A DNA stretch of 64,000 bases from Bdellovibrionales bacterium (lineage in GTDB: Bacteria > Bdellovibrionota > Bdellovibrionia > Bdellovibrionales > UBA1609): the NCBI GenBank assembly GCA_050249195.1, contig JBFWQY010000021.1:10012-74011 (forward strand), read 5' to 3'. Under the pieces are notes generated by a model. That model made no database searches. It worked only from the letters and a program-made list of their open reading frames with translations, and was not told where the DNA came from. Of the stretch, positions 1 to 64,000 are shown piece after piece. Both the position numbers and the translations under genes were made by a program. Positions within the stretch are counted from its first letter, which is position 1; every line of letters starts with the position of its first letter.

Positions 1-292
1 AGGTGTCATGGTCTCGATAATGCGCACCTGATCGACGAGAAGCTTTTGGATTTCCACCACGCGCTGCAAGCGCCCGACGATCAGATCCATGAGTTTTTCA
101 TCGATGCGATCGGCTTTGAAGACCTCCAGAACCGACGAAATCTCGGTGAGAATTTGTTTGAACCAGAGCTCATACACCTGGTGGACAATGATAAAGAGCA
201 TCTCGTCATGGGCTGGTTTTCCATGCTCCGCGCTGGCGAGTTTTTGTGCGCTCAAGAGTTTATCGATCTGGAGGTAATCGTGGTAATTCATG
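1..292 (-). CDS. kynA: Tryptophan 2,3-dioxygenase, N-terminal ~97 codons (gene continues past the left edge)
   Basis: Absent from the ORF track because there is no stop in the window. My minus-strand translation from ATG at 292 reads MNYHDYLQIDKLLSAQKLASAEHGKPAHDEMLFIIVHQVYELWFKQILTEISSVLEVF... The HDEMLFI..HQ.YELWFKQIL block is the hallmark TDO helix. The listed + ORF 46..300 is its antisense shadow. Confidence 0.8.
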
Positions 293-305
293 TTCCGTGA
301 AAACA

Positions 306-1259
306 TCATCTCACCTCATGGAGGAAGGTATGGGCCAGTTGCGCGGCCAGTTTGGATGTCCCGCCTGCGGGGTCCAGAGGCGGAGAGACTTCGTAAATTC
401 CAAGCACACGGACATCCAGTCGACGCAGAAGAAGTTGAAGCACGGGCCAAAATTGGTGGGGCGACAGACCCAGTGGCCAGGCCGCACTGGAGCCCATGGC
501 ATAGGGCCACGCGAACGCATCAATATCGATCGCCACGAACGTCGGACGTGAGCGTAAGAGCCAATCTCCAAGGGTACGGGTGGTGAGTTCAAGCAGGCTG
601 AGCCCCGATTCCAGATACTCTTCCAGGCTCAGGATGCGACCGCCCCGGCTTTCCACATAATCCCAATGCGCACGAGCATTGCATTGCCCTTGAATACCCA
701 GTTCCAAAAAATCGAATTCCAAACCGGATTCAAGTAATCGGTAAAAGGGAGTGCCGCTGCTCAATCCCCGGCTTGTATCACGCACGTCGAAATGCGCGTC
801 CACATTGATCACCAGCGGACGCTGATCCCTACAGGATCGCAGCAAAGCCAAACCATCCGGAAATGCATAGTCGTTCCCACCACCAAAGCTGAGAATATTT
901 AGGCCGCTCAAGAGGAGAGACTCCACAGTACGCTGCGCATTTTCATGGCGCACGCTCAAATCGCCCGCGAGTTTGAGATCGCCGATATCGATCAAAGGAA
1001 GAAGAGGACGGCGCGGGTGGGGAGTCATGCGATAAAGAGCGCGCCGGATCTCCGTAGGTCCTTGCGCGGCCCCCGTGCGACCGCCATTGATTTGAATTCC
1101 CTCGTCATCGGGATAGCCTAAGATGGCGACTCCGGCGCCTTTTTCGTTCGCCTCAGGCATTGCAGGCTTCACAAGCTCGCCCAAACGCGGATCCCGCAAA
1201 TCGTGCCGCGAGAAGAGGAGACTCGGGTCCACAGGCTTGAAAGAATTGAGGGCGTTCAT
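306..1259 (-). CDS. Arginase/agmatinase/formiminoglutamase (ureohydrolase) family protein, divergent
   Basis: 317-aa ORF with the family blocks in order: FGGGNDYAF (GGDHS-like block, His not conserved), VINVDAHFDV (DAHxD), VAIDIDAF (xDxDx). Its stop lies 13 nt upstream of the kynA start on the same strand. Confidence 0.7.
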   Translation of the reverse strand: MNALNSFKPVDPSLLFSRHDLRDPRLGELVKPAMPEANEKGAGVAILGYPDDEGIQINGGRTGAAQGPTEIRRALYRMTPHPRRPLLPLIDIGDLKLAGDLSVRHENAQRTVESLLLSGLNILSFGGGNDYAFPDGLALLRSCRDQRPLVINVDAHFDVRDTSRGLSSGTPFYRLLESGLEFDFLELGIQGQCNARAHWDYVESRGGRILSLEEYLESGLSLLELTTRTLGDWLLRSRPTFVAIDIDAFAWPYAMGSSAAWPLGLSPHQFWPVLQLLLRRLDVRVLGIYEVSPPLDPAGGTSKLAAQLAHTFLHEVR

Positions 1260-1363
1260 AGGAGTTTCAAAAATGACGAATCCATTTCTACAAGTCCATC
1301 AAAACACGAGCGACGCAATGCATTTCGGTGACAAATCCGCGGAATTGCGCGAATTCACAAACT

Positions 1364-1825
1364 ATGGCTCACCTTCAGATTTCGCAGTTAATTCCGGCCC
1401 CTCGCTTTGAGACTTTCGATTACCTGACGAATCCGTCTAATCTCCCGCAGCTGCTTCAGCCGATTGTGCAGGCCGAATGCTTGACCCCAAACCTGGAGTT
1501 GAAGCGGGGCGTGGAGATTCACTTTATGATGACCCGCTACGGATTGAGTCAGAGCGTTCGTTTTCGCGTGGAAGACGTGGTGAAGGGCTCGCGTATGACT
1601 TACCGGCAGGTTGAAGGCCTTTTCGCAACATGGACTCATACCACAAGATTTGATGAGCACGCCGCCGCTATGACCTTGGTGACGGACCTTGTGGATTATC
1701 GGCTTCCCATGGGTTTGCTTGGTCATCTTGCCAATGATCTGATCGTGAAAAGCGATATGAAGAACCTCCTGGGCCATCGCCTGAACAGGGCTAAGGAGCA
1801 CTTCACACAATCTTCTGGGCCTTAA
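1364..1825 (+). CDS. SRPBCC/START-fold (polyketide cyclase/dehydrase-like) protein
   Basis: ORF 1328..1825 has a GTG start; I prefer ATG at 1364 (MAHLQISQLIPAPRFETFDYL...). Size of ~150 aa and the N-terminal pattern are typical of SRPBCC proteins. Assigned by recall only. Confidence 0.5.
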   Translation: MAHLQISQLIPAPRFETFDYLTNPSNLPQLLQPIVQAECLTPNLELKRGVEIHFMMTRYGLSQSVRFRVEDVVKGSRMTYRQVEGLFATWTHTTRFDEHAAAMTLVTDLVDYRLPMGLLGHLANDLIVKSDMKNLLGHRLNRAKEHFTQSSGP

Positions 1826-2747
1826 GAACTCGCTGCAGGCTCTGCAGATATGGGAGGGGATAGGCACCGAGTTTATCGATAAGGATGTGCTTGAGAGCGT
1901 CCTTGGGCTCCTGCTGCTCAAAGCTGACCGCACGGTCGTAAGCGTTCGCCGTGGCTGCGACCATGACCATGGGATCCATGTCCTCGCCACGCATACCTTT
2001 AGGGAAGCCGGTGCCATCTGCGTGTTCCTCGTGTTGAAGGACAACACTCAGAACCAGTTGATCCATAAACGGTGCGCTCTGAAGGCGCTCGGCGCCCTTC
2101 ATGGGATGGGACTTATAGACTGTCAGCTCCTCGGAACCTAACGAAGCAATCGGACGAGAGAGATCAAACTCGGAAAAGAAATGATCGATGTCATGGAGCA
2201 AACAGCCCAAGGACAGCAGCGCGATCTCATTCTTCTCGCGCAAATTAGACTCCAGTGCCATCGCCGCGCTCAGTGCGGCCACGTTCACCGAATGGTGAGT
2301 GATGCTTTGATCCGTGTTTTTCAGTTTCAACAGCGCGAGCGCTCCGAAGGGTTCTTTGTTTAGAAACTGTACGAGTCGATGCACGGAACTGCGCGCGTGC
2401 GTGTAGGAGATCTCGTCCTTCGGATCCTCCATGTATTGTTCAGCAGCGGCTTGCTGAAAGCCCTGGATCACTTCGGCTCGGGTCTCCAACGGTTTGCCGG
2501 TGTCTTCATATGCGGAATCAATACTATCCTCGAGGTACTTGCGATAGAGTGATTCCTGCTCAATTCGGATAAACATTTTTTTGAGTTTTTTGCTTTTCAG
2601 GCGCTCAAGCCGCGTGCCTTCAAACGAATCCCCCTGGCGGCAGTAGTGAATGTACTTGCCGGCGACGTGAACGTACACATCAAAGGGGATCTTCAAATCT
2701 CCCCGCAACGTGTTCACGCGGACTGAGGTGTATTCCGAGCTCTCCAT
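1803..2747 (-). CDS. HD-GYP-type phosphohydrolase (c-di-GMP phosphodiesterase family), GYP Tyr replaced by Phe
   Basis: Motifs HHSVNVAAL, LLHDIDH and HPMKG, plus the signature HEEHADGTGFPKG (HHExxDGxGYP with Y->F). The N-terminal ~130 aa is non-catalytic. The layout resembles the Bdellovibrio Bd1817 class (recalled). Confidence 0.8.
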   Translation of the reverse strand: MESSEYTSVRVNTLRGDLKIPFDVYVHVAGKYIHYCRQGDSFEGTRLERLKSKKLKKMFIRIEQESLYRKYLEDSIDSAYEDTGKPLETRAEVIQGFQQAAAEQYMEDPKDEISYTHARSSVHRLVQFLNKEPFGALALLKLKNTDQSITHHSVNVAALSAAMALESNLREKNEIALLSLGCLLHDIDHFFSEFDLSRPIASLGSEELTVYKSHPMKGAERLQSAPFMDQLVLSVVLQHEEHADGTGFPKGMRGEDMDPMVMVAATANAYDRAVSFEQQEPKDALKHILIDKLGAYPLPYLQSLQRVLKAQKIV

Positions 2748-2757
2748 GTGTGTAGAT

Positions 2758-3930
2758 TTAGGCTAGCCGACCCAAAGCCCAGGTCGCAACCTCTTTTAAG
2801 CGCGGGTCTTGCTGCGCAAGCTCGATCTCCGGACGAAGAGCCGCGAGGCGCAAATTGCCGGCGACATAAAGAGCGTTGCGTTTCAGTCCACGTGCGCGGG
2901 CGCGGAGAAGAGGGAGCCCATGGAATCTTTTTTGAATCTGTCGTGAACTGGAGGTGAGCACCCAGCGTAAATCGTCGATCAGGCGATCCGTGGAAGTGGA
3001 TTCAGCGTTGGCTCTTACCGGCTCCTGCGCGTGCGCTGACTCGCGCTCGGGTTTGGGCCTGAGCGCGTGTGTGGGTGTTTGCGTGAGTGTCGTCGCGGCC
3101 ACACTGAGCTTCTGCATTTCTGCTTTTCCGTGCAGCTTTTCGTTCCAGGGGCATACGGTTTGACAAATGTCGCAGCCAAAAAACCAGTCTCCAATTTGGG
3201 TGCGCAGCTCAAGCGACGCGTCCGCCTTCGCCTCTATCGTCCAATACGAGATGCATTTGTTTGCATCCAACGTGCGCGGAGCCACCAGCGCCTGAGTGGG
3301 ACAGGCCCGCAGACAGCGATCGCATGTCCCGCACAGATCGGGGATAGGAGATGTCTGCGCGTCTTCCATGTCCACCGAGCTGAGGTTCACGGACGTGAGG
3401 ATTTGACCAAGGAAAAACAAGCTTCCCTTCTTGGGGTGGATCAGACAGGTGTTCTTGCCGATCCAGCCCAGGCCCGCGCGGTAGGCCAAATCCCGTTCCA
3501 GAATGGGTGCGGAGTCTGTGAAACATAAGAATTCTTGGTTCACAAAAACCCGCCTTAGATTAGCCGCCACCTCTTCAAGTTCCCGACGAAAATGAAAATG
3601 ATAGTCCTCACCAGAAGCATACAAAGCGATCCGGGCAGAAAAATCCAAGGCTCCATACGGCTGAGGGTAGGGGTGAGGGAAGTAGGGGCGTGCAACCACG
3701 ATCGCGGTTTGAGCGCGCGGCATGAAGGAGGCTGGAGATTCTTTTAGGTCGGCATGGCGCTCGAGGTAATCCATGCCGGCATGGCGACCGTCACGAATCC
3801 ACTCGCGATAAAGATCCATGGAGAGCGGGCGCTCGAGAGCGCTGAAGCCAAAGTGGCTGAACCCAGCGCGGGTCAGTTCCTCTTCTACGCAGGAGACAAA
3901 TTCCATAGGGGCAGGCATAATGCATTCCAT
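2758..3930 (-). CDS. queG: Epoxyqueuosine reductase
   Basis: 390-aa ORF with two 4Fe-4S motifs, CGTCDRCLRACPTQAL and GCDICQTVCPWN. Also has the CISYWTIE block and the LGWIGKNTCLIHPK block typical of QueG. Confidence 0.85.
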   Translation of the reverse strand: MECIMPAPMEFVSCVEEELTRAGFSHFGFSALERPLSMDLYREWIRDGRHAGMDYLERHADLKESPASFMPRAQTAIVVARPYFPHPYPQPYGALDFSARIALYASGEDYHFHFRRELEEVAANLRRVFVNQEFLCFTDSAPILERDLAYRAGLGWIGKNTCLIHPKKGSLFFLGQILTSVNLSSVDMEDAQTSPIPDLCGTCDRCLRACPTQALVAPRTLDANKCISYWTIEAKADASLELRTQIGDWFFGCDICQTVCPWNEKLHGKAEMQKLSVAATTLTQTPTHALRPKPERESAHAQEPVRANAESTSTDRLIDDLRWVLTSSSRQIQKRFHGLPLLRARARGLKRNALYVAGNLRLAALRPEIELAQQDPRLKEVATWALGRLA

Positions 3931-5200
3931 GAAGCTGCGTCAAAGACTGGATCTCCTGCACTCTCATCCGGCGTTTTCTGTGGCCGAGAAGATCGTGTCC
4001 ACGCTTCAGAAACAAGGATATGCGACTGTTTTTGCCGGTGGCTGTGTTCGCGACAGCCTTTTAGGAGAAACAAGTCGAGATTTGGACGTGGCCACCGCCG
4101 CTCATCCGGAGGTCGTCGAGGCCAGCTTTGCACGCACTCTTGCCGTAGGTAAGGCCTTCGGAACGATTGTTGTGGTTGAGGACCATTTCAATATTGAAGT
4201 GACCACCTTTCGCAAGGAGGGCCCCTACCTGGATGGACGCCATCCGGCCCATGTTGGCTTTACGGATATGGAAGAAGATGCCCGTCGCCGTGATTTCACG
4301 GTGAATGCTCTTTTTTATGATCCAATGGATTGTGAACTCATTGACTACGCGGACGGTCTAAGCGATTTGCGCGCCCATAGGCTTAGGACGGTAGGAGGGC
4401 CCGAAGAGCGATTTCGTGAGGACCGGCTGCGCATGCTGCGCGCGGTCCGTTTTGTCGCGCAGCTGGGATTTCAGCTCGATCCGCAGGCCTTAGCGGCAAT
4501 TCGTAGGTTACACGCGGACCTCCGTACGGTTTCCGTCGAACGCATCTTAAGCGAAGTTAAGAGATTGCTGTCGGCATTATATCTCAAACAGGGGCTTAAC
4601 GGGCTTTTGACTTCGCGACTAGCGGAAGTCTTTTGGCCTGAGATTCTCCACTTATCCATCGACGAGCTGAACTCTTTCCCACGCTTTCTTAGCTGGGAGA
4701 ACGCTTTCAGTGCCATTGCTCTGGTCGCCGGGCATGAGAATCCCGAGCCTCGCCTAAGGTCATGGAAGGTGTCACGCGAGAGCCTACGGCGAATTTTGGG
4801 GCAGATGCAGGGCGCGCGGACATTGATTCGCCCGGAGTCCACGCGGGCGGAGCGGATCAAAGCGTTGGGACGTGATGACTTCGCGGAAGTTCTTGTGCTG
4901 GCTTCGGGGCTGCTGGCGCGCGCGGGGCGTGACTCGGAATCGGAATTGGAACGCTGGATTGCGGAGTACCGGCGTGTCGCAGACCAGGATGGAAATCTCC
5001 CGCCGCCATGGCTCAATGGAGGAGACCTGATTCAATTAGGCATGGCGCCGGGAGTGGAAATCGGAAAAATCTTAAGTGCCGTTTATGAGGCTCAGCTCGA
5101 AGGTCACATCCACTCGCGAGAAGAGGCCCTCGCCAGAGCCCATGAGATGTGGAGTGCGGGCTCCGCATCCTCGGGTTTAGCAGGCTCCAAATCGGAATAA
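3920..5200 (+). CDS. cca: tRNA nucleotidyltransferase / poly(A) polymerase family protein (CCA-adding enzyme-like)
   Basis: Head-domain motif FAGGCVRDSLLGETSRDLDVAT, plus RRDFTVNAL. Track ORF 3818..5200 overlaps queG; ATG at 3920 (MHSMKLRQ...) or 3929 gives a divergent arrangement with the queG start at 3930. Confidence 0.75.
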   Translation: MHSMKLRQRLDLLHSHPAFSVAEKIVSTLQKQGYATVFAGGCVRDSLLGETSRDLDVATAAHPEVVEASFARTLAVGKAFGTIVVVEDHFNIEVTTFRKEGPYLDGRHPAHVGFTDMEEDARRRDFTVNALFYDPMDCELIDYADGLSDLRAHRLRTVGGPEERFREDRLRMLRAVRFVAQLGFQLDPQALAAIRRLHADLRTVSVERILSEVKRLLSALYLKQGLNGLLTSRLAEVFWPEILHLSIDELNSFPRFLSWENAFSAIALVAGHENPEPRLRSWKVSRESLRRILGQMQGARTLIRPESTRAERIKALGRDDFAEVLVLASGLLARAGRDSESELERWIAEYRRVADQDGNLPPPWLNGGDLIQLGMAPGVEIGKILSAVYEAQLEGHIHSREEALARAHEMWSAGSASSGLAGSKSE

Positions 5201-5202
5201 GA

Positions 5203-6078
5203 TTAGGGCTTAAACCAGCAGCGTGGGCGTAGCCCGACCGTGTGCCCGCTGGCTTCCGTGCAAGTCCCTTGGGTGTAGTCCGAGTCGCTCAGGGGAACGC
5301 TCATATCATGGACACAAAGTCCGCCCTGGTAGTAGGTGTCCAGACGACACTGGGTTGCCGGATGATTGTCATCTGTCTCAGTGACTTCGCTCGGATCCGG
5401 CGTATCAAAGCGAGGAACCGTTTCCTCCTCGTGCATGGCGTGGAATAGAGAGGCTCCGGAGAAGCCCGCCATTCCTGAGCGCATACAAAGAATCTCCTCA
5501 TCCTGAGTCTGGTACAGCTCTTCGCAACGCTGTTTCAAGACAGAGTCAATTTCACCTTCATGGGCTTGAGCCCACTTGGCATTTTCATCAGCGGGAAAAA
5601 CCGCGCGCAAACAACGCAAGGTCGCGAAGTAATCGGCGGCGCCTTCGTTACTGGCCCACGTGTTCCACCAGCCGCTGACCTTGGGTGCGCCACCGATATG
5701 GTGGCCGATCTCATGGCAAGCCACCAGGGTGAAACCTTCGGGTGTGATGGTCTCATGGCGGGCCAAGCCACCGTACATATTGATGACATAGCGATTGCCA
5801 CTCTGATTTGCCGAGGCATTCACGGTCGGGTCTTCCCAGTCGCGGTTGACCACGAGAGTTGCATCCAGCTCGGCGATTACGGGTGTGTAGTAGGCCTCGA
5901 CCTTATCGAGCACCTCGTTGAACTGAGCCTCTGTCAGTCCGCCCTTTTGAAAGACTGATACAGGGATCTTGAGATCGTTTTCAGGCAAAAAGCCCTTACA
6001 GAGAACATGTGATTCGGATAAAGGGGCGGCCGCCAGAAAGCTAACCAATCCGGCCAGTCCCAACCGTGAGAGAACCAT
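5203..6078 (-). CDS. Secreted zinc metalloprotease (HExxH + downstream NEGxxDY, gluzincin-like)
   Basis: N-terminal signal peptide MVLSRLGLAGLVSFLAAAPL. Motif VACHEIGHHIGG is followed ~18 aa later by NEGAADYF. Several Cys pairs are present. Confidence 0.6.
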   Translation of the reverse strand: MVLSRLGLAGLVSFLAAAPLSESHVLCKGFLPENDLKIPVSVFQKGGLTEAQFNEVLDKVEAYYTPVIAELDATLVVNRDWEDPTVNASANQSGNRYVINMYGGLARHETITPEGFTLVACHEIGHHIGGAPKVSGWWNTWASNEGAADYFATLRCLRAVFPADENAKWAQAHEGEIDSVLKQRCEELYQTQDEEILCMRSGMAGFSGASLFHAMHEEETVPRFDTPDPSEVTETDDNHPATQCRLDTYYQGGLCVHDMSVPLSDSDYTQGTCTEASGHTVGLRPRCWFKP

Positions 6079-6170
6079 AGCAACCCTACCTTTCGTGCAG
6101 TTTCGAAAAGTCTAGTTCCAAAATGGAGCCAGTGGGAAGGAGGCGGCACTTGGTCGGGTGAGAATCTGGC

Positions 6171-6359
6171 CTATGGTCGGGTGGGCTTCTTAATTTCGCG
6201 CTTGGTTCCCGTATGTTGGCGCCAATCATAGTCTCGGCTCTGTTCAAAGCGAGCGCGCCAGGCTTTCCATTTTTCCGGGGGCAATCTGTGAACGATATTA
6301 CCTTCTGCATCGAAGATGTCGGGACGTTTACCGAATAAAAATCCAATAAGCTTGTTCAT
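6171..6359 (-). CDS. Small hypothetical protein (62 aa)
   Basis: ORF only; basic and Trp-rich (EKWKAWRARFEQSRDYDWRQH). No family recognised. Confidence 0.3.
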   Translation of the reverse strand: MNKLIGFLFGKRPDIFDAEGNIVHRLPPEKWKAWRARFEQSRDYDWRQHTGTKREIKKPTRP

Positions 6360-6407
6360 TTCATTCCAAACCTAGCCCGAATCACGACGGAGGACAAGAC
6401 CTCAGGC

Positions 6408-6728
6408 TCACTCACACTCGTAGTTGACGCAGGCGGTACTGAGCGGTCCAACCGCATCTTCCGGGATATTCCCACGCTGGGCTAGGTAACCATCGATAAT
6501 TTTATCCCCACAAATTAGGCGGGCGTTTTCCTTCGCCTTCAGGGGGGACTCGCCATAGCCGTACGCCGTTCCGTATCCGGTGCGGATCACGCAGGTGTAC
6601 CGGGATTTTTGCGCGGGCGTGCGTTCAACCTCGAGTTCGCGTTCCGCTGCTTGGGCCCTCAAGGTCAAAATGGCGACCAGAATCAGCATTAAGGGTAATG
6701 CCATTAAAAATCGAGTGAACAGAGTCAT
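6408..6728 (-). CDS. Small secreted Cys-containing protein
   Basis: Clear signal peptide MTLFTRFLMALPLMLILVAILTLRAQA, with 4 Cys in the mature part. No family recognised. Confidence 0.5.
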   Translation of the reverse strand: MTLFTRFLMALPLMLILVAILTLRAQAAERELEVERTPAQKSRYTCVIRTGYGTAYGYGESPLKAKENARLICGDKIIDGYLAQRGNIPEDAVGPLSTACVNYECE

Positions 6729-7043
6729 AAAATCTCTCCTTCGACTTAATCATCTCTACACGTCCTTTTGGAGGAGCAAAGCCGGGTCCAAGCTTTGTTC
6801 TTTGAGGGCGCGGTAAGTGTTGGAAAATTCTGAATGAAATGGGCGACGGGATTGAGGTTTATAAAGGCTCACTGTTATTATATTGGAGCTTTACAAACAG
6901 CGGCACAGGGGTGTTTAGGTTTTAGGCGATCAACGAACCCGACCAACGCCCTGCCGGACCTGAGGGTCTGAAAGCATATATTATCGTGAAGAACGAACTC
7001 GAGACCGTGGGCTTTGCCGTGCGGACACGGACACATTCACGAT

Positions 7044-7517
7044 TCACTCAAACTGAATGTTTGTGATTGCGGCGAACAGGGTGCCGGCAGGGCGATGAAT
7101 TTCGATTTCATCGCCAAGTTTTCGCCCCAGGAGGGCTTTGGCCATCGGAGACTTCCAGGAAATCTTGTTTTGGCCGGGTTCGATCTCGTCCTCACCGACG
7201 ATTTTGTACGTTTTGTTGAGCCCATCTTCGTCCTCGATGGTGACGGTGGCTCCGAAGACGACAGTTTCGCTCTTAACCTGCTTAGGATCGACAACCTGGG
7301 CGTTTTCAATCCGGTCGCGCAGGAATTTCAGGCGCTTGTCGATCTCACGGAGGCGGCGCTTGCCATAAATATAGTCGCCATTCTCACTGCGGTCGCCATT
7401 TCCCGCGGCCCACGCCACGGTTTCCACAAGCTTGGGACGTTCTTCATGAAAAAGTTGACGAAATTCCTCTTGCAACTTTTTGAAACCCTCGGGAGTGATG
7501 TAGTTTGTAGGCGCCAT
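7044..7517 (-). CDS. greB: Transcription elongation factor GreB
   Basis: 157 aa. NYITPEGFKKLQEEFRQLFHEERPKLVETVAWAAGNGDRSENGDYIYGKRRLREIDKRLKFL aligns closely with E. coli GreB as I recall it (REERP...WAA..GDRSEN.DY.Y.K.RLREID.R). Confidence 0.85.
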   Translation of the reverse strand: MAPTNYITPEGFKKLQEEFRQLFHEERPKLVETVAWAAGNGDRSENGDYIYGKRRLREIDKRLKFLRDRIENAQVVDPKQVKSETVVFGATVTIEDEDGLNKTYKIVGEDEIEPGQNKISWKSPMAKALLGRKLGDEIEIHRPAGTLFAAITNIQFE

Positions 7518-7540
7518 AATGATGAGAGTAACCCACGGCG

Positions 7541-8371
7541 GTGAACGTGAGCAACAGCCCCTTTTTAAACTTGGTATTGGCTCGGTGGGTGGACGCTCCG
7601 AACCTGGCTCCTCCCGCCGTGGACTGCCAGAAGTGTTCCTTGGGCCTTATGTACAAGTGCTGCACATTTCAACCCTTCGTGGCGAATTTTCTGTTGGGGG
7701 CACTGATTGAGCGGTACCCCGCGACCTGGCGCCGGCTTACTGTGCTCAGCGACCTCGAGGGGCGAGGATGGGATTTATTGCCTCTGGGCTTGGTGGCGAA
7801 TTCCGAATTCCGACAACGTCACGCGCGAACTCCCGAAGCTGCGCGCGGAGAGGACTTGTTGTGTGCCTTTTATCAGCGGTTAACGGGGCTCTGTACGGCC
7901 TGGGAGTTTCGTCCGGGGGAATGCAGCACCTATTTCTGTCGATCTGAAGGAGATCTCGCGGTGGATCACCTATCCCGGAGCGCCTACGCGGTGGAAACGG
8001 GTGTTGCGCAGATGGCGCTTGTACAGCTGGGGTTTTCCGCACGCGATATCGCGGCTCAGGTGGAGGCCCTTAACAGCGGGCGGAGTGGGTCAAGGGAGAG
8101 AAGCATCGGATCCTTCAGTGGCGGCGACACGATAGAATGTCTTTATAAGACGAGCTGGGAATGGGCTAGGCATCTGCGTCGGGAGGAGGTAAAAACGTGG
8201 CTGGAGGATTTGAGTGAGTCTTACGGATCGGATGACGGAGCGCCAGCATCAAGTTGTTGCGGAATTCAAGCAACTGAGCTCCTGGGAGGACCGTTACAAG
8301 AAGCTCATTCAACTGGGCAAGGAATTGCCGGACCTGGCCGAGGAGATGAAGCAGGAGAAATTCAAGGTTAA
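7541..8371 (+). CDS. Cys-rich hypothetical protein (C-x2-C-x7-CC motif)
   Basis: 276-aa ORF with a GTG start; CQKCSLGLMYKCC near the N-terminus and further Cys (CTAWEFRPGECSTYFC). The last ~50 codons overlap sufE in another frame and look non-protein-like. Confidence 0.45.
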   Translation: MNVSNSPFLNLVLARWVDAPNLAPPAVDCQKCSLGLMYKCCTFQPFVANFLLGALIERYPATWRRLTVLSDLEGRGWDLLPLGLVANSEFRQRHARTPEAARGEDLLCAFYQRLTGLCTAWEFRPGECSTYFCRSEGDLAVDHLSRSAYAVETGVAQMALVQLGFSARDIAAQVEALNSGRSGSRERSIGSFSGGDTIECLYKTSWEWARHLRREEVKTWLEDLSESYGSDDGAPASSCCGIQATELLGGPLQEAHSTGQGIAGPGRGDEAGEIQG

Positions 8372-8666
8372 GGGCTGTCAATCTCAGGTCTGGATGCACG
8401 CGCGACTTGAGGAGAGCTGTATTGTGTTTGAGGCAGATAGCGATGCTCTACTGGTGCGCGGGTTGGTCGCACTTTTGCTGCGAGTTTATTCCGGTGCGAC
8501 TCCTGAAGAGATTCTCACCACACCTCCTGATTTCGTCAAGGAGATCGGCCTTGAAAGTCGGCTGTCGCCGAGTCGTGCGAATGGTTTGTTCGCGATGATC
8601 AAACAAATGAAGCTATATGCGATGGCCTTTCACACAATGGCTCAAAAGGCTCCCACGGACGGCTAA
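8214..8666 (+). CDS. sufE: Cysteine desulfuration protein SufE family
   Basis: WEDRYKKLIQLGKELP, the active-site block KVKGCQSQVWM, ADSDALLVRGLVALL and LSPSRANGL all match SufE/CsdE. The start is GTG 8214 or ATG 8232. Confidence 0.85.
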   Translation: MSLTDRMTERQHQVVAEFKQLSSWEDRYKKLIQLGKELPDLAEEMKQEKFKVKGCQSQVWMHARLEESCIVFEADSDALLVRGLVALLLRVYSGATPEEILTTPPDFVKEIGLESRLSPSRANGLFAMIKQMKLYAMAFHTMAQKAPTDG

Positions 8667-8804
8667 GAGCACCCAATTCTCTTATAGCTATGGCGCTGGA
8701 TATTGCGGACACGCGACCTATGTGCATTACCTCCAGGCCAGCGGCGGTGCCGATCACGTGAGATTTCCCACCTCGTGGTACTCTCTGCACAGAGAGTACC
8801 TAGT

Positions 8805-9818
8805 ATGCCAGCCAACCATTTCGTAACCTCAACCTCAGTGATTCAATTGTTCATTTTAGTAGCCGTTGTATTCTCAATTTTGGCACGTGCTCAATCGCAC
8901 GCGGTTCCTACTCACGGTAGTGATAATACAGCTTCTGGCTTGCGTAGCATGTTTTTGGCACCCAACGAGACGGCGATGCGAAGACTCTTGTCCGCTCTAA
9001 AGGACGCCTCACCCGGAATGTTAGTGACCGTAGGTACAGAGCGCGGTTTTATGGAAGCTGCGAATGCGCCCTCGATCAACAGGCTTGTCATAATAGACAA
9101 GTCGGAAGCCGTTATAACCTATAACCAGATCAATATTCTCCTGCTGAGAATGGCAAAGGACAGGGACCACTACCTGCGACTACGTCTTAGGCCAGATATC
9201 GAGGAGTGGAATGCGGCCGCTCGATTCGCGGGGCTCTCCTCGGAAGAGCAACGATTTCTTGTAAGACACCAGGCTCAGTGGAAGATCAGGGTCGCTGAGC
9301 ACTATCTTTTTCGAAATTTCCATCGGCCACCTCGAGCCAACGCGGCCTTCGCGGAGGTGAACTATCTGTTCGATGATGGTCTCTTCGCCCCGATCCAAGA
9401 TTTGGCTCGCACTGGGGGAATTGAAACTTATCATATCGATCTTGAGGACCTGGAAAAGGTGACAGAACTCATCGTCCGGTTGAGGCTGATTGGCTTACCT
9501 CTCTCTATCCTAGATCTAAGCAATGCTTGGATGGGACGGTATTTATCGAGGGAAGGATTAACACATCTGATTGCCGAGCTTAATGGATTGGCGTCTGACA
9601 AGAGTCTTCTGGTTATAACCGATCTTCCGCTGATAGGCTCCTTCCGGTACACAGTTTATACCTTTGATCACATTCGAGAGTATCGGAACATGGAGGCCTT
9701 TAGCCGAATGCTCCAGCGGACGGACTTGATACCACGCGGCTTCCAAACACGAATGAACCCGGTTGGTTTGGTCGAGACGTGTGAGACATTGCTGCGAGCC
9801 TTATGGCATCATCCGTAG
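8805..9818 (+). CDS. Hypothetical exported/membrane-anchored protein
   Basis: Track ORF 8703..9818. ATG at 8805 gives MPANHFVTSTSVIQLFILVAVVFSILARAQS (signal/anchor). No family recognised with confidence. Confidence 0.5.
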   Translation: MPANHFVTSTSVIQLFILVAVVFSILARAQSHAVPTHGSDNTASGLRSMFLAPNETAMRRLLSALKDASPGMLVTVGTERGFMEAANAPSINRLVIIDKSEAVITYNQINILLLRMAKDRDHYLRLRLRPDIEEWNAAARFAGLSSEEQRFLVRHQAQWKIRVAEHYLFRNFHRPPRANAAFAEVNYLFDDGLFAPIQDLARTGGIETYHIDLEDLEKVTELIVRLRLIGLPLSILDLSNAWMGRYLSREGLTHLIAELNGLASDKSLLVITDLPLIGSFRYTVYTFDHIREYRNMEAFSRMLQRTDLIPRGFQTRMNPVGLVETCETLLRALWHHP

Positions 9819-9866
9819 TCATCTTGTCTCTTACGACAAAAGGCCATAAAGAGCGGTAGACCCTGG

Positions 9867-11042
9867 CTAGTTAAGCGTTGCTTGCGCTTGTTTGAGAGAG
9901 AGCTCGAATACAGGCTTCTTTGCACGGCTTTGGAGCTCCCGGTAATATTCCTTGTGAACCTCAAGTTCGTGGGCGACGTTCATGACACGCCAACATAGGT
10001 CCGGGTGGGTGTCATTGCCTTCGACGACGTTGCCAAGACGCTTTTGTTCATCACAAAACTGGCTTGCGTCTTCCAAAGATTTGATACGCGGTCGGCCCAC
10101 CATCAAGACGGCCAAAAGCCCATCGGCATATTTTTCGGGGTCGTAGCCGGCGCGGACATAAAGTTCGAGGCCGACTTCGTCCGCCTCGCGCTCCTTAAAG
10201 TGGGCAAAGAGTTCGCGTTTATATTTATCCCCAAAAAAAGATTTAATTTCGACCTCGAGAGTTTCGATTTGCTCGAGAAGGGTTTGAATCTTCTCCTGGC
10301 GAACTCGGACCCAATTTGCTTGTGAGATTCTGTATTCCTGAGCCAGCGCCAGGAGCTCACCATAAAGAGCATCATCAGTCACAAGGGGGTGAGACGCGAC
10401 GTTCGCATCTCTTAGCGGAATTTTCTCATGCGCCGCGAGCTTTGTCAGTACAGTTTGATTGCGCTGTCGTTTACTTGCCTCTGTTTCATTCTTTGCCGCT
10501 TCTATGAGATGCGCTTTTACAAGCGAGAAGAACGCCTGCCGATCCCATCGTTCATGGGTCAACTGATCCAATGAGGCGTGGACTCTCCTGAGTTTGGATA
10601 GAATCTCAGGAGTGGCTTTGGTGCGCAAAAAATACGGTACTGGATCTAAGCGATGGTACATGGCTATGTGGCCCACTTCATGAGCCAGAACCGCGGCGAC
10701 TTGGCTGTCATGACTCAATAGCTTCACAAATGACGGGGTAAATACGATCGCGCCACTCTCCACGTCGGCGTATGCATTTGGTTTTAAGCTGCCTGATAGA
10801 TATTGGGATCGAATGCAAAACGGCTCGGGCCCAGAGATAAAGGCCTTGAAGAAATTTTGATTTTGCTCAAACAGGTTCTGAAAATGTTGCCTGATCAATT
10901 CAGTCGCCACAGGAAACGGTAGCTCACGAAACAGGGGGCGGCAGTCCTTAAGGCGAGGGCGCATGGCATCTGCGACAATTCCAACTTCATGGGCGAAGGC
11001 CGCGAGGGCGCCAAAAAATGTCACGACAAGGGTTAGGAACAT
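9867..11042 (-). CDS. M48-family zinc metallopeptidase, secreted
   Basis: Signal peptide MFLTLVVTFFGALAAFA. HExxH in VLAHEVGHIAMYH and a distal EREADEVGLELYVRAGYDP block (E..AD...G......GY.P), typical of M48. Confidence 0.75.
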   Translation of the reverse strand: MFLTLVVTFFGALAAFAHEVGIVADAMRPRLKDCRPLFRELPFPVATELIRQHFQNLFEQNQNFFKAFISGPEPFCIRSQYLSGSLKPNAYADVESGAIVFTPSFVKLLSHDSQVAAVLAHEVGHIAMYHRLDPVPYFLRTKATPEILSKLRRVHASLDQLTHERWDRQAFFSLVKAHLIEAAKNETEASKRQRNQTVLTKLAAHEKIPLRDANVASHPLVTDDALYGELLALAQEYRISQANWVRVRQEKIQTLLEQIETLEVEIKSFFGDKYKRELFAHFKEREADEVGLELYVRAGYDPEKYADGLLAVLMVGRPRIKSLEDASQFCDEQKRLGNVVEGNDTHPDLCWRVMNVAHELEVHKEYYRELQSRAKKPVFELSLKQAQATLN

Positions 11043-11393
11043 GCAAACGATCTTTCTATAAGAATTTCGAGTTACTCGGAATACAAGGAACAGAGTAGCA
11101 AGTGCTAAGCCAAGTCAAAGGCAGCGAGTTGAAGCTTATGGTGAGGAGATTGAGGATAAGAGGAATATCGAGCTGTTCAAGATCGTGGCGCTCGCGGGCC
11201 CTGTTTTGTCCCAAATCAGGCTCCGCGTGCACGTCGGCCAGTTTCCACAATTTAATCACCCATTTAAACTATAGACGATTAGATGCCTGTATCAAAATCG
11301 AACAGGTCTAAGTTGCCGTACGTTATTGGGATTTCTCAGGTTCGACTGACGTCGACGGCCCCAACATTGCACTAGCTCCAGTCGGGGGAACTC

Positions 11394-13991
11394 ATGCGTT
11401 TACTTGCCTACTTTTCTACCTTACAGCTCGCTCTAGGGTTGGCTGGGTGCTCGGAAGGTTTTAAACCGGCGCAAGAAAACAAATTAGAGACAAGCCCTGC
11501 TCCCTCAAGCTACGAGTGCCGACCGAATTCAGAGCAGACCTGTTCCGCTGACAGTGGGCCAGGAACAAGGACTTGCAATGATACGGGCACGGCATGGGGA
11601 CCCTGCGATCGAACCACAATCTGCCAGTCGGGCTTCAGGTTACAGAATGGCATTTGTGTCGCTGATCCCGTGGACGACAAATGCACTCCCAAATCGAAAA
11701 AAACCTGTCCCGTCAGCAATGGTAGTGGAACGCAAACTTGCAATGCTTCAGGTTCGGGCTGGGGCGTCTGCTCCGACATCTTGTGCGATTCTGGATTTAA
11801 TCCACAAAACGGAGCGTGCGTAGCAAATGTTTGTTCTCCTAACTCCGTGAAGACGTGTTCGCGCAATCATGGTTCGGGAACGCAGACGTGTAATGCCACC
11901 GGTTCTGAATGGGGGACCTGCGGTGATATCAGCAGCTGCGATTCCGGATACAATCTGCAAGACGGGAATTGTGTGGTGAACGCGTGTACTCCCAATGCCA
12001 AAAGGTCTTGCAACCTCGCCAATGGCACGGGATCACAAACCTGCAATGCGTCCGGTTCCGCATGGGGAAACTGTGGCAACCCGAACTATGAAATCGATCC
12101 GAAAGTTCTTTTTCCGACGGCGCAGTCTCTGCTGCCGGAGGGCACCGTCTATTCAGACTCGGTCCCAGATACTTTGGACCTTGCTGAGCGGGCCAGCTGG
12201 TTCATCCAAGGGGCGGTTCAGACAGTCACTCCCTCGCTACATTATGCTCCGGCAGGAATGGTCCTAACGGAATACATGAAGGATATCTACGATTGTACAG
12301 AGGGAGGGCAATTCCCGCTGAATCTTCCCTGCTTGTTCCGGAGCCCTCAAAATTGGGGCAAGGTCATGCAGGCGCTTTCATTTGCAAGGGAGATGTCACC
12401 TTATGACCGCGATGATCTTTTCTATAGTTTGACGAGCCAGCACAGGATGATGACCAATATGCTCGATTACGATGTCTCCCTTGATCTTTTAAACAAAGCC
12501 ATGGGCAGTATTGTGATCGGTGGGACGGGCTGCGGTTTCGGCTGTATCACCTCTTCTTCCGTCGCCATGCAGGCCCTTGCCACGGAACGGTCCCGAACCA
12601 AAGCAAGTGGGTTAGAACACGCGGTGAATGAGTTTGTCCGTATGCATAAGAATAGTTTGCTTTCGACCGTAGACAGCGCCGGCAAGAGTTACAAGTACTT
12701 CGCCTTCCCGGCGCCGACGCTTGAATCCTATCAGGGCTATCTCGGGGATTCATGGCGGCCGTTTGTGAATGGTAAGGCCCTTCGGGTCCTGTCGGACTGG
12801 TACACGCAAACAGGAAATTCGGAAGCTTTGGAGATTGCGAATGCCCTGAGTGAATACATCAGAAACTTTGAAGCTTCGGTCATGTGGCGCTCGCCGGACG
12901 CGAGATTTGTCGATGCCTATGGGTACGTTTACGGTCATATCCACTCCTGGCTGCAGGCGACGCTCGGGCTCGTTGCACACGCGGAGGCGTTACGTAAGGC
13001 GTCGCCTGACTCTTCGTTAGCCAAATCTGAGCTGGAATTGGCACTGAAGGTCTACAATTTTGTGAAGGCGCAAACCCGCGCGGGCAAGATCGGAAACTTT
13101 GGCGAGGCGGGCTCCACCGGCGATATGGTCTTGCTGGCAATAAAGCTGACCGAGCAGGGAATGGGCTATTTTTACGAAGACGCGGAAGCCTGGACCCGTA
13201 ATGCCCTGGCTGAAATGCAAATTGATGCGGGCGCCGCCTCCTACATCTCCAACTACAGTCGATCGCACTACGAACACAGCTTTGTCGGTGCAAAAGTGAA
13301 GGGAATGTTTTTCGGCGACGGAACTCATGTACTTTCAATTCCCAAGGAATTTGCCGGCGGAACGAGTGACTACTCTCCCAATGCCTTTGCGGGCATGCAT
13401 GAGGTATGGAAGAAAACGGTTACTTATAAGGGAAATTTTGCGCAAATAAACTTCTTATTGAATCGAGCCAGCACTTATCTCGATGTGAAAAGTGATTTGC
13501 CCTACAGAGGGCAAATTCGAATCCAAACCAAAGCTTCGTTAGGACCCATCACGGACTTCGGGCTGCGCATTCCCGACTGGGCGGACAAAGATAAAGTCAC
13601 GGTCAGTGCCGTCGATCCCCAGGGCCGGGAATATTCTCTACCCGCATGGCAGTGGAATTGGATTCCTTACACCTACTACATCCAAGTCAATAACCTGGCG
13701 TCAAACTGGACATTTATCGTAAGGTTTCCAATCAAGGTGTATTCCGAGACGATCTATGAACTGAGAAGCATGAGTCAGATCTGGTATGAAGGTTCTTGGG
13801 CCACTTCGCAGTCGGTTGAAAACCTTCAATCCTATGTGGGACAGTTCAGAGGAAACACACTGGTCGGTGTGGACCGGAGGCCGGCGGGAGGAATTCCCCG
13901 CTATCAGCGCCAGACATTAGAGTCACTCCCGGCGAGCGACGTCGCTCCTCCCATGCGCACTCTGCAGCGGTTGATCGTAAAGGGCAACTAG
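11394..13991 (+). CDS. Large lipoprotein: 4 tandem Cys-rich modules + ~630-aa C-terminal domain of unknown function
   Basis: Perfect lipobox LAGC at aa 16-19. Repeated C.PNS..TC....G.GTQTCN..G..WG.C modules are followed by a long non-repetitive domain that I cannot assign. Confidence 0.7.
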   Translation: MRLLAYFSTLQLALGLAGCSEGFKPAQENKLETSPAPSSYECRPNSEQTCSADSGPGTRTCNDTGTAWGPCDRTTICQSGFRLQNGICVADPVDDKCTPKSKKTCPVSNGSGTQTCNASGSGWGVCSDILCDSGFNPQNGACVANVCSPNSVKTCSRNHGSGTQTCNATGSEWGTCGDISSCDSGYNLQDGNCVVNACTPNAKRSCNLANGTGSQTCNASGSAWGNCGNPNYEIDPKVLFPTAQSLLPEGTVYSDSVPDTLDLAERASWFIQGAVQTVTPSLHYAPAGMVLTEYMKDIYDCTEGGQFPLNLPCLFRSPQNWGKVMQALSFAREMSPYDRDDLFYSLTSQHRMMTNMLDYDVSLDLLNKAMGSIVIGGTGCGFGCITSSSVAMQALATERSRTKASGLEHAVNEFVRMHKNSLLSTVDSAGKSYKYFAFPAPTLESYQGYLGDSWRPFVNGKALRVLSDWYTQTGNSEALEIANALSEYIRNFEASVMWRSPDARFVDAYGYVYGHIHSWLQATLGLVAHAEALRKASPDSSLAKSELELALKVYNFVKAQTRAGKIGNFGEAGSTGDMVLLAIKLTEQGMGYFYEDAEAWTRNALAEMQIDAGAASYISNYSRSHYEHSFVGAKVKGMFFGDGTHVLSIPKEFAGGTSDYSPNAFAGMHEVWKKTVTYKGNFAQINFLLNRASTYLDVKSDLPYRGQIRIQTKASLGPITDFGLRIPDWADKDKVTVSAVDPQGREYSLPAWQWNWIPYTYYIQVNNLASNWTFIVRFPIKVYSETIYELRSMSQIWYEGSWATSQSVENLQSYVGQFRGNTLVGVDRRPAGGIPRYQRQTLESLPASDVAPPMRTLQRLIVKGN
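11517..12080 (+). repeat. Tandem ~50-codon Cys-rich coding repeats (3 full + 1 truncated)
   Basis: Protein-level repeats at aa 42-96, 97-146, 147-197 and 198-229 of the 865-aa ORF. Consensus: C(T/S)P(N/K)S.(K/Q)(T/S)C....G(S/T)GTQTCN(A)(S/T)GS.WG.C....C.SG(F/Y)N.Q(N/D)G.CV. Confidence 0.85.
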
Positions 13992-14008
13992 TCGCTCTTT
14001 TAGACTTC

Positions 14009-14710
14009 TTAAATATTCGCGTGTACGCGGTGGGAGTCGTCGTTGTCTTCAAGCGCCTCCAGGAGTTCGTACACTTCCTGGCGTTGCTCGTCGGTGATTT
14101 GAGCCTGGTCTTTGGCTTTAAATGAAAGCTCAGCGACAGAAATTTCCCAGCCGCGTCCCTGAAGGGCGGTTCTGATGGCGTCCAGATCCTCCGGAGTCCC
14201 GTAAAAACTAAAAGCGCCGTCATCTTCTCGTTCCACCTCATTGGCGCCGACTTCAATGGCTTCCTCTTCCGGATCTCCCACGTTGGCCTTTTTACCTTGG
14301 ATCAACGCCACACGCTCAAACATCCAAGCCACGGCCCCTGATTCTCCGAGGTTGCCGCCATGAGATTTAAAGATTGAGCGAATCTCCGAAACCGTGCGAT
14401 TGCGATTATCTGTTTGGCATTCAACGAGAATGCCAACGCCATGCGGGCCGTAGCCTTCATAAACCACTTCCTCAATTTGGGAGCCATCGTCGAGCTGGCC
14501 GGTCCCCTTCTTGATCGCGCGCTCAATTGTGTCCTTGGGGCAAGACTCTTCGCGGGCGGCAAGGATGGCGAGCTTGAGGCGCGAGTTGGCTTCAGGATCT
14601 CCACCGCCCATCTTCGCAGCCACCGAGATTTCGCGCGCGAGCTTTGTAAAAAGCGCCCCTTTCTTCTGGGCTTGTTCTAATTTTCCGGCCTTTTTCCAGC
14701 TTTTACCCAT
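14009..14710 (-). CDS. yebC: YebC/PmpR family DNA-binding transcriptional regulator
   Basis: MGKSWKKAGKLEQAQKKGALFTKLAREISVAAKMGGGDPEANSRLKLAILAAREESCPKDTIERAIKKG is the canonical YebC N-terminus. ATG at 14710 is preferred over the track start at 14737. Confidence 0.85.
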   Translation of the reverse strand: MGKSWKKAGKLEQAQKKGALFTKLAREISVAAKMGGGDPEANSRLKLAILAAREESCPKDTIERAIKKGTGQLDDGSQIEEVVYEGYGPHGVGILVECQTDNRNRTVSEIRSIFKSHGGNLGESGAVAWMFERVALIQGKKANVGDPEEEAIEVGANEVEREDDGAFSFYGTPEDLDAIRTALQGRGWEISVAELSFKAKDQAQITDEQRQEVYELLEALEDNDDSHRVHANI

Positions 14711-14869
14711 AACGTCCTGCCTGGTCTCGTGGTCCATTGGTGCTGATCAATTGATGCCACCTCATGTCCAAAATCGGCACCGACGAACTGACAAGCACGG
14801 TAGAAGCGTTTGTTCGCAACATATAACAACATATCAATGGCGGATCTGTCTCTGCAAAGCTGAACGCCC

Positions 14870-15721
14870 CTAATCAAATGATTCATCAGGACGCAAGTAA
14901 CGCCACTGGCCTTCGGGGAGTTTGCCCAGGCGGATTTTGCCTATACGGACGCGCTTTAAGCCTAAAACTCGAAGACCCACGGCCTCGCACATCTTGCGGA
15001 TCTGACGCTTCATACCTTCCTTGAGTACAAAACGCAGCTGTTCGGAATTCACCCATTCCACCCGGGCGGGGCGCAGTCGACGACCTTCGAGAACAAGAGT
15101 TCCGTTTCGAAGAGTCTCCAGACCTTCTTGGCTCAGTGTTCCGCCCACGCGGACGATGTATTCCTTTTCTATTTCGGAATCGGCACCAATAAGTTTTCTA
15201 GCGACCACGCCATCTTGGGTGAAGATGAGTAATCCCTGAGAATCAATATCCAAGCGGCCGGCTGGTGCCAAACCGCGCAAATGTTGGTGATCAAAGCGAC
15301 GGCGATCGTCGTGAGCGTGATTCTCGCGTGTAATCAGGGTCACAGCGGCGCGATATCCTTTTTCTGGCTGTGATGAAACATAACCTTTGGGTTTATTTAA
15401 CAAGATCGTGACCTTTGTCGCGAGTTGCTGACGGCCGTGTGGAAGAAGTTCGATGCGAGCCTCGGGCGAGACCTTCGTACCTAATTGAACAATTTGATCG
15501 TCTACCTTCACCATTCCTGCGGCGATCAGTTCGTCCGCTTCGCGACGAGAACACAGTCCACGTGCAGCCATCAGCTTGCTCAAGCGAATATGTTCTCTGT
15601 TTTGCGGCTGTGGTCGAGATTGAGGTCGAGATGGCGGTGAAGATGAAGATACCGATTTGGACTTAAAATCGCCTTTCGGTTTCGCTCTGGAGCTAGACAA
15701 AGCGCGCCTCGCTCGCCGCAC
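14870..15721 (-). CDS. RsuA/RluB/RluF-family pseudouridine synthase with S4 domain
   Basis: S4 domain [30 protein letters not shown] and catalytic block [17 protein letters not shown]. Track ORF 14870..15877 would overlap the upstream QueD-like gene by ~185 nt. In-frame GTG at 15721 or TTG at 15700 are more plausible starts (uncertain). Confidence 0.75.
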
Positions 15722-16067
15722 TGATAAACCGGTTCTTGCGAGTTTCTTGCAAGGCCACAGCAAGAACCTGCGTGCCGAGCTCTGTCGCCTGCAGGCGGGC
15801 GTGAATCCACTCGACAAGCGTTTCGCCAGTGGCAACGCTAGGTGCGAGAACCGCGGAGAGATCCTGCCCATGGACATGATTCAAGATTTGCGAGGCCACG
15901 ATCATGTCGGCGTGCGCACGGGTGACGGGTCCGTCAGCCCGGCTGCTCACCTCCAGCTCATACCAATGGCCGTGCAGACGTTCGCTATGCGCTCCTGTTT
16001 GCAAGGTGTGCACGCATTGAAAGTGAAATCGGCGCGTCCATGTGGTCAGGCCCATACATCCACCCAA
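15693..16067 (-). CDS. 6-carboxytetrahydropterin synthase / PTPS family protein (QueD-like)
   Basis: FHFQCVHTL...[14 protein letters not shown] (F.F.A.H.L ... HGH.Y motif), NHVHGQDLS, and [14 protein letters not shown] (PT.EN.A.WI-like). Confidence 0.7.
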
Positions 16068-16465
16068 AGATCCTCGTATTCATAAAGACGGATCTTTACC
16101 AGTCGAACACCTTCAGCCAACCTCCCGCATCGGGATTGCAGCTGGGCAAAAAGGAATTCCGCCAAATTCTCGGTTGTTGGAACCCGACCTTGAAGTTGAG
16201 GAACTTCATCGTGCAGTCGTTTACCCTCAACCGCGCTCAGCACGTCGGCTAGCACGCGGTCCAGGTCCGCCAGATTTAAAATCATCCCGGTCACAGGATC
16301 TGGAACTCCTTCCAGATACACCTCAAGGCTATAGTTATGGCCGTGGCCTCCGGGTGTGAAGCAGGCACCAAATATTTCGCGGTTCTTTTCGGCCGGCCAA
16401 TCTTCGACCTGGTAGCGGTGCAGGCACTGAAAACCCCGGCGCCTAGCCAAACGGGTGCGGTTCAT
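16046..16465 (-). CDS. 6-pyruvoyl-tetrahydropterin synthase family protein
   Basis: FQCLHRY...GACFTPGGHGHNYSLEVYLEG, GMILNLADLD and VPTTENLAEFLFAQL resemble eukaryote-type PTPS. ATG at 16465 overlaps the SDR stop in an ATGA arrangement. Confidence 0.75.
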   Translation of the reverse strand: MNRTRLARRRGFQCLHRYQVEDWPAEKNREIFGACFTPGGHGHNYSLEVYLEGVPDPVTGMILNLADLDRVLADVLSAVEGKRLHDEVPQLQGRVPTTENLAEFLFAQLQSRCGRLAEGVRLVKIRLYEYEDLWVDVWA

Positions 16466-17217
16466 AGACTGATCCCACCGTCTACGGGCAGGATCGCGCC
16501 CGTGGTCCAAGAGGATTTATCGCTCAGAAAAAACCACGCCGCCTCGGCAATATCCTCTACGGTTCCCATACGGCCGAGAGGGTGAAGCGCGTGAGCCGCG
16601 CTCCGCTCGGCCGTGGTGTCATCGTGCTGGTGAAAACCGTGGATGGGAGTGTCAACTATGCCTGGGCAAATGCAGTTCACCCGGATTCCGTATGGGGCCC
16701 ATTCCAAAGCGAGGCATTGGGTCCAATTCACCATGGCCGCTTTTGTGGCGGAGTAGGCGGCGGTTCCTGCCACGGGCCTCACACCCAGAGTGGAGCTGAT
16801 ATTCAGCACGGCGCTGGGAGCGGCGGATTTCAGTTGTTCAAAAAAATCCCGACTCAAACGCACGGCCGAGAGCAGATTGTTTTGAAAGTGCTTTTCCCAA
16901 AGGCTATCGGAGGTCGACAGAAACGGCAGGCGATCAAATACGCCGGCATTGTTCACAACGCCCAGGAGAGGGAGGTTGTTCTCAACTAACCATCGCCGGA
17001 CGGACTGCACAAGGCGGGAACCGTCGTCGGCCCGGGCCAAATCGATTGAAGAAAAAGAGAAGGACTCCGGGCCGAGCTCGCGGGCAGTCGCTTCCAATTT
17101 TCGCGGATCACGACCCACGCCGAAGACGTGATGGCCTTCTCGCGCGATTTTAGAGGCAATGGATCGGCCAATGCCGCTCCCGGCCCCGGAGACAATAAAG
17201 GCACCTTTTCGTGACAT
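16462..17217 (-). CDS. Short-chain dehydrogenase/reductase (possible sepiapterin/pteridine reductase given context)
   Basis: Rossmann motif VSGAGSGIGRSIA, NNAG block VVNNAGV, and catalytic YSATKAA (YxxxK). The specific substrate is not inferable from sequence alone. Confidence 0.8.
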   Translation of the reverse strand: MSRKGAFIVSGAGSGIGRSIASKIAREGHHVFGVGRDPRKLEATARELGPESFSFSSIDLARADDGSRLVQSVRRWLVENNLPLLGVVNNAGVFDRLPFLSTSDSLWEKHFQNNLLSAVRLSRDFFEQLKSAAPSAVLNISSTLGVRPVAGTAAYSATKAAMVNWTQCLALEWAPYGIRVNCICPGIVDTPIHGFHQHDDTTAERSAAHALHPLGRMGTVEDIAEAAWFFLSDKSSWTTGAILPVDGGISL

Positions 17218-17290
17218 CGCGCAACCCTATCCTCTCGCGTCGAAGACGGGAAAGCTAACAAAGCCGCGCGCGAAACTCAAGACCGGAGAA

Positions 17291-17512
17291 CTAGGCGACC
17301 TTCTTGCGGTTGGTGAAAGCCTGATACTTTTTGTCGAAATCCGAAGGTTTTTGGCCCTTTTTGTTGATTAGGCCTTCTTTAAACCAGGTGTAGTGTTCGG
17401 GGCAGAAGCCGAGGCGATCGGCCTTCTTCGTGCATTTTTCCACACAGCAGGTGGTGTTCATCGGAACAACGGTGCCGCCTTGGGCGGTTTCCTTTGCATC
17501 TTTTTTGGCCAT
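17291..17512 (-). CDS. Small basic Cys/His-containing protein (73 aa)
   Basis: ATG at 17512 (MAKKDAKE...) is preceded by AGGAG. Contains CCVEKCTKKADRLGFCPEHY (possible zinc-binding knuckle). The track ORF starts further upstream inside the SBP gene. Confidence 0.45.
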   Translation of the reverse strand: MAKKDAKETAQGGTVVPMNTTCCVEKCTKKADRLGFCPEHYTWFKEGLINKKGQKPSDFDKKYQAFTNRKKVA

Positions 17513-17519
17513 ATGCGCA

Positions 17520-19139
17520 TCACTCCTGAGAGGATTCTCTCGTCTCTGATGCCTTCTTATCGGCGTGCGCCGGTGTCGCCTCAAGTGTGGAGCTTGGGCT
17601 ATAGGTCAGCTCGCCGAGGTCGAGCTGATTCAGCTCATTCAGATCCCATTCCTTATATTCCGGCCGGGCCAAAACAGTGAAATGCCATTCCCCAAGCGGG
17701 ATTAAACGCGCGGATTCAAGAAGGAACTGCATCGCTTTACGACAGGCCCTACGTCGAGTTCCCGTGCTGCGTGCGCGCGCCACCTCGTCCAAGAGGCGTT
17801 CGTATTCAGGTTCTTCAAAACGAATGAAATTTTCCGGATTATTTTTTTTGAATGTTTCCAGCGCGGCCAGGCAGGTCGGCCGGTCCATGCCCACACCTTT
17901 GCGGAAAATCGGTGGCGGATGGGTGCGGAGGTGGCGGACGTACATCGTTTGCTCCTCACTTTGCAGCTCAATATTCAACCCCAGATGTTTCTTCCATTGG
18001 GCTTGGAAAAATTCGGCGGCACGGAAAATGTCATCGCCTCCCATGCGGCTATAGTAAAATTTGATCCGCGGTGGTGGCGGGGCGCGCTTGAGAAAGGTTC
18101 GGGCTTCCTGGGGTTTAAATTCCAAACATACGGGCTTATCAAGAAGACGCGAAGGGAAGCTTGGGCATCCCGGGCGGGTGCCGGTGTCAAAGACCTTCAG
18201 GAAATCCTCGTAGCGTACGGCTCGAACCAGGGCTTCGCGCAGATTATGATCCTTGAAGTCGGGTCCGAAACCAATGTAATCGAAGCGGGCCATCGGAAAC
18301 TGATGAAATTCCGGACGCCCTCGGAAGCGAGGAATCTCACTTGCGACCAGACGTCGCAAAAAATCCAGCTTTCGGGCCTCAAAGAGGCGCAGTGCTGTCG
18401 TGTCTTCATCGATAAAGTACGCTTGCGCTTTGGGCGCCGGGCTCGAACTCCGGCGCGGGTAGTGGGGATTGGGCTCCAGCCGCACCCAGGCCCCTTGCTT
18501 CCATTCCTTGATTTTATAAGGCCCGCTCGCGATCAATTGTGACGCCTGGGCGCGCTCCACGAAACCCGAGGGAGGGAGAGGGGAAAGGGCCGGGTGAATC
18601 AATTTGTATTCAAATTCAGGGTCGTCTTCAGCAAACTCGAAAATCAATGTTCGCGCATCTGGAGCCCGGACCCCGAGGTGGACGGGCTCAAGTTCGCCCT
18701 TCCATATGGTACGCGCGTTCTTCAGCGTGAACAGGGCAAAGCTCTGCGGGCTTGCCTCCTTAGGGTCAATCAGGCGTCTTAAGGCCGCGACATAATCCTG
18801 CGCCCGAATCGCCTGGCCATCGCTCCATTTATGCTCGGGACGTAACGTGCATTTCAAGCGTTCAAGACGGCGGGCGGTTTTAGGCAAGCGCACACAGGTC
18901 TTGGCGCCCTCGGGCACCAGACCGTCGCGACTGTGATAACGGTACAGGCCTCGGTATAGATTTTGTAAAAGATAATTTCCTCCCGATCCGGTCAAGGCCT
19001 GGGGATCCATAATCAAGGGTTCGGCGAGGAGGTGAAACTGAAAGACGGGCCCAGATTCACTGGCTCGCCCAATCAGTGAGAGGAGCGCGAGCAAAAAAAA
19101 TAGAGATAAAGCAAAGAAGCGGGGGGCTGAAAATGGCAT
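17520..19139 (-). CDS. ABC transporter substrate-binding protein, family 5 (peptide/nickel type)
   Basis: 539 aa with a signal peptide. The N-terminal pattern FHLLAEPLIMDPQALTGSGGNYLLQNLYRGLYRY and the size are typical of SBP_bac_5. Confidence 0.75.
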   Translation of the reverse strand: MPFSAPRFFALSLFFLLALLSLIGRASESGPVFQFHLLAEPLIMDPQALTGSGGNYLLQNLYRGLYRYHSRDGLVPEGAKTCVRLPKTARRLERLKCTLRPEHKWSDGQAIRAQDYVAALRRLIDPKEASPQSFALFTLKNARTIWKGELEPVHLGVRAPDARTLIFEFAEDDPEFEYKLIHPALSPLPPSGFVERAQASQLIASGPYKIKEWKQGAWVRLEPNPHYPRRSSSPAPKAQAYFIDEDTTALRLFEARKLDFLRRLVASEIPRFRGRPEFHQFPMARFDYIGFGPDFKDHNLREALVRAVRYEDFLKVFDTGTRPGCPSFPSRLLDKPVCLEFKPQEARTFLKRAPPPPRIKFYYSRMGGDDIFRAAEFFQAQWKKHLGLNIELQSEEQTMYVRHLRTHPPPIFRKGVGMDRPTCLAALETFKKNNPENFIRFEEPEYERLLDEVARARSTGTRRRACRKAMQFLLESARLIPLGEWHFTVLARPEYKEWDLNELNQLDLGELTYSPSSTLEATPAHADKKASETRESSQE

Positions 19140-19265
19140 AGATTCGGCAGTTTGAAGGAGGCTGGAGCCTGAGTCAATTGTTTCAAAATGAGACCGAGCC
19201 TCACTCCCAGACTCTCAAGTTTGTCCAGACTCAAGTCGATACGGAAGAAATAAGATCTTCGTAGG

Positions 19266-19850
19266 ATGGCTATGCATTCGTTAAATGTCAGAAAAACGAT
19301 CACGTTCGTGGTTATCATGGTGATTTCCGTGGCGGTGATGACACCGTTTACAAACTGCGGAAAGTACGCCGATCCCATGACCTTTTCGTCCAGTAGTCAG
19401 ATCACCGAATGTGATGAGGACTGCATTCAACCCACCACCGCGAATTTGAGCGTCAAAGCCCATCTCAAAGACAGTTCGAATGAGTTCAAAGTGACGGCCG
19501 ATCTGATCGAATGGAATCTGGGGGGAGACTGTAACGAGGGCGGATTTCCTCATAACACGATCCGATGGGAGCTGATGCTCAACGGCGTCAAGGTGCGCGA
19601 TTCTGGAATGTTGGGGATAGCCGGAAACCAATCCGCGCACAGCCGCTGCGTGAACGGACGTTTTCTTCTTTATATCAACATGGCTGCGATTAATGAAGAT
19701 AATGTGGACCGCACCGGATTGGCCACTGGGGCGGGCGCGAGAGCTTCATATGATCTTTATATCGAAATCTTTGGCCAAGAACGCGCGAGCGGCCAGGGAC
19801 ACCGGAATTCATCAAAAGGGCGCACGCGGGTGACGTTAATTCCGATTTGA
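19266..19850 (+). CDS. Hypothetical lipoprotein
   Basis: Hydrophobic N-terminus ITFVVIMVISVAVMTPFTNCGKY, with several Cys. No family recognised. Confidence 0.45.
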   Translation: MAMHSLNVRKTITFVVIMVISVAVMTPFTNCGKYADPMTFSSSSQITECDEDCIQPTTANLSVKAHLKDSSNEFKVTADLIEWNLGGDCNEGGFPHNTIRWELMLNGVKVRDSGMLGIAGNQSAHSRCVNGRFLLYINMAAINEDNVDRTGLATGAGARASYDLYIEIFGQERASGQGHRNSSKGRTRVTLIPI

Positions 19851-20912
19851 AGCCGCGAGAGATTCGTCGTAAATTTTCTGAAAGCGCGGAAGCGCTTCTA
19901 CATTTAAATCTGGAAAACGAAATCTATTTAGTGGAAAACGGCGCAAGGCTTGTGGCTTTTGTAGAGGTGCGATTGAACTGAGATGACCTAGACTGGCGTG
20001 AACCACGCCGGCCCCGAGGCGTTTGTGCACGCCCAGGGCATGCTCGGAGGAGATCAACGCGTTGATCAATTCGCGCGCGAGTTCGGGACGAACTGATTTC
20101 TCGCCAACCGCGAGTAGACCCACTTCGATTGTGCCTCCATCTTCCGGCAGCCAGAACTGGTAAGGAGAGTTTTCTCCCACCAGACGCGCCACTCGGGATA
20201 ACGGCAATTGAATGAAATCGGATTTGGCGATCAGCGCTTCCGCAGAGAGATGCGGACTTTGGGGTTTGAGAATCTGCGACGCCGTTTTGACAAAGGCGCG
20301 AACCTTTTCTTCGAGGCTCTTCACCTCTTCTTGTTGCAGGCCCTCCTCGATTTTCAAACCGAATAGGTTCAACACGTCAAGGACTTGGAGTTCTTCACCC
20401 CATAGAGACACTCGTTTGGAGTCCCATGTCTGTTTCCACGAGGTTAGCTTCTGGGCATTTTCCCCTTTCCCAAAAAATCCGTAGAGGTTCCAGAACAGGG
20501 GCACGGAGTATTCCAGCTCCGGATCAAAGGGTAAATGGAGAAAATCCACCGAAAGAAGTTCCAGATTGCGGAGTGCGGAATAGTCCGTCTTTTTAATCCA
20601 GTGGCTTTGAATCAAACCCTTGAGCAGTAGAGAGCTGGTGCACACCACATCCACACTGCCATCGGAGTTGGCCATTTGTTGAAGAAGCTCGCTAGGACGT
20701 GAATACGTCCATAACTGAATGGGAACGCCCGTGCGCGCCGAAAACGCGCGCAAGGCCCCTTCGTCGAGCCAGTTTTGCGCGCAAAGCACACGCAATGGCG
20801 CGGCTCCGCTTAAGACTGGTTTGGGGTGCATTCGTGAGAAGATTCCCCAACCTAAACCAATAAGGAAACATCCGACGACGACACTCGCAAGAAACTTCGG
20901 GTTTGATTTCAC
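19836..20912 (-). CDS. Periplasmic solute-binding protein, PotD/PotF (polyamine) like
   Basis: LRVLCAQNWLDEGALRAFSARTGVPIQLWTYSRPSELLQQM...VDVVCTSS...PFDPELEYSVPLFWNLYG parallels the PotD N-terminal lobe (recalled alignment). Confidence 0.65.
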   Translation of the reverse strand: MKSNPKFLASVVVGCFLIGLGWGIFSRMHPKPVLSGAAPLRVLCAQNWLDEGALRAFSARTGVPIQLWTYSRPSELLQQMANSDGSVDVVCTSSLLLKGLIQSHWIKKTDYSALRNLELLSVDFLHLPFDPELEYSVPLFWNLYGFFGKGENAQKLTSWKQTWDSKRVSLWGEELQVLDVLNLFGLKIEEGLQQEEVKSLEEKVRAFVKTASQILKPQSPHLSAEALIAKSDFIQLPLSRVARLVGENSPYQFWLPEDGGTIEVGLLAVGEKSVRPELARELINALISSEHALGVHKRLGAGVVHASLGHLSSIAPLQKPQALRRFPLNRFRFPDLNVEALPRFQKIYDESLAASNRN

Positions 20913-20922
20913 AGCTTCAATG

Positions 20923-22026
20923 TTAGAAGGTCAGTTCCTCGGGGTCAAAGGTCACGTTGATAGCTGCACCTTGGGGCGGGACGTAGACCCCCTGGAAGAC
21001 GATGCTGTTGGCGTCAGCATTGTAATACCAACCGCCATCGCCTGCGGGATTGGCCGAAACCTGTGGATACTCGACACTATCCACGTACACATGAATGGTG
21101 GACGGAATGGGTTTTTTGTTGCCGAGGTAGAACTGAGTGGAAAGTTCCACAATGGAGTCTGAAATCAGCTTCAGTTCATCCGCAAAGTCACCGCAAATAT
21201 TGCCCTTTATTCCGCCCGTAGCTTCCGCCAGCTGCATGACCCGTGTGCCGATCTTCTGAGCGCCGTTGTAAATGGAATCCAGACAGTCCTGGTCGGGGAC
21301 TGAGATTGTGTTTACAGTGTAGCGACGCTCCTTCCCAGAGGATCCTGTGAGCTCGTCCAGGAACGAAACATAAGATTCTATGGTATGTAAAGGCCGATCA
21401 TAACGTTCATACATCGCAGTGCCATCATGAGAAAAATCATCTTCATCCGTCAAAATAATCACCGCCAAGAAACCGCCCGGTCGAACAAAGGAGCTGTTTG
21501 CCGGAAGCTCCAGTGCTGTGCGCATGCTCTGCAAGCTGCGTTCGTCCCCGCGCCCCAGTACGCCTTGAGATACGTTTTGGATAAACTTATTGTGTAAATC
21601 CGGTGTCGAGGATGTGAGGATGGGAAAGCCGGAAGGGTCGTCGAGCGTCCCATCTTTGAACTGGGCGACCCACTCCTGCGGCTGGCCTTGGTAGTAAGTG
21701 GGGGTCGGGGTTAGGTTGTAGTAGGAGGTCCAGGTGGGCAGTGCCAAATAGGCGTCCGTTGTGGTGACAGCCATTTGGAAATCGAGTCTCTTTTCCGTGA
21801 ATTTTTCGATAAAGGCAGGGAAGTTGGCTGCAAGATTGTCTTGTGAGGTCTGCATGGATCCCGAGATATCCACAACCCAGAGAACGTCGATCTTGGAATT
21901 CTGTTCTCCCGTGTTTTGTCGAAAGGAGTTTCCATCTGCCAGCAGCGAGTAAGACGTCGACCCATTTCCACAGGCGCTAAGTATCCACGTGAGACCCACC
22001 AGCGCGGCAATTCTGAGTGCCTTCAT
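20923..22026 (-). CDS. von Willebrand factor A domain lipoprotein
   Basis: ATG at 22026 is preceded by AAGGAGGAG. Lipobox LSAC in MKALRIAALVGLTWILSACG. MIDAS motif in IDVLWVVDISGSMQTS (DxSxS). Confidence 0.75.
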   Translation of the reverse strand: MKALRIAALVGLTWILSACGNGSTSYSLLADGNSFRQNTGEQNSKIDVLWVVDISGSMQTSQDNLAANFPAFIEKFTEKRLDFQMAVTTTDAYLALPTWTSYYNLTPTPTYYQGQPQEWVAQFKDGTLDDPSGFPILTSSTPDLHNKFIQNVSQGVLGRGDERSLQSMRTALELPANSSFVRPGGFLAVIILTDEDDFSHDGTAMYERYDRPLHTIESYVSFLDELTGSSGKERRYTVNTISVPDQDCLDSIYNGAQKIGTRVMQLAEATGGIKGNICGDFADELKLISDSIVELSTQFYLGNKKPIPSTIHVYVDSVEYPQVSANPAGDGGWYYNADANSIVFQGVYVPPQGAAINVTFDPEELTF

Positions 22027-22316
22027 AAGCTCCTCCTTGACCCAAGGGCTTATCGACAAAGGTCACGTGAACTTGATCACGCCCTAAAATAGAAGGGGCT
22101 GAGACACTGGATTCTCACAACTTATGAAAAACTGTCGGTGGTGTAGACGACGTGTGTGAGTGTCTCATTTACTGGTCAATCGTCCAGTTTGGCCGATTTG
22201 CCGCACTGGTCCTGATTCTGAGTTGTTCACGTTGTCGTGAAATTTTTTCTTGTTTTTCGTCAAAAAAATATACACGATTTGATGTGTGGGGGGGCGATGG
22301 AAGGCAGGAAACCTAG

Positions 22317-22805
22317 TTGAAGCACGGACGCTTCACATCGCCTTTTTTAATCGGTGGCCTGGTCTTAATTTTGGACTGTCTGCTGGGTTGCCAGGCTCCT
22401 GTCGCGCGAGCCACGTCCGCTTCTGGAAAACCCACTCTCACGACAGATGATCCGCAAACAGTGGCCTTACAAGCGCGGGTGAAATATGCACCCCGACCCG
22501 CATCTCAATTTGAATCTTCCGTGGTACTGAGTCCTCATGTGAAGGAATGTCTGCGCGAAGGGCTTCGCGCTTCACCGGGAAATTTCTTTGCCCAAATAGA
22601 AGGGCGATTGGGAGCAGCGGGAGCCTTTGAAGCCATCCGCGTGGAAACTCCCGTGCCTGGCCTCGAGTCTTGCTTACAGCGGGCCTTTCCTCAGGTGGAA
22701 CTGGGCGTGGGGCCCTCGGGTCCGTTCAAATTGGAGATTCTGCGGGGCTCGGGAAAACGTAAGAATCTCCTCTTAGATCTTCAGCCCACGAAAAAATTCC
22801 AGTAA
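22317..22805 (+). CDS. Hypothetical lipoprotein
   Basis: TTG start. FLIGGLVLILDCLLGCQAP is lipobox-like. No family recognised. Confidence 0.4.
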   Translation: MKHGRFTSPFLIGGLVLILDCLLGCQAPVARATSASGKPTLTTDDPQTVALQARVKYAPRPASQFESSVVLSPHVKECLREGLRASPGNFFAQIEGRLGAAGAFEAIRVETPVPGLESCLQRAFPQVELGVGPSGPFKLEILRGSGKRKNLLLDLQPTKKFQ

Positions 22806-22876
22806 TTCTCGAGCTTAAATCTTGACCTCCTGAGCCGGAGGTTTTAACTCTTACGGACTCTGCAAAAGGTAGGTTT

Positions 22877-23182
22877 ATGGCCAAATTGAGTTCCATTCAT
22901 AAGAACGATCGACGTCGCGAGATGGCTGAGAAGTACGGCCGTTACCGCGCGGAGCTTCGCAAAAAAGCCAACAATCCCCATCTTTCGGACGAAGAGCGAG
23001 CCGCATCCCGTCTGAAATTGGAAAAGCTGCCGCGAGATACCTCTCCGACCCGTGTCATCACTCGCTGCTATTTGACGGGCCGTCCGCGTGGAAACTATCG
23101 GAAGTTTGGTCTTTCTCGTATGGCTTTCCGCCAATTGGCACATCGAGGGCTGCTTCCTGGGGTAACCAAGGCCAGCTGGTAG
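22877..23182 (+). CDS. rpsN: 30S ribosomal protein S14 (long, non-zinc form)
   Basis: 101 aa. [20 protein letters not shown]...[39 protein letters not shown] is the canonical S14 C-terminus, with no CxxC pairs. Confidence 0.9.
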
Positions 23183-23288
23183 ATCTTCTGTGCTCCTGAC
23201 TCTGCGCTATTGTCCCCCCACCCCGCGCGTCCCACCGGGACCCGCGACAAATTTTAAATTGAATTCCATATCTTAGGAAGAAGCCATC

Positions 23289-24707
23289 ATGAACTTGATT
23301 CGTGGGTTTGGGGTTTTGTTCTTCATTTCTTCTCTGTCGGGCGGCTGCGTCTCCACCTCAAAACAGATCGCTGAGTTGGAAAAAGCCCTTACGGAGGGCG
23401 GATCTGAGCGACTTGAGCGGCTGTGCCAGGATCAAGTGGGAGGAGCCTGTGCCCTTCTAGGAAAACCCGCCGAAGTTCGCTCGCCCATGCCCATTCTCCA
23501 AAGTGTGACCTCCGCCCACCAGGCCCGGTTTGTGGTTGTGGCGCCTAAAACCCATGAGCTGGCCTACTTTGTTATGGGCGGCGAGCGGCCCGTTCGGCTT
23601 CAAAGAGAGCGGTTTAAGCGCGCCTCGTCTCCTTCGGCAGTCGATCAGGCGGAGGCTTATGATCTTACTGTCGGCCGGGAGTATCAGTTGCTCGTGATCG
23701 GACCTGAAGGCGAGTTATGGGACAGGCGCCGGTTTCGCGCCTTGAATCGAGACTCCAAACGCGCACGAATTGCGGTTATGAGCTGCATGAACGACTCCTA
23801 TCGTAAAGTTCAAGCGGTTATGTGGGCGGAGCTATCTAAACAAAAACCTGATGCCGCGCTTATGATCGGCGACAATGTTTATGCGGACTTTCTTGGTGAA
23901 CGACGGTGGCAGGCGGCGGATTCAGATCAGCTATGGAAACGCTATGTGGAAACTCGAGAGGCCGTCGATTTCTTTCGTGCGGACCCTCTGATCCCTGTGC
24001 TTGCGATTTGGGATGACCATGACTTTGGTCGCAATGACGCGGACCGCACCTTTCCCTTTAAGAAAGAGTCCACCGAGATTTTTAAAATCTTTTATGCCCA
24101 ACGCAAGCCGGCTCCCGGATTTGAGCCAGGTCCTGGCGTGTCCTCGTGGTGGCAGTCTTTTGGGATCCAGATTGCGCTCTTAGATGATCGAAGTTTTCGG
24201 TCACCCAATGCACTCGACATCCCCGACCAGACTCATTTTGGTGCGGAACAGGAGGAATGGATAAGGTCTCATCTCCAAGCTTCGAAGGAACCTGTTCTTT
24301 TGGTGAGCGGGGATCAATTCTTTGGCGGATATCATCCTTTTGAATCCTATCAAGGAAGCCATCCGAAGAGTTTCGGGATCCGGCTCGGAGAATGGAAAAA
24401 CGCATCTATTCCGCTGATTTTTGTGAGTGGGGATCGGCATCTCGCGGAGATTATCCAGGTTCCCTCGAAGTTCCTTGGCTATCCCACTTATGAAGTGACG
24501 TCGAGTGGAATGCACTCGAGCGTGTTTCCCAATTCTCTTAAGGACTATCCGAACCCCAACCAGCTTGTGGGGGTGGATGGGACACCCAATTTTTCAATTA
24601 TCGAGATTATGGATGCGAGTCCGAATCGTCTTCAGTTCCATGTGAAGGCATTTGGTCCAGAGCGTAAGGTCCTTTATCAGAAAACTTTAACGGTGAAGCA
24701 GAAATGA
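23289..24707 (+). CDS. PhoD-like alkaline phosphatase / metallophosphoesterase lipoprotein
   Basis: Lipobox SGGC. IAVMSCMND, MIGDNVYAD, WDDHDFGRND and SGDRH blocks are typical of PhoD-like phosphatases. Confidence 0.7.
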   Translation: MNLIRGFGVLFFISSLSGGCVSTSKQIAELEKALTEGGSERLERLCQDQVGGACALLGKPAEVRSPMPILQSVTSAHQARFVVVAPKTHELAYFVMGGERPVRLQRERFKRASSPSAVDQAEAYDLTVGREYQLLVIGPEGELWDRRRFRALNRDSKRARIAVMSCMNDSYRKVQAVMWAELSKQKPDAALMIGDNVYADFLGERRWQAADSDQLWKRYVETREAVDFFRADPLIPVLAIWDDHDFGRNDADRTFPFKKESTEIFKIFYAQRKPAPGFEPGPGVSSWWQSFGIQIALLDDRSFRSPNALDIPDQTHFGAEQEEWIRSHLQASKEPVLLVSGDQFFGGYHPFESYQGSHPKSFGIRLGEWKNASIPLIFVSGDRHLAEIIQVPSKFLGYPTYEVTSSGMHSSVFPNSLKDYPNPNQLVGVDGTPNFSIIEIMDASPNRLQFHVKAFGPERKVLYQKTLTVKQK

Positions 24708-25282
24708 TTGAAATCATATCCGGAACGGATCGCCCGCAGAGCAATACGAGAAAGATCGCCTCCTTGCTCGAGGACCTGTATCGCGGGCTTAAGGTGGATA
24801 CACACATTATTGATCTTCACAAAATGGACCTCACGGATTGTGTGGGGGGTGAGTACTATAAAGGCGCCAAAGGAACTTACCGTGAGGCGGTCGAACGCGT
24901 GACGGCGGCCGAAGGTGTGGTGTTTGTCGTGCCTGAATACAATGGTTCGTATCCGGGAGCGCTCAAGCTTTTCATCGACTACTGGAAGTATCCGGAGACC
25001 TTTGAATACCGCCCGATGGCCTTCGTTGGACTGGGAGGACGATGGGGTGGCTTGCGGCCGGTCGAGCACCTGCAACAGGTTGTCGGATATCGCAACGCCT
25101 ATGTGTTTCCGAATCGGGTCTTCATTTCGAACATCAAGGATGTCTTTCGCGACGGGGTGATTATCGATGCGCTGGTGGCGAATCTCTTGCAAATCCAGTC
25201 GCAGGAGTTTTTACGTTTTGTGCGGGGATTGAAGTCGGAGAAGCTCGATGCCAATTCCCGACGTGCGGGATCCCTCAAATGA
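24704..25282 (+). CDS. NAD(P)H-dependent FMN reductase family oxidoreductase
   Basis: MIEIISGTDRPQSNTRKIA and VFVVPEYNGSYPGALKLFIDYW (EYN.S.pg.LKn.iD) motifs. ATGA overlap with the PhoD-like stop. Confidence 0.8.
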   Translation: MIEIISGTDRPQSNTRKIASLLEDLYRGLKVDTHIIDLHKMDLTDCVGGEYYKGAKGTYREAVERVTAAEGVVFVVPEYNGSYPGALKLFIDYWKYPETFEYRPMAFVGLGGRWGGLRPVEHLQQVVGYRNAYVFPNRVFISNIKDVFRDGVIIDALVANLLQIQSQEFLRFVRGLKSEKLDANSRRAGSLK

Positions 25283-25878
25283 AATGCTGGCTCGTGACCG
25301 CTTTTGGGCCATTTGCCGGAGCGCAGAGCAACTCTTCGCAAATCGCGTTGGAAGCACTTCGCCGCAAAGAGTGGAAGGGAAGAGTGGAATTCCACGGCCC
25401 GGTACCCGTGAGCTTTTCAGGCGCCTGGCCGGATGTTTTGTGCGCACTGGAGCAAAAGCCGCATGTGGAAGGTCTGTTGGCTCTGGGGCAAGCCGAGGGG
25501 CGCGAGCGGATCAGCCTGGAGCGCGTGGCCTTGAACTGGAAAGATGCCCGGATTGCGGACAATGCGGGCGCGATTCCGCCACAAGAGCCGGTGGAGCCGG
25601 GAGAAGCGGACGTGCGTTGGTCCTCCGTTCCCTGGGAAAGACTTGAGCCTTCTCCTTACTGGACCCGGTCCTATTCGGCCGGCACGTTCGTCTGTAACAC
25701 CTTGATGTACCAATCTCTGGGGTGGGCACGGGCGCACGGAACAAGGATGGCGGGTTTTGTGCATATCCCTGTCTTAACCAGCCAGAATGAGGCTCAATTT
25801 GAGCGAACGCCCCGCATGTCCGATGACGTCGCTGTCGCGGCCACGGCTCAATTGATTGAGTTTGTGCTCGAGTTATGA
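25279..25878 (+). CDS. pcp: Pyroglutamyl-peptidase I
   Basis: Starts at ATG 25279 (MKCWLVTAFGPFAG...), with GQAEGRERISLERVALN and the catalytic-Cys block AGTFVCNTLMY. ATGA overlap with the upstream stop. The track ORF 25042.. is an out-of-context N-terminal extension. Confidence 0.85.
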   Translation: MKCWLVTAFGPFAGAQSNSSQIALEALRRKEWKGRVEFHGPVPVSFSGAWPDVLCALEQKPHVEGLLALGQAEGRERISLERVALNWKDARIADNAGAIPPQEPVEPGEADVRWSSVPWERLEPSPYWTRSYSAGTFVCNTLMYQSLGWARAHGTRMAGFVHIPVLTSQNEAQFERTPRMSDDVAVAATAQLIEFVLEL

Positions 25879-26303
25879 GCGGCCGGGAGGAGGCGCCAAT
25901 CGCGGCTTTGGCCGTCGTCGCGGCAATCATTGAAAATTCTGATGGACGGATTCTGCTGGTTCAGCGTCCACCGGGGAAGTATCTAGCCGGTCTCTGGGAG
26001 TTTCCTGGTGGAAAGGTCGAAATGGGAGAGTCGGCCGAGACCGCTCTCCACCGGGAACTTAAGGAAGAGCTGGGTCTTGAGGTGGAAATTCAGTCGAGTC
26101 TGGGAGTGTTCCACCATATCTACGACTGGGGACCAATCGCGCTGAACGTCTTCGTGGTGCACGCCAACAATGCGCCACAAATCAGTGATCAGGTTCATGT
26201 TTTTCGCTGGTGTTTACCGCATGAGGTGAGGGTGCAAGACCTCACGCCGGCCGACCATCGACCATTGGCCAGATACCTCTCAACTTGCCTCAACTCACTC
26301 TGA
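25875..26303 (+). CDS. mutT: NUDIX hydrolase, MutT-like 8-oxo-dGTP diphosphatase
   Basis: Nudix box GLWEFPGGKVEMGESAETALHRELKEELGLEV closely parallels E. coli MutT. ATGA overlap with the pcp stop. Confidence 0.75.
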   Translation: MSGREEAPIAALAVVAAIIENSDGRILLVQRPPGKYLAGLWEFPGGKVEMGESAETALHRELKEELGLEVEIQSSLGVFHHIYDWGPIALNVFVVHANNAPQISDQVHVFRWCLPHEVRVQDLTPADHRPLARYLSTCLNSL

Positions 26304-26343
26304 AAAAATCCGATACAGAGAATGCGTTGGGGGAATCCTTAGA

Positions 26344-26880
26344 ATGTCCGTTCGCAAGATTATTGCCGAAAAGCTGATGTGGGAGACTCTGAAGCGCTGG
26401 AAAAAGTCCTCACCTGAACTCGATCGTATTGAGTTTTTACGAACCGTCCCCTTCTTTGGAGAGCTTTCCACTTGGCAGCTAAAACGCGTTGAAGAGGTCG
26501 TGTTTGAGCGCGCTTACGAGCCCAATGAGCTCATTTTTGAACAAGGCCAGCCTGGCGCCGCGCTTTTCCTGATTATGGAGGGGCAGGTCGCCGTTGAGAT
26601 CTATCACGAAAAATTCACGGCTAACCTGGCGACGCTTGAGCGTGGCGCGTTTTTCGGCGAAATGGCACTCCTCGACCAATCTCCACGCTCCGCCTCCGCG
26701 CGCGCAACGGTTAAGACCCGCACGCTGGCCTTATATAGAAATGATTTGATTCACCTCAGTCAGTCGGACCCGGAAACCGCGTGCCAGATTTATCGGGCTC
26801 TGGCCGGAATCATCGGTGATCGTCTTCGCTCCACGAACGAGCTGGTGCAGGAGACAACCGGGGAGAGGGTGGCGGCGTGA
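26344..26880 (+). CDS. Stand-alone cyclic-nucleotide-binding domain protein
   Basis: CNB signature FFGEMALLDQSPRSASARA preceded by the beta-roll region (IFEQGQPGAALFLIMEGQV). Confidence 0.8.
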   Translation: MSVRKIIAEKLMWETLKRWKKSSPELDRIEFLRTVPFFGELSTWQLKRVEEVVFERAYEPNELIFEQGQPGAALFLIMEGQVAVEIYHEKFTANLATLERGAFFGEMALLDQSPRSASARATVKTRTLALYRNDLIHLSQSDPETACQIYRALAGIIGDRLRSTNELVQETTGERVAA

Positions 26881-28214
26881 GACCCAGGCCGGAGCGCGAG
26901 CGCGAAGAGCTGGATCGTCGCCGCCGCCGCAAGCAGGTCCAGTTCGCATTCTTGTTTTCGCTCCTTGTATTCGGACTTCTTCTGATCTGGCAGAGCCGGG
27001 TGCTCGTCCTGCCCATTGCAGTAGGCGCCTTGCTGGCGTATTTATTTCGTCCCTTGAAGGATCGCTTCTATATACCCGGGCTTCCTCATGAAGCACGGGT
27101 CACACTCTTGTTCGCAGCCGTAGTCCTCATGTTCGCCGTGGGATTCTCGACGGTGCGCCAGCACATTCCAAGTGAAAAGCAAAAGCTCGAACTGAAGGTG
27201 CGGCTCAAGTACAAGTTGAACAAAAAGGCTCAAGAATTCTTAGGTGCCAAGAACACGGAAGGTCGTCCATCACCGATGGCCGCGCTGTTGGCGCGCGAGA
27301 CCGAACCCATGTTGGCTCGGATCAATGAGTTCTTGGATCTGACGCCTGAAGAGCAGGATCTCTTTTTAAGATACAGTACCGGGTATCTCGGTGAGTCCCC
27401 AATTGAAGAGCGGTTTCTGGAGTATTTTCAGGCAAATCTGAACGCGGGTGCTGCCGTTTCACGTGATCCCGCGGCCTCAACCCTGGCGCCGGCACCAGCA
27501 CCAACGCCAATGGTTACCGCCCGCACGAAAGACCCGGTGGGGGAGGCGAAGGTTCGGGAGATGACCGAGGCTCCTCATTCCACTCTAAAGGATGAGTTGT
27601 CGATCTGGATATTGGCCCCTCTTGTTTTTCTTTTCTTAGGATTCGATAACGGGCAGATCCGCCGGTACTTTATCGGGTTAATTCCCAATCGTTACTTTGA
27701 AATGTCACTAACGGTAATGGATGAACTCGACGAGGCCATCGGAGCTTACCTCCGCGGGACGGCTCTGGAATGCGGATTAGTTGGATTCACCATCGGTTTG
27801 GGACTTTTTCTTCTGGGATTTCCGTTTCCGGTCGCGATGCTGGTCGGCTTTATCTCGGGTTTAGCCAACGCGATTCCATTTCTTGGCCACCTAATCGGCG
27901 TGGTGGTTGCCGTTGGTTACGCTCTGATTGCCGAAGATCTTACGGCGATATTGCCCTTTGTAAACAACGAAAACCTTCCGATCGCCGTGATCATCGTCAT
28001 TGCGGTTGCAACTCTTTTGGACAATGTTCTATACGCACCCGTCGTGCTCGGGGGCGCCGTGCACTTGCATCCCTTGGTGGTGATTCTGGCTGTTTTTGCC
28101 GGCTCCGCTATGCTGGGGTTCTGGGGCATGTTGCTTGCGATTCCCACAGTGGTGGTCGTGAAGACCGCCGCGGAAACCCTGTATAAAGAACTCAGGGATT
28201 ACCGAATTATCTAG
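26877..28214 (+). CDS. AI-2E (PerM/UPF0118) family transporter
   Basis: 445 aa with multiple TM segments. The C-terminal pattern GL.NAIPFLGHLIG...P.VLGGAVHLHPLVVILA...GFWGMLLAIP is typical of AI-2E family members. GTGA overlap with the upstream gene. Confidence 0.7.
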   Translation: MRPRPEREREELDRRRRRKQVQFAFLFSLLVFGLLLIWQSRVLVLPIAVGALLAYLFRPLKDRFYIPGLPHEARVTLLFAAVVLMFAVGFSTVRQHIPSEKQKLELKVRLKYKLNKKAQEFLGAKNTEGRPSPMAALLARETEPMLARINEFLDLTPEEQDLFLRYSTGYLGESPIEERFLEYFQANLNAGAAVSRDPAASTLAPAPAPTPMVTARTKDPVGEAKVREMTEAPHSTLKDELSIWILAPLVFLFLGFDNGQIRRYFIGLIPNRYFEMSLTVMDELDEAIGAYLRGTALECGLVGFTIGLGLFLLGFPFPVAMLVGFISGLANAIPFLGHLIGVVVAVGYALIAEDLTAILPFVNNENLPIAVIIVIAVATLLDNVLYAPVVLGGAVHLHPLVVILAVFAGSAMLGFWGMLLAIPTVVVVKTAAETLYKELRDYRII

Positions 28215-28290
28215 TCCGATCCGCTGAATTGCGTGCTCCTTCTGCCTGTGATACTCAGCTGCCATTGATGAACATGTGAGGAGACCGCCG

Positions 28291-28776
28291 ATGCGAACAC
28301 GCGTCTATATTTTGGGTTTGGTCCTTGTCATGGGTTGGGATGCGGGCGCTCAATCCGGGCCTCAGGCCCTCTGGGATTGGGCCAATGATTTTCATCGAAT
28401 ATATATGAATCTGTCCGATTCGCTGCCGGGGCATGAAGCTTCGGTTTGGGGACGGACTGATAAGGGTGAGATCTGTCGCTTCGGAATCTATCGCGAGGGA
28501 AATTTTTTAGAGTTGAGTGTGATCCTGAATCCAGGTACCGCTAAGGAAATCTACGTTGGAACCACTGTTTGCTACGATTATGATCAGGAATGCGATCAGA
28601 TTAAGGATCTGAAAATCGGCAGCGAGGAAGTCCATCTTGAGACCATAAAAAAGTCCCGGACCTCCAGGATTGGGGTCCGCGGAAAAATGGGCGAACTGGT
28701 TGATCGTGTAACGGCGACCTCACCAAGCGTCCCTCAGGGAGTAACCTGTCAGTTTCAGGCCATTCCCACGAGCTAA
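28291..28776 (+). CDS. Hypothetical secreted protein
   Basis: ATG at 28291 has GAGGAG 6 nt upstream. Signal peptide MRTRVYILGLVLVMGWDAGAQS. No family recognised. Confidence 0.45.
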   Translation: MRTRVYILGLVLVMGWDAGAQSGPQALWDWANDFHRIYMNLSDSLPGHEASVWGRTDKGEICRFGIYREGNFLELSVILNPGTAKEIYVGTTVCYDYDQECDQIKDLKIGSEEVHLETIKKSRTSRIGVRGKMGELVDRVTATSPSVPQGVTCQFQAIPTS

Positions 28777-29379
28777 TTCCGGCTGCTCAAGAAGATTGAG
28801 GCTCCTCAAAGGCGTCAAATTTCTAATCTAATCGGCAGTGAGCTAGACCTTCGAAATAACGACCGGCTCACCGTAACATAATATAACTTATAGGGAAACA
28901 TGAATAGGACCCAACTGCGTCCATTCTACATCTCCTCCTTTGGACCACGTTCAATTCGACTAAAAGTACAAAAGTAAGTATCGAAATTAAAGTGGCCAGG
29001 AGAATTGTCTCCGTGAAGTGGAACACGCGGTTATCTTAAAACTTTTAGAATCCTCATCAGGCTTTTTCTCACGCTCAATGTGGAATGTGTCATCGTCAAT
29101 CCAGAGGTAACATGCATTCCCCCTCTTTGTTGTACCAGAATATCGGCCTTGAATTTTTTCAGGTCCGTCGATGAGGTGTACGGGTGTTCCGGGTACGGAA
29201 CCAGCAAATGGTCCTATTACGACTACTAGTGCGTTGAACGTCTAAACAAGCGCCAACTTTCGACCTCGTCCCCGACCTCTGTTCAATAATGAACATCCAT
29301 AATGGACACGGCACATAATCTGTATTGCATACGAATGTAGATTTAGAGACCTATTAAATCGTTCGAGAAGGAGCCTTAT

Positions 29380-29691
29380 ATGGCCAAGTTTTTTACAGCC
29401 GGCGCAATTTGCGCGTTCGCATTTTTGCCTTTAGCCCAGGGTGAGGAAATCCTGACCCCGTGCCAGGCTCAGACCAAGCAGGCTTTGGAAGCGCAAGTTG
29501 AGCTTAAACAGGCTCTTTCATCTGGCGACGTAAACCAAATCCAGGCGGCCGAGATCCGATTTGGCGATCGCGTCGTGATGATGCCTCAGGTCTGCTCCGA
29601 AAACTGGCATCTCTTGCTGGACGACGCTTTGTTAAGGCGACCTCGAATCTGGTCGTTAATCGATCCGGTCGGCTCGGCGTACGCGAAATAG
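29380..29691 (+). CDS. Hypothetical small secreted protein
   Basis: GAAGGAG RBS upstream of the ATG. Signal peptide MAKFFTAGAICAFAFLPLAQG. Confidence 0.45.
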   Translation: MAKFFTAGAICAFAFLPLAQGEEILTPCQAQTKQALEAQVELKQALSSGDVNQIQAAEIRFGDRVVMMPQVCSENWHLLLDDALLRRPRIWSLIDPVGSAYAK

Positions 29692-29724
29692 ATCCGTCAT
29701 CAACCTCAACGCGTCTGCAGAAAC

Positions 29725-30300
29725 TTAACGCTTCGTAAGCCCCACGAAATACGTTTCGAAGCTACCCTTGCGGACCGCTTCGGGTTTGAAACGTTTGACC
29801 TGATTGAACAGGGCCTGCATTCGCCTGGAGATCGTCTCCGCGTCGGGGCCTTCGAAAAGTTTAAGTACCAGATGTCCGCCCGTTCGCAAATGCGATTCGG
29901 CGAGGTTCAGAACCTGATCGCACAGCTCAAAACTTCGGGACTGATCGACATTGCGCACGCCCGTTGTGTTGGGCGCCATATCGCTGAGCATACAGTCCAC
30001 GCCACGTCCTTCGAGAACTTCCGGTTCAAACTGAAAGGCGTCCATGCGATAGAACTTCGCATTGGGAAGTTTCAAAGTGATGTCTTTTAGGTCCAGGCCC
30101 ACAATACGACCTTGGGGCCCTACGGCTTTGCTTGCGACTTGGCTCCAGGCTCCAGGCGCGGCGCCCAGATCCAGCACAAAGCTCCCCTGACGGATCAGTT
30201 TGTACTTCTTCTGCAACTCATCGAGTTTATAAGCAGAGCGCGCCAAAAAGCCCTCTGCCTTGGCTTTGTGAAAGAACCTGTCCTTGCGCTCAAACGTCAT
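29725..30300 (-). CDS. rlmE: 23S rRNA (uridine-2'-O)-methyltransferase RlmE/FtsJ
   Basis: RSAYKLDELQKKYKLIRQGSFVLDLGAAPGAWSQV, MLSDMAPNTTG and LVLKLFEG match RlmE. Confidence 0.85.
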   Translation of the reverse strand: MTFERKDRFFHKAKAEGFLARSAYKLDELQKKYKLIRQGSFVLDLGAAPGAWSQVASKAVGPQGRIVGLDLKDITLKLPNAKFYRMDAFQFEPEVLEGRGVDCMLSDMAPNTTGVRNVDQSRSFELCDQVLNLAESHLRTGGHLVLKLFEGPDAETISRRMQALFNQVKRFKPEAVRKGSFETYFVGLTKR

Positions 30301-30315
30301 ATGGCAGTGGCTATA

Positions 30316-30669
30316 TCATTCCCGCCGGCTTTTCTGAATCAGAATAAAGAGAATCACACTCGCGGCAACGGAGACCAAGGTGACCTTGATCCACAAAGGA
30401 AAATCCCTAAAGATCACGGCGTAACTTATGCTGCTTGAAATACACACGACCGCCAGAATCTTGGACTGCCAGCGAATCACACGGTGCTGGCGCCAGTCCC
30501 TGAGTGGCGGGCCAAGCCACCTATGTTGAAGAAGCCAGTCGTGAAGCCGGGGGGAGCCACGTTCAAAGCAATACGCGGCAACTAAGAGAAATGGAACGGT
30601 CGGCATTATGGGCAACAGCAGACCAATGGCTCCGATTGCGACAAAGATCCAGCCCAAAACAAGCCACAT
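30316..30669 (-). CDS. ybaN: DUF454/YbaN family inner-membrane protein
   Basis: LLPIMPTVPFLLVAAYCFERGSPRLHDWLLQHRWLGPPLRDW is the YbaN signature. Confidence 0.8.
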   Translation of the reverse strand: MWLVLGWIFVAIGAIGLLLPIMPTVPFLLVAAYCFERGSPRLHDWLLQHRWLGPPLRDWRQHRVIRWQSKILAVVCISSSISYAVIFRDFPLWIKVTLVSVAASVILFILIQKSRRE

Positions 30670-30752
30670 CTGCCAAGTCTAGCCTGAAGCCAGACCGAAG
30701 TCCATCAACCAAACCAACGCGGAATCCGATCAGATTCAGGGGAGTTGCGAGT

Positions 30753-31337
30753 ATGGAAATTCTGTGGAGTCTTTACAACAGGTTCGAAAAGCTGCGGGTC
30801 GATGATCTCACAGCGGCTCAAGTTCGTATGATTCTTTTGGCGATTCCCACTGCCCGACTGCCGGATTGGTATGCCTGTCGCGAAGGCGAAGTCCATTGGC
30901 ACCCGTTAAGCTCGATCCCTGAGTTCTATGAGGATGTGCGCGACATCAAAGGGGCCGGTATACCTTTGCAACACTTGACTCCGCCTCGGCGTCCCTTGTT
31001 TGAAGATCCACCTGACGGACTGGTGACTGACACCTCTTTGACCGTGGACTTGGCTGAGACCCAGGAACGCCGCAACGCCCGACGGTACATGCGCCAGTTC
31101 TCGTTTCGGGTGACCTCTGAAACCAGTGAATTCAACACCCATACGGTCGACATCTCGATGAGTGGAATTGCTCTGAAAGACGAGTTGCCAGAATGGGTGC
31201 CGCGCGTTTTTCGCGCGAGCTTGGAGAATAAGGGACGATCGATTCAGGTGATGTGCGCCCGTGTGGACGGTTACAAAGTTCAGCTTCGGGAGGCCGAGAG
31301 CTGGGAACAGCTGCGCCAATGGATTGCATCATGGTGA
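30753..31337 (+). CDS. PilZ domain protein (c-di-GMP receptor family)
   Basis: ATG at 30753 (MEILWSLYNRF...). PilZ motifs RRNAR (RxxxR) and DISMSGI (DxSxxG) ~25 aa apart. The upstream part of the track ORF overlaps ybaN antisense. Confidence 0.7.
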   Translation: MEILWSLYNRFEKLRVDDLTAAQVRMILLAIPTARLPDWYACREGEVHWHPLSSIPEFYEDVRDIKGAGIPLQHLTPPRRPLFEDPPDGLVTDTSLTVDLAETQERRNARRYMRQFSFRVTSETSEFNTHTVDISMSGIALKDELPEWVPRVFRASLENKGRSIQVMCARVDGYKVQLREAESWEQLRQWIASW

Positions 31338-31350
31338 TGGAGCATTAATT

Positions 31351-32055
31351 ATGGGCTGGAAGAGAAAACAACTCATCATTGATCAGGGTTCTCAGGTCCA
31401 TGCGCTGGCGATGCGTCTTGGAGTTTGGCACCGCCGGCACCCGCGGCTCTTCTATCCCGATACTTCAGTGGACCTTCTTCCGACAATCGAGTTTCGGGAG
31501 CAGCCTCTGAAGGTGGTGGACATCAGCGTGGGTGGCTGCTGCCTGCTTGACCCTGAGGAGCATTTGGGCCCGCGTGTGGGACAGGAAGCAATCTTGAATC
31601 TCAAGTGGCGAGACGCCGAAAACATCCCCGTGCGCGCCCGCCTCGTCTCGCGTGTGGATCACCGGCGCCATTTTCAATTTCTTGATCTCCCCATGCATTC
31701 CGCGTTCACGCTGAATTCCGTTGCGAGCGTGGCTGTTAGAGCCCATTCGGTTCGGAGGTCTCAATCTCCCGCGGAGTCAGGACCCACTCTTCTCGCGCGC
31801 GAAATCTGGTGTTCCGCGCGTGGCGACGGTGTGGCCTTACTAGACCATGCTCAGGAAATGGCCATTGTGAACTTCGCAAACCATAGGATTCATGTTTGGC
31901 GTGAGAAATGGCCCATGACAGAAGATGGAAAAAAGTTTGGCCGGGTTCAGATGGGAGAACTCCTGGTCTTCCTTGCAAACATCCCCTGCCCTGGCGTGGC
32001 CCTGCGCGAACTGAGTGCGGTTACAGGCCGCATTTACACGGTGAATGCGCCATGA
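31351..32055 (+). CDS. PilZ domain protein (second copy)
   Basis: ATG at 31351 (MGWKRKQLIID...). RRHPR (RxxxR) and DISVGGC (DxSxxG). 13-nt gap after the first PilZ gene. Confidence 0.65.
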   Translation: MGWKRKQLIIDQGSQVHALAMRLGVWHRRHPRLFYPDTSVDLLPTIEFREQPLKVVDISVGGCCLLDPEEHLGPRVGQEAILNLKWRDAENIPVRARLVSRVDHRRHFQFLDLPMHSAFTLNSVASVAVRAHSVRRSQSPAESGPTLLAREIWCSARGDGVALLDHAQEMAIVNFANHRIHVWREKWPMTEDGKKFGRVQMGELLVFLANIPCPGVALRELSAVTGRIYTVNAP

Positions 32056-34118
32056 TCTCCACCCTCGAGAACTTCCGCCCTAAACTTCGCAGCGGACAGG
32101 TCCTTCCCCAGGGTTCTCGAATTATTTTTGAAACCGAGAACCCTTACAACCAAATCGTTCTTCCCGTTGAACTTGCGGATCTCGTTCTTTTGTGTGGCGG
32201 CCAATTCACGATCCGAGAGATCATAGAAAAGATCTACAAGAAGCAGGGATCTGTCCCTTTCAAATCCGTTCTGACCGCCGTACATCTTTTACAGCAAGGC
32301 GGTTTCTTTGAAAATGGTGACGAACTCATTCTCAGCTCCCATTTGCGCTCCTGGATGGAACCGCGACGCAGCCGATTGCATTTCTCCTGGCGCTTCGGCC
32401 AGCGAATCGTATCCGCTGGCCAATACCCGCGGGTATATTATCTAGCGACCCTTGCGTTGTTAGTTGTGTCCATACTGGGACTACAGTTCCTTCCCTCCTC
32501 CCCTCTGACTCTCGCACGAGATTGGCTTGATCGAATGCCTCCAGGAACGGCTTTTCTGCAGGCTTTCTTGGTGGGTTCCGCGTTACAGACGTGGCGTTAT
32601 CTTGTGGCCGGCACTCAGCTTCTACTTCTCACAGGCCGCGCTTATAACGTGTCTCTGCGACTGAGCCCCTGGGGCCTTCATCTTCATATCGGAGATGAAG
32701 CCAACATCCTCTTCGATCACAAGCTGTTTACGGCCATGTTTCATTTCAGCCAAATTCTTTCACCATGGGCTGTTGCAGGGTTGGCTTCGGTGATGCTACC
32801 TTCAAACGTTTTTACCGTCATTCTCGTGATCAGCACGTTCATTACGGTTTGGGAACTAAACCCTTATGTGAACAGTGAAATTCGAAAGCTGATCCGGGTC
32901 CTGCTCTCATCTGAGGAGCGGGATGTGGTGTCTTGGCATTTTGAAACCAGCACCTTAATCAACTCCATGAACCCTGAGACCCGGCGCCAAGAGAGGCGAT
33001 TTATCCGATTGTGCACTCTTGGTGGCGTAGTCTGGTTGACATTGATATTCGCACTCTTGCATCAGGCTGCAATCACGTTCGGGCCCTCGATTCTCAAGCG
33101 CCTCGTGCATTTTGATCTTGCCACGATCCCATCCGCATTTGGTTTGGTCGCATGGTTAATCACTCTTTATCTTGTCGTGCAGACGCTCGTCGAAACGGTG
33201 ACCCGGGACTTGATTCGTCCAGCCTGGATGGCGTGTGAGGTCTGGTGGAAAAAGCGGAGGATGTTAAAACACCTCAACTGGTCTCAGCCGATCATTTCCA
33301 AACGCGTTGAAGCCCTTCCGCTTTTTTCTCACTTCCATGAGCAGTATTTGAGTATGATTATACAGGACTCAGAACTCCTCTCCTTCGCCGCAAATCAAAC
33401 GATAATCCGCCAAGGGGCACCGGCCCGAGATCTTTTCGTTCTCCTCGAAGGTCAGGTGGAAATCATTCGCATGTCCCCCGTTGGTCATGAGGAGTGGATT
33501 AGCGAGCTGAGCGCGGTCTCCGTCTTTGGAGAGTCCGCTCTCCTTGACGAACTTCCGCGCATGGCCCAGGTTCTCACACGTAAGGGATGTGTGGTTTTAC
33601 GAGTACCCGTCGCCACTTTACGCCGAGTGGCTCTCGAAGCCCAATCGGTGCGCCAGCTCGAAGTCTTTCGTAACGCCATAATGGTCAACCAGTTCTTCGC
33701 TTCCTCGCCGGTTTTCCGAAGTCTCTCTTATGAATCCATTGAGTTTCTGTCCAGCCGAGGGACACTGGAATATTTTGATAAACATCAGCGCGTGTTTCAC
33801 CAAGGCGATACGAGCGACTCTCTTTATTTGATTCTCCGGGGAAGTGTGAGCGTGGAGATCAATGGATCTCTTGTCAAACGTCTCACCCAGGGAAGCTTCT
33901 TTGGAGAAATCGCTTTGATTGCGAATATTCCGCGGACCGCCAGCATTACGACCGCCGAACCGTGCGTGTTCTTTAAAATCAGTTCTGACGCGTTTTGGGA
34001 GGTCCTGGTTCAACATATGGATCTGGGCGTGTTTATCGAAACTGTGTCAGAAAGCCGGCTGCGTGAGGATCTGGCCCTGTCAATCCCGCCACGCCGGACC
34101 GGGTCTGACTCATTCTGA
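32052..34118 (+). CDS. Polytopic membrane protein with two C-terminal cyclic-nucleotide-binding domains
   Basis: ATG at 32052 forms an ATGA overlap with the PilZ-2 stop. The middle ~350 aa contains multiple hydrophobic helices. Two CNB signatures: VFGESALLDELPRMAQV and FFGEIALIANIPRTASI. Confidence 0.75.
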   Translation: MISTLENFRPKLRSGQVLPQGSRIIFETENPYNQIVLPVELADLVLLCGGQFTIREIIEKIYKKQGSVPFKSVLTAVHLLQQGGFFENGDELILSSHLRSWMEPRRSRLHFSWRFGQRIVSAGQYPRVYYLATLALLVVSILGLQFLPSSPLTLARDWLDRMPPGTAFLQAFLVGSALQTWRYLVAGTQLLLLTGRAYNVSLRLSPWGLHLHIGDEANILFDHKLFTAMFHFSQILSPWAVAGLASVMLPSNVFTVILVISTFITVWELNPYVNSEIRKLIRVLLSSEERDVVSWHFETSTLINSMNPETRRQERRFIRLCTLGGVVWLTLIFALLHQAAITFGPSILKRLVHFDLATIPSAFGLVAWLITLYLVVQTLVETVTRDLIRPAWMACEVWWKKRRMLKHLNWSQPIISKRVEALPLFSHFHEQYLSMIIQDSELLSFAANQTIIRQGAPARDLFVLLEGQVEIIRMSPVGHEEWISELSAVSVFGESALLDELPRMAQVLTRKGCVVLRVPVATLRRVALEAQSVRQLEVFRNAIMVNQFFASSPVFRSLSYESIEFLSSRGTLEYFDKHQRVFHQGDTSDSLYLILRGSVSVEINGSLVKRLTQGSFFGEIALIANIPRTASITTAEPCVFFKISSDAFWEVLVQHMDLGVFIETVSESRLREDLALSIPPRRTGSDSF

Positions 34119-34217
34119 GACGGATCATGATCGAACACAACGCCTGGATATGTGACTTAAAGGGAGCTGTGGTAAAGTGAAACGTAGAGGATTAAGACTG
34201 ACGGAAGAGAGGGTGGA

Positions 34218-35804
34218 GTGAAACGCGAGTTCATTCGTGCATGGCCTGTCGTTGGCCTTCTCTTTATTCCTTTTATTTATAACTCCTGCCAGGGAGGGTT
34301 GTTTGGATCGAAGGGATTTTCTTCGTCCAAATCGGAATGCAAATTGGTTTTGGAAAAGGGAGCGGTAACGAAGCTGGATCCCAATCAGGCTCCCCCAGCG
34401 GGAGTGTTTGATCAAAAAAAGGTGAGACTACGCGACGATCTGGATCCCAATTCCGCAATGGCCAAAGCCTCCGCGCCACTCGAACTTGCGGCGGGCGATC
34501 GATTAGGTGTGATAATAAATAATCGTTGTCTGGCCGATCCTGAAACAGATGTGAATAACACCACCATTACTAAGGCGGCCTTCGACTCCGGCGAGACACT
34601 TGCAGAGCTGGACCGCCAGGCTTATGAGTGGGTGCTCGACCGTAATTACGAGGAAACCGAAATCGAGTCTCTCGCTGCATCCGAAGCCTGCGTGGTGGGC
34701 CTGAGTTGGAACAAAGAATACCGGGTGCAGTCCTTCAATGACTCGGGCCTGCTTTACCAAACCCACTTAGCGGCGATTCGCGCGGACGAATCGTATCCCC
34801 TATTTTATAACTCGGGCGGAGGAATGAGTACGACCGGGTCCCCTGTCACTATCGCTGTCGTGGATACAGGAGTCGATTACCAACACACCGACCTGGTGAA
34901 TAACATGTGGGCTCACACCAACGGCGTCGGAATTGATATCACGACTCTGAACACGAACCTCGTTGATTATAATCCCTTTGATGCCTCAGATATAGGCCAT
35001 GGAACTCATGTCGCCGGTCTGATCGCGGCGGTCAGCAACAACAACCAAGGAATTATGGGCACCATGCCCCACCGGGCCAGAATCATGGCCATTAAGGTCT
35101 TCGAGCTCGACGAGGATGATGAATTGGTCACATCCTCACAGCACGTTTACAATGCGATCCGGTTTGCCTACCTGAACGGTGCCGACGTGGTCAACGTCAG
35201 CCTGGGGTCCATTACGGACGGGGCTTCGACCGACTCCGTGGCGGAAGCTGGCGTGGACGAAGCGATTGCTGATGGCGTGGTCGTTGTTACGGTGATCGGC
35301 AATGCCAGCGGCAACGACGATGGTGAGTTGATCAATGGAACCACATTGTCGTCCATTCCTGGACAATTTGCGACAAAGGCCGGTGTTCTTGGGGTGGGAT
35401 CCATTGACGTGAACACAGGTCAAAAGAGTTTCTTCAGCCATTACAGTCCGACCTATGCGGAGATCGCGGCTCCGGGGGCGGAGGAGGGTTCAACCGGAAT
35501 CTACTCCACTCTCCCGGGCGCCTTGAGTTCTTATGGGCGCTTAGCTGGGACCAGTCAGGCCGCACCTCTTGTCTCGGCCGCCGCCGGAATGGTGATTGGA
35601 ATTCTGCGCGAAGCGTATAATGTCAGTCCCACTCCCGCGGAGGTGGAGCGCCTGATTCTTGCCTCCGCGGTTAAAGACCCGGCCCTCACCACCTACTTTA
35701 AGCAGGGAAATCGCCTGGATTTGCTGAATCTCGCGCGCCGGGTTCAGACGGACTATCCCCTTACACGCACCGGGGGCTCAGCCGCGCTACCATGTGTGCG
35801 ATAA
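34218..35804 (+). CDS. Subtilisin-like serine protease (S8), lipoprotein/secreted
   Basis: D-H-S triad blocks IAVVDTGVDYQHTDL, GHGTHVAGLIAA and GTSQAAPLVSAAAG. GTG start with a hydrophobic N-terminus ending NSC. Confidence 0.85.
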   Translation: MKREFIRAWPVVGLLFIPFIYNSCQGGLFGSKGFSSSKSECKLVLEKGAVTKLDPNQAPPAGVFDQKKVRLRDDLDPNSAMAKASAPLELAAGDRLGVIINNRCLADPETDVNNTTITKAAFDSGETLAELDRQAYEWVLDRNYEETEIESLAASEACVVGLSWNKEYRVQSFNDSGLLYQTHLAAIRADESYPLFYNSGGGMSTTGSPVTIAVVDTGVDYQHTDLVNNMWAHTNGVGIDITTLNTNLVDYNPFDASDIGHGTHVAGLIAAVSNNNQGIMGTMPHRARIMAIKVFELDEDDELVTSSQHVYNAIRFAYLNGADVVNVSLGSITDGASTDSVAEAGVDEAIADGVVVVTVIGNASGNDDGELINGTTLSSIPGQFATKAGVLGVGSIDVNTGQKSFFSHYSPTYAEIAAPGAEEGSTGIYSTLPGALSSYGRLAGTSQAAPLVSAAAGMVIGILREAYNVSPTPAEVERLILASAVKDPALTTYFKQGNRLDLLNLARRVQTDYPLTRTGGSAALPCVR

Positions 35805-36121
35805 ATAAAGCTGACCCCGAATTCGCGATCAAGGCGGACCTCACGCACGTGTTCCAATCCGGACGCCAGAAGCTCGTTGTAAATCCATTGACAAAGACCT
35901 GAGGCCTGACGAGGCACTTGAGAACCCCGGCCTTTCGCCAGGTTTTGATGATCCACGCGAGCGAGCACCCGGGTGCAGATCTCCTCGGCCCGACTTTCAT
36001 CCCACTCGGCCTTAAGATCGATGCCAATTTTCACCCAAGCATTGCAGCCCATGACCGCGGATGATGACTCTGATTGACATGCAAAGGCCACGAACTTGCA
36101 CAAGAAAACCAACTGCTGCAC
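35753..36121 (-). CDS. PTPS/QueD-fold protein lacking the zinc-ligand histidines (possible pseudoenzyme or decayed paralog)
   Basis: The C-terminal half, ARVDHQNLAKG...ASGLCQWIYNEL...VREVRLDREFGVSFIY, aligns with QueD (RLDHHYLN...EVLAKWIW...VKETCTAGCIY). At the N-terminus, FVAFACQ and GCNAWVKIGIDL replace F.F.AAH and HGH.F.V.L. The 3' end overlaps the S8 gene by 52 nt (convergent). Confidence 0.4.
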   Translation of the reverse strand: MQQLVFLCKFVAFACQSESSSAVMGCNAWVKIGIDLKAEWDESRAEEICTRVLARVDHQNLAKGRGSQVPRQASGLCQWIYNELLASGLEHVREVRLDREFGVSFIYRTHGSAAEPPVRVRG

Positions 36122-36177
36122 GAATCTTTGCTATCACGACGTTTGACTGAGGTCCATACCTCGCCCACAATAGGGGG

Positions 36178-37077
36178 ATGCAAATTCTCGTCGCGATTCT
36201 CTTGAGCCTGAGTGCAGGGGCGCTTGAAACTCCTCCTGCGTCCATTCCCTTAGCGGAGAACAGCCATCCCACTCCAGCTCCTCCTGAGACTTTGGAACAA
36301 TTGTGTCTGCGCCAAATGCGTTCGCTGCCTGGAACCATCTTGGAATCCGAATTGGTCTCCGCCTGCACCAAGGTCCAGCGAATTGAGGGTTGCCAGAGCC
36401 GCGAGGGCGTTCCCATCTATCACTACGAGCGCAAAGGAACGAATAAAAACCCAAAACGCATATTTGCCAAAGCCCTCATCCATGGTGATGAGAACCTCAG
36501 TGGCACGGTCGCGCGGGCCTGGATGATGCGTCTTGAGAAAATTGAGCCCCGTAATACTTGGCGTGTTATCCCTGTGGCTAATCCTGACGGTTGGCGCTTG
36601 AAAACTCGCACGAATGGGCGCGGGGTGGACCTCAACCGTAATTTTCCGACGGAAGATTGGGAAAAGCAGGCGTTGAGCTACTGGAAAAAGCGCTCGAAGT
36701 CGGATCCGCGCCGCTACCCTGGCGAGGGTCCCGCCAGCGAAGTTGAGACCCAATGCCTCATCAAACATTTTGAAGAGTTCAAGCCGGAGTTTTTGATCTC
36801 CGTGCATACCCCTTTGGGCGTGCTGGATTTTGACGGCCCGAAGGTTAAGAATCCACCGCACTTTCGGCCGCTCCCCTGGATTCCCTTAGGGAATTTTCCA
36901 GGCAGTCTGGGCCGCTTCATGTGGGTTGGCCACAAAATTCCCGTTCTTACGATCGAGCTGAAAGGCAATGAAGACATCGATAAGCTCGAAGCGTTTGATC
37001 GGCTCCAGGACATTTCAGGAACCGTCGCAATCCAGGCCGATCAACTGGGGAAAGTCACTCCCAAGGCCAAAAAGTAA
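36178..37077 (+). CDS. M14-family zinc carboxypeptidase (MpaA-like murein peptide amidase)
   Basis: LIHGDE (HxxE), IPVANPDGW, TNGRGVDLNRNFP, GPASEVETQ and ISVHTP blocks. N-terminal signal peptide. Confidence 0.8.
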   Translation: MQILVAILLSLSAGALETPPASIPLAENSHPTPAPPETLEQLCLRQMRSLPGTILESELVSACTKVQRIEGCQSREGVPIYHYERKGTNKNPKRIFAKALIHGDENLSGTVARAWMMRLEKIEPRNTWRVIPVANPDGWRLKTRTNGRGVDLNRNFPTEDWEKQALSYWKKRSKSDPRRYPGEGPASEVETQCLIKHFEEFKPEFLISVHTPLGVLDFDGPKVKNPPHFRPLPWIPLGNFPGSLGRFMWVGHKIPVLTIELKGNEDIDKLEAFDRLQDISGTVAIQADQLGKVTPKAKK

Positions 37078-37099
37078 TCTTTTTTTCGGACCTCATATT

Positions 37100-37627
37100 T
37101 CAGTACGTAATCAGGCTTCGCCCTGTGGCTTTTAGTTTTTTGCGTCCGTTAAGAAAACTCAGCTCCATAAGGAAGGCGAAACCTGTGACTGTCGCACCGG
37201 TTTCGAGGCACAGAACCTCGGCCGCGCCGGCTGTGCCTCCCGTGGCCAAAACATCATCTACGATGCAGACATGATCCCCGCTGTCCAGAGCATCCACGTG
37301 GATCTGCAAAGTGTCCGTTCCATACTCAAGATCATAACTATGCGCCAAAGTCGCATAGGGTAACTTTCCGGGCTTACGGATCAGGACCATGCCTAATCCC
37401 AGATGGGTGGCCAGCGCTGATCCCAGAATAAACCCGCGGCTCTCAATGGCCGCAAGCTTTGTGGTGTGCTTAGGGATTAGCTCGGACATATGTACAATCA
37501 GCGAGCGAAAAACATCCGGGCTGGCCAACGCCGGTGTGATGTCTTTAAACATCACACCAGGCTTGGGAAAATCAGGGACGTCGCGAATGAATTTACGTAT
37601 CTGTTCTGTGTCTACAACCCTGTTCAT
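37100..37627 (-). CDS. apt: Adenine phosphoribosyltransferase
   Basis: IRDVPDFPKPGVMFKDITP and the PRPP-binding loop VCIVDDVLATGGTA. Confidence 0.9.
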   Translation of the reverse strand: MNRVVDTEQIRKFIRDVPDFPKPGVMFKDITPALASPDVFRSLIVHMSELIPKHTTKLAAIESRGFILGSALATHLGLGMVLIRKPGKLPYATLAHSYDLEYGTDTLQIHVDALDSGDHVCIVDDVLATGGTAGAAEVLCLETGATVTGFAFLMELSFLNGRKKLKATGRSLITY

Positions 37628-38028
37628 TCAAAACTCCACGTTTTAAAACCTTTGGTTTCGGCTTTCTTCACATATTTGGCTGGAATTTCATATACATTTG
37701 CCATGCCGGTTGTTGAGCCGCAGACCTGAATGTGCATCAGACCATCCATCTTCTTTTTTGACGACAAAATAGGAATTCCTTTTAGTTCCTGCGCCATTGA
37801 CTCCAATGGAACGGCCTTGCCCATCCCACACTGCAGGCTCCCGTCATACTTGTATATGAGTACCCGGTCCGAAGGAGACGGCTTGGCCACAGGTTCGACA
37901 GGCCCCTCAGGGGGCTTGATCTCCGGTGGCGCTTGGGAAGCCCTTCGGCAATGGCCTTGGGCACAGCCAACAGCCCCAATCAGAAACCACGAGACCAGAC
38001 TGGTTCTCGCACTTATTCCCACGGCCAC
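37624..38028 (-). CDS. Hypothetical lipoprotein
   Basis: Lipobox-like LIGAVGC followed by a Pro-rich linker. 4-nt overlap with the apt start. Confidence 0.5.
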   Translation of the reverse strand: MAVGISARTSLVSWFLIGAVGCAQGHCRRASQAPPEIKPPEGPVEPVAKPSPSDRVLIYKYDGSLQCGMGKAVPLESMAQELKGIPILSSKKKMDGLMHIQVCGSTTGMANVYEIPAKYVKKAETKGFKTWSFE

Positions 38029-39146
38029 TCCCGACCTGATCGCACCCAGTCCACATGCAGCGCAAACAAATTGGCATCGGCGGACATAAAGTAAACGTCC
38101 CCCGTGTTTGCATCCACAGTGGCCTGTGAGGTCACGCCCCGACCGGGAGCAAACAAGCCCAGCAGTTCTCCGGTGCGGGCATCTAAAAAGCGCAAGGCTC
38201 CCGACATCTCACCGACTGCAATCACATTGCGATAGCGTGTGGGAGCGGTCGCGATTCCGCCTGGATTCTCGCGACTCCAAATCACTTTTCCCGAGTCCTT
38301 ATCGAGAGCGAGAGTTTTTCCCGATGAGGTAGAATAAAAAATGTATTTTCCCACTAGGAGAACCTCGCCGTACCCTCCATCCTCGAGGCTCCACAGGATC
38401 GAGCCATCACGAATGTTCAAGGCGTAGAGTGCGCCATCATAGCTTGAAACATACGCCGTATCTCCCTCAACCACAGGCGAGGCATCGACGTCCCGGAAAC
38501 GCTTATTGCGGTTCAAACTGGACTCCCAGACCACCGCTCCAGACGTTCGGTTTAGCGCGACCAACGATCCATCGGAAAATCCGAACATCACGAAATCACC
38601 AGCCACGGCGGGGCGAGATCCACCGCGCACGGAAATGTTGCCTGCCTCGCGGCGGTTATAAACCCAGATCAACTTTCCGGTTTGCGCATTGAGCGCATGG
38701 GCCACATTGTTCCCACCCAGAACGTACACCACGCCGCCGCGAACAAGGGGACGCGCGATGCCTTCAGCCTTCAGGGGGTACGTCCACAAGACCTGGCCAT
38801 TTTCGGGTTGAACGGCATAAAATTGACCATCGCCCGCGCCAAAGTAAAGGATTCCGTTGGCCAGCTCGGCCCCCGCTTCCACGCCGTCTTTGACCGCGAG
38901 CCGCCAAATGGGATAGGCGGAAGCACGGTCATAAGCCACGATTCCGTCAATGGCGTTACCCGTAATCACCAAATTTTCAGTCAAGAGCGGAGGAAATCGA
39001 TGCATCCGCCGTCCCGAGAGATACTCGCGCTCAAGCGTTCCGCGCACCCATTTCTTTTCCACTGCGAATCGATGCGGTGACGCCTTTAAGAGCGAGCAAC
39101 CGGCGCCCAGAAAAGCCAAACCCACCAACGAAAGGTACTTTACCAT
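38013..39146 (-). CDS. bamB: Outer-membrane protein assembly factor BamB (PQQ-like beta-propeller lipoprotein)
   Basis: Lipobox GAGC. Repeated propeller motifs (GILYFGAGDGQFYAVQPENGQVLWTY, GSLVALNRTSGAVVWE, GALYALNIRDGSILW). Sits downstream of a YfgM-like gene, as in E. coli. Confidence 0.8.
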   Translation of the reverse strand: MVKYLSLVGLAFLGAGCSLLKASPHRFAVEKKWVRGTLEREYLSGRRMHRFPPLLTENLVITGNAIDGIVAYDRASAYPIWRLAVKDGVEAGAELANGILYFGAGDGQFYAVQPENGQVLWTYPLKAEGIARPLVRGGVVYVLGGNNVAHALNAQTGKLIWVYNRREAGNISVRGGSRPAVAGDFVMFGFSDGSLVALNRTSGAVVWESSLNRNKRFRDVDASPVVEGDTAYVSSYDGALYALNIRDGSILWSLEDGGYGEVLLVGKYIFYSTSSGKTLALDKDSGKVIWSRENPGGIATAPTRYRNVIAVGEMSGALRFLDARTGELLGLFAPGRGVTSQATVDANTGDVYFMSADANLFALHVDWVRSGREWPWE

Positions 39147-39148
39147 GC

Positions 39149-39934
39149 CTATCCTTGTTGCTTTTTAAGATCGAGAAGACGAAGAAATTGTCGGGCCTGT
39201 CCAGAAGCCTCGGTCTCCGGGAATTCCCGAGCCAGGCGTTCATAGGCCTCACGGGCTTTTTCTGCATCACCTTTTAATTCATAAGCCACACCCAGCTTCA
39301 GCATGGCTTCGGAATGAAACGGTTTCAGATCGGGTGCATTGAGTACCTTTAGATACGCTTCAATCGCCTCTTGCGCCTTTTGGTTCTCCAGCAGGACCAC
39401 ACCCCGGTGCATCAGCCAAAACCCGCCCAAAATATTCGAAGTCGGAGGCGTGTACGTGGGAATGTTTAAGACCTCGAGAGCCTCGGGATACTTCTTCTCT
39501 TGCAGAAGAAAAGAAGAGAGGTTCAAGGACGAGACCAGTGCGGCCTTGGTACCCGCGTGTTCCTTAATCGCTGACTTTACTTTTTCCACAAGGGACGTGT
39601 AATCCGGAACCGTTTCCGGCTCAGGATTCTTTTTGACAGCCTTGAGCTTCTTGTCCCCGAGCTTTTCTTGCTCCTGAGCCACACGCGATTCGCGCGCTTT
39701 GGTCTCCGCCTTTTTCAGTTCGGCTTCGGCCGGATAAATCGCGTTGGCGGCGGCCAACTCGCGTTGGGCTTGCAGGTGAGCATACCCGAGCCATCCCACG
39801 CTGCCGACAATCCCCAAAATCACCGCACCCAGAATCCACTTTCGAAACCTGTGGAGCCAGACAAAGACCTTGTCTGAAGTGGACACGAATGTGTCGGGAC
39901 CCTTTAGGGTTTCTTTATCAATTCGCTTGCTCAC
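39149..39934 (-). CDS. YfgM-like membrane-anchored TPR protein
   Basis: N-terminal TM helix ILGAVILGIVGSVGWLGY, a Lys/Glu-rich linker, and C-terminal TPR-like helices (EALEVLN..., EAIEAYLKVL, AEKAREAYERLAREFP). Synteny with bamB. Confidence 0.6.
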   Translation of the reverse strand: MSKRIDKETLKGPDTFVSTSDKVFVWLHRFRKWILGAVILGIVGSVGWLGYAHLQAQRELAAANAIYPAEAELKKAETKARESRVAQEQEKLGDKKLKAVKKNPEPETVPDYTSLVEKVKSAIKEHAGTKAALVSSLNLSSFLLQEKKYPEALEVLNIPTYTPPTSNILGGFWLMHRGVVLLENQKAQEAIEAYLKVLNAPDLKPFHSEAMLKLGVAYELKGDAEKAREAYERLAREFPETEASGQARQFLRLLDLKKQQG

Positions 39935-39960
39935 GCTCGCCTCCTCTTTTCTAACTGTAC

Positions 39961-41082
39961 CTACTTTTGGCGATTCGTCATTTCTTTCAATGTTCCAAAC
40001 GGACGGGCCATGCGACCATGGTGGTGTTGACGCAGATTCGCGATTGAACGGATGCGTTTTTCCGCAAGCCGATCCGCCGCACGGTGCGTGGCGATGTTTT
40101 CATTTTTGGCGATCTGGAAGACCTGCATAAGGTTCTCGTACACCTGGGTTGTTTTCTCAAAGGCGCGCTCGCGCGAATAGCCTTCCAACTCCACAAACAC
40201 ATTCATCAGGCCGCCTGCATTGATCACATAATCGGGCGCATAGAGGATCCCCAATTCCAGGAGAGCATCACCATGGCGGTGCTCCGCCAATTGGTTGTTT
40301 GCGCCACCGGCCACTACTTTGCATTTCAGTGCGGAGATCGTTTGATCATTAATAACGGCTCCCAATGCGCACGGTGCAAAAACATCACACTCACTCGTCA
40401 CAATGCCGTCAGAATCCACGGCCGTAAGATTGAACTTGGCGCACGTTCTTTGGACTTTTTCCTTGTCTATGTCCGCAACGCTCACCACCGCACCCTCTTT
40501 GACCAGATACTCCACGAGGTGATGACCCACATTGCCGAGTCCCTGAACTGCGATTCGGACCCCTTTGAGCGAGTCCGATCTGAACTTCTCCTTAACCGCA
40601 GCCTTAATACCCACAAGGACACCGTGGGCCGTAAAGGGCGAGGGATCTCCCGAGCCGCCAAAGGAGACGGGAATGCCTGTCACATAAGGAGTTTCCATAA
40701 AGACATATGCCATGTCATGGACAGTCGTGCCCACGTCCTCGGCCGTGATGTACTTGCCATTCAGAGAATTCACATAGGCGCCAAACGTGCGGAACAGCGC
40801 CTCCGATTTATCCTTTTTCGGGTCTCCGATTATGACGGCCTTCCCGCCGCCAAGATTCAATCCAGCTGCGGAGGCCTTGTAGGTCATGCCGCGCGACAGG
40901 CGCAAGACATCGACCAAAGCATCCTCCTCATTCCTGTAAGGCCACATACGAGTCCCACCGAGAGCCGGGCCCAGCGTGGTGTTATGGACCGCGATAATGG
41001 CTTTGAGACCACAATCTTTATCATAGCAGTAGACGATCTCTTCATGGTCTCCATGTTTCTCGATCAACTCAAAAGTCAACAC
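39961..41082 (-). CDS. ldh: Leucine (Glu/Leu/Phe/Val family) dehydrogenase
   Basis: IIAVHNTTLGPALGGTRMWPY, the catalytic Lys block GLNLGGGKAVIIGDP, and the NAD-binding VAVQGLGNVG-type motif (IAVQGLGNVGHHL). Confidence 0.85.
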   Translation of the reverse strand: MLTFELIEKHGDHEEIVYCYDKDCGLKAIIAVHNTTLGPALGGTRMWPYRNEEDALVDVLRLSRGMTYKASAAGLNLGGGKAVIIGDPKKDKSEALFRTFGAYVNSLNGKYITAEDVGTTVHDMAYVFMETPYVTGIPVSFGGSGDPSPFTAHGVLVGIKAAVKEKFRSDSLKGVRIAVQGLGNVGHHLVEYLVKEGAVVSVADIDKEKVQRTCAKFNLTAVDSDGIVTSECDVFAPCALGAVINDQTISALKCKVVAGGANNQLAEHRHGDALLELGILYAPDYVINAGGLMNVFVELEGYSRERAFEKTTQVYENLMQVFQIAKNENIATHRAADRLAEKRIRSIANLRQHHHGRMARPFGTLKEMTNRQK

Positions 41083-41175
41083 ACCGGACCTCCCGCAAGT
41101 GGGTCAAACAAGGATGCACGTCAGGGTTGGAAATTTGTGCAGTGGAAGGATAGAGGCTAAATATTGGAGAGCCAA

Positions 41176-41206
41176 GAAAAAAGCGCGCGTCCATTGGCGC
41201 GCTTTT
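41176..41206 (-). terminator. Rho-independent terminator downstream of the 897-aa gene
   Basis: The minus-strand RNA reads AAAAGCGCGC-CAATGGAC-GCGCGCUUUUUU. This is a GC-rich 8-10 bp stem plus a U-run, 23 nt after the stop at 41229. Confidence 0.7.
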
Positions 41207-41228
41207 CAAGATGCGTCATTGACTCCGA

Positions 41229-43922
41229 TTACAGATCACTACAGAGATAGAGATGATTCGCCGGGTTCCACGTACTGATGATTCCATTCTGGGCTTCGTT
41301 CAAGGCGTCGGCACCGGTGCTGGAACGAAGAGCGCTGCGCGTGACCGTCACCGGATTCGCCGTATCGTTCGCGCAAATAAGATCCGTGACGTAGCCGCCG
41401 CCGCCCTTGCCTCCCGTTGCGCCTGAACCGGCGTCGGACGCGATGAGAAGCGGGTTTCCGCCCGCGGTCTTACGAGCCATAACAAAAATACTTCCCCCGG
41501 CTCCATTTCCGCCGCCGCCGCTTAAATCCCCGCCCAGCGCGGAAATCTCAACCCCGGTCCCGTTGACCTGGATTTTATTGGCCATGACGAAAAGAATTCC
41601 ACCTCCAGGACCGCCAGCTCCCGACGAATAATGTCCACCACCGCCTCCGCCAAAGGCGAGTGGGAACATACCGCCTCCGGAATTGGAGCCGAATCCAGGG
41701 TTCCCACTCGAAGCGCTGTAACGGCCTCCGGATCCAGCGCTGCCACCGCCCGATCCCGGAAGGTCAGTGACTGTGCCTCCAGCACCCCCTGTGCCCGTTG
41801 AGGCGCCCGAGGAGCCCGCCGCAGAGGTCCCATCGCCCGCGAGGGTCACATTGCCGCCGGCATAACCGCGTCCCGCGACCGAAAGAGAGGCGTTGTTTCC
41901 ACCAAAAATCAGCGCTCCGCTCACCCGCAAGGCCAAAATTCCTCCCGCAGAATCTCCATAGGTGAAGGCGGGTGCTGTGTAGGTGGCCGTCGCATTCAAA
42001 GTGAGATCGTTATAATGCACGACCTTAACCACCTGCACATAGCAAAAACTGGAGCCGGAATTAGACGCCGTCGTGAGATTCGCGCCGCTGACAGTCTCGA
42101 GTCGATCGACCAGCGATCCTTTAGAAATCTTGAGGATTGTCCCTGTGTTGGCCCAGATCACACGCGCAAAGTCATAAGAGCCTGGGCCCGCTTGAGCTCC
42201 ACACGTGTTTGAACCCCGCATGCCCGAGACGTGAATCATGACTTCATCTCCGGCGGAAAATTCCGAGGTTGTGTAGCTGGACGTGAATGTCACACTTGTG
42301 TAATGAGGACTGGTTGTGGCGTCAACCGCCGAAACCCTTCGCCCAGCGGGATGAGTTTGCAAAGAGGACACGGTTCCGTCGGCTGAAGAGAGCGCCCACC
42401 CAAAATGCTCGATTTGACCGCAGCCGCTTCCACATTCCGCATACACGGGTCGGCCCAAATAATGGGCGCCGAGTGTAGCCAAGCCGCGCGGGCAAAGTGC
42501 GTAGCGATAGTTATACCAGTTGCCCGCCGTAAATGCGGCATCTTGATTTTGGAACGTGTCCTGCGAAGAGGGCGTCGTCACCGATCCGACCTTTACATAG
42601 CCCAGTCCGCCCAGCTCAGCGCAGCTGCGATCGTATTCGCCGCCGTCGCCACCGGATGAAAGTTTACGCCAAACTTCAATTTCACTTAAGCCGGCGCCCG
42701 CATGTGGCAGAAGGCTCCACTTGAGGTCAATGCAATGTGTGCTTGAACAGCCTCCCGTATCATTGAATTTGACGCTCACGAAGCCACCATGACGAACAAA
42801 CGGTCTGAGCAGACGAAATGGACCTTCCATGCCTGAATAGCCTTCACGGCCGCTAAAGCCCAATCGCGTGTGAAAGAAGCGGAGACAGTTCCCGTTATCC
42901 AGGTCCGTTTGCGTGCACCCAGACATACCGGTGAGAGTGAAGAGCTGATCAAAGGTTGCGGAGGTTCCGCCCGAGTTGTTACGTATGCCCGTCCCGGAGA
43001 CTCCCGTGTAATCCATCAGCTGGGTTAAAGCGGCATCGCTATAAAGACTCGGAACGCCCTGTTGTGAGCTTGCGTAAAACACTTTCTTGCCAGACGTGTA
43101 GCTGTCGGAGGCATTGTCAAAAAATCCAAGCACCAGCCGAGTTTCAGGTACAGGTTCCATTCCATCATCTTCGCGCCGGAAGCCAGCCGGCTGAAGCATA
43201 ATCAGGCGCTGAAGGTTCCCGGAAATGTTGGTGAGACCTCCGCTCACGCGGTGTTGAAGATTCCCGGCCGCATCTAAAGTGAGGTCGTCAAAGATCTTGG
43301 CCTGAGTTTCCGCCACCACAAAGTCAAAATAAGCGCCTTGAACCGCGAACCCTTGAAACCATCCATTCACGATCGGCACACGGTCGACTGCCATAGCCGG
43401 TTTGCCGTTGTTCATATCGAAATATAGGATCAGATTTCCCGTGGGGCCGGTATTCGACCCCGTGAGATAGCGACCTGCGATTTCCGCTTCCTTACCTGAG
43501 CTGGTTCCGGATGCAGTGGCTGTGATGTCGACGACCGTCGTACCACTCACATCCGCGACTCTATCGCCATAATAGAATTTGAGATCACCGGCCCCGTCGC
43601 CCCGGTAGACGCCGAGAAATTGGATAAGAAATCCGGAACCCGCCGGAACGTTGGGTATCTCCATCTCGAGCGCCTGGCCGAAAGGAATTTCAGCAGCTCC
43701 AGGTTTGTCTGTGTCCAGCTGAGATACGATCGGTAGTGGCTTGCCCGGCACATGCACATTGACGATGGCGACCTCAAGATTATAGGCCGCAAGCCCGCCA
43801 ACGGAGGATGCAACAGGAATGCGGATTTTCACGGACTGTTCTTTAGCTTCGCGCGTGCAACTCAGGGCGCCCAGGAGCCCAAAGCTCAAAACGAAGCCAA
43901 CAGAGATTTTCCACAAACGCAC
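41229..43922 (-). CDS. Large exported (lipoprotein-like) protein with Gly-rich C-terminal region
   Basis: GTG start with GGAGGGG 6 nt upstream and an N-terminal signal ending ALSC. The last ~200 aa are dominated by GGxGG / SGxG runs (GGAGGTVTDLPGSGGGSAGSGG..., FGGGGGGHYSSGAGGPGGGILFV..., GGGGNGAGGSIFV...). No family recognised. Confidence 0.7.
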   Translation of the reverse strand: MRLWKISVGFVLSFGLLGALSCTREAKEQSVKIRIPVASSVGGLAAYNLEVAIVNVHVPGKPLPIVSQLDTDKPGAAEIPFGQALEMEIPNVPAGSGFLIQFLGVYRGDGAGDLKFYYGDRVADVSGTTVVDITATASGTSSGKEAEIAGRYLTGSNTGPTGNLILYFDMNNGKPAMAVDRVPIVNGWFQGFAVQGAYFDFVVAETQAKIFDDLTLDAAGNLQHRVSGGLTNISGNLQRLIMLQPAGFRREDDGMEPVPETRLVLGFFDNASDSYTSGKKVFYASSQQGVPSLYSDAALTQLMDYTGVSGTGIRNNSGGTSATFDQLFTLTGMSGCTQTDLDNGNCLRFFHTRLGFSGREGYSGMEGPFRLLRPFVRHGGFVSVKFNDTGGCSSTHCIDLKWSLLPHAGAGLSEIEVWRKLSSGGDGGEYDRSCAELGGLGYVKVGSVTTPSSQDTFQNQDAAFTAGNWYNYRYALCPRGLATLGAHYLGRPVYAECGSGCGQIEHFGWALSSADGTVSSLQTHPAGRRVSAVDATTSPHYTSVTFTSSYTTSEFSAGDEVMIHVSGMRGSNTCGAQAGPGSYDFARVIWANTGTILKISKGSLVDRLETVSGANLTTASNSGSSFCYVQVVKVVHYNDLTLNATATYTAPAFTYGDSAGGILALRVSGALIFGGNNASLSVAGRGYAGGNVTLAGDGTSAAGSSGASTGTGGAGGTVTDLPGSGGGSAGSGGRYSASSGNPGFGSNSGGGMFPLAFGGGGGGHYSSGAGGPGGGILFVMANKIQVNGTGVEISALGGDLSGGGGNGAGGSIFVMARKTAGGNPLLIASDAGSGATGGKGGGGYVTDLICANDTANPVTVTRSALRSSTGADALNEAQNGIISTWNPANHLYLCSDL

Positions 43923-44052
43923 AACACCCCTCCGAAATTAAGTCTTAAAGACCTAACAAGCCTCAATGCTCTTCGCTCTTCTCTTATCGGATGCCGACAA
44001 TGACGGATTAAATCAATGGACCAGAATGAGACCGTGTTTCCGAAAGAAGTTC

Positions 44053-45021
44053 TTAGGCCGCGTCTCGCTTCGAATCAGCAGGCTTTGGGTACAATACGTC
44101 AGCTAGGGGGCGGCGGCGATTGCGAACAATCCAAGCAAACCCGGATTCCGCGTTATGACTCTCCATCAGAGCTTTCTGGGTGAGCTCATAGGCTTTCGGA
44201 AGCTGTGAAAAAGGCAGTGTGGGAAAGAGATGGTGTTCGACATGATAGTTAAAATTGAGCAAAACGGGAGTTTCAAACCACTTCCCATATGTGCAGCTAC
44301 GGCTGATCAAATGTTGATCGTTAGGAGCTAGTCGAACGTCGCCGCCGAACTGAGGCAACTCGAGATGGTGAGGAAAGTTTACGGACTCCACAAGTACAAG
44401 ATAGAAGAGGATAGCGGGTAGCAGAAGGACAAGACTTAAATATCCACCCAGGAAGAACGTGACTCCTGTCCACACTCCTATTGGAAGCAGGAGGCTTGCA
44501 ATCTCAGAGCTACCCTTTCTTGTCGATTTGGAGCTCCTAGTGGCATTGGACCAGAACACGATCTGTTGCATAATCGCCAGTATGGGAAGCCACCACCGCC
44601 AGGCCATTTCAATGATCCGGCTAATTCGTCCCCCATTCTTAACGTGGAGACAGAGTTTCATGACTGGATCTTTCTCTATGTTCCCGGCCCAATAATGGTG
44701 CCGCAAATGGTCACTCTTCCACTGAGCGTAGGGCAAAAAACAAAGAACGCCAAATCCCAGCCCTAGGATATCATTAAATCGCCCGTTCACATGCAGGCAG
44801 CCATGCACCGCCTCATGCATGGCTCCAAAGGCTCTAAAAAACAGCAGAGCTAAGACCAGGGCGCCAAAGATAGTGAGCGGAAACCCTGCAGATGCAAAAA
44901 CGGAGGCTCCAATTAATAGAACCGTGTCCAGGAAGAGGTGCTTTGCCCAATACAGGGAGGACGTTTTAAAATTGAGATGGCGGCGCACCTGGAGGTATAT
45001 GGAACCCTTCATAATAAACAT
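44053..45021 (-). CDS. Membrane fatty-acid desaturase/hydroxylase family protein (di-iron His-box)
   Basis: Three His boxes in canonical order: HEAVHG (HxxxH), HLRHHYW (HxxHH), HVEHHLFP (HxxHH). Multiple TM helices. Confidence 0.8.
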   Translation of the reverse strand: MFIMKGSIYLQVRRHLNFKTSSLYWAKHLFLDTVLLIGASVFASAGFPLTIFGALVLALLFFRAFGAMHEAVHGCLHVNGRFNDILGLGFGVLCFLPYAQWKSDHLRHHYWAGNIEKDPVMKLCLHVKNGGRISRIIEMAWRWWLPILAIMQQIVFWSNATRSSKSTRKGSSEIASLLLPIGVWTGVTFFLGGYLSLVLLLPAILFYLVLVESVNFPHHLELPQFGGDVRLAPNDQHLISRSCTYGKWFETPVLLNFNYHVEHHLFPTLPFSQLPKAYELTQKALMESHNAESGFAWIVRNRRRPLADVLYPKPADSKRDAA

Positions 45022-45097
45022 GATCGGATTAGATGCGACCTACCTTTAACATTTGAAATATTGACACACGTGCTAAGACATGGTATTTGGATAGAGC

Positions 45098-45838
45098 ATG
45101 AAGATGGAATGGAAGCCTCCCGCAGATTCGAGTCTCTGGTTATCTGGTAGTCTGCGCGGTCTGGCCGATTTTAAGAGTATCATACACGATACTTCGCGAT
45201 TCCTCTCCCGCCACGGCATCTATAAGAATTCAGCAATTTCAGATTCCTCATACGGGCGAATAGTCGAAATGGGCGAGAGCGCGCTCTCCGAGATTACATT
45301 GCGGGCCCGTCGGGTTCTAGATGTTCATCTTGAACTCGAAAAAGAAGGTTATGATTTAGATGATTCCAAGCACCTGGCCCGCGTGGCGTTAGGGCACCTC
45401 GGGCTGCTTACGGACGAAATCATCTTTAAATCTCTGCGTAGGTCTGACATTGTAGAAATTTATAATACCAATCATATCCAGATCTTTCGCAGCTTTAACT
45501 TCTTTCGAATCTGTAATTACAATCTTGACGAAATTTTGCTGAACGAGTGGTACACGCTTTACGAGCGTGACGAAAAGATCACCTGCGAAATACTGACACA
45601 AATCGAGGGTCACCTCAGGCAAAGCCGGTCCGTGACCCGGTTCTCAGTGCCAGCCCACATCATGCGAGAGCGGTTCTCCTCAACCCAGGGAATGTTTATA
45701 ACTAAGTTTAAAGTCTTAGCATCGGTATTTGATGGGCCTGAAAGTCGAGCTGGCTTTCTGTGTACCATTCGGGGGCGCCCCATCTCAGCGAGCCCAAAGA
45801 AAATTTCTTTTTTAAGTTCGAATCGTTTAAACCGATAA
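45098..45838 (+). CDS. Hypothetical cytoplasmic protein with PAS-like C-terminal half
   Basis: 246-aa ORF. IVEIYNTNHIQIFRSFNFFRICNYNLDEILLNEWYTLYERDEKI ... GMFITKFKVLASVFDGPESRAGFLCTI resembles the PAS core pattern. No output domain, TM segment or HTH is visible. Confidence 0.45.
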   Translation: MKMEWKPPADSSLWLSGSLRGLADFKSIIHDTSRFLSRHGIYKNSAISDSSYGRIVEMGESALSEITLRARRVLDVHLELEKEGYDLDDSKHLARVALGHLGLLTDEIIFKSLRRSDIVEIYNTNHIQIFRSFNFFRICNYNLDEILLNEWYTLYERDEKITCEILTQIEGHLRQSRSVTRFSVPAHIMRERFSSTQGMFITKFKVLASVFDGPESRAGFLCTIRGRPISASPKKISFLSSNRLNR

Positions 45839-45865
45839 GTTTTATACAGTTTAGATATTTATTTA

Positions 45866-45885
45866 TCACATGCATATTCATGTGA
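45866..45885. promoter_or_regulatory. 20-bp perfect-arm palindrome TCACATG-CATATT-CATGTGA upstream of the acyltransferase gene
   Basis: Read directly in the 63-nt gap between 45838 and 45902. It ends 16 nt before the ATG, just 5' of a GAGG RBS. Confidence 0.3.
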
Positions 45886-45901
45886 AAACTTCGAGGTTTA
45901 A

Positions 45902-46591
45902 ATGGATCGGATTGAACTTCCATTCGCCACGCTAGACCTCTTCCCTACCCGATGGCCCGCGCCTCACGCCGTACCAAAGTACAATGAGACCTTTCAATTT
46001 TGGCACACGATCTGGGAGCAAACCTTCGCTGAGCTCAAAAACCAACGTAAGCTCTATTCAGACGACTTCTTTCGCATGGACGAGATCCTCGCCCTCTCAT
46101 CCGCGGGCAAAGTCGTCGGTTGTTTCCTATTCGGCTGGTATGATCTGCGGATCGACTCGCATCGATATCACTCCTATTTTAGCGCGTATCCCGAAGAGCT
46201 CATGCACATGCTTCAGTCTTCCACCTCCGGAATTGTCATGAGTATGGGGTATTTGGCTGTGGCCCCTGAGTGGCGGAAATCTAAAGTCGGCGTTCTGGTT
46301 TCTGAGGCTCTCCTGGGTCTGGCCTGCAAGAGATTTATTGCCTCCGGTGCCAGTCATCTCATTGCCTATACGAGGAACGATCGAAAAATTAATGACCTGT
46401 GTTATAGATACGGCGCGAGATGTGCCTACTCAAACCGTCGGGAACATAATGTGAGCGTTGACATTGTGCTTATGGAAAGGCCGGATGTTCGTTTCAGCCA
46501 AGACAAGAATGTTCGAACTTTCGTCGATGAACTCTGGTTGCGCCGCGCGTACCACGTCTCCACTCCTGTGCACCAAGAAAGTGCAGCGTGA
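45902..46591 (+). CDS. GNAT/LuxI-fold N-acyltransferase-like protein (N-acyl amino acid / autoinducer synthase-like)
   Basis: 229 aa. Order of blocks: W.TIWEQTF...YSDDFFRMD (acidic D.D.FD-like block), GKVVGCFLFGWYD, MGYLAVAPEWRKSKVG (GNAT beta4-alpha3-like), HLIAYTRNDRKINDLCYRYGA. This parallels LuxI/OlsB-type enzymes by eye. Not verified. Confidence 0.5.
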   Translation: MDRIELPFATLDLFPTRWPAPHAVPKYNETFQFWHTIWEQTFAELKNQRKLYSDDFFRMDEILALSSAGKVVGCFLFGWYDLRIDSHRYHSYFSAYPEELMHMLQSSTSGIVMSMGYLAVAPEWRKSKVGVLVSEALLGLACKRFIASGASHLIAYTRNDRKINDLCYRYGARCAYSNRREHNVSVDIVLMERPDVRFSQDKNVRTFVDELWLRRAYHVSTPVHQESAA

Positions 46592-46598
46592 GGTCTCT

Positions 46599-47579
46599 AT
46601 GTGGGAAGCGAACCCGCCATCGGTTGCAAAGGGGGATCTGAGGAAACTTGCGCGTCCCAATTGGTCTGTCCCGTTGAGTTTACTGGCCGGTGATTGGCTT
46701 ATCATTGGAATGGCCGTTGCGCTGTCGACCTACACCGATAATTTTTGGGTTTACATCTTTTGTGCAGGCGTCGTTGGGAGCCGACAACATGCACTCTTTG
46801 TCCTCGTTCACGAGGGAGTACATAAGCATTTAGCACGAAGCAAGAGAGTCAATGACTGGATTAGCAATCTCTTTGCGGCTTATCCCATCCTTTTTGACAC
46901 GGAAGCTTATCGCGAAAATCACCTCCGGCACCATGAGCATCTCAATACGGACCAAGACCCTGATTGGACAAGAAAGAAGGGTCACTCCGAATGGAAATTC
47001 CCTCAAAAGACACGAAATTTAGTTCTGTTTCTGCCCTACTTCATCTGTATTCGAGGCGCTCTTGAATGGCTCCAGATTGTGTTGGCCTTCTCCGGTATAT
47101 TCGTGAACCACATCGCATTCCCTCGTATGCGGAAGCGCTTGGCTGTCAAGATCGTCTACTACACGTGTGTGGGAGTTACGATAACGTATCTGAACCTTTG
47201 GCCGGCAATGCTAAAATACTGGCTGATCCCTATGTTTTTTATTTTTCCTCTGCTGCAGAGAATTCGTAGCGTTGCGGAACACTTTGGTCTGCCTTGGGCT
47301 CATGATCTGAACTCAACCCGCGATGTTGTGGCGTCTGGCCTGGAGCTATTTTTCCTCGCTCCGCACGCCGTTAATTATCATCTGACGCACCATCTCTACC
47401 CGGCCATTCCATGCTATCACCTTAAAGAAACACATCGCCTTTTGATGCAGGATCAAGTGTTCCAACAAAATGCGCATATTAACGGAAGCTACCTGCTGGG
47501 CTCTCAAAACTCGGTGCTGGGCGATATCATTCGACCTGCCGCGACCTCGAGCCATGACCCGGAGAGGGCCAGTGCTTAA
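46599..47579 (+). CDS. Membrane fatty-acid desaturase/hydroxylase family protein (second copy)
   Basis: ATG at 46599, 7 nt after the acyltransferase stop. His boxes HEGVHKH, HLRHHEH (followed by LNTDQDPDW) and HLTHHLYP. The track start at 46458 would overlap the upstream gene. Confidence 0.8.
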   Translation: MWEANPPSVAKGDLRKLARPNWSVPLSLLAGDWLIIGMAVALSTYTDNFWVYIFCAGVVGSRQHALFVLVHEGVHKHLARSKRVNDWISNLFAAYPILFDTEAYRENHLRHHEHLNTDQDPDWTRKKGHSEWKFPQKTRNLVLFLPYFICIRGALEWLQIVLAFSGIFVNHIAFPRMRKRLAVKIVYYTCVGVTITYLNLWPAMLKYWLIPMFFIFPLLQRIRSVAEHFGLPWAHDLNSTRDVVASGLELFFLAPHAVNYHLTHHLYPAIPCYHLKETHRLLMQDQVFQQNAHINGSYLLGSQNSVLGDIIRPAATSSHDPERASA

Positions 47580-48079
47580 TTCGAGAACCACCATACTGAC
47601 ATAGAACCCAGCCACAAAAGAATCAGGCCAGCCATTAACCAGCGTTGCCTCAATATCTCTGTCTGCAAAGACTGGACTTGGCGCAGAAGTTCGATCTGGT
47701 CGGGTTCTTTATCAGAAGCAATCTGAGTCAGATGCCGATGTCGGAGATTGAACCACGTGGCCAGGTCTGGCTGTGTCATGAGCTTGTGGTTTAGCGCCAA
47801 GTACCATTCAAGTGCGCGGTAGATATGCGGAGGAACACGGTTCTCGTCCCTGCACCAGCGCGTCCACGCCGAGGGATCGACCATTAGAAGCTGGCAGATT
47901 TTACGTCGTGAAAAGCCAAGCTTATGGCGAACCTGTTCGATCCCTCCATGTTGCGCTTTAAAAAGACGTATTTCAGCCTCATACAGGAGTCGAAGCGAAC
48001 TTCGCGGTCTTTCCTCCTTATCTCTGGAGTTCATTTCAACGCGACTACTTTCATGCTGACTATAGGTCTCGTTTTCCAT
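47576..48079 (-). CDS. Membrane-anchored XRE/MqsA-like helix-turn-helix protein
   Basis: HTH-like segment VRHKLGFSRRKICQLLMVDPSAWTRWCRDENRVPPHIYRALEWYLAL, then a coiled segment and the C-terminal TM helix LMAGLILLWLGSMSVWWF. GAGGA RBS upstream. Confidence 0.55.
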   Translation of the reverse strand: MENETYSQHESSRVEMNSRDKEERPRSSLRLLYEAEIRLFKAQHGGIEQVRHKLGFSRRKICQLLMVDPSAWTRWCRDENRVPPHIYRALEWYLALNHKLMTQPDLATWFNLRHRHLTQIASDKEPDQIELLRQVQSLQTEILRQRWLMAGLILLWLGSMSVWWFSN

Positions 48080-48088
48080 CGGATCCTC

Positions 48089-48109
48089 TATATTGTGAAA
48101 TACAATATA
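48089..48109. promoter_or_regulatory. Palindrome TATATTGT-GAAAT-ACAATATA immediately upstream of the HTH gene
   Basis: Read directly: 8-bp perfect inverted arms, 10-30 nt upstream of the start codon at 48079 (minus strand). Candidate autoregulatory operator. Confidence 0.3.
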
Positions 48110-48401
48110 ATAATGCTAATCACTATAAATATAGTTGCATTACACAATTATAACAAACTCTACGTCTGTAACTTTGTTATGTCTCATTATGCATAAATCG
48201 TGCGGCGAGTATGAAGTGAGGGGATATTCAAAATAAGCTGGAGCTTATAACTATAAGTCATAGTGCTAAGCTGTTGACATTTAATGGAAATATGATCGAA
48301 TTTGAATTTGAGACCCTATGGAAACCTCTGTTTTCAAGGGTCCCGGTACAAATTTAAACTATATTTATATACTATTTTTCCACTCGCGGGATTGATGCGC
48401 A

Positions 48402-48938
48402 ATGACACGGACTGCAGTGCGATATGCTTTGAATAAGAACAAATATCTACTCGATCCAGAAGCCGAGAGACTTCATCACATTCTTGAATCGTTCAAACTT
48501 AAGGACGCACGCAACTGCACACTGCTCTGGGTCCTTCTCCATACGGGAGCACGAGCTCAGGAAACATTAAACCTGCGTATTGAGGATTTGAATTCCTACG
48601 ATGAGTCCGTCTTTATCCGAGGGATCAAGGGGAGCAACGATCGCGAGCTCCCACTCCCTTCCTGGCTCTTTAAACGCCTTATGGACGAGACTTCTCGAGC
48701 GGTGGATCAACAGCTTTTCCCCATTTCCTATAACCGTCTATTTCAAATCTGGGAGCTCTATCGTCCCGTGCATAAGAAACTCCATGCCCTCCGACACACG
48801 TTCGCCATCCGTCTCTACAAGAAGACCAAAGACCTGCGCCTTGTTCAGGTGGCTCTTGGGCATCGCAATATCACCAACACCATGATCTATGCAGATTATG
48901 TTTACTCACAGGAGGAGTTAAGAAAGTTGATCCTGTAG
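48402..48938 (+). CDS. Tyrosine recombinase, catalytic domain only (178 aa, FimB/FimE-sized)
   Basis: Catalytic residues in order: LLHTGARAQE (Arg I), HALRHTFA (His-x-x-Arg II), LGHRNITNTMIYADY (His + Tyr nucleophile). There is no N-terminal core-binding domain. Flanked by 320-bp and 425-bp AT-rich non-coding DNA. Confidence 0.8.
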   Translation: MTRTAVRYALNKNKYLLDPEAERLHHILESFKLKDARNCTLLWVLLHTGARAQETLNLRIEDLNSYDESVFIRGIKGSNDRELPLPSWLFKRLMDETSRAVDQQLFPISYNRLFQIWELYRPVHKKLHALRHTFAIRLYKKTKDLRLVQVALGHRNITNTMIYADYVYSQEELRKLIL

Positions 48939-49363
48939 AAAGGCGCTGGATCTGCGGGAAAATCGGTAAGGTTCCTTTATTAGTTACATAAATATCGATA
49001 ATAGAGCATGGATCGCGGGACGCTGCGTTTCCTTTTTTGAAAAATTTCCTCGCACCTCAAAGTTCTCGGTTACGCCTATTTTCTTTTGCTCTGATGTGAA
49101 AGTTAGCGTTTCTAGTGGATACTTTTTTTAAATTGCTGATATTTTTACTTTCAGCTCGCCTTTGGAAGAGTTCCATTTTGGCATATGCCTTTTGACTCCA
49201 TATAACGTGGACACGTAACCACGATTATTCGGTTACTCAGTGCATTCTTCACATTCACAGTGGTGATATTTCGGGGGCTCCAAATTTGTCTCTGTCCTTT
49301 AAAGTCTTGGTTTGGGTTTTGTTCTTTTCGCTTTTCGCCGGATTCCTATTGCCGGTCCGGCCG

Positions 49364-51277
49364 ATGGCCTGGTCGGAGACAATAACTTCAATGACTCCCG
49401 AGTCGAGCGGCCGTTCGCGTTGTCCCAGCCATTTGCGTGGCTCTCGGCGACAGGAGGTTGGTCAAGCCGCTATTGCCAGCCGTTTATACGGAATGCGGGC
49501 TTACTTTATGCGCGTGCTCAGGGCGCGAAACGTTCCCTCAGTAGATGATGAGGATATTTTGCAGGAGATGATCATCAAGGTTTCCAACCGCAAGAAAAAT
49601 GATCCTGAAATTGATGACCAAAGTCTTAAGGATTATGCCACAGCGGCTCTCGGAACCTTACACATCGACCATTACCGACGAAACAAGAGGGGGGTTACGA
49701 AGTCTATTGATAGGAGTGATCGTATTGATGATGAGGACGTTTCCACGGCGATAGAATCCGCAATTTCGACCCAACCCAGACAAGATGGAATTGTCTATTC
49801 TGCCAGAGATGTAATGGCCGCGATCGCCACTTTGCCGAGTAGGCAGCGTACAGTTCTCCATCTTCTCGGGGTCGAAGGACTTCTCCAGGAAGAGGCGGCA
49901 GTGGTCATGGGAATCAACCCATCTGCAGTCAGCATGCTTCTCGATCGTTCGCGAGAGGCATTGAACAAAGTTGAACGAAGTCGAGTTCCCTTTTGGGACG
50001 TACACGTTCATCAATTTGCGATGTCCTTACGTGAATTTTCTCCCGTCATTAAGGGCTTCTTTAGAGAAACGGTCGGGAACCTCTTTCCTAAAGAAGAAAA
50101 AGAGAAGTGGCTGTTAGAAACAGCAGTGGAGGAACTCACAAACAGGATCGTGATTGAAGCGATTGCAGCTCAACATACGCTTACAGGTGAAACGGATTTC
50201 GGCCGGTGGTTGTTCCAAGTTATCTTCAAGTCAGGACTACCAGAATGGGATCCTTCCTTTTCCCGTCAGAATCCGGAGTTAGAACGATTTCGTCCGGACC
50301 GTATGAAAGTGGAATTCGATCGGATGTATGCGGATTTCTTCGCTCAAATTCCCGTTGAAGATGCCGGATTGTATATTATGGCCTCCCGGCTGAATCGAAA
50401 CGACGTGGAAATTGCCGACGCTTTGAGAGTTGAAGATACCACCGGTATAAAGCCCCGACTCAAGAGCATTGAACCGAGAATTAAAACTTTCCTGCGTCAA
50501 ATCAAACGACCGCGCACAACTGGCGGACGGGGCAACCAGAAGTCATCGTCACTATACAGCGATAACATGGAGAACGCCTCCTCCTCCGCACCGCCTGACG
50601 AAAAGGAAGAAGCCCAAGGCGGTACCACCTTAGAAGCATCTTCAGCCATCGAGTCCGTTCCTGCCTCAGTTTCTGTTTCACCCCCAGACGAGGCATCAAG
50701 CTCGCATCCCATCATTTTGAATGGAAGAATCTTCAAGAAGAACTTGGTGACTGGGGGAACTGTCCTTGGCGTCACGGGCTGGATGATTGAACTGGTACCT
50801 GAAGAAGAAGATATAACCGTTCCCCAGCAAAGAATTAGCATTCACGTCAGTTCAATGAGTAACGATTCCCCCCTCGCGGCCGCCAGAGCCATAGCCAAGT
50901 CCCATACTCGCGCGGCGAGAGCAGATAGGAAGGTCGGCATAGCGAAAGCGGCTCCTTATGAAGAGGACCTTTGGAGTCGTGATTTTTGGATAAAGGCTCC
51001 CTACAAGAATCCGGAGATTTGGAGTGCAAGAGATGGCTCGGCCTGGCTCGAACTTTCAAGGTACGGATTTGCAGATCGACGCGCGGAGTTTATCCGAATG
51101 CGTATCGGCCGGTTCCGTGGCTGGGAGCTTTTGGTTGAGCATCAGCTACGAAGCGATAAGCTCGGCCTGCGGGCGCTCCGGGCATTGAGTGATCAAGGAC
51201 TCCTCGAAAGGATCTCTGAGGAAGCCTTTGTGAATATGTTGATCGGACCTCTCCCAGGAACAGGAACGCGCCAATAA
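49364..51277 (+). CDS. ECF-type sigma-70 family protein fused to a second degenerate sigma-like module and a ~250-aa unknown C-terminal extension
   Basis: Region 2-like DDEDILQEMIIKV...LHIDHYRRNKR. Region 4 is LPSRQRTVLHLLGVEGLLQEEAAVVMGINPSAVSMLLDRSREAL. A second weaker set follows: DFGRWLFQVIF ... IPVEDAGLYIMASRLNRNDVEIADALRVEDTTGIKPRLKSIEPRIKTFL. After that come a Ser/Pro/Glu-rich linker and a C-terminal domain. The track start TTG 49286 adds a hydrophobic extension; ATG 49364 is preferred (uncertain). Confidence 0.6.
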   Translation: MAWSETITSMTPESSGRSRCPSHLRGSRRQEVGQAAIASRLYGMRAYFMRVLRARNVPSVDDEDILQEMIIKVSNRKKNDPEIDDQSLKDYATAALGTLHIDHYRRNKRGVTKSIDRSDRIDDEDVSTAIESAISTQPRQDGIVYSARDVMAAIATLPSRQRTVLHLLGVEGLLQEEAAVVMGINPSAVSMLLDRSREALNKVERSRVPFWDVHVHQFAMSLREFSPVIKGFFRETVGNLFPKEEKEKWLLETAVEELTNRIVIEAIAAQHTLTGETDFGRWLFQVIFKSGLPEWDPSFSRQNPELERFRPDRMKVEFDRMYADFFAQIPVEDAGLYIMASRLNRNDVEIADALRVEDTTGIKPRLKSIEPRIKTFLRQIKRPRTTGGRGNQKSSSLYSDNMENASSSAPPDEKEEAQGGTTLEASSAIESVPASVSVSPPDEASSSHPIILNGRIFKKNLVTGGTVLGVTGWMIELVPEEEDITVPQQRISIHVSSMSNDSPLAAARAIAKSHTRAARADRKVGIAKAAPYEEDLWSRDFWIKAPYKNPEIWSARDGSAWLELSRYGFADRRAEFIRMRIGRFRGWELLVEHQLRSDKLGLRALRALSDQGLLERISEEAFVNMLIGPLPGTGTRQ

Positions 51278-51307
51278 AAAAAGCCGGTCTGGTGGGGGCC
51301 AGCCGGC
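51276..51307 (-). terminator. Rho-independent terminator (for minus-strand gene 51382..51768; hairpin also abuts the stop of the sigma-fusion gene)
   Basis: The minus-strand RNA reads GCCGGCUGG-CCCCCA-CCAGACCGGC followed by UUUUUUU. Confidence 0.65.
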
Positions 51308-51381
51308 TCGAGTGGGGGTCATCCATAGGGGGTATGGGGGGTCTATGGAATCTTTGATTCAAATTTCAGCGACAGTTTCTT

Positions 51382-51768
51382 CTAGCTTCCCTGTCCTTCA
51401 TCCGAACTTGGAGCGGTGGCATTTACATTTACCGCACGGGGTTCGCCGACACTGTCGAAGCGGCGATCCACAACGGGTCCGGGCGTATCACCCAGGCCCA
51501 CTTCCATATCAATAAAATCAATTACTTTTTCTTTCTCTTTTGCGCTGGCAGATGCTGTTTTCTCAACGGCGACGGGGGCGGATTCATCCGCCGCATGCTC
51601 CAGGCCACCATGCAGCTTCTGTTTCTCTTGATGCGTCTCTTCAATCATGCGGTTCCAGTCCACGCGGAGGGCCGGCTTTTGAATTGGAGAATCCGCAAAG
51701 CTCACGGAGCTCAATGCCATTACGAGTACCGCGAATGAAACCGTCATTACACTCTTTGCGTTTTTCAT
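51382..51768 (-). CDS. Hypothetical secreted protein
   Basis: ATG at 51768 has AAGGAGAGG 5 nt upstream. Signal peptide MKNAKSVMTVSFAVLVMALSSVSFA. Acidic, low-complexity mature part. Confidence 0.5.
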   Translation of the reverse strand: MKNAKSVMTVSFAVLVMALSSVSFADSPIQKPALRVDWNRMIEETHQEKQKLHGGLEHAADESAPVAVEKTASASAKEKEKVIDFIDMEVGLGDTPGPVVDRRFDSVGEPRAVNVNATAPSSDEGQGS

Positions 51769-52069
51769 AACCTCTCCTTGCATTCCACAATTGCAACGGT
51801 GGTGCCACCCACACCGGGGGATTAAATTGAACCTGACGACAAAGCACTGTCTAAAGTCTCGACAAGGACCTGATCAACTTCGGCAACTGTCCATCTTCTG
51901 AACAACAGATTCCCCGGGCTGGGCCGAAACCCCATTAAAATAGGTGGCTTACAGAATGTTTGATGCCGCGATCAGGGGGTGCCAGGCGCGGATTCTTATC
52001 GGAATGATGATCCCATCCGCAACGAGCTGGGCCAGGGGTGTTGGCTGAGCACTTTTGCTTTTCGAGCGT

Positions 52070-52906
52070 TCAGTGCACCCAATAAATGAGACCGCCGGCC
52101 GCTTCACCGCCGTAAATGGGAGGCGATTGATTCGGAAAGGCGAGAGCCCGCCCCTCAAGGAATAAAGAAAAGCGAGGGCTCAAGAAGAACTGAAACCCAA
52201 GCAGGCCTTGAGCTCCAAGGTAAAACGGCAGACTTTCCGCATCATCCAGGCTCAGCTTTGTTCCCTCCAGTGTGAGAGTCGTCGACGTGGCCCTCGCGAA
52301 TTCCACACCGAAACCCGCATAAAATGGTTCAAACGAGGAAAAAGGACTCCAGGCCGTTTGTGCCGTGACGGAGATCATCTCATGCTCGAGGGTTGCCTTC
52401 CGCGACGATTGGGAAACATCATCCCTGGCCCGTGTTTCATAACGGGTCATCCGCTGACCCAGAGTCACTCGCCAGAATCGGCGCCGTCCAAACTGAGCTA
52501 CGATATAGGGGGAGGTCGCCTGACTGGCGTAATCTTCTGTCGTGTAGTTGACCTGGTCGCGGGTTTCAAATTTCAATCCACTATGCCTCAGCTGTGTCCA
52601 AACGCCACTGCCTCCAAGCCCCCAGGCAGCCCGGTCGAGTTTGCGTTCCGGTTTGACTTCAAGGTCGTCTGTAAAGAGGTAGCCTCCCACCCATCGCCCC
52701 GAACGTCTCACCCGTACCCGCGAGAACCCATCATACTTGCTGGGTAAAAGGAAAAGGATCTCTCCCTTTTGAACAAAGAACTGGATCCGAGCGTCCAGAT
52801 CCGGCTTTTTACGAATGGCAAGCGGATGCGGCGCCTGAATGCGTGTGTGGGAGGGCGGTGTGGACCACCCGAGGCCGAGGGTGAGAAAACTCAAGACGAG
52901 GTACAT
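52070..52906 (-). CDS. Putative outer-membrane beta-barrel protein with N-terminal SH3b-like domain
   Basis: Signal peptide followed by AIRKKPDLDARIQFFVQKGEILFLL...VRVRRSGRWVGGYLFTDDL (SH3b-like). Then alternating-hydrophobicity strands to an aromatic C-terminus (GGLIYWVH). Assigned by pattern only. Confidence 0.45.
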   Translation of the reverse strand: MYLVLSFLTLGLGWSTPPSHTRIQAPHPLAIRKKPDLDARIQFFVQKGEILFLLPSKYDGFSRVRVRRSGRWVGGYLFTDDLEVKPERKLDRAAWGLGGSGVWTQLRHSGLKFETRDQVNYTTEDYASQATSPYIVAQFGRRRFWRVTLGQRMTRYETRARDDVSQSSRKATLEHEMISVTAQTAWSPFSSFEPFYAGFGVEFARATSTTLTLEGTKLSLDDAESLPFYLGAQGLLGFQFFLSPRFSLFLEGRALAFPNQSPPIYGGEAAGGLIYWVH

Positions 52907-52966
52907 CCATTTATAGTGCGTCTCGACGCTATTGACGGCAATGCGCCATAGGCCTAGATTGCGCCT

Positions 52967-53545
52967 ATGAAATCAAATGTCAGCTCGTTCCAGATTTTAT
53001 TAAAAGATCTGCCTCCAGAAGGACAAGATTTTGAGTTTTCACGTAATTCCGCAGAGTTAAACGATTTACTTGAAGACCTTATAGGCTCCCATGCCTACTC
53101 TATCAAAATCAGGATTACGCCCCAAGGCAACACCTTTGACCTTCGAGGAGAAATTCACACCGGATTTCAGCTTCAATGCTCCCGCTGCGCCACTGATTTT
53201 GAATTTCCCGTCGATCTCCAACTTCATGACTACTTGGTTATAGATCGTCCACTAGGAAAAGGGGACCAGATCAGCCGTGCCAACCATGCTCATGAATGGA
53301 ACGCGGAAGGTCCTGATTACATTCTTCTCCAATCCGAGACATTCAATTTGGCCGAATACGCTCACGAGGCGATTGCATTGGCTGAGCCTATGCGCCCCTT
53401 GTGTTCTCCCAACTCTGCGGAAGGATGTCAAAATCCGGAAATTCGGGTGGAGCGGGAGTGGCTCTCCTATGGACGCGGAGAACGTGATGAATCGATTCGC
53501 GCAAATCCTTTTCGAGTGCTCGAAAAAATTAAATTAAAGAGTTGA
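52967..53545 (+). CDS. yceD: YceD (DUF177) family 23S rRNA accumulation protein
   Basis: LQCSRCATDFEFPV and C-terminal Cys pairs, plus the position immediately upstream of rpmF as in E. coli. Confidence 0.75.
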   Translation: MKSNVSSFQILLKDLPPEGQDFEFSRNSAELNDLLEDLIGSHAYSIKIRITPQGNTFDLRGEIHTGFQLQCSRCATDFEFPVDLQLHDYLVIDRPLGKGDQISRANHAHEWNAEGPDYILLQSETFNLAEYAHEAIALAEPMRPLCSPNSAEGCQNPEIRVEREWLSYGRGERDESIRANPFRVLEKIKLKS

Positions 53546-53596
53546 TTTCTTTAGACAAATAGATAATGTAGCCGCTTTATTACAAACAGGACGACT

Positions 53597-53776
53597 ATGC
53601 CAACACCGAAAAAGAAAACTTCGCGTTCGCGCCGAGACATGCGACGTTCCCACGACCACCTCAGCACGCCGGGCGTTCAAAATTGTCCGAACTGCGGGGC
53701 CATTGCCAAGCCGCACCACCTTTGCACCTCCTGCGGTTACTACAAGGGCCGAGAAGTCGTAACGGCTCAAGCTTAG
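53597..53776 (+). CDS. rpmF: 50S ribosomal protein L32
   Basis: Absent from the ORF track (59 aa). My translation is MPTPKKKTSRSRRDMRRSHDHLSTPGVQNCPNCGAIAKPHHLCTSCGYYKGREVVTAQA. It has the canonical L32 N-terminus and a CxxC...CxxC zinc ribbon. Confidence 0.85.
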   Translation: MPTPKKKTSRSRRDMRRSHDHLSTPGVQNCPNCGAIAKPHHLCTSCGYYKGREVVTAQA

Positions 53777-53781
53777 AATGA

Positions 53782-54774
53782 ATGGCGCAGTTTAGATCAC
53801 GTCTTGCGGGGACAGGCTCATTTTTACCTGAAAAGCGCCTTTCCAATGAGGACCTCGAAAAGATGGTCGATACCAACGACCAGTGGATCCGGGAACGCAC
53901 CGGAATTCGGTGGCGTCGGATCGCCGATGAGGGCGTCAATACCAGCGACTTGGCGCTAAGGGCCTCACAGCGCGCACTCGAGGCCGCGCAAATCGGTCCA
54001 CGTGACATTGACATGATCGTGGTCGGGACCGTGTCACCCGACCAACCCATGCCGAACACCGCATGTGTTCTTCAACACAAACTCGGAGCTCGCGATTGCA
54101 TGGCGGTCGATATCTCGGCCGCCTGTACCGGATTTGTTTATGGATACTCCATCGCGGACCAGTTCATTCGATCCGGAACTTACAGAAACATATTGGTAGT
54201 GGGCGCCGAGGTCTTGCATCGGTACGTAAATTACAAGGACCGCGAGACATGCATTCTGTTCGGGGACGCGGCCGGGGCCGCGGTGGTTTCGCGTGCGCGG
54301 GACGATGAAGATTCGCAAGTCTATAGCGTCCATTTGCATGCCGACGGTAGTATTTCCGATCTTTTTGTTCTTCCCGCGGGGGGCTCCGCCATTCCCTTTA
54401 GTCAAAGGGTGCTTGAAGAGAATCTCCAATACGTGCGGATGAAGGGTCGCGAGATTTTTAGACATGCTGTGCGCACCATGTCTCAATGCTGCGAGGAAGC
54501 GCTCCAGGCGAACAATATGAAACCCGAAGAGGTGTCTTGGGTTGTTCCTCACCAGGCCAATTTGCGAATCATTGAGGCGGTGGCCAAACATTTTGGAATT
54601 CCGATGGAAAAGGTTGTGGTTGAAATTGAAGACACGGCCAATACATCTGCCGCAACCGTGATTGTGGCTCTGGATCGCGCTATCCGCGATGGCCGGATCC
54701 GTCGAGGTCAAAACCTGCTGTTGACAGCCTTTGGTGCTGGGATCACGAGCGGGTCCATATTGATGAGGTATTAG
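53782..54774 (+). CDS. fabH: 3-oxoacyl-ACP synthase III
   Basis: TNDQWIRERTGI, the active-site Cys block DISAACTGFVYG, VPHQANLRI, GNTSAAT-like NTSAATV, and FGAGITSG. Confidence 0.9.
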   Translation: MAQFRSRLAGTGSFLPEKRLSNEDLEKMVDTNDQWIRERTGIRWRRIADEGVNTSDLALRASQRALEAAQIGPRDIDMIVVGTVSPDQPMPNTACVLQHKLGARDCMAVDISAACTGFVYGYSIADQFIRSGTYRNILVVGAEVLHRYVNYKDRETCILFGDAAGAAVVSRARDDEDSQVYSVHLHADGSISDLFVLPAGGSAIPFSQRVLEENLQYVRMKGREIFRHAVRTMSQCCEEALQANNMKPEEVSWVVPHQANLRIIEAVAKHFGIPMEKVVVEIEDTANTSAATVIVALDRAIRDGRIRRGQNLLLTAFGAGITSGSILMRY

Positions 54775-54778
54775 ACGT

Positions 54779-55750
54779 ATGTGGAGCGCTCTTTTTCCAG
54801 GACAGGGAAGCCAGCATCCAGGCATGGGTAAGTTCTTGTTTGATGAATTTGCCAGTGCTCGCGAAACTTTTGAGGAAGGTTCCGATGCACTGAATCTGGA
54901 TCTCAGAAAGTTATGTTTCGAAGGTTCGGAAGCGGAGCTGGCACTCACTCACAATACGCAGCCGTGCCTTCTTCTTGTGTCTACGGCCACGTATCGTGTT
55001 TTGAATGGCGAGTTTGGCTTTATGCCGCAAAATGCGGCCGGTCATTCCGTTGGCGAATATGCGGCCGTAGTGGCTGCCGGTAGCCTCGCTTTTTCATTGG
55101 CGATGAGGGCCGTGCGCGTGCGGGGCGAGGCTATGCAGTCGGCCGTTCCCGTAGGCCAGGGGGGGATGACGGCCGTGATGGGTCTTGATCCCCAACAGGT
55201 GTTTGAGCTTTGCGCCTGGGCGGAAAAAGAAAGCGGACAGGGTCCTGTTCAGCCGGCCAATATGAATGCTCCTGGGCAGATTGTGATCAGCGGCCGTAAG
55301 ACTGCTTTGGATTGGATACCGGCTCATTATCGATCTGATCTTTTTCCAGGGGCGCCTCGCGTCAAGTTTATTCCTCTTAAGGTCTCGGCTCCTTTTCACT
55401 GTTCTTTAATGAAGCCGGCCGAGGAGAAAATGGCCTCCGTATTAGGCGAAATGAAGTTCTCCGACGCTCGCTTTCCAATTATCCAAAATGTAAATGCGAA
55501 ACCTGTACGGGCGGCAACGGAGCTGCGCACCAACCTGGTTCAACAAGTCACCGCACCTGTACGGTGGATTGAGTGCGTGCAGACCCTTATACAAGGGGGT
55601 ACGTCGCGGGCTGTTGAAGTTGGATGTGGAAAAGTCCTTACAGGACTTGCCAAAAAAATTGACTCTGAATCCTTGCGGACATTCAATATCAATTCTTTGG
55701 ATGATATGCGAACGCTTGAGAGCGAATTTAAGGCGCTTCTCAAGGCATAA
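54779..55750 (+). CDS. fabD: Malonyl-CoA:ACP transacylase
   Basis: LFPGQGSQHPGMG, the active-site GHSVGEYAA, and SAPFHCSLMKPA. Confidence 0.9.
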   Translation: MWSALFPGQGSQHPGMGKFLFDEFASARETFEEGSDALNLDLRKLCFEGSEAELALTHNTQPCLLLVSTATYRVLNGEFGFMPQNAAGHSVGEYAAVVAAGSLAFSLAMRAVRVRGEAMQSAVPVGQGGMTAVMGLDPQQVFELCAWAEKESGQGPVQPANMNAPGQIVISGRKTALDWIPAHYRSDLFPGAPRVKFIPLKVSAPFHCSLMKPAEEKMASVLGEMKFSDARFPIIQNVNAKPVRAATELRTNLVQQVTAPVRWIECVQTLIQGGTSRAVEVGCGKVLTGLAKKIDSESLRTFNINSLDDMRTLESEFKALLKA

Positions 55751-55768
55751 ATTAAGGCGAAAGCAAGA

Positions 55769-56509
55769 ATGTTGAATTTGGCAGGAAAGCGCATTGTGGT
55801 GACCGGATCCAGTCGCGGAATCGGAGCGGGACTGGTCAAATTTCTAGCGGCTCAGGGAGCAAAGGTGACCGTCACCTATTCCTCTCATCCCGGGCCGGCA
55901 GAAACCGTGTTTGCAGGTCTTACAGGCGAGGGACACTTGCTACTGCCTTTGAACGTGACGTCCTCTGAATCGGTGGACCACGCCTTTTCTCAAATTCTTG
56001 AAAGATGGGGCGGCCTTGACGGGTTAGTTAATAATGCGGGAATCACCCGTGATCAGCTCTTGCTTCGAATGAAGGACGAAGATTTTGATGCGGTCATGAG
56101 TACCAATTTAAGAGGTTCTTACCTTTGCACCAAGGCCGCCATGCGTTCCATGTTGAAGGCCCGTGCAGGTTCCATTGTGAATGTCTCAAGCGTCATTGGC
56201 CAGATGGGAAACGCGGGACAAGCCAATTACGGCGCCAGCAAGGCCGGCTTGGAGGGTTTTACCCGTTCCGTGGCTCTAGAGGTCGCAACACGTGGGATCC
56301 GTGTCAATGCGGTGGCTCCCGGTTTTATCGTGACGGACATGACGGAGGGCTTGGATGAGCAGCAAAAATCAGCCATCCAGAGCCGCATCCCGCTTCAACG
56401 GCTCGGAAGTGTCGAAGATGTGGCGCAGTCCATTGCCTTTTTGTTGAGCGACATGGCGTTCTATATTACAGGTCAGGTCATTCATGTGAATGGTGGGATG
56501 TACATGTAA
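55769..56509 (+). CDS. fabG: 3-oxoacyl-ACP reductase
   Basis: [28 protein letters not shown] (YxxxK), and [12 protein letters not shown] at the C-terminus. Confidence 0.9.
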
Positions 56510-56585
56510 ACCCAGATCGGCCACCGTTTTGGATATAAACGGTTCGAGTGGAATTGAACTTAAGTTGAAGCCAAAAGGAGAAATT

Positions 56586-56822
56586 ATGTCACTGCAACCT
56601 AAAGTCATGAAAATTATCGAAGAACAGCTGGGCGTGGACCCGGAGCGGGTTAAACCTGAGTCCTCATTTATTGATGACCTCGGCGCCGATAGCCTCGATA
56701 TTGTTGAGCTGGTTATGGCCATGGAGGAAGAATTTGAAATTGAAATCCCAGACGAGGATGCCGAGAAGCTGCGCACCGTTCAGGATGTGATGAAGTATCT
56801 TGAAACCAAAGGTAAAGCTTAA
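56586..56822 (+). CDS. acpP: Acyl carrier protein
   Basis: 78 aa starting at ATG 56586, with the phosphopantetheine site [19 protein letters not shown]. The track ORF 56490.. includes an upstream extension overlapping fabG. Confidence 0.9.
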
Positions 56823-56834
56823 GAGCTTAAGGAA

Positions 56835-58103
56835 TTGTTCGTGAGCACGAATGTCTTCGTACGTCCCACGCCCCCGCAGCGTCGGGTCGTGGTTACAGGA
56901 ATGGGTTTGATCACTCCGCTGGGGCTCAATGTCGAGGACAGTTGGAAGGGTTTGGTACAGGGGAAATCTGGGATTGGTCCGATCACGCAGTTCGATGCGT
57001 CCACCTACGACGCTCGCATCGCGGGAGAAATCAAAGGATTCAATGCCGACCTTTACGTGCCCAAAAAAGAACAGAAGAAGATGGATCGTTTTATCCAGCT
57101 TTCTCTGGCGGCCGCGAAGATGGCGCTCGACGACTCTCAGTTTAAAGCGGAAGACACCTCGCGCGTGGGAACTGTGGTGGGCGTTGGTATGGGGGGGCTC
57201 CCCTTTATCGAAACCCAGTATTCGATCTTGAAGGAGCGGGGCCCCGGCCGCGTTTCCCCGTTCTTTATTCCCTCCGTGATCACGAATATGGCGGCCGGTC
57301 AGATCAGCATGGCCTATGGATTTCGCGGCCCAAATTACTGCGTCACCTCCGCTTGTGCTTCCGGTGCACATGCCCTAGGGGAAGCGGCTGAGTTTATTCG
57401 CTCCGGCAGGTGCGATGTGATGATCGCGGGCGGAGCGGAAGCGGTGGTCACGCCGATGGCGATTGCGGGCTTTTCGTCCATGCGTGCCTTGAGCACGCGC
57501 AATGACAATCCGGCGGTGGCGAGCCGTCCTTGGGATCGGGATCGGGATGGCTTTGTGTTGTCCGAAGGTGTCGCCCTATTGATTCTTGAAGACTACGAGT
57601 ATGCCTCCCAGCGCGGAGCCCGGATCTATGCCGAGCTTTGCGGGTATGGAACGTCGTCCGACGCCTATCATATGACGTCGCCATCACCAGGGGGAGCCGG
57701 TGCGGCGCAGGCCATGAGCTACTGCCTAGAAGACGCACGTGTCGGGCCCGACCAGGTTGACTATATCAACGCGCACGGGACAAGCACCCCGGCCGGAGAT
57801 GAATTGGAAACGGAGGCGGTCAAAAAGGTTTTTGGCGATCATGCGAAATCCCTATGGATTTCCTCCACGAAAAGTATGATCGGACACACTCTGGGCGCCG
57901 CAGGAGCCGTGGAGAGTGTCATCTGCATACAGGCTCTCACCACGAGCATTGTTCCACCGACGATCAATTTGGATCATCCTAGCCCGGATTGTGATCTGGA
58001 TTACGTGCCCAAGACTGCACGTGAGAAGAAAATGAAATACATCTTGAACAACAGCTTTGGTTTTGGCGGGACCAACTGCAGCCTGCTGTTTGGTCAAGTC
58101 TGA
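56835..58103 (+). CDS. fabF: 3-oxoacyl-ACP synthase II
   Basis: RVVVTGMGLITPLG, the active-site SACASGAHA, NAHGTSTPAGD, and STKSMIGHTLGAAG. Confidence 0.9.
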   Translation: MFVSTNVFVRPTPPQRRVVVTGMGLITPLGLNVEDSWKGLVQGKSGIGPITQFDASTYDARIAGEIKGFNADLYVPKKEQKKMDRFIQLSLAAAKMALDDSQFKAEDTSRVGTVVGVGMGGLPFIETQYSILKERGPGRVSPFFIPSVITNMAAGQISMAYGFRGPNYCVTSACASGAHALGEAAEFIRSGRCDVMIAGGAEAVVTPMAIAGFSSMRALSTRNDNPAVASRPWDRDRDGFVLSEGVALLILEDYEYASQRGARIYAELCGYGTSSDAYHMTSPSPGGAGAAQAMSYCLEDARVGPDQVDYINAHGTSTPAGDELETEAVKKVFGDHAKSLWISSTKSMIGHTLGAAGAVESVICIQALTTSIVPPTINLDHPSPDCDLDYVPKTAREKKMKYILNNSFGFGGTNCSLLFGQV

Positions 58104-58561
58104 TGCTTTCCGAACAGGGGACTCGGCTTCCGATTAAAACCCTCTTTGTGGCCAGTGATCATGCCGGCCTTGAGCTCAAGCAGCATTTAATCGGACGTTA
58201 TCCCTTTCTCCCTTGGAAGGATTTGGGCACCAAGACGACGGAGTCCGTGGACTATCCGGACTATGCGGCCCAACTCTGCCTGGCTCTGCAGTCCGAGGTG
58301 ACGGAGAGTCGAGGAGTCTTGATCTGTGGTAGTGGACAGGGAATGGCCATTCGGGCCAACCGGTTCCCCTTTGTACGGGCAGCTCTGTGTTGGACCGAGG
58401 AGGTCGCAAAACTGTCGCGCCAACACAATGACGCCAATGTGCTTTGCCTCGGCGGCCGTTTCACTGTATTTTCCGTGGCGGAAAGAATTTTGAGTGCATT
58501 TTTGCAAACGCCATTTGAAGGCGGTCGCCATCAGGGACGTGTGGATAAACTTTCCTGTTAA
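58103..58561 (+). CDS. rpiB: Ribose-5-phosphate isomerase B
   Basis: LFVASDHAGLELKQHL, LICGSGQGMAIRANR, and NDANVLCLGGR. The start shares one base with the fabF stop (TGATG). Confidence 0.85.
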   Translation: MLSEQGTRLPIKTLFVASDHAGLELKQHLIGRYPFLPWKDLGTKTTESVDYPDYAAQLCLALQSEVTESRGVLICGSGQGMAIRANRFPFVRAALCWTEEVAKLSRQHNDANVLCLGGRFTVFSVAERILSAFLQTPFEGGRHQGRVDKLSC

Positions 58562-58647
58562 AGCTTTATAGCTTTTAAGATTTTTAATACTGATAGAAGC
58601 TCAGAGCTAAACACAGCTGATGACAAGAATAAACGAAAGGACCCTGA

Positions 58648-59898
58648 ATGCTCACTTTGCAAGACGGGCTCGCCCGTAAAGACCCCGAGCTCAGTGCCTA
58701 CATTCAGCAGGAGATGGAACGTCAGGAATACGGCCTGGAGATGATCGCCTCGGAAAACTACGCTTCTCGAGCCGTAATGGAAGCACAAGGCTCCATTCTT
58801 ACTAACAAATACGCCGAAGGCTATCCGGGCAAGCGCTATTACGGCGGCTGCGAATTCGTGGACCATATTGAACAACTGGCCATTGATCGCGCGTGCAAGC
58901 TATTTGGTTGTGAGCACGCCAATGTGCAACCCCATTCCGGGTCTCAAGCCAATATGGCGGTGTATTTGGCGGCGGCTCAGGCCGGCGATACGATTATGGG
59001 CATGGACTTGGCACATGGCGGTCATCTGACTCACGGAAGCCCAGTTAATTTTTCCGGAATTCTCTTTCGGGCGGCGCACTACGGATTGGATCCGGAAACA
59101 GGACGTCTGAATTATGATCGCATCCGCGATGCGGCTAAGCAGCATCAACCTAAACTCCTGATCGCGGGATATAGTGCGTATCCGCGCCTTCTGGATTTTT
59201 CACTCTTCAGGCAAATCGCGGATGAAGTGGGCGCAACGTTGCTTGTCGATATGGCTCATTTTGCGGGCTTAGTTGCGGCTGGTATTCATCCATCTCCTGT
59301 TCCTCACGCAGATTATGTTACAACAACAACCCACAAAACCCTGCGGGGCCCCCGTGGCGGAATGATTTTATGCACCCATGAGCGGGCGAAGACTCTAAAT
59401 TCGAAGATTTTTCCTGGAATTCAGGGCGGGCCTCTCGAGCATGTGATTGCCGCGAAAGCTGTGGCCTTTGGCGAGGCCCTGCAGCCGGAATTTAAGTCCT
59501 ATTCGCAGCAAGTGGTTCGCAATGCTCAGGCCCTGGCCCAGGGGCTGCTTGGCGAGGGTTTTGACCTTGTCACCGGAGGGACCGACAATCATCTGATTCT
59601 AGTGGACCTTTCCCGCCGCGAAATCACAGGTAAAGATGCGGAGCGAGCTTTGGATCAAGCCGGAATCACGGTAAACAAAAACACAGTTCCCAATGAAAAG
59701 CGGTCTCCGTTTGTCACAAGCGGTGTTCGAATCGGGACACCGGCCCTCACCACGCGTGGAATGAAAGAAAAGGAGATGACTCTCATTGCGGGATGGATTG
59801 CGCACGTTCTGCGAGACCCTACCAATGAGTCCGGAATTCAGAAGATCAAGGGCCAGGTTCGTGAGCTGTGCTTGAGTTTTCCGATCTATCGTCACTAA
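58648..59898 (+). CDS. glyA: Serine hydroxymethyltransferase
   Basis: [51 protein letters not shown] (PLP Lys), and VNKNTVPNE. Confidence 0.95.
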
Positions 59899-59908
59899 CA
59901 TTGAGGAG

Positions 59909-60475
59909 ATGATCCGGATTCTTTCTCCTCTCTTTGTCCCAATCGCAATGACAATGACATTGACGCTTGCTTCCTGTGCTCACTACCGCAGCGGCAGTGG
60001 CGGTTTTAAACGTCCGAGCGAATACACGAACGGTCAATCGGCGCTCTCGGAAATCGGGTCTTATCGGCCTCGCGAGAGCTTCAAATTGTTTTGGCCGGTG
60101 AAGGACGTTCGCCTCAGCCGGGGATTTCGTCCGAAGAACGCTCCTCGCCACGAGGGCGTGGATCTGGGTGGAAAGAAAGGACTGCCGATCCGAGCAGCCC
60201 ATGAAGGAATCGTGATCTATTCGGGGCGCGACTTCCGCGGCTATGGCAACATGGTCTTGATTGAGTATGACCGGAACTGGGCCACGCTCTACGCCCATTT
60301 GCACGAAATCCACGCCCGAGAGGGCATGATCGTGCGCCCCGGAGATCCACTGGGAACTATGGGCCGCACCGGCCGCGCAACGGGCGTGCACTTGCATTTT
60401 GAGCTCTTGCACAAGCGCCAGCCCGTTGATCCTCTGCCCTACCTGGCACGTCCCCACCACTTCGCCTCACAATAA
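59909..60475 (+). CDS. M23-family metallopeptidase lipoprotein
   Basis: Lipobox LASC. HEGVDLGG (HxxxD) and GRATGVHLHFEL (HxH) motifs. Confidence 0.8.
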   Translation: MIRILSPLFVPIAMTMTLTLASCAHYRSGSGGFKRPSEYTNGQSALSEIGSYRPRESFKLFWPVKDVRLSRGFRPKNAPRHEGVDLGGKKGLPIRAAHEGIVIYSGRDFRGYGNMVLIEYDRNWATLYAHLHEIHAREGMIVRPGDPLGTMGRTGRATGVHLHFELLHKRQPVDPLPYLARPHHFASQ

Positions 60476-60813
60476 GGCTTGAGGGTGGTCATATACCACT
60501 GCGCGATCACACGTCCCGCGCAAAGCCAGAACAAGGCCGTCATAAAAACGGTCAGGGCCACCAACGCAAACAGCCAATGCGGCGCCGGCAAATGAAACAG
60601 ACCCGACAGCTTTTCAGAAATTCGCCCCTCATTTTGAATGTCCTGCAAATAGGCGGAAGCGGTCCACACCAGCGCGGCGGCTCCCGCCGCTTGGCCACTC
60701 GGACCCGGTTGCGGCCGAAGCCCAATTCCCATGAGCGCCGCTGCCAATACGGTCCCCCACCAAGGTAGGATCCAGATCACAGGAAGAAACACAGCAAGCG
60801 CGAAAAAAAACAT
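60439..60813 (-). CDS. Hypothetical small membrane protein
   Basis: ATG at 60813 (MFFFALAVFLPVIWILPWWG...) with 3-4 hydrophobic helices. The track start at 60897 would overlap the acylase gene. The 3' end overlaps the M23 gene (convergent, 37 nt). Confidence 0.4.
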   Translation of the reverse strand: MFFFALAVFLPVIWILPWWGTVLAAALMGIGLRPQPGPSGQAAGAAALVWTASAYLQDIQNEGRISEKLSGLFHLPAPHWLFALVALTVFMTALFWLCAGRVIAQWYMTTLKPYCEAKWWGRAR

Positions 60814-60829
60814 TCCTTTTATCTCTTTC

Positions 60830-63277
60830 TCATCTCTTTCCCGCCACGGAATGGGGCTGGAATTCCACCACCCGCACGGCTTTGGCTCGAGCCTCACTCA
60901 GATTTTTGTAAAACTCTGCGGGGCGCATATCGCCCCGACTCCAAGCTTCGACGTCCTGACCGAATCGAGGTGAAAAGGGATCCCCTTCATTCCCGCCTGG
61001 CACCTGAATCCAAGCCCGAGGCCACTCCCCCAGCGCGACGACAATTTTATACACGGCCCCGTGCTGTCCTTTCTGTCCGCGGATGCTTTCTCCGGATCCA
61101 TCCATGGAAAGGACCTGACTTCCAAATCCGGGCAATCGTGCAATATGGGGGAGCTGAGTCGAATTATAAACCGCCCAAGTCCATTCTTCCGGATTTGAGC
61201 CGTGCTTGGCTTCGAGACGCTCCCAGGCCCGTTGAAAGGCACGGGTGATAAGATCGGGGGCTGACTCAACAGATTCTGTTTTGCGATTGTCGACCCATGC
61301 GGCGTCCGAATCCTTTGGATCACGCTCCACCCGTTCCAGCAGCCACAGCACTCTCAGATCTTTGGGATAAAAGTGTTTCGCTTGAACTTGATAATCATCG
61401 TTGAAGAGCTCTTCTTTCAACTGCCGAAACCAAGCTTTGAAGAGGGACGGTTCGACACTCGAAGCGCGATCCACAAAATCCCACGCGGAGAGTCTCTCGA
61501 CCCAGGACTTTTGCGGGAGGGTCAGACGCTCCTCCTGGATGTTCTTAAGGAGATGAGGAAGGATGAGCTCGGCCTGAAGGTCGGAGGCGTCATTCTGGAT
61601 GCGAATCATATCCTCCGGCGAAAATTTATCCTTTCCACGCAGGCGCCGTCGAATACTCATGGCTCGAAATGGCTCCTCCCAATCCCATCCCAAGTAGTGG
61701 GGAAACCGCTCATCCACGGCTCTTTGATTTGCGGACAAGACAAAGCCAGCAGCCGGATCGAGTGATCGAGGGAGTTCGTCGTCACTCAGGCCTTTTTCCA
61801 GTCCGCTTGTGGCGACTCGGCCATCCATCACAAACCGGCCGGAGCCGACATCACGCTTGGGGAGAAAACCCGTGTGTTGAAGCGCCACGTGATCGCGATC
61901 GGCGCAAATAAAGTTTTGGACCGGAACCCGCCAGGGACGAAATGCCCGCAGACACTCCGTAACCGTGCGACTCGAGAGAAGATCGCGGAAGGCCTTAAGT
62001 TCCTGACCCGGGCGATGGCCAGCCCAATCCGCGACGAGCCCGAGTCGGCCTTCCCGGTGCAGAAGCACGCCCAATTTGGTCCACACGACGTCAATGCGCC
62101 GAACGGCTCCACCGCGATCCTCAATCTCCTCTGTCTGGACCCGAGCCTCAACCCACCCGCCACGGTGGAGATACCGGTTAGAGGTGGCCGTTTCAAACTC
62201 CACTTCATAGTAATCGAGCACATCCGTGGTCCCGTTAGTCGGACCCCATGCCACGTCCTTGTTAAACCCGTTCACGAGCCCCGGTACGGCCGCCAAACTG
62301 ACGCCGTAGGCATTGAACTCAGGGCAGGAGAGCTGTGTCTCATACCAAATGTTGGGTAGAGACAGTCCAAGATGCGTGTCGTTGGCTAACAAACTGTTTC
62401 CGGTGGTGGATTTGTGCGGACCCACGGCCCAATTGTTGCTCCCGTTGCCAGCCGCCGGGAGAGGAAAAAAGGGAATATCCTTGAGCGCCGTACGGAAGGT
62501 GAATTGTTCCGCGCGCTCTTGTGGCCGTGGTCCACGGGACTGGACCTTCAGCGTGGGCACGACGATATCTTCGTAAGTCGAAGGCAAAAACTCGGGAAAC
62601 AGATCGAGAACAGACTCTGTGCCCAGCGTTTGCTGAATTCGGGTGAGAAAGGTGTCGTAACTCCGCCCCGCGAGTGAAAACGTGAGTGCTCTCCCCATAT
62701 GCATGACCTTGAGCACGGTAAAGGGCTCCGGACGAGTTCCAAGGAGCTTGTATTCAGGAGGAACATCTTTGAGGGTGCGGATATAGATGTTCACTCCGTC
62801 GACGAACGCTTCAAGCATTCTTCGAGCGCGCGCATCCTGAGTGAAGGACTTTTCCGCGATACGGGCGGATTCGCGCAAGCCAAAACGAACAAAGAACTCA
62901 TCCCGTTCCCGGGCCCGATCGCCCACCCACTCTCCCAACCGTCCCGCCGTCACTCGCGTCGCGAGATCCATTTGAAACAAGCGCTGCGATGCCATCACGT
63001 AGCCTTGCGCGCGGTAGAGATCCTCCTCGGACTCCGCAAAAAAATGCGGAACGCCGGCCGCATCGATAGCGACAGAAACGGGCCGATGCAGGCCCGGCAG
63101 TTCCGCGTCTTCAAGGCGCTGTTCCTCGTAAGCCCATATTCCGCTCTGAACATCCAGAAAAGGTCCCAGTGCCGGTAGGGACCCCGCACCCCAGGCCAGA
63201 ATACCGGTCCAGAGGACGGCTGCGAGCAGCCACAATCCGTTCCAGGGCCCAAATGACGGGCCAGATTTTCGAGTCAT
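60830..63277 (-). CDS. Penicillin acylase / acyl-homoserine-lactone acylase family (Ntn hydrolase)
   Basis: 815 aa with a signal peptide. The autoprocessing/nucleophile block is AAGNGSNNWAVGPHKSTTGNSLLANDTHL (G-S-N-N-W). The size is typical of the PvdQ/QuiP/PGA family. Confidence 0.85.
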   Translation of the reverse strand: MTRKSGPSFGPWNGLWLLAAVLWTGILAWGAGSLPALGPFLDVQSGIWAYEEQRLEDAELPGLHRPVSVAIDAAGVPHFFAESEEDLYRAQGYVMASQRLFQMDLATRVTAGRLGEWVGDRARERDEFFVRFGLRESARIAEKSFTQDARARRMLEAFVDGVNIYIRTLKDVPPEYKLLGTRPEPFTVLKVMHMGRALTFSLAGRSYDTFLTRIQQTLGTESVLDLFPEFLPSTYEDIVVPTLKVQSRGPRPQERAEQFTFRTALKDIPFFPLPAAGNGSNNWAVGPHKSTTGNSLLANDTHLGLSLPNIWYETQLSCPEFNAYGVSLAAVPGLVNGFNKDVAWGPTNGTTDVLDYYEVEFETATSNRYLHRGGWVEARVQTEEIEDRGGAVRRIDVVWTKLGVLLHREGRLGLVADWAGHRPGQELKAFRDLLSSRTVTECLRAFRPWRVPVQNFICADRDHVALQHTGFLPKRDVGSGRFVMDGRVATSGLEKGLSDDELPRSLDPAAGFVLSANQRAVDERFPHYLGWDWEEPFRAMSIRRRLRGKDKFSPEDMIRIQNDASDLQAELILPHLLKNIQEERLTLPQKSWVERLSAWDFVDRASSVEPSLFKAWFRQLKEELFNDDYQVQAKHFYPKDLRVLWLLERVERDPKDSDAAWVDNRKTESVESAPDLITRAFQRAWERLEAKHGSNPEEWTWAVYNSTQLPHIARLPGFGSQVLSMDGSGESIRGQKGQHGAVYKIVVALGEWPRAWIQVPGGNEGDPFSPRFGQDVEAWSRGDMRPAEFYKNLSEARAKAVRVVEFQPHSVAGKR

Positions 63278-63356
63278 GCCGCCAGTATGGCCAAGGTCGG
63301 CAGCGAATTCAAGCCACTTATCAACTGAATTAGTTTTGTTTAAAACTTGAATCCGC

Positions 63357-64000
63357 TCAAGGCTTCCGGCGCACGAGCCACACCGCTGTCTTAGCGTCTA
63401 TGGAATAGGAGCCGATCGCCGGGGCATAAATACCGTTCAGTGAGGGGTCCGCGAGTGCGGCACGAGAATCTGCCACGGGTATCCAAGGCTCACCATCGGG
63501 TAGCGGGAGGGTAAACGGTTCAGGGGCATTGTTGAACAGGATCATGAGGTCGTAGTCCGAGTCCCCGAACGCAGGGCGTGTAAAATGCATCGATCCCGCG
63601 CGATGAGTTCTTTCCTGACTCACACCGGCTTCATGGTGCGCGTAGGTATGAACGTCTTTTCCTTCGGTCAGATGCGGATAGCTAAAGAACGCGCGCAGCT
63701 TTTCCCGCATCTTCACCATCTTCAAAGAATATTCAAGAAGACGTCGATTCTCGAATTTCAAGTTGGAAAGGTCCACCGGCGTGTTGTTCAGGTCATGGCG
63801 GAGGCCGAAGAGTTGAGTGATATACATCAAAACATCGCCTTGAGCCGCCAGCTGAACCGTGGTCGCAAACGCCACCATGGAGAGATCGCCCCCAAACAGC
63901 TGCGCCAGGGTCGGGCCATCGTGGGATTCCACAATAAAGGTTCGGTCCCAGGTGTCGTTGCTCCAGGTGGAATGTTCCGTCCCATTTAGGGTTCCCCCAC
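63357..64000 (-). CDS. Glycoside hydrolase family 13 (alpha-amylase superfamily) protein, C-terminal part (gene continues past the right edge)
   Basis: The reading frame is open to the window edge: ...GTEHSTWSNDTWDRTFIVESHDGPTL. FIVESHD matches GH13 conserved region IV (F..NHD), followed by a C-terminal beta-sandwich-like tail. The listed start is an internal GTG. Confidence 0.6.
   Translation of the reverse strand, partial: GGTLNGTEHSTWSNDTWDRTFIVESHDGPTLAQLFGGDLSMVAFATTVQLAAQGDVLMYITQLFGLRHDLNNTPVDLSNLKFENRRLLEYSLKMVKMREKLRAFFSYPHLTEGKDVHTYAHHEAGVSQERTHRAGSMHFTRPAFGDSDYDLMILFNNAPEPFTLPLPDGEPWIPVADSRAALADPSLNGIYAPAIGSYSIDAKTAVWLVRRKP

Follow-up and report, generated by a model that had tools for sequence, protein, structure and literature searches.

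In the stretch of DNA analysed here (the window, 64,000 nucleotides of a Bdellovibrionales contig), four genuine genes form a cassette: one for a GNAT-type acyltransferase, one for a stand-alone PAS protein and two for membrane iron oxidases. We found that this cassette is a local, lineage-specific variant of a wider conserved and undescribed module, in which a GNAT protein, a di-iron oxidase and a PAS protein are encoded together. Its probable role is to make, and perhaps to sense, a small oxidised acyl-amide molecule. Our best reading, to which we give a probability of roughly 0.45, is that the cassette, as part of this conserved GNAT/oxidase/PAS module, directs the synthesis of an oxidised N-acyl amide, which the PAS protein probably senses.

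The cassette opens with a divergent gene pair: desat1 (44053-45021, minus strand, 322 aa) is transcribed away from the gene of the 246-aa PAS protein (45098-45838, plus strand). The gene of the 229-aa GNAT-fold acyltransferase, whose family has no name (45902-46591, plus strand), and desat2 (46599-47579, plus strand, 326 aa) complete it. The desat2 ATG at 46599 lies 7 nt after the GNAT stop codon (TGA, 46589-46591) and has a GAGG motif of its own 5 nt upstream. The initial annotation had given these reading frames, their coordinates and the 7-nt gap correctly, and the four motifs it had picked out (WHTIWEQTF, YSDDFFRMD, GKVVGCFLF and YLAVAPEWRKSKVG) are all found in the 229-aa translation. Four other Pseudobdellovibrionaceae contigs carry the same gene order with orthologues that are 40-55% identical, and thus the cassette genes are not chance open reading frames. 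In fact, conserved synteny and co-occurrence show, in line with the earlier view, that the genes belong to one functional unit.

How far does this unit extend beyond the lineage? An exhaustive profile search returned 950 GNAT-family representatives at E<=1e-3 and 804 at E<=1e-10, so that the family comprises about 950 clusters at 50% identity, almost all of them metagenomic; our survey of gene neighbourhoods covered about 13 independent ones from this set. Wherever a fetched locus had sufficient flanking sequence, the gene of an O2-dependent di-iron oxidase adjoins the GNAT gene. A PAS homologue adjoins it in 10 of 13 such loci (the window, L001, L002, L004, L005 with three copies, L006, L012, L013, L014 and L022). 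The usual oxidase partner is a soluble haem-oxygenase-like di-iron oxidase (HDO), found next to the GNAT gene in L005, L006, L007/8, L012, L013, L014, L020, L021 and L022, and one GNAT-family representative is itself a GNAT-HDO fusion. The module HDOs, which are the oxidase partner in most relatives, are mutually homologous and bear a complete His/Glu/Asp ligand set; by analogy with UndA, BesC, CADD, SznF and AetD, their substrate would be an amino acid or a fatty-acyl compound. The best structural match of this subfamily is the uncharacterised 3dde (E 2.4e-14), whereas CADD, BesC and UndA match at E 0.08-0.65. Unlike these HDO systems, the window has membrane desaturase homologues and no HDO gene. 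Across just five related loci, desat1 is present exactly where the HDO is missing, while L005 has an HDO and no desat1; from this presence/absence pattern, desat1 appears to take the genomic place of the soluble enzyme.

Both membrane proteins had been described as di-iron enzymes with three His boxes in canonical order, and this is what Pfam and the boxes themselves confirm. Against FA_desaturase (PF00487, cutoff 29.7 bits), desat1 scores E 7.9e-35 and desat2 E 1e-34; the boxes are H69EAVH, H105LRHH and H260VEHH in desat1, which has four hydrophobic segments, and H71EGVH, H108LRHH and HLTHH (at about residue 261) in desat2. The two are only 22% identical to each other, and each has its own orthologues in related loci (desat1 in L001, L002 and L004 at 48-54% identity; desat2 in L002, L004 and L005 at 41-51%). 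The NCBIfam matches of desat1 are weak (GntB 4e-15, DesA 1.7e-11). By sequence, the nearest named family of desat2 is GntB (NF041365, E 4e-48, model positions 13-299 of 308), an amino-acid hydroxylase and not a lipid desaturase: GntB hydroxylates a free amino acid, at the gamma position of arginine (bioRxiv 10.1101/2023.03.21.533663). Desat2 shares the FA_desaturase His-box architecture of this transmembrane L-arginine gamma-hydroxylase of guanitoxin biosynthesis, but reaches 164 bits against an equivalog cutoff of 380, and neither a GntC-like PLP cyclase nor other gnt genes accompany it.

A second lead comes from a planctomycete. Desat2 is 40% and 37% identical to two desaturases of a Maioricimonas cluster, both of which adjoin a Pfam-FeeM N-acyl amino acid synthase, a nitroreductase-like protein and ThiF, an arrangement similar to that of the published stieleriacine and tyz clusters (PMC7293339, PMC10404671). 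Clusters of this FeeM/ThiF/nitroreductase-like type produce N-acyl-tyrosine derivatives (PMC7293339, PMC12856293), and a putative fatty acid desaturase belongs to the proposed stieleriacine pathway (PMC7293339). The company that the desat2 homologues keep thus lends indirect support to N-acyl amide chemistry in the cassette. A further hint in the same direction is the acyl-CoA dehydrogenase gene that immediately precedes the GNAT gene in L006.

The 229-aa protein is predicted to catalyse the amide-forming step. It has no match above threshold in Pfam or NCBIfam and so does not score as a generic small-molecule acetyltransferase, and sequence models favour no particular acyl donor or acceptor. 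Its AF2 model (pLDDT 81; this model and that of the 246-aa protein were built on shallow alignments, of 4 and 7 sequences) adopts the GNAT fold anticipated earlier, resembling FeeM and LuxI-type synthases. By target-normalised TM, the best Foldseek match is FeeM (2g0b, TM 0.69 on target, 0.56-0.58 on query), followed by EsaI, LasI, BjaI, TofI and arylalkylamine N-acetyltransferases, all with E near 1e-5. As a group, the FeeM/LuxI-type synthases (TM 0.54-0.58 on query) match no better than the insect arylalkylamine N-acetyltransferases (0.51-0.55), and therefore a short-chain (acetyl) donor is also possible. Almost no family representative has a Pfam domain; the family consensus matches Acetyltransf_1 below threshold (E 0.017, residues 31-173), and its TRNDRKxNELxYRxGA block would fit GNAT motif B and its WRKxxxG the beta4-alpha3 loop. 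Like FeeM/stieleriacine-type clusters, the cassette would use a single-domain GNAT-fold enzyme for the committed step, with O2-dependent tailoring enzymes encoded alongside. The differences are that its GNAT protein matches none of Pfam FeeM (PF21926), Acetyltransf_5 and the NCBIfam NAS models significantly and has motifs of its own (SDDF, HSYF, TRNDRKxNE), that the GNAT protein of the module is constantly accompanied by a stand-alone PAS protein and by an HDO or desaturase, which those clusters do not feature, and that the cassette has no ThiF, nitroreductase or ACP gene.

The 246-aa protein had been called PAS-like and devoid of an output domain, a description that holds at the level of the fold. 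It has no Pfam or NCBIfam match and no recognisable output domain; its AF2 model (pLDDT 84) shows four N-terminal helices (about residues 14-100) followed by a C-terminal PAS domain (about 105-230) that Foldseek matches to NifL, DOS, AHR and HIF (NifL PAS E 8e-4; TM on target 0.6-0.68). Conserved polar residues are D117, E120, Y122, Q128, C139, Y141, W151, R157, H187 and E191. Of these, C139 is almost invariant (Thr in L013) and lies in the helical part of the PAS core, seemingly where LOV domains and photoactive yellow protein bear their reactive cysteine. Fold and neighbourhood together make the protein a candidate ligand sensor, although it could sense redox state or O2 instead, since its top PAS fold matches bind FAD or haem. 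As with the PAS4 LuxR solos PluR and PauR and with photoactive yellow protein, whose chromophore-synthesis genes lie adjacent, the gene of a PAS domain is found next to those of the enzymes presumed to produce its ligand; unlike PluR and PauR, the cassette protein has no HTH output in the same chain, and no sequence similarity to these or to photoactive yellow protein was detected.

Upstream of the PAS gene, a conserved sigma-70-like promoter on the plus strand (45061-45089: TTGACA at 45061-45066, a 17-nt spacer and TATTTG at 45084-45089) ends 8 nt before the ATG, so the mRNA is probably leaderless or nearly so. TTGACAC and a TAT-rich -10 element are invariant or nearly so in the window, L002 and L004, even though protein identity is only about 50%. 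Upstream of the GNAT gene, by comparison, we see no conserved operator-like element. At the other end, a gene for a 167-aa HTH protein with a hydrophobic C-terminal segment (47576-48079, minus strand) converges on desat2 with a 4-nt overlap. This protein matches HTH_31 below cutoff (E 4e-4) and is kept beside the cassette in L001, L002 and L004 (39-49% identity), and it may, with some uncertainty, be assigned as a regulator of the module. In three distant loci (L013, L014 and L022), related XRE HTH genes (31-35% mutual identity) abut the module; the window protein is only 18-21% identical to these and, on that comparison, not clearly orthologous. An OmpR-type regulator adjoins the module in L006, and PAS-GGDEF-EAL proteins do so in L020 and L021.

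To explain these results we propose that the GNAT enzyme would take an acyl group from a thioester, either acyl-CoA or acyl-ACP, and pass it to an amine, probably an amino acid or a derivative, yielding an N-acyl amide, and that di-iron enzymes would hydroxylate or desaturate either this amide or its amine precursor. The most economical chemistry, we infer, is one that ends in a desaturated or hydroxylated N-acyl amide. In most relatives the oxidation step would fall to the soluble HDO, whose genomic place desat1 would hold here, with the GntB-like desat2 as a second oxidase coupled to the GNAT gene. The PAS protein would then bind the product or an intermediate and feed back on expression through a partner HTH protein.

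The same genes could instead serve a specialised-metabolite or amino-acid-modification pathway without signalling. Its product might be an N-acetylated or N-acylated hydroxy-amino acid, a surfactant or an antibiotic-like compound, and the PAS protein would either sense redox state or O2 and so gate the O2-dependent enzymes, or act as an accessory or carrier protein with no regulatory function. We hold this to be rather unlikely. In its favour, free amino acids are what HDOs and GntB act on in natural-product pathways, the best PAS fold matches are the FAD-binding NifL and the haem-binding DOS, small-molecule N-acetyltransferases are among the structural matches of the GNAT protein, and tailoring genes vary from locus to locus (the acyl-CoA dehydrogenase in L006, Trp_DMAT in L007, a flavin monooxygenase in L020, a P450 in L021), as is typical of biosynthetic clusters. 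However, no tailoring gene comes close to the PAS partner in constancy, XRE, OmpR-type or GGDEF-EAL regulators recur beside the module, and genes for transporters, NRPS/PKS or resistance are not conserved alongside it. Moreover, the conserved PAS pocket residues are mostly charged or polar, and LOV-type and FixL-type cofactor motifs are absent. The initial annotation had also entertained an unusual aminolipid, which we now consider improbable. In such a scheme, of the ornithine-lipid or lyso-aminolipid kind, the GNAT protein would N-acylate a head group like OlsB, and the membrane enzymes would desaturate or hydroxylate the lipid. A GNAT-type gene flanked by two integral-membrane FA_desaturase homologues does recall OlsB/OlsA/OlsE, the locus is syntenic in related genomes beside housekeeping genes, fab genes lie about 6 kb downstream and 1 of 51 GNAT relatives matches Acetyltransf_5 weakly (E 0.0025). 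The window protein itself, however, matches neither Acetyltransf_5 nor OlsB, no PlsC-type OlsA gene occurs among the window ORFs scanned (36-57 kb), and the oxidases belong to PF00487, whereas the known OlsE is an FA_hydroxylase-family protein; on these grounds we rejected the known ols ornithine-lipid locus. Across the family the oxidase is mostly a soluble HDO and the context regulatory rather than lipid-related, the module is plasmid-borne in L022 and the nearest named relative of desat2 acts on free arginine.

Two further possibilities concern the GNAT protein itself. In one, a toxin- or resistance-type acetyltransferase (for instance one that acetylates aminoacyl-tRNA) would be paired with the HTH protein as antitoxin or regulator, the other genes being unrelated neighbours. 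The GNAT toxin 7byy is indeed among the Foldseek matches, XRE/HTH genes adjoin the module in several loci and the window HTH protein weakly matches an MqsA-family model (E 6e-4); this idea is nevertheless hard to credit, given that PADLOC returns no match, that GNAT toxins are some 60 residues shorter than the 229-aa protein, that what is conserved alongside it is an oxidase (fused to it in the GNAT-HDO protein) and a PAS protein, and that the HTH gene is neither always present nor in an operon with the GNAT gene. In the other, the 229-aa protein would be a genuine, if highly divergent, acyl-homoserine-lactone synthase of the LuxI type, and the cassette a quorum-sensing locus. As in LuxI/LuxR systems, including LasR-RsaL-LasI-type layouts, a small GNAT-like synthase gene adjoins the gene of a small, candidate ligand-binding protein, often with an XRE-type HTH gene adjacent. 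The fold, too, recalls EsaI, LasI and BjaI: Foldseek aligns these, RpaI and TofI nearly end-to-end (213-226 columns, TM 0.46-0.55 on query, E about 1e-5), and the N-terminal acidic and aromatic motifs (W..W, SDDF) bear a loose resemblance, and only that, to the LuxI N-terminal block. But neither the 51 family members searched nor the consensus of the family match Autoind_synth, even at E<=10, and no LuxR-type (Autoind_bind plus GerE) gene lies in the cassette or nearby, so the LuxI membership first suggested falls away. The PAS protein, as candidate receptor, lacks a DNA-binding domain, and nothing in LuxI systems corresponds to the obligatory di-iron oxidase. No homologue of an acyl-HSL synthase turned up when Bdellovibrionota genomes were surveyed (bioRxiv 10.1101/2020.11.01.364414), which also counts against a quorum-sensing locus, and we regard such a locus as very improbable.

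Finally, the enzymes of the module share a C-terminal feature. Desat1 ends in KRDAA, the GNAT protein in QESAA and desat2 in ERASA, and Ala-Ala C-terminal tails are common to module enzymes from four unrelated folds; the PAS protein has none. In all fetched DNA, 17 of 238 ORFs of at least 200 aa end in Ala-Ala, and 15 of these 17 are module enzymes, so the tails are enriched in the module. The same ending occurs in 23% of 152 GNAT relatives and 29% of 79 desat2 relatives, a sequence pattern that suggests ssrA-like proteolytic turnover of the enzymes.

The cassette is a coherent small-molecule gene set, built on a GNAT-fold acyltransferase and di-iron oxidases. Its four genes lie where the initial annotation had placed them, both in the ORF list and in the DNA itself: the membrane oxidase gene desat1 (44053-45021, minus strand, 322 aa), the gene for a PAS-domain protein (45098-45838, plus strand, 246 aa), the gene for a GNAT-fold protein (45902-46591, plus strand, 229 aa) and a second membrane oxidase gene, desat2 (plus strand, 326 aa), which ends at 47579. 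Inspection of the DNA puts the desat2 ATG at 46599, exactly 7 nt past the TGA of the 229-aa gene and with a GAGG just upstream; a longer, TTG-start ORF from 46458 was discarded as an artefact of mechanical ORF calling. The view of the locus as an acyltransferase/di-iron cassette was borne out; its labels "LuxI-type" and "aminolipid" found no support.

The AF2 model of the 229-aa protein, computed from a shallow four-sequence alignment, is a confident GNAT fold (pLDDT 81, pTM 0.80). Foldseek returned 154 PDB matches at E<=1e-3, and the best 50 of the 154 are all GNAT-fold proteins, AHL synthases included. The core fold of the superfamily is present, WRKxxxG and NxLxYRxGA blocks stand at the expected positions (motifs assigned by inspection), and the four peptide motifs quoted in the initial annotation all occur in the translation. 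Also by inspection, the most conserved block, TRNDRKxNELxYRxGA, corresponds to GNAT motif B on helix alpha4 and WRKxxxG to the beta4-alpha3 pantetheine-binding loop, a placement consistent with the use of an acyl-thioester donor, which we predict for this protein. Among the Foldseek matches, FeeM (2g0b, chains A-D) covers nearly the whole chain of the 229-aa protein with E 1e-5 to 1e-4, rmsd 4.1-4.7 and TM 0.55-0.58 on the query or 0.66-0.69 on the target. The LuxI-type synthases EsaI, LasI, BjaI, RpaI and TofI also match over near-full chains (1kzf, 1ro5, 5w8a, 6wn0 and 3p2f; E 1e-5 to 9e-5, TM 0.46-0.55 on the query, 211-226 columns). In fact, ordinary N-acetyltransferases match just as well as these, the insect arylalkylamine, dopamine and agmatine enzymes reaching TM 0.51-0.55 over almost the whole chain. 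Since AHL synthases, FeeM and acetyltransferases match alike, structure cannot separate a long-chain acyl-amide synthase from an acetyltransferase.

How does the cassette compare with known systems? Its layout, in which a small synthase is accompanied by a small ligand-binding protein and an XRE repressor, and the fold of its synthase resemble those of LuxI/LuxR loci, but it differs from them in sequence and in the missing LuxR gene. The Autoind_synth profile (PF00765), which describes a conserved N-terminal Arg/Phe/Trp/Asp block, gave no match at E<=0.1 for the window protein and none at E<=10 in 51 members of its family or in the family consensus, and a Pfam scan of window ORFs from 36 to 57 kb turned up no LuxR-type receptor domains (Autoind_bind plus GerE). 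Of the label "LuxI/GNAT-fold", the GNAT fold stands and LuxI membership finds no support. The closest systems in their way of working are N-acyl amino acid synthase clusters with oxidative tailoring. By profile, however, the cassette protein falls outside the FeeM and Acetyltransf_5 families: FeeM PF21926, Acetyltransf_5 PF13444 and the NCBIfam NAS models found no significant match in it, and among its 51 relatives matches stayed below threshold (FeeM in 2 of 51, best E 0.011; Acetyltransf_5 in 1 of 51, E 0.0025). An hhalign comparison of the family with the single FeeM-family protein of the Maioricimonas locus L017, one sequence in place of a FeeM profile, returned an uninformative probability of 0.2%.

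An ornithine-lipid locus would account for an acyltransferase beside oxidases, as the aminolipid label had it. Such a locus carries an OlsB-type Acetyltransf_5 protein and a PlsC-type OlsA, with OlsE belonging to the FA_hydroxylase family. No Acetyltransf_5, PF01553 or FA_hydroxylase match turned up in the cassette or in the flanking genes scanned; with no OlsB-type match, no OlsA gene and oxidases of the wrong family (PF00487), this reading was rejected. A toxin-antitoxin reading of the cassette was weighed and dismissed. PADLOC found no match in the region, so there is no sign of a defence system, and Rfam and tRNA scans of the region were empty.

The initial annotation had described the 246-aa protein as PAS-like with no output domain, and the AF2 model agrees: no recognisable output domain follows four N-terminal helices and a PAS domain (pLDDT 84, from a shallow seven-sequence alignment). 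The strands and helices of this domain span residues 118-229, in keeping with the PAS fold of a five-stranded antiparallel sheet with flanking helices. By Foldseek it matches 2gj3, 3lyx, 1v9z, 7vni and 3f1p with TM 0.6-0.68 on the target and probability 0.99-1.0, the matches including the FAD-PAS domain of NifL (E 8e-4), the haem-PAS domain of DOS and AHR/HIF/BMAL PAS-B domains. Pfam PAS profiles match neither the window protein nor the family consensus, so it belongs with PAS domains at the level of fold only. It keeps a set of polar residues (E120, Y122, Q128, C139, Y141, R157, H187 and E191), a sequence pattern that hints more at a polar pocket for a ligand than at a PAS domain with a structural role alone. 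The likely role of the protein is that of a sensor.

Neither the 229-aa nor the 246-aa protein matched a Pfam or NCBIfam model. Searched against the same collections, the consensus sequences of their families gave sub-threshold GNAT matches and noise only, the GNAT consensus covering nearly the whole Acetyltransf_1 profile at a sub-threshold E of 0.017. A word-indexed search of 5.8 billion sequences returned only three GNAT homologues, and six for the PAS protein; an exhaustive profile search for the GNAT family returned 950 representatives at E<=1e-3, 804 of them at E<=1e-10, each representative being a cluster at 50% identity. Nearly all are metagenome singletons, called "hypothetical protein" where they are named. 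Thus a GNAT family of about 950 such clusters and its PAS partner both lack a Pfam or NCBIfam model.

What accompanies these genes elsewhere? We typed neighbouring genes with purpose-built profiles in a sample of about 13 loci out of the roughly 950 GNAT-family clusters; a profile search of genome contigs contributed four loci and a metagenome scan two short ones. The nearest loci in a species-level genome collection come from Pseudobdellovibrionaceae and Bdellovibrionaceae MAGs, and a 194-aa fragment from a Bdellovibrionales MAG is 99% identical to desat2. A PAS homologue adjoins the GNAT gene in 10 of the 13 loci with enough flank, namely the window, L001, L002, L004, L005 (three copies), L006, L012, L013, L014 and L022. 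The other three depart from this pattern: the GNAT domain of L007/8 has 180 extra residues at its N-terminus, and L020 and L021 have a PAS-GGDEF-EAL protein in place of the PAS homologue. An O2-dependent di-iron oxidase adjoins the GNAT gene in every locus with enough flank. Outside the window's immediate relatives this is a haem-oxygenase-like di-iron oxidase (HDO, PF14518); these HDOs are mutually homologous and keep the complete His/Glu/Asp ligand set, and one GNAT-family representative is a GNAT-HDO fusion. Our search of a literature library for a module of GNAT, HDO or desaturase, and PAS genes found none.

The ancestral form of the module is the gene set of L022, on the 161-kb plasmid pBdHM1 of the cultured Bdellovibrio sp. 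HM001 (AP029175.1, 84-2513): an XRE HTH gene (-), GNAT (+), HDO (+) and PAS (-), numbered BdHM001_36560 to 36590 and all annotated "hypothetical protein". It is the sole match to the GNAT or PAS consensus across 72,556 plasmids, and a literature search for this strain returned nothing. The most distant GNAT-family members that we looked at are those of L020 (3248-9380) and L021 (5609-12004). Directly upstream of the GNAT gene, these loci encode a 422-aa protein whose C-terminal half is an HDO. On the flanks lie the gene for the PAS-GGDEF-EAL protein and another, which encodes a flavin monooxygenase in L020 and a P450 in L021.

In the window the oxidases are of another kind. The two outer genes had been called di-iron desaturase homologues, and both products do match Pfam FA_desaturase (PF00487; 121 bits each against a cutoff of 29.7, E about 1e-34) with His boxes in the order HxxxH, HxxHH, HxxHH. 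Four hydrophobic segments are found in desat1; desat2 has one above a crude threshold and weaker ones besides. At 22% identity, they belong to different subfamilies. PDB sequence searches with the GNAT profile, desat1 and desat2 yielded nothing useful. Across the five loci of the window's clade, desat1 is found exactly where HDO is missing: the order is desat1, PAS, GNAT, desat2 in the window, L002 and L004, and PAS, desat1, GNAT in L001, which lacks desat2, all four without HDO; L005, with the order PAS, PAS, GNAT, desat2, HDO, PAS, has HDO and no desat1. In our reading of this mutual exclusion, a soluble di-iron oxidase gave way to a membrane oxidase that is not homologous to it. In these five loci, it looks as if HDO had been swapped for a desaturase-type membrane enzyme within a single pathway. 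The desat2 gene is an optional addition to the module.

What could such a pathway make? HDOs act on amino acids or fatty acids. For the HDO subfamily of the module, the only structure matched is the uncharacterised 3dde, and E values of 0.08-0.65 are all that CADD, BesC and UndA reach. The gene directly upstream of GNAT in L006 encodes an acyl-CoA dehydrogenase. Among named families, desat2 is matched best by GntB: against the GntB model NF041365, it scores 164 bits (E 4e-48) over nearly the whole model and desat1 56 bits, with an equivalog cutoff of 380; thus their sequences indicate that both are related to GntB, yet are different enzymes. Spanning the membrane, GntB converts free arginine to gamma-hydroxy-L-arginine (bioRxiv 10.1101/2023.03.21.533663). 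In L017 (the planctomycete Maioricimonas sp. JC845, GCA_040717465.1, 1623-7436), genes for a Pfam-FeeM protein, a nitroreductase-like protein and ThiF are followed by two desat2-like genes, 40% and 37% identical to desat2. Clusters of comparable layout make the N-acyl-tyrosine-derived stieleriacines and tyrazolones (PMC7293339, PMC10404671, PMC12856293), and by analogy L017 looks like a pathway of this N-acyl amino acid type with two extra membrane oxidases. Together, the kinship with GntB, the layout of L017, the chemistry of HDOs and the dehydrogenase of L006 point to an amide derived from an amino acid, with its head group or acyl chain oxidised. Our best guess for the product of the cassette, by analogy, is thus an oxidised N-acyl amide.

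Regulatory genes recur beside the module. XRE-type HTH genes, 31-35% identical to each other, abut it in L013, L014 and L022; an OmpR-type regulator is found in L006, and the neighbouring proteins of L020 and L021 carry PAS, GGDEF and EAL domains. In the window and its three closest relatives, desat2 is convergent with a gene for an HTH protein of 161-167 aa with a hydrophobic C-terminus (47576-48079, minus strand, in the window). Because this protein is not clearly orthologous to the XRE proteins, we count it as a possible part of the module only. In the spacer between desat1 and the PAS gene lies a conserved promoter (45061-45100), TTGACA-N17-TATTTG, that ends 8 nt before the PAS ATG, so that the PAS mRNA would have little or no leader. 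The pattern TTGACAC-N17-TAT-rich, at this distance from the PAS start codon, is shared by three genomes with only about 50% identity between their proteins. Another conserved block, ATCGGAaT, directly adjoins the start codon of desat1. A promoter and terminator scan of the region did no better than on shuffled sequence. Directly upstream of the ribosome-binding site of the GNAT gene lies a perfect 20-nt palindrome, TCACATG-N6-CATGTGA (45867-45886); considered as a lux-box-like operator it was rejected, as it is not kept in L001, L002, L004 or L005.

The enzymes of the module also share their last residues. In the window, the C-terminal residues are RDAA for desat1, ESAA for the GNAT protein and RASA for desat2 (C-terminal codons at 44053-44061, 46583-46588 and 47571-47576). 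Ala-Ala ends of module enzymes recur in L001, L002, L004, L005, L006, L012, L014 and L022. The last residue is Ala in 47% of 152 GNAT relatives, and the last two are Ala-Ala in 23%, with alanine making up 6.6% of residues; Ala-Ala also ends 29% of 79 desat2 relatives. Of the 238 ORFs of at least 200 aa in all fetched DNA, 17 end this way, and 15 of the 17 encode module enzymes: GNAT, desat1, desat2, HDO and the acyl-CoA dehydrogenase of L006. Thus Ala-Ala ends occur far above chance on four unrelated folds (GNAT, FA_desaturase, HDO and acyl-CoA dehydrogenase); the PAS partner was never seen to carry one. The sole other window ORF of at least 150 aa with such an end encodes a 216-aa cyclic-nucleotide-binding-domain protein (26230-26877, plus strand). 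Recognition of the ssrA degron by ClpXP-type proteases depends chiefly on a C-terminal Ala-Ala. By analogy, the tails may be ssrA-like degrons, and the simplest reading would be that the pathway enzymes are under coordinated proteolytic control.

That the GNAT and PAS families are tightly linked to O2-dependent di-iron oxidases suggests a small-molecule pathway, as yet unexplored, that has a sensor of its own, and our leading reading of the cassette is an acyl-amide biosynthetic cluster with a dedicated sensor, made from unnamed families. To the initial annotation the analysis adds the wider module, a likely sensor in the PAS protein, the apparent oxidase swap and the Ala-Ala tails. Could this be a signalling system? 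We envision an autoinducer of new chemistry, an oxidised acyl-amide that a di-iron oxidase and a new family of GNAT-type synthases would produce. Its receptors would be stand-alone PAS proteins of a new class, acting with an XRE-type partner, and Ala-Ala degron tails would hold synthase levels under tight control. We give about one chance in four to the module being such a genuinely new, self-contained synthase-receptor system, specific to Bdellovibrio-like predatory bacteria. These predators are studied as "living antibiotics", and we know of no signalling molecule that they make themselves. One phylum-wide genome survey reported no acyl-HSL synthase homologues in Bdellovibrionota (bioRxiv 10.1101/2020.11.01.364414); if our reading is true, a phylum in which these synthases are reportedly missing would have its first endogenous system of cell-cell signalling. 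Since the module is carried by a plasmid of the cultured Bdellovibrio sp. HM001, the hypothesis is directly testable.

Five genomes are syntenic for the chromosomal place of the cassette, after genes for BamB, a TPR protein, a Leu/Glu dehydrogenase and a large lipoprotein. Within 44001-50000, G+C falls to 0.455-0.505 over the cassette, the HTH gene and a recombinase gene, from about 0.53-0.57 in the DNA to each side. The gene immediately upstream of the cassette, 41229-43922 (minus strand), encodes an 897-aa protein with no Pfam match, a lipoprotein-like N-terminus (...LLGALSCT...) and a glycine-rich C-terminal region; its homologues (885-1093 aa) hold the same position in L001, L004 and L005. 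On the other side, a 178-aa tyrosine recombinase consisting of the catalytic domain only (48402-48938, plus strand) matches integron-integrase, Xer and FimB-type invertase models below their cutoffs, and adjoins the HTH gene in L001, L002 and L004 too. In the AT-rich spacer between the two (48080-48401, about 320 nt), 48124-48136 and 48357-48369 are the arms of a perfect inverted repeat of 13 nt, separated by 220 nt, and the spacers of related loci each hold a repeat pair that differs in sequence and spacing. The repeat could be an invertible switch or chance, and these repeats probably lie outside the cassette proper. Further on, 49286-51277 (plus strand) encodes a 663-aa protein whose N-terminus is hydrophobic. 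An ECF-type sigma-70 region occupies residues ~76-228, and beyond it the protein extends C-terminally for more than 400 aa without a known domain, an architecture unusual for a sigma factor. Finally, yceD, fabH, fabD and fabG, genes of core fatty-acid synthesis, lie about 5-9 kb downstream of the cassette (52967-56509, plus strand) and are probably ordinary chromosomal context, outside the module.
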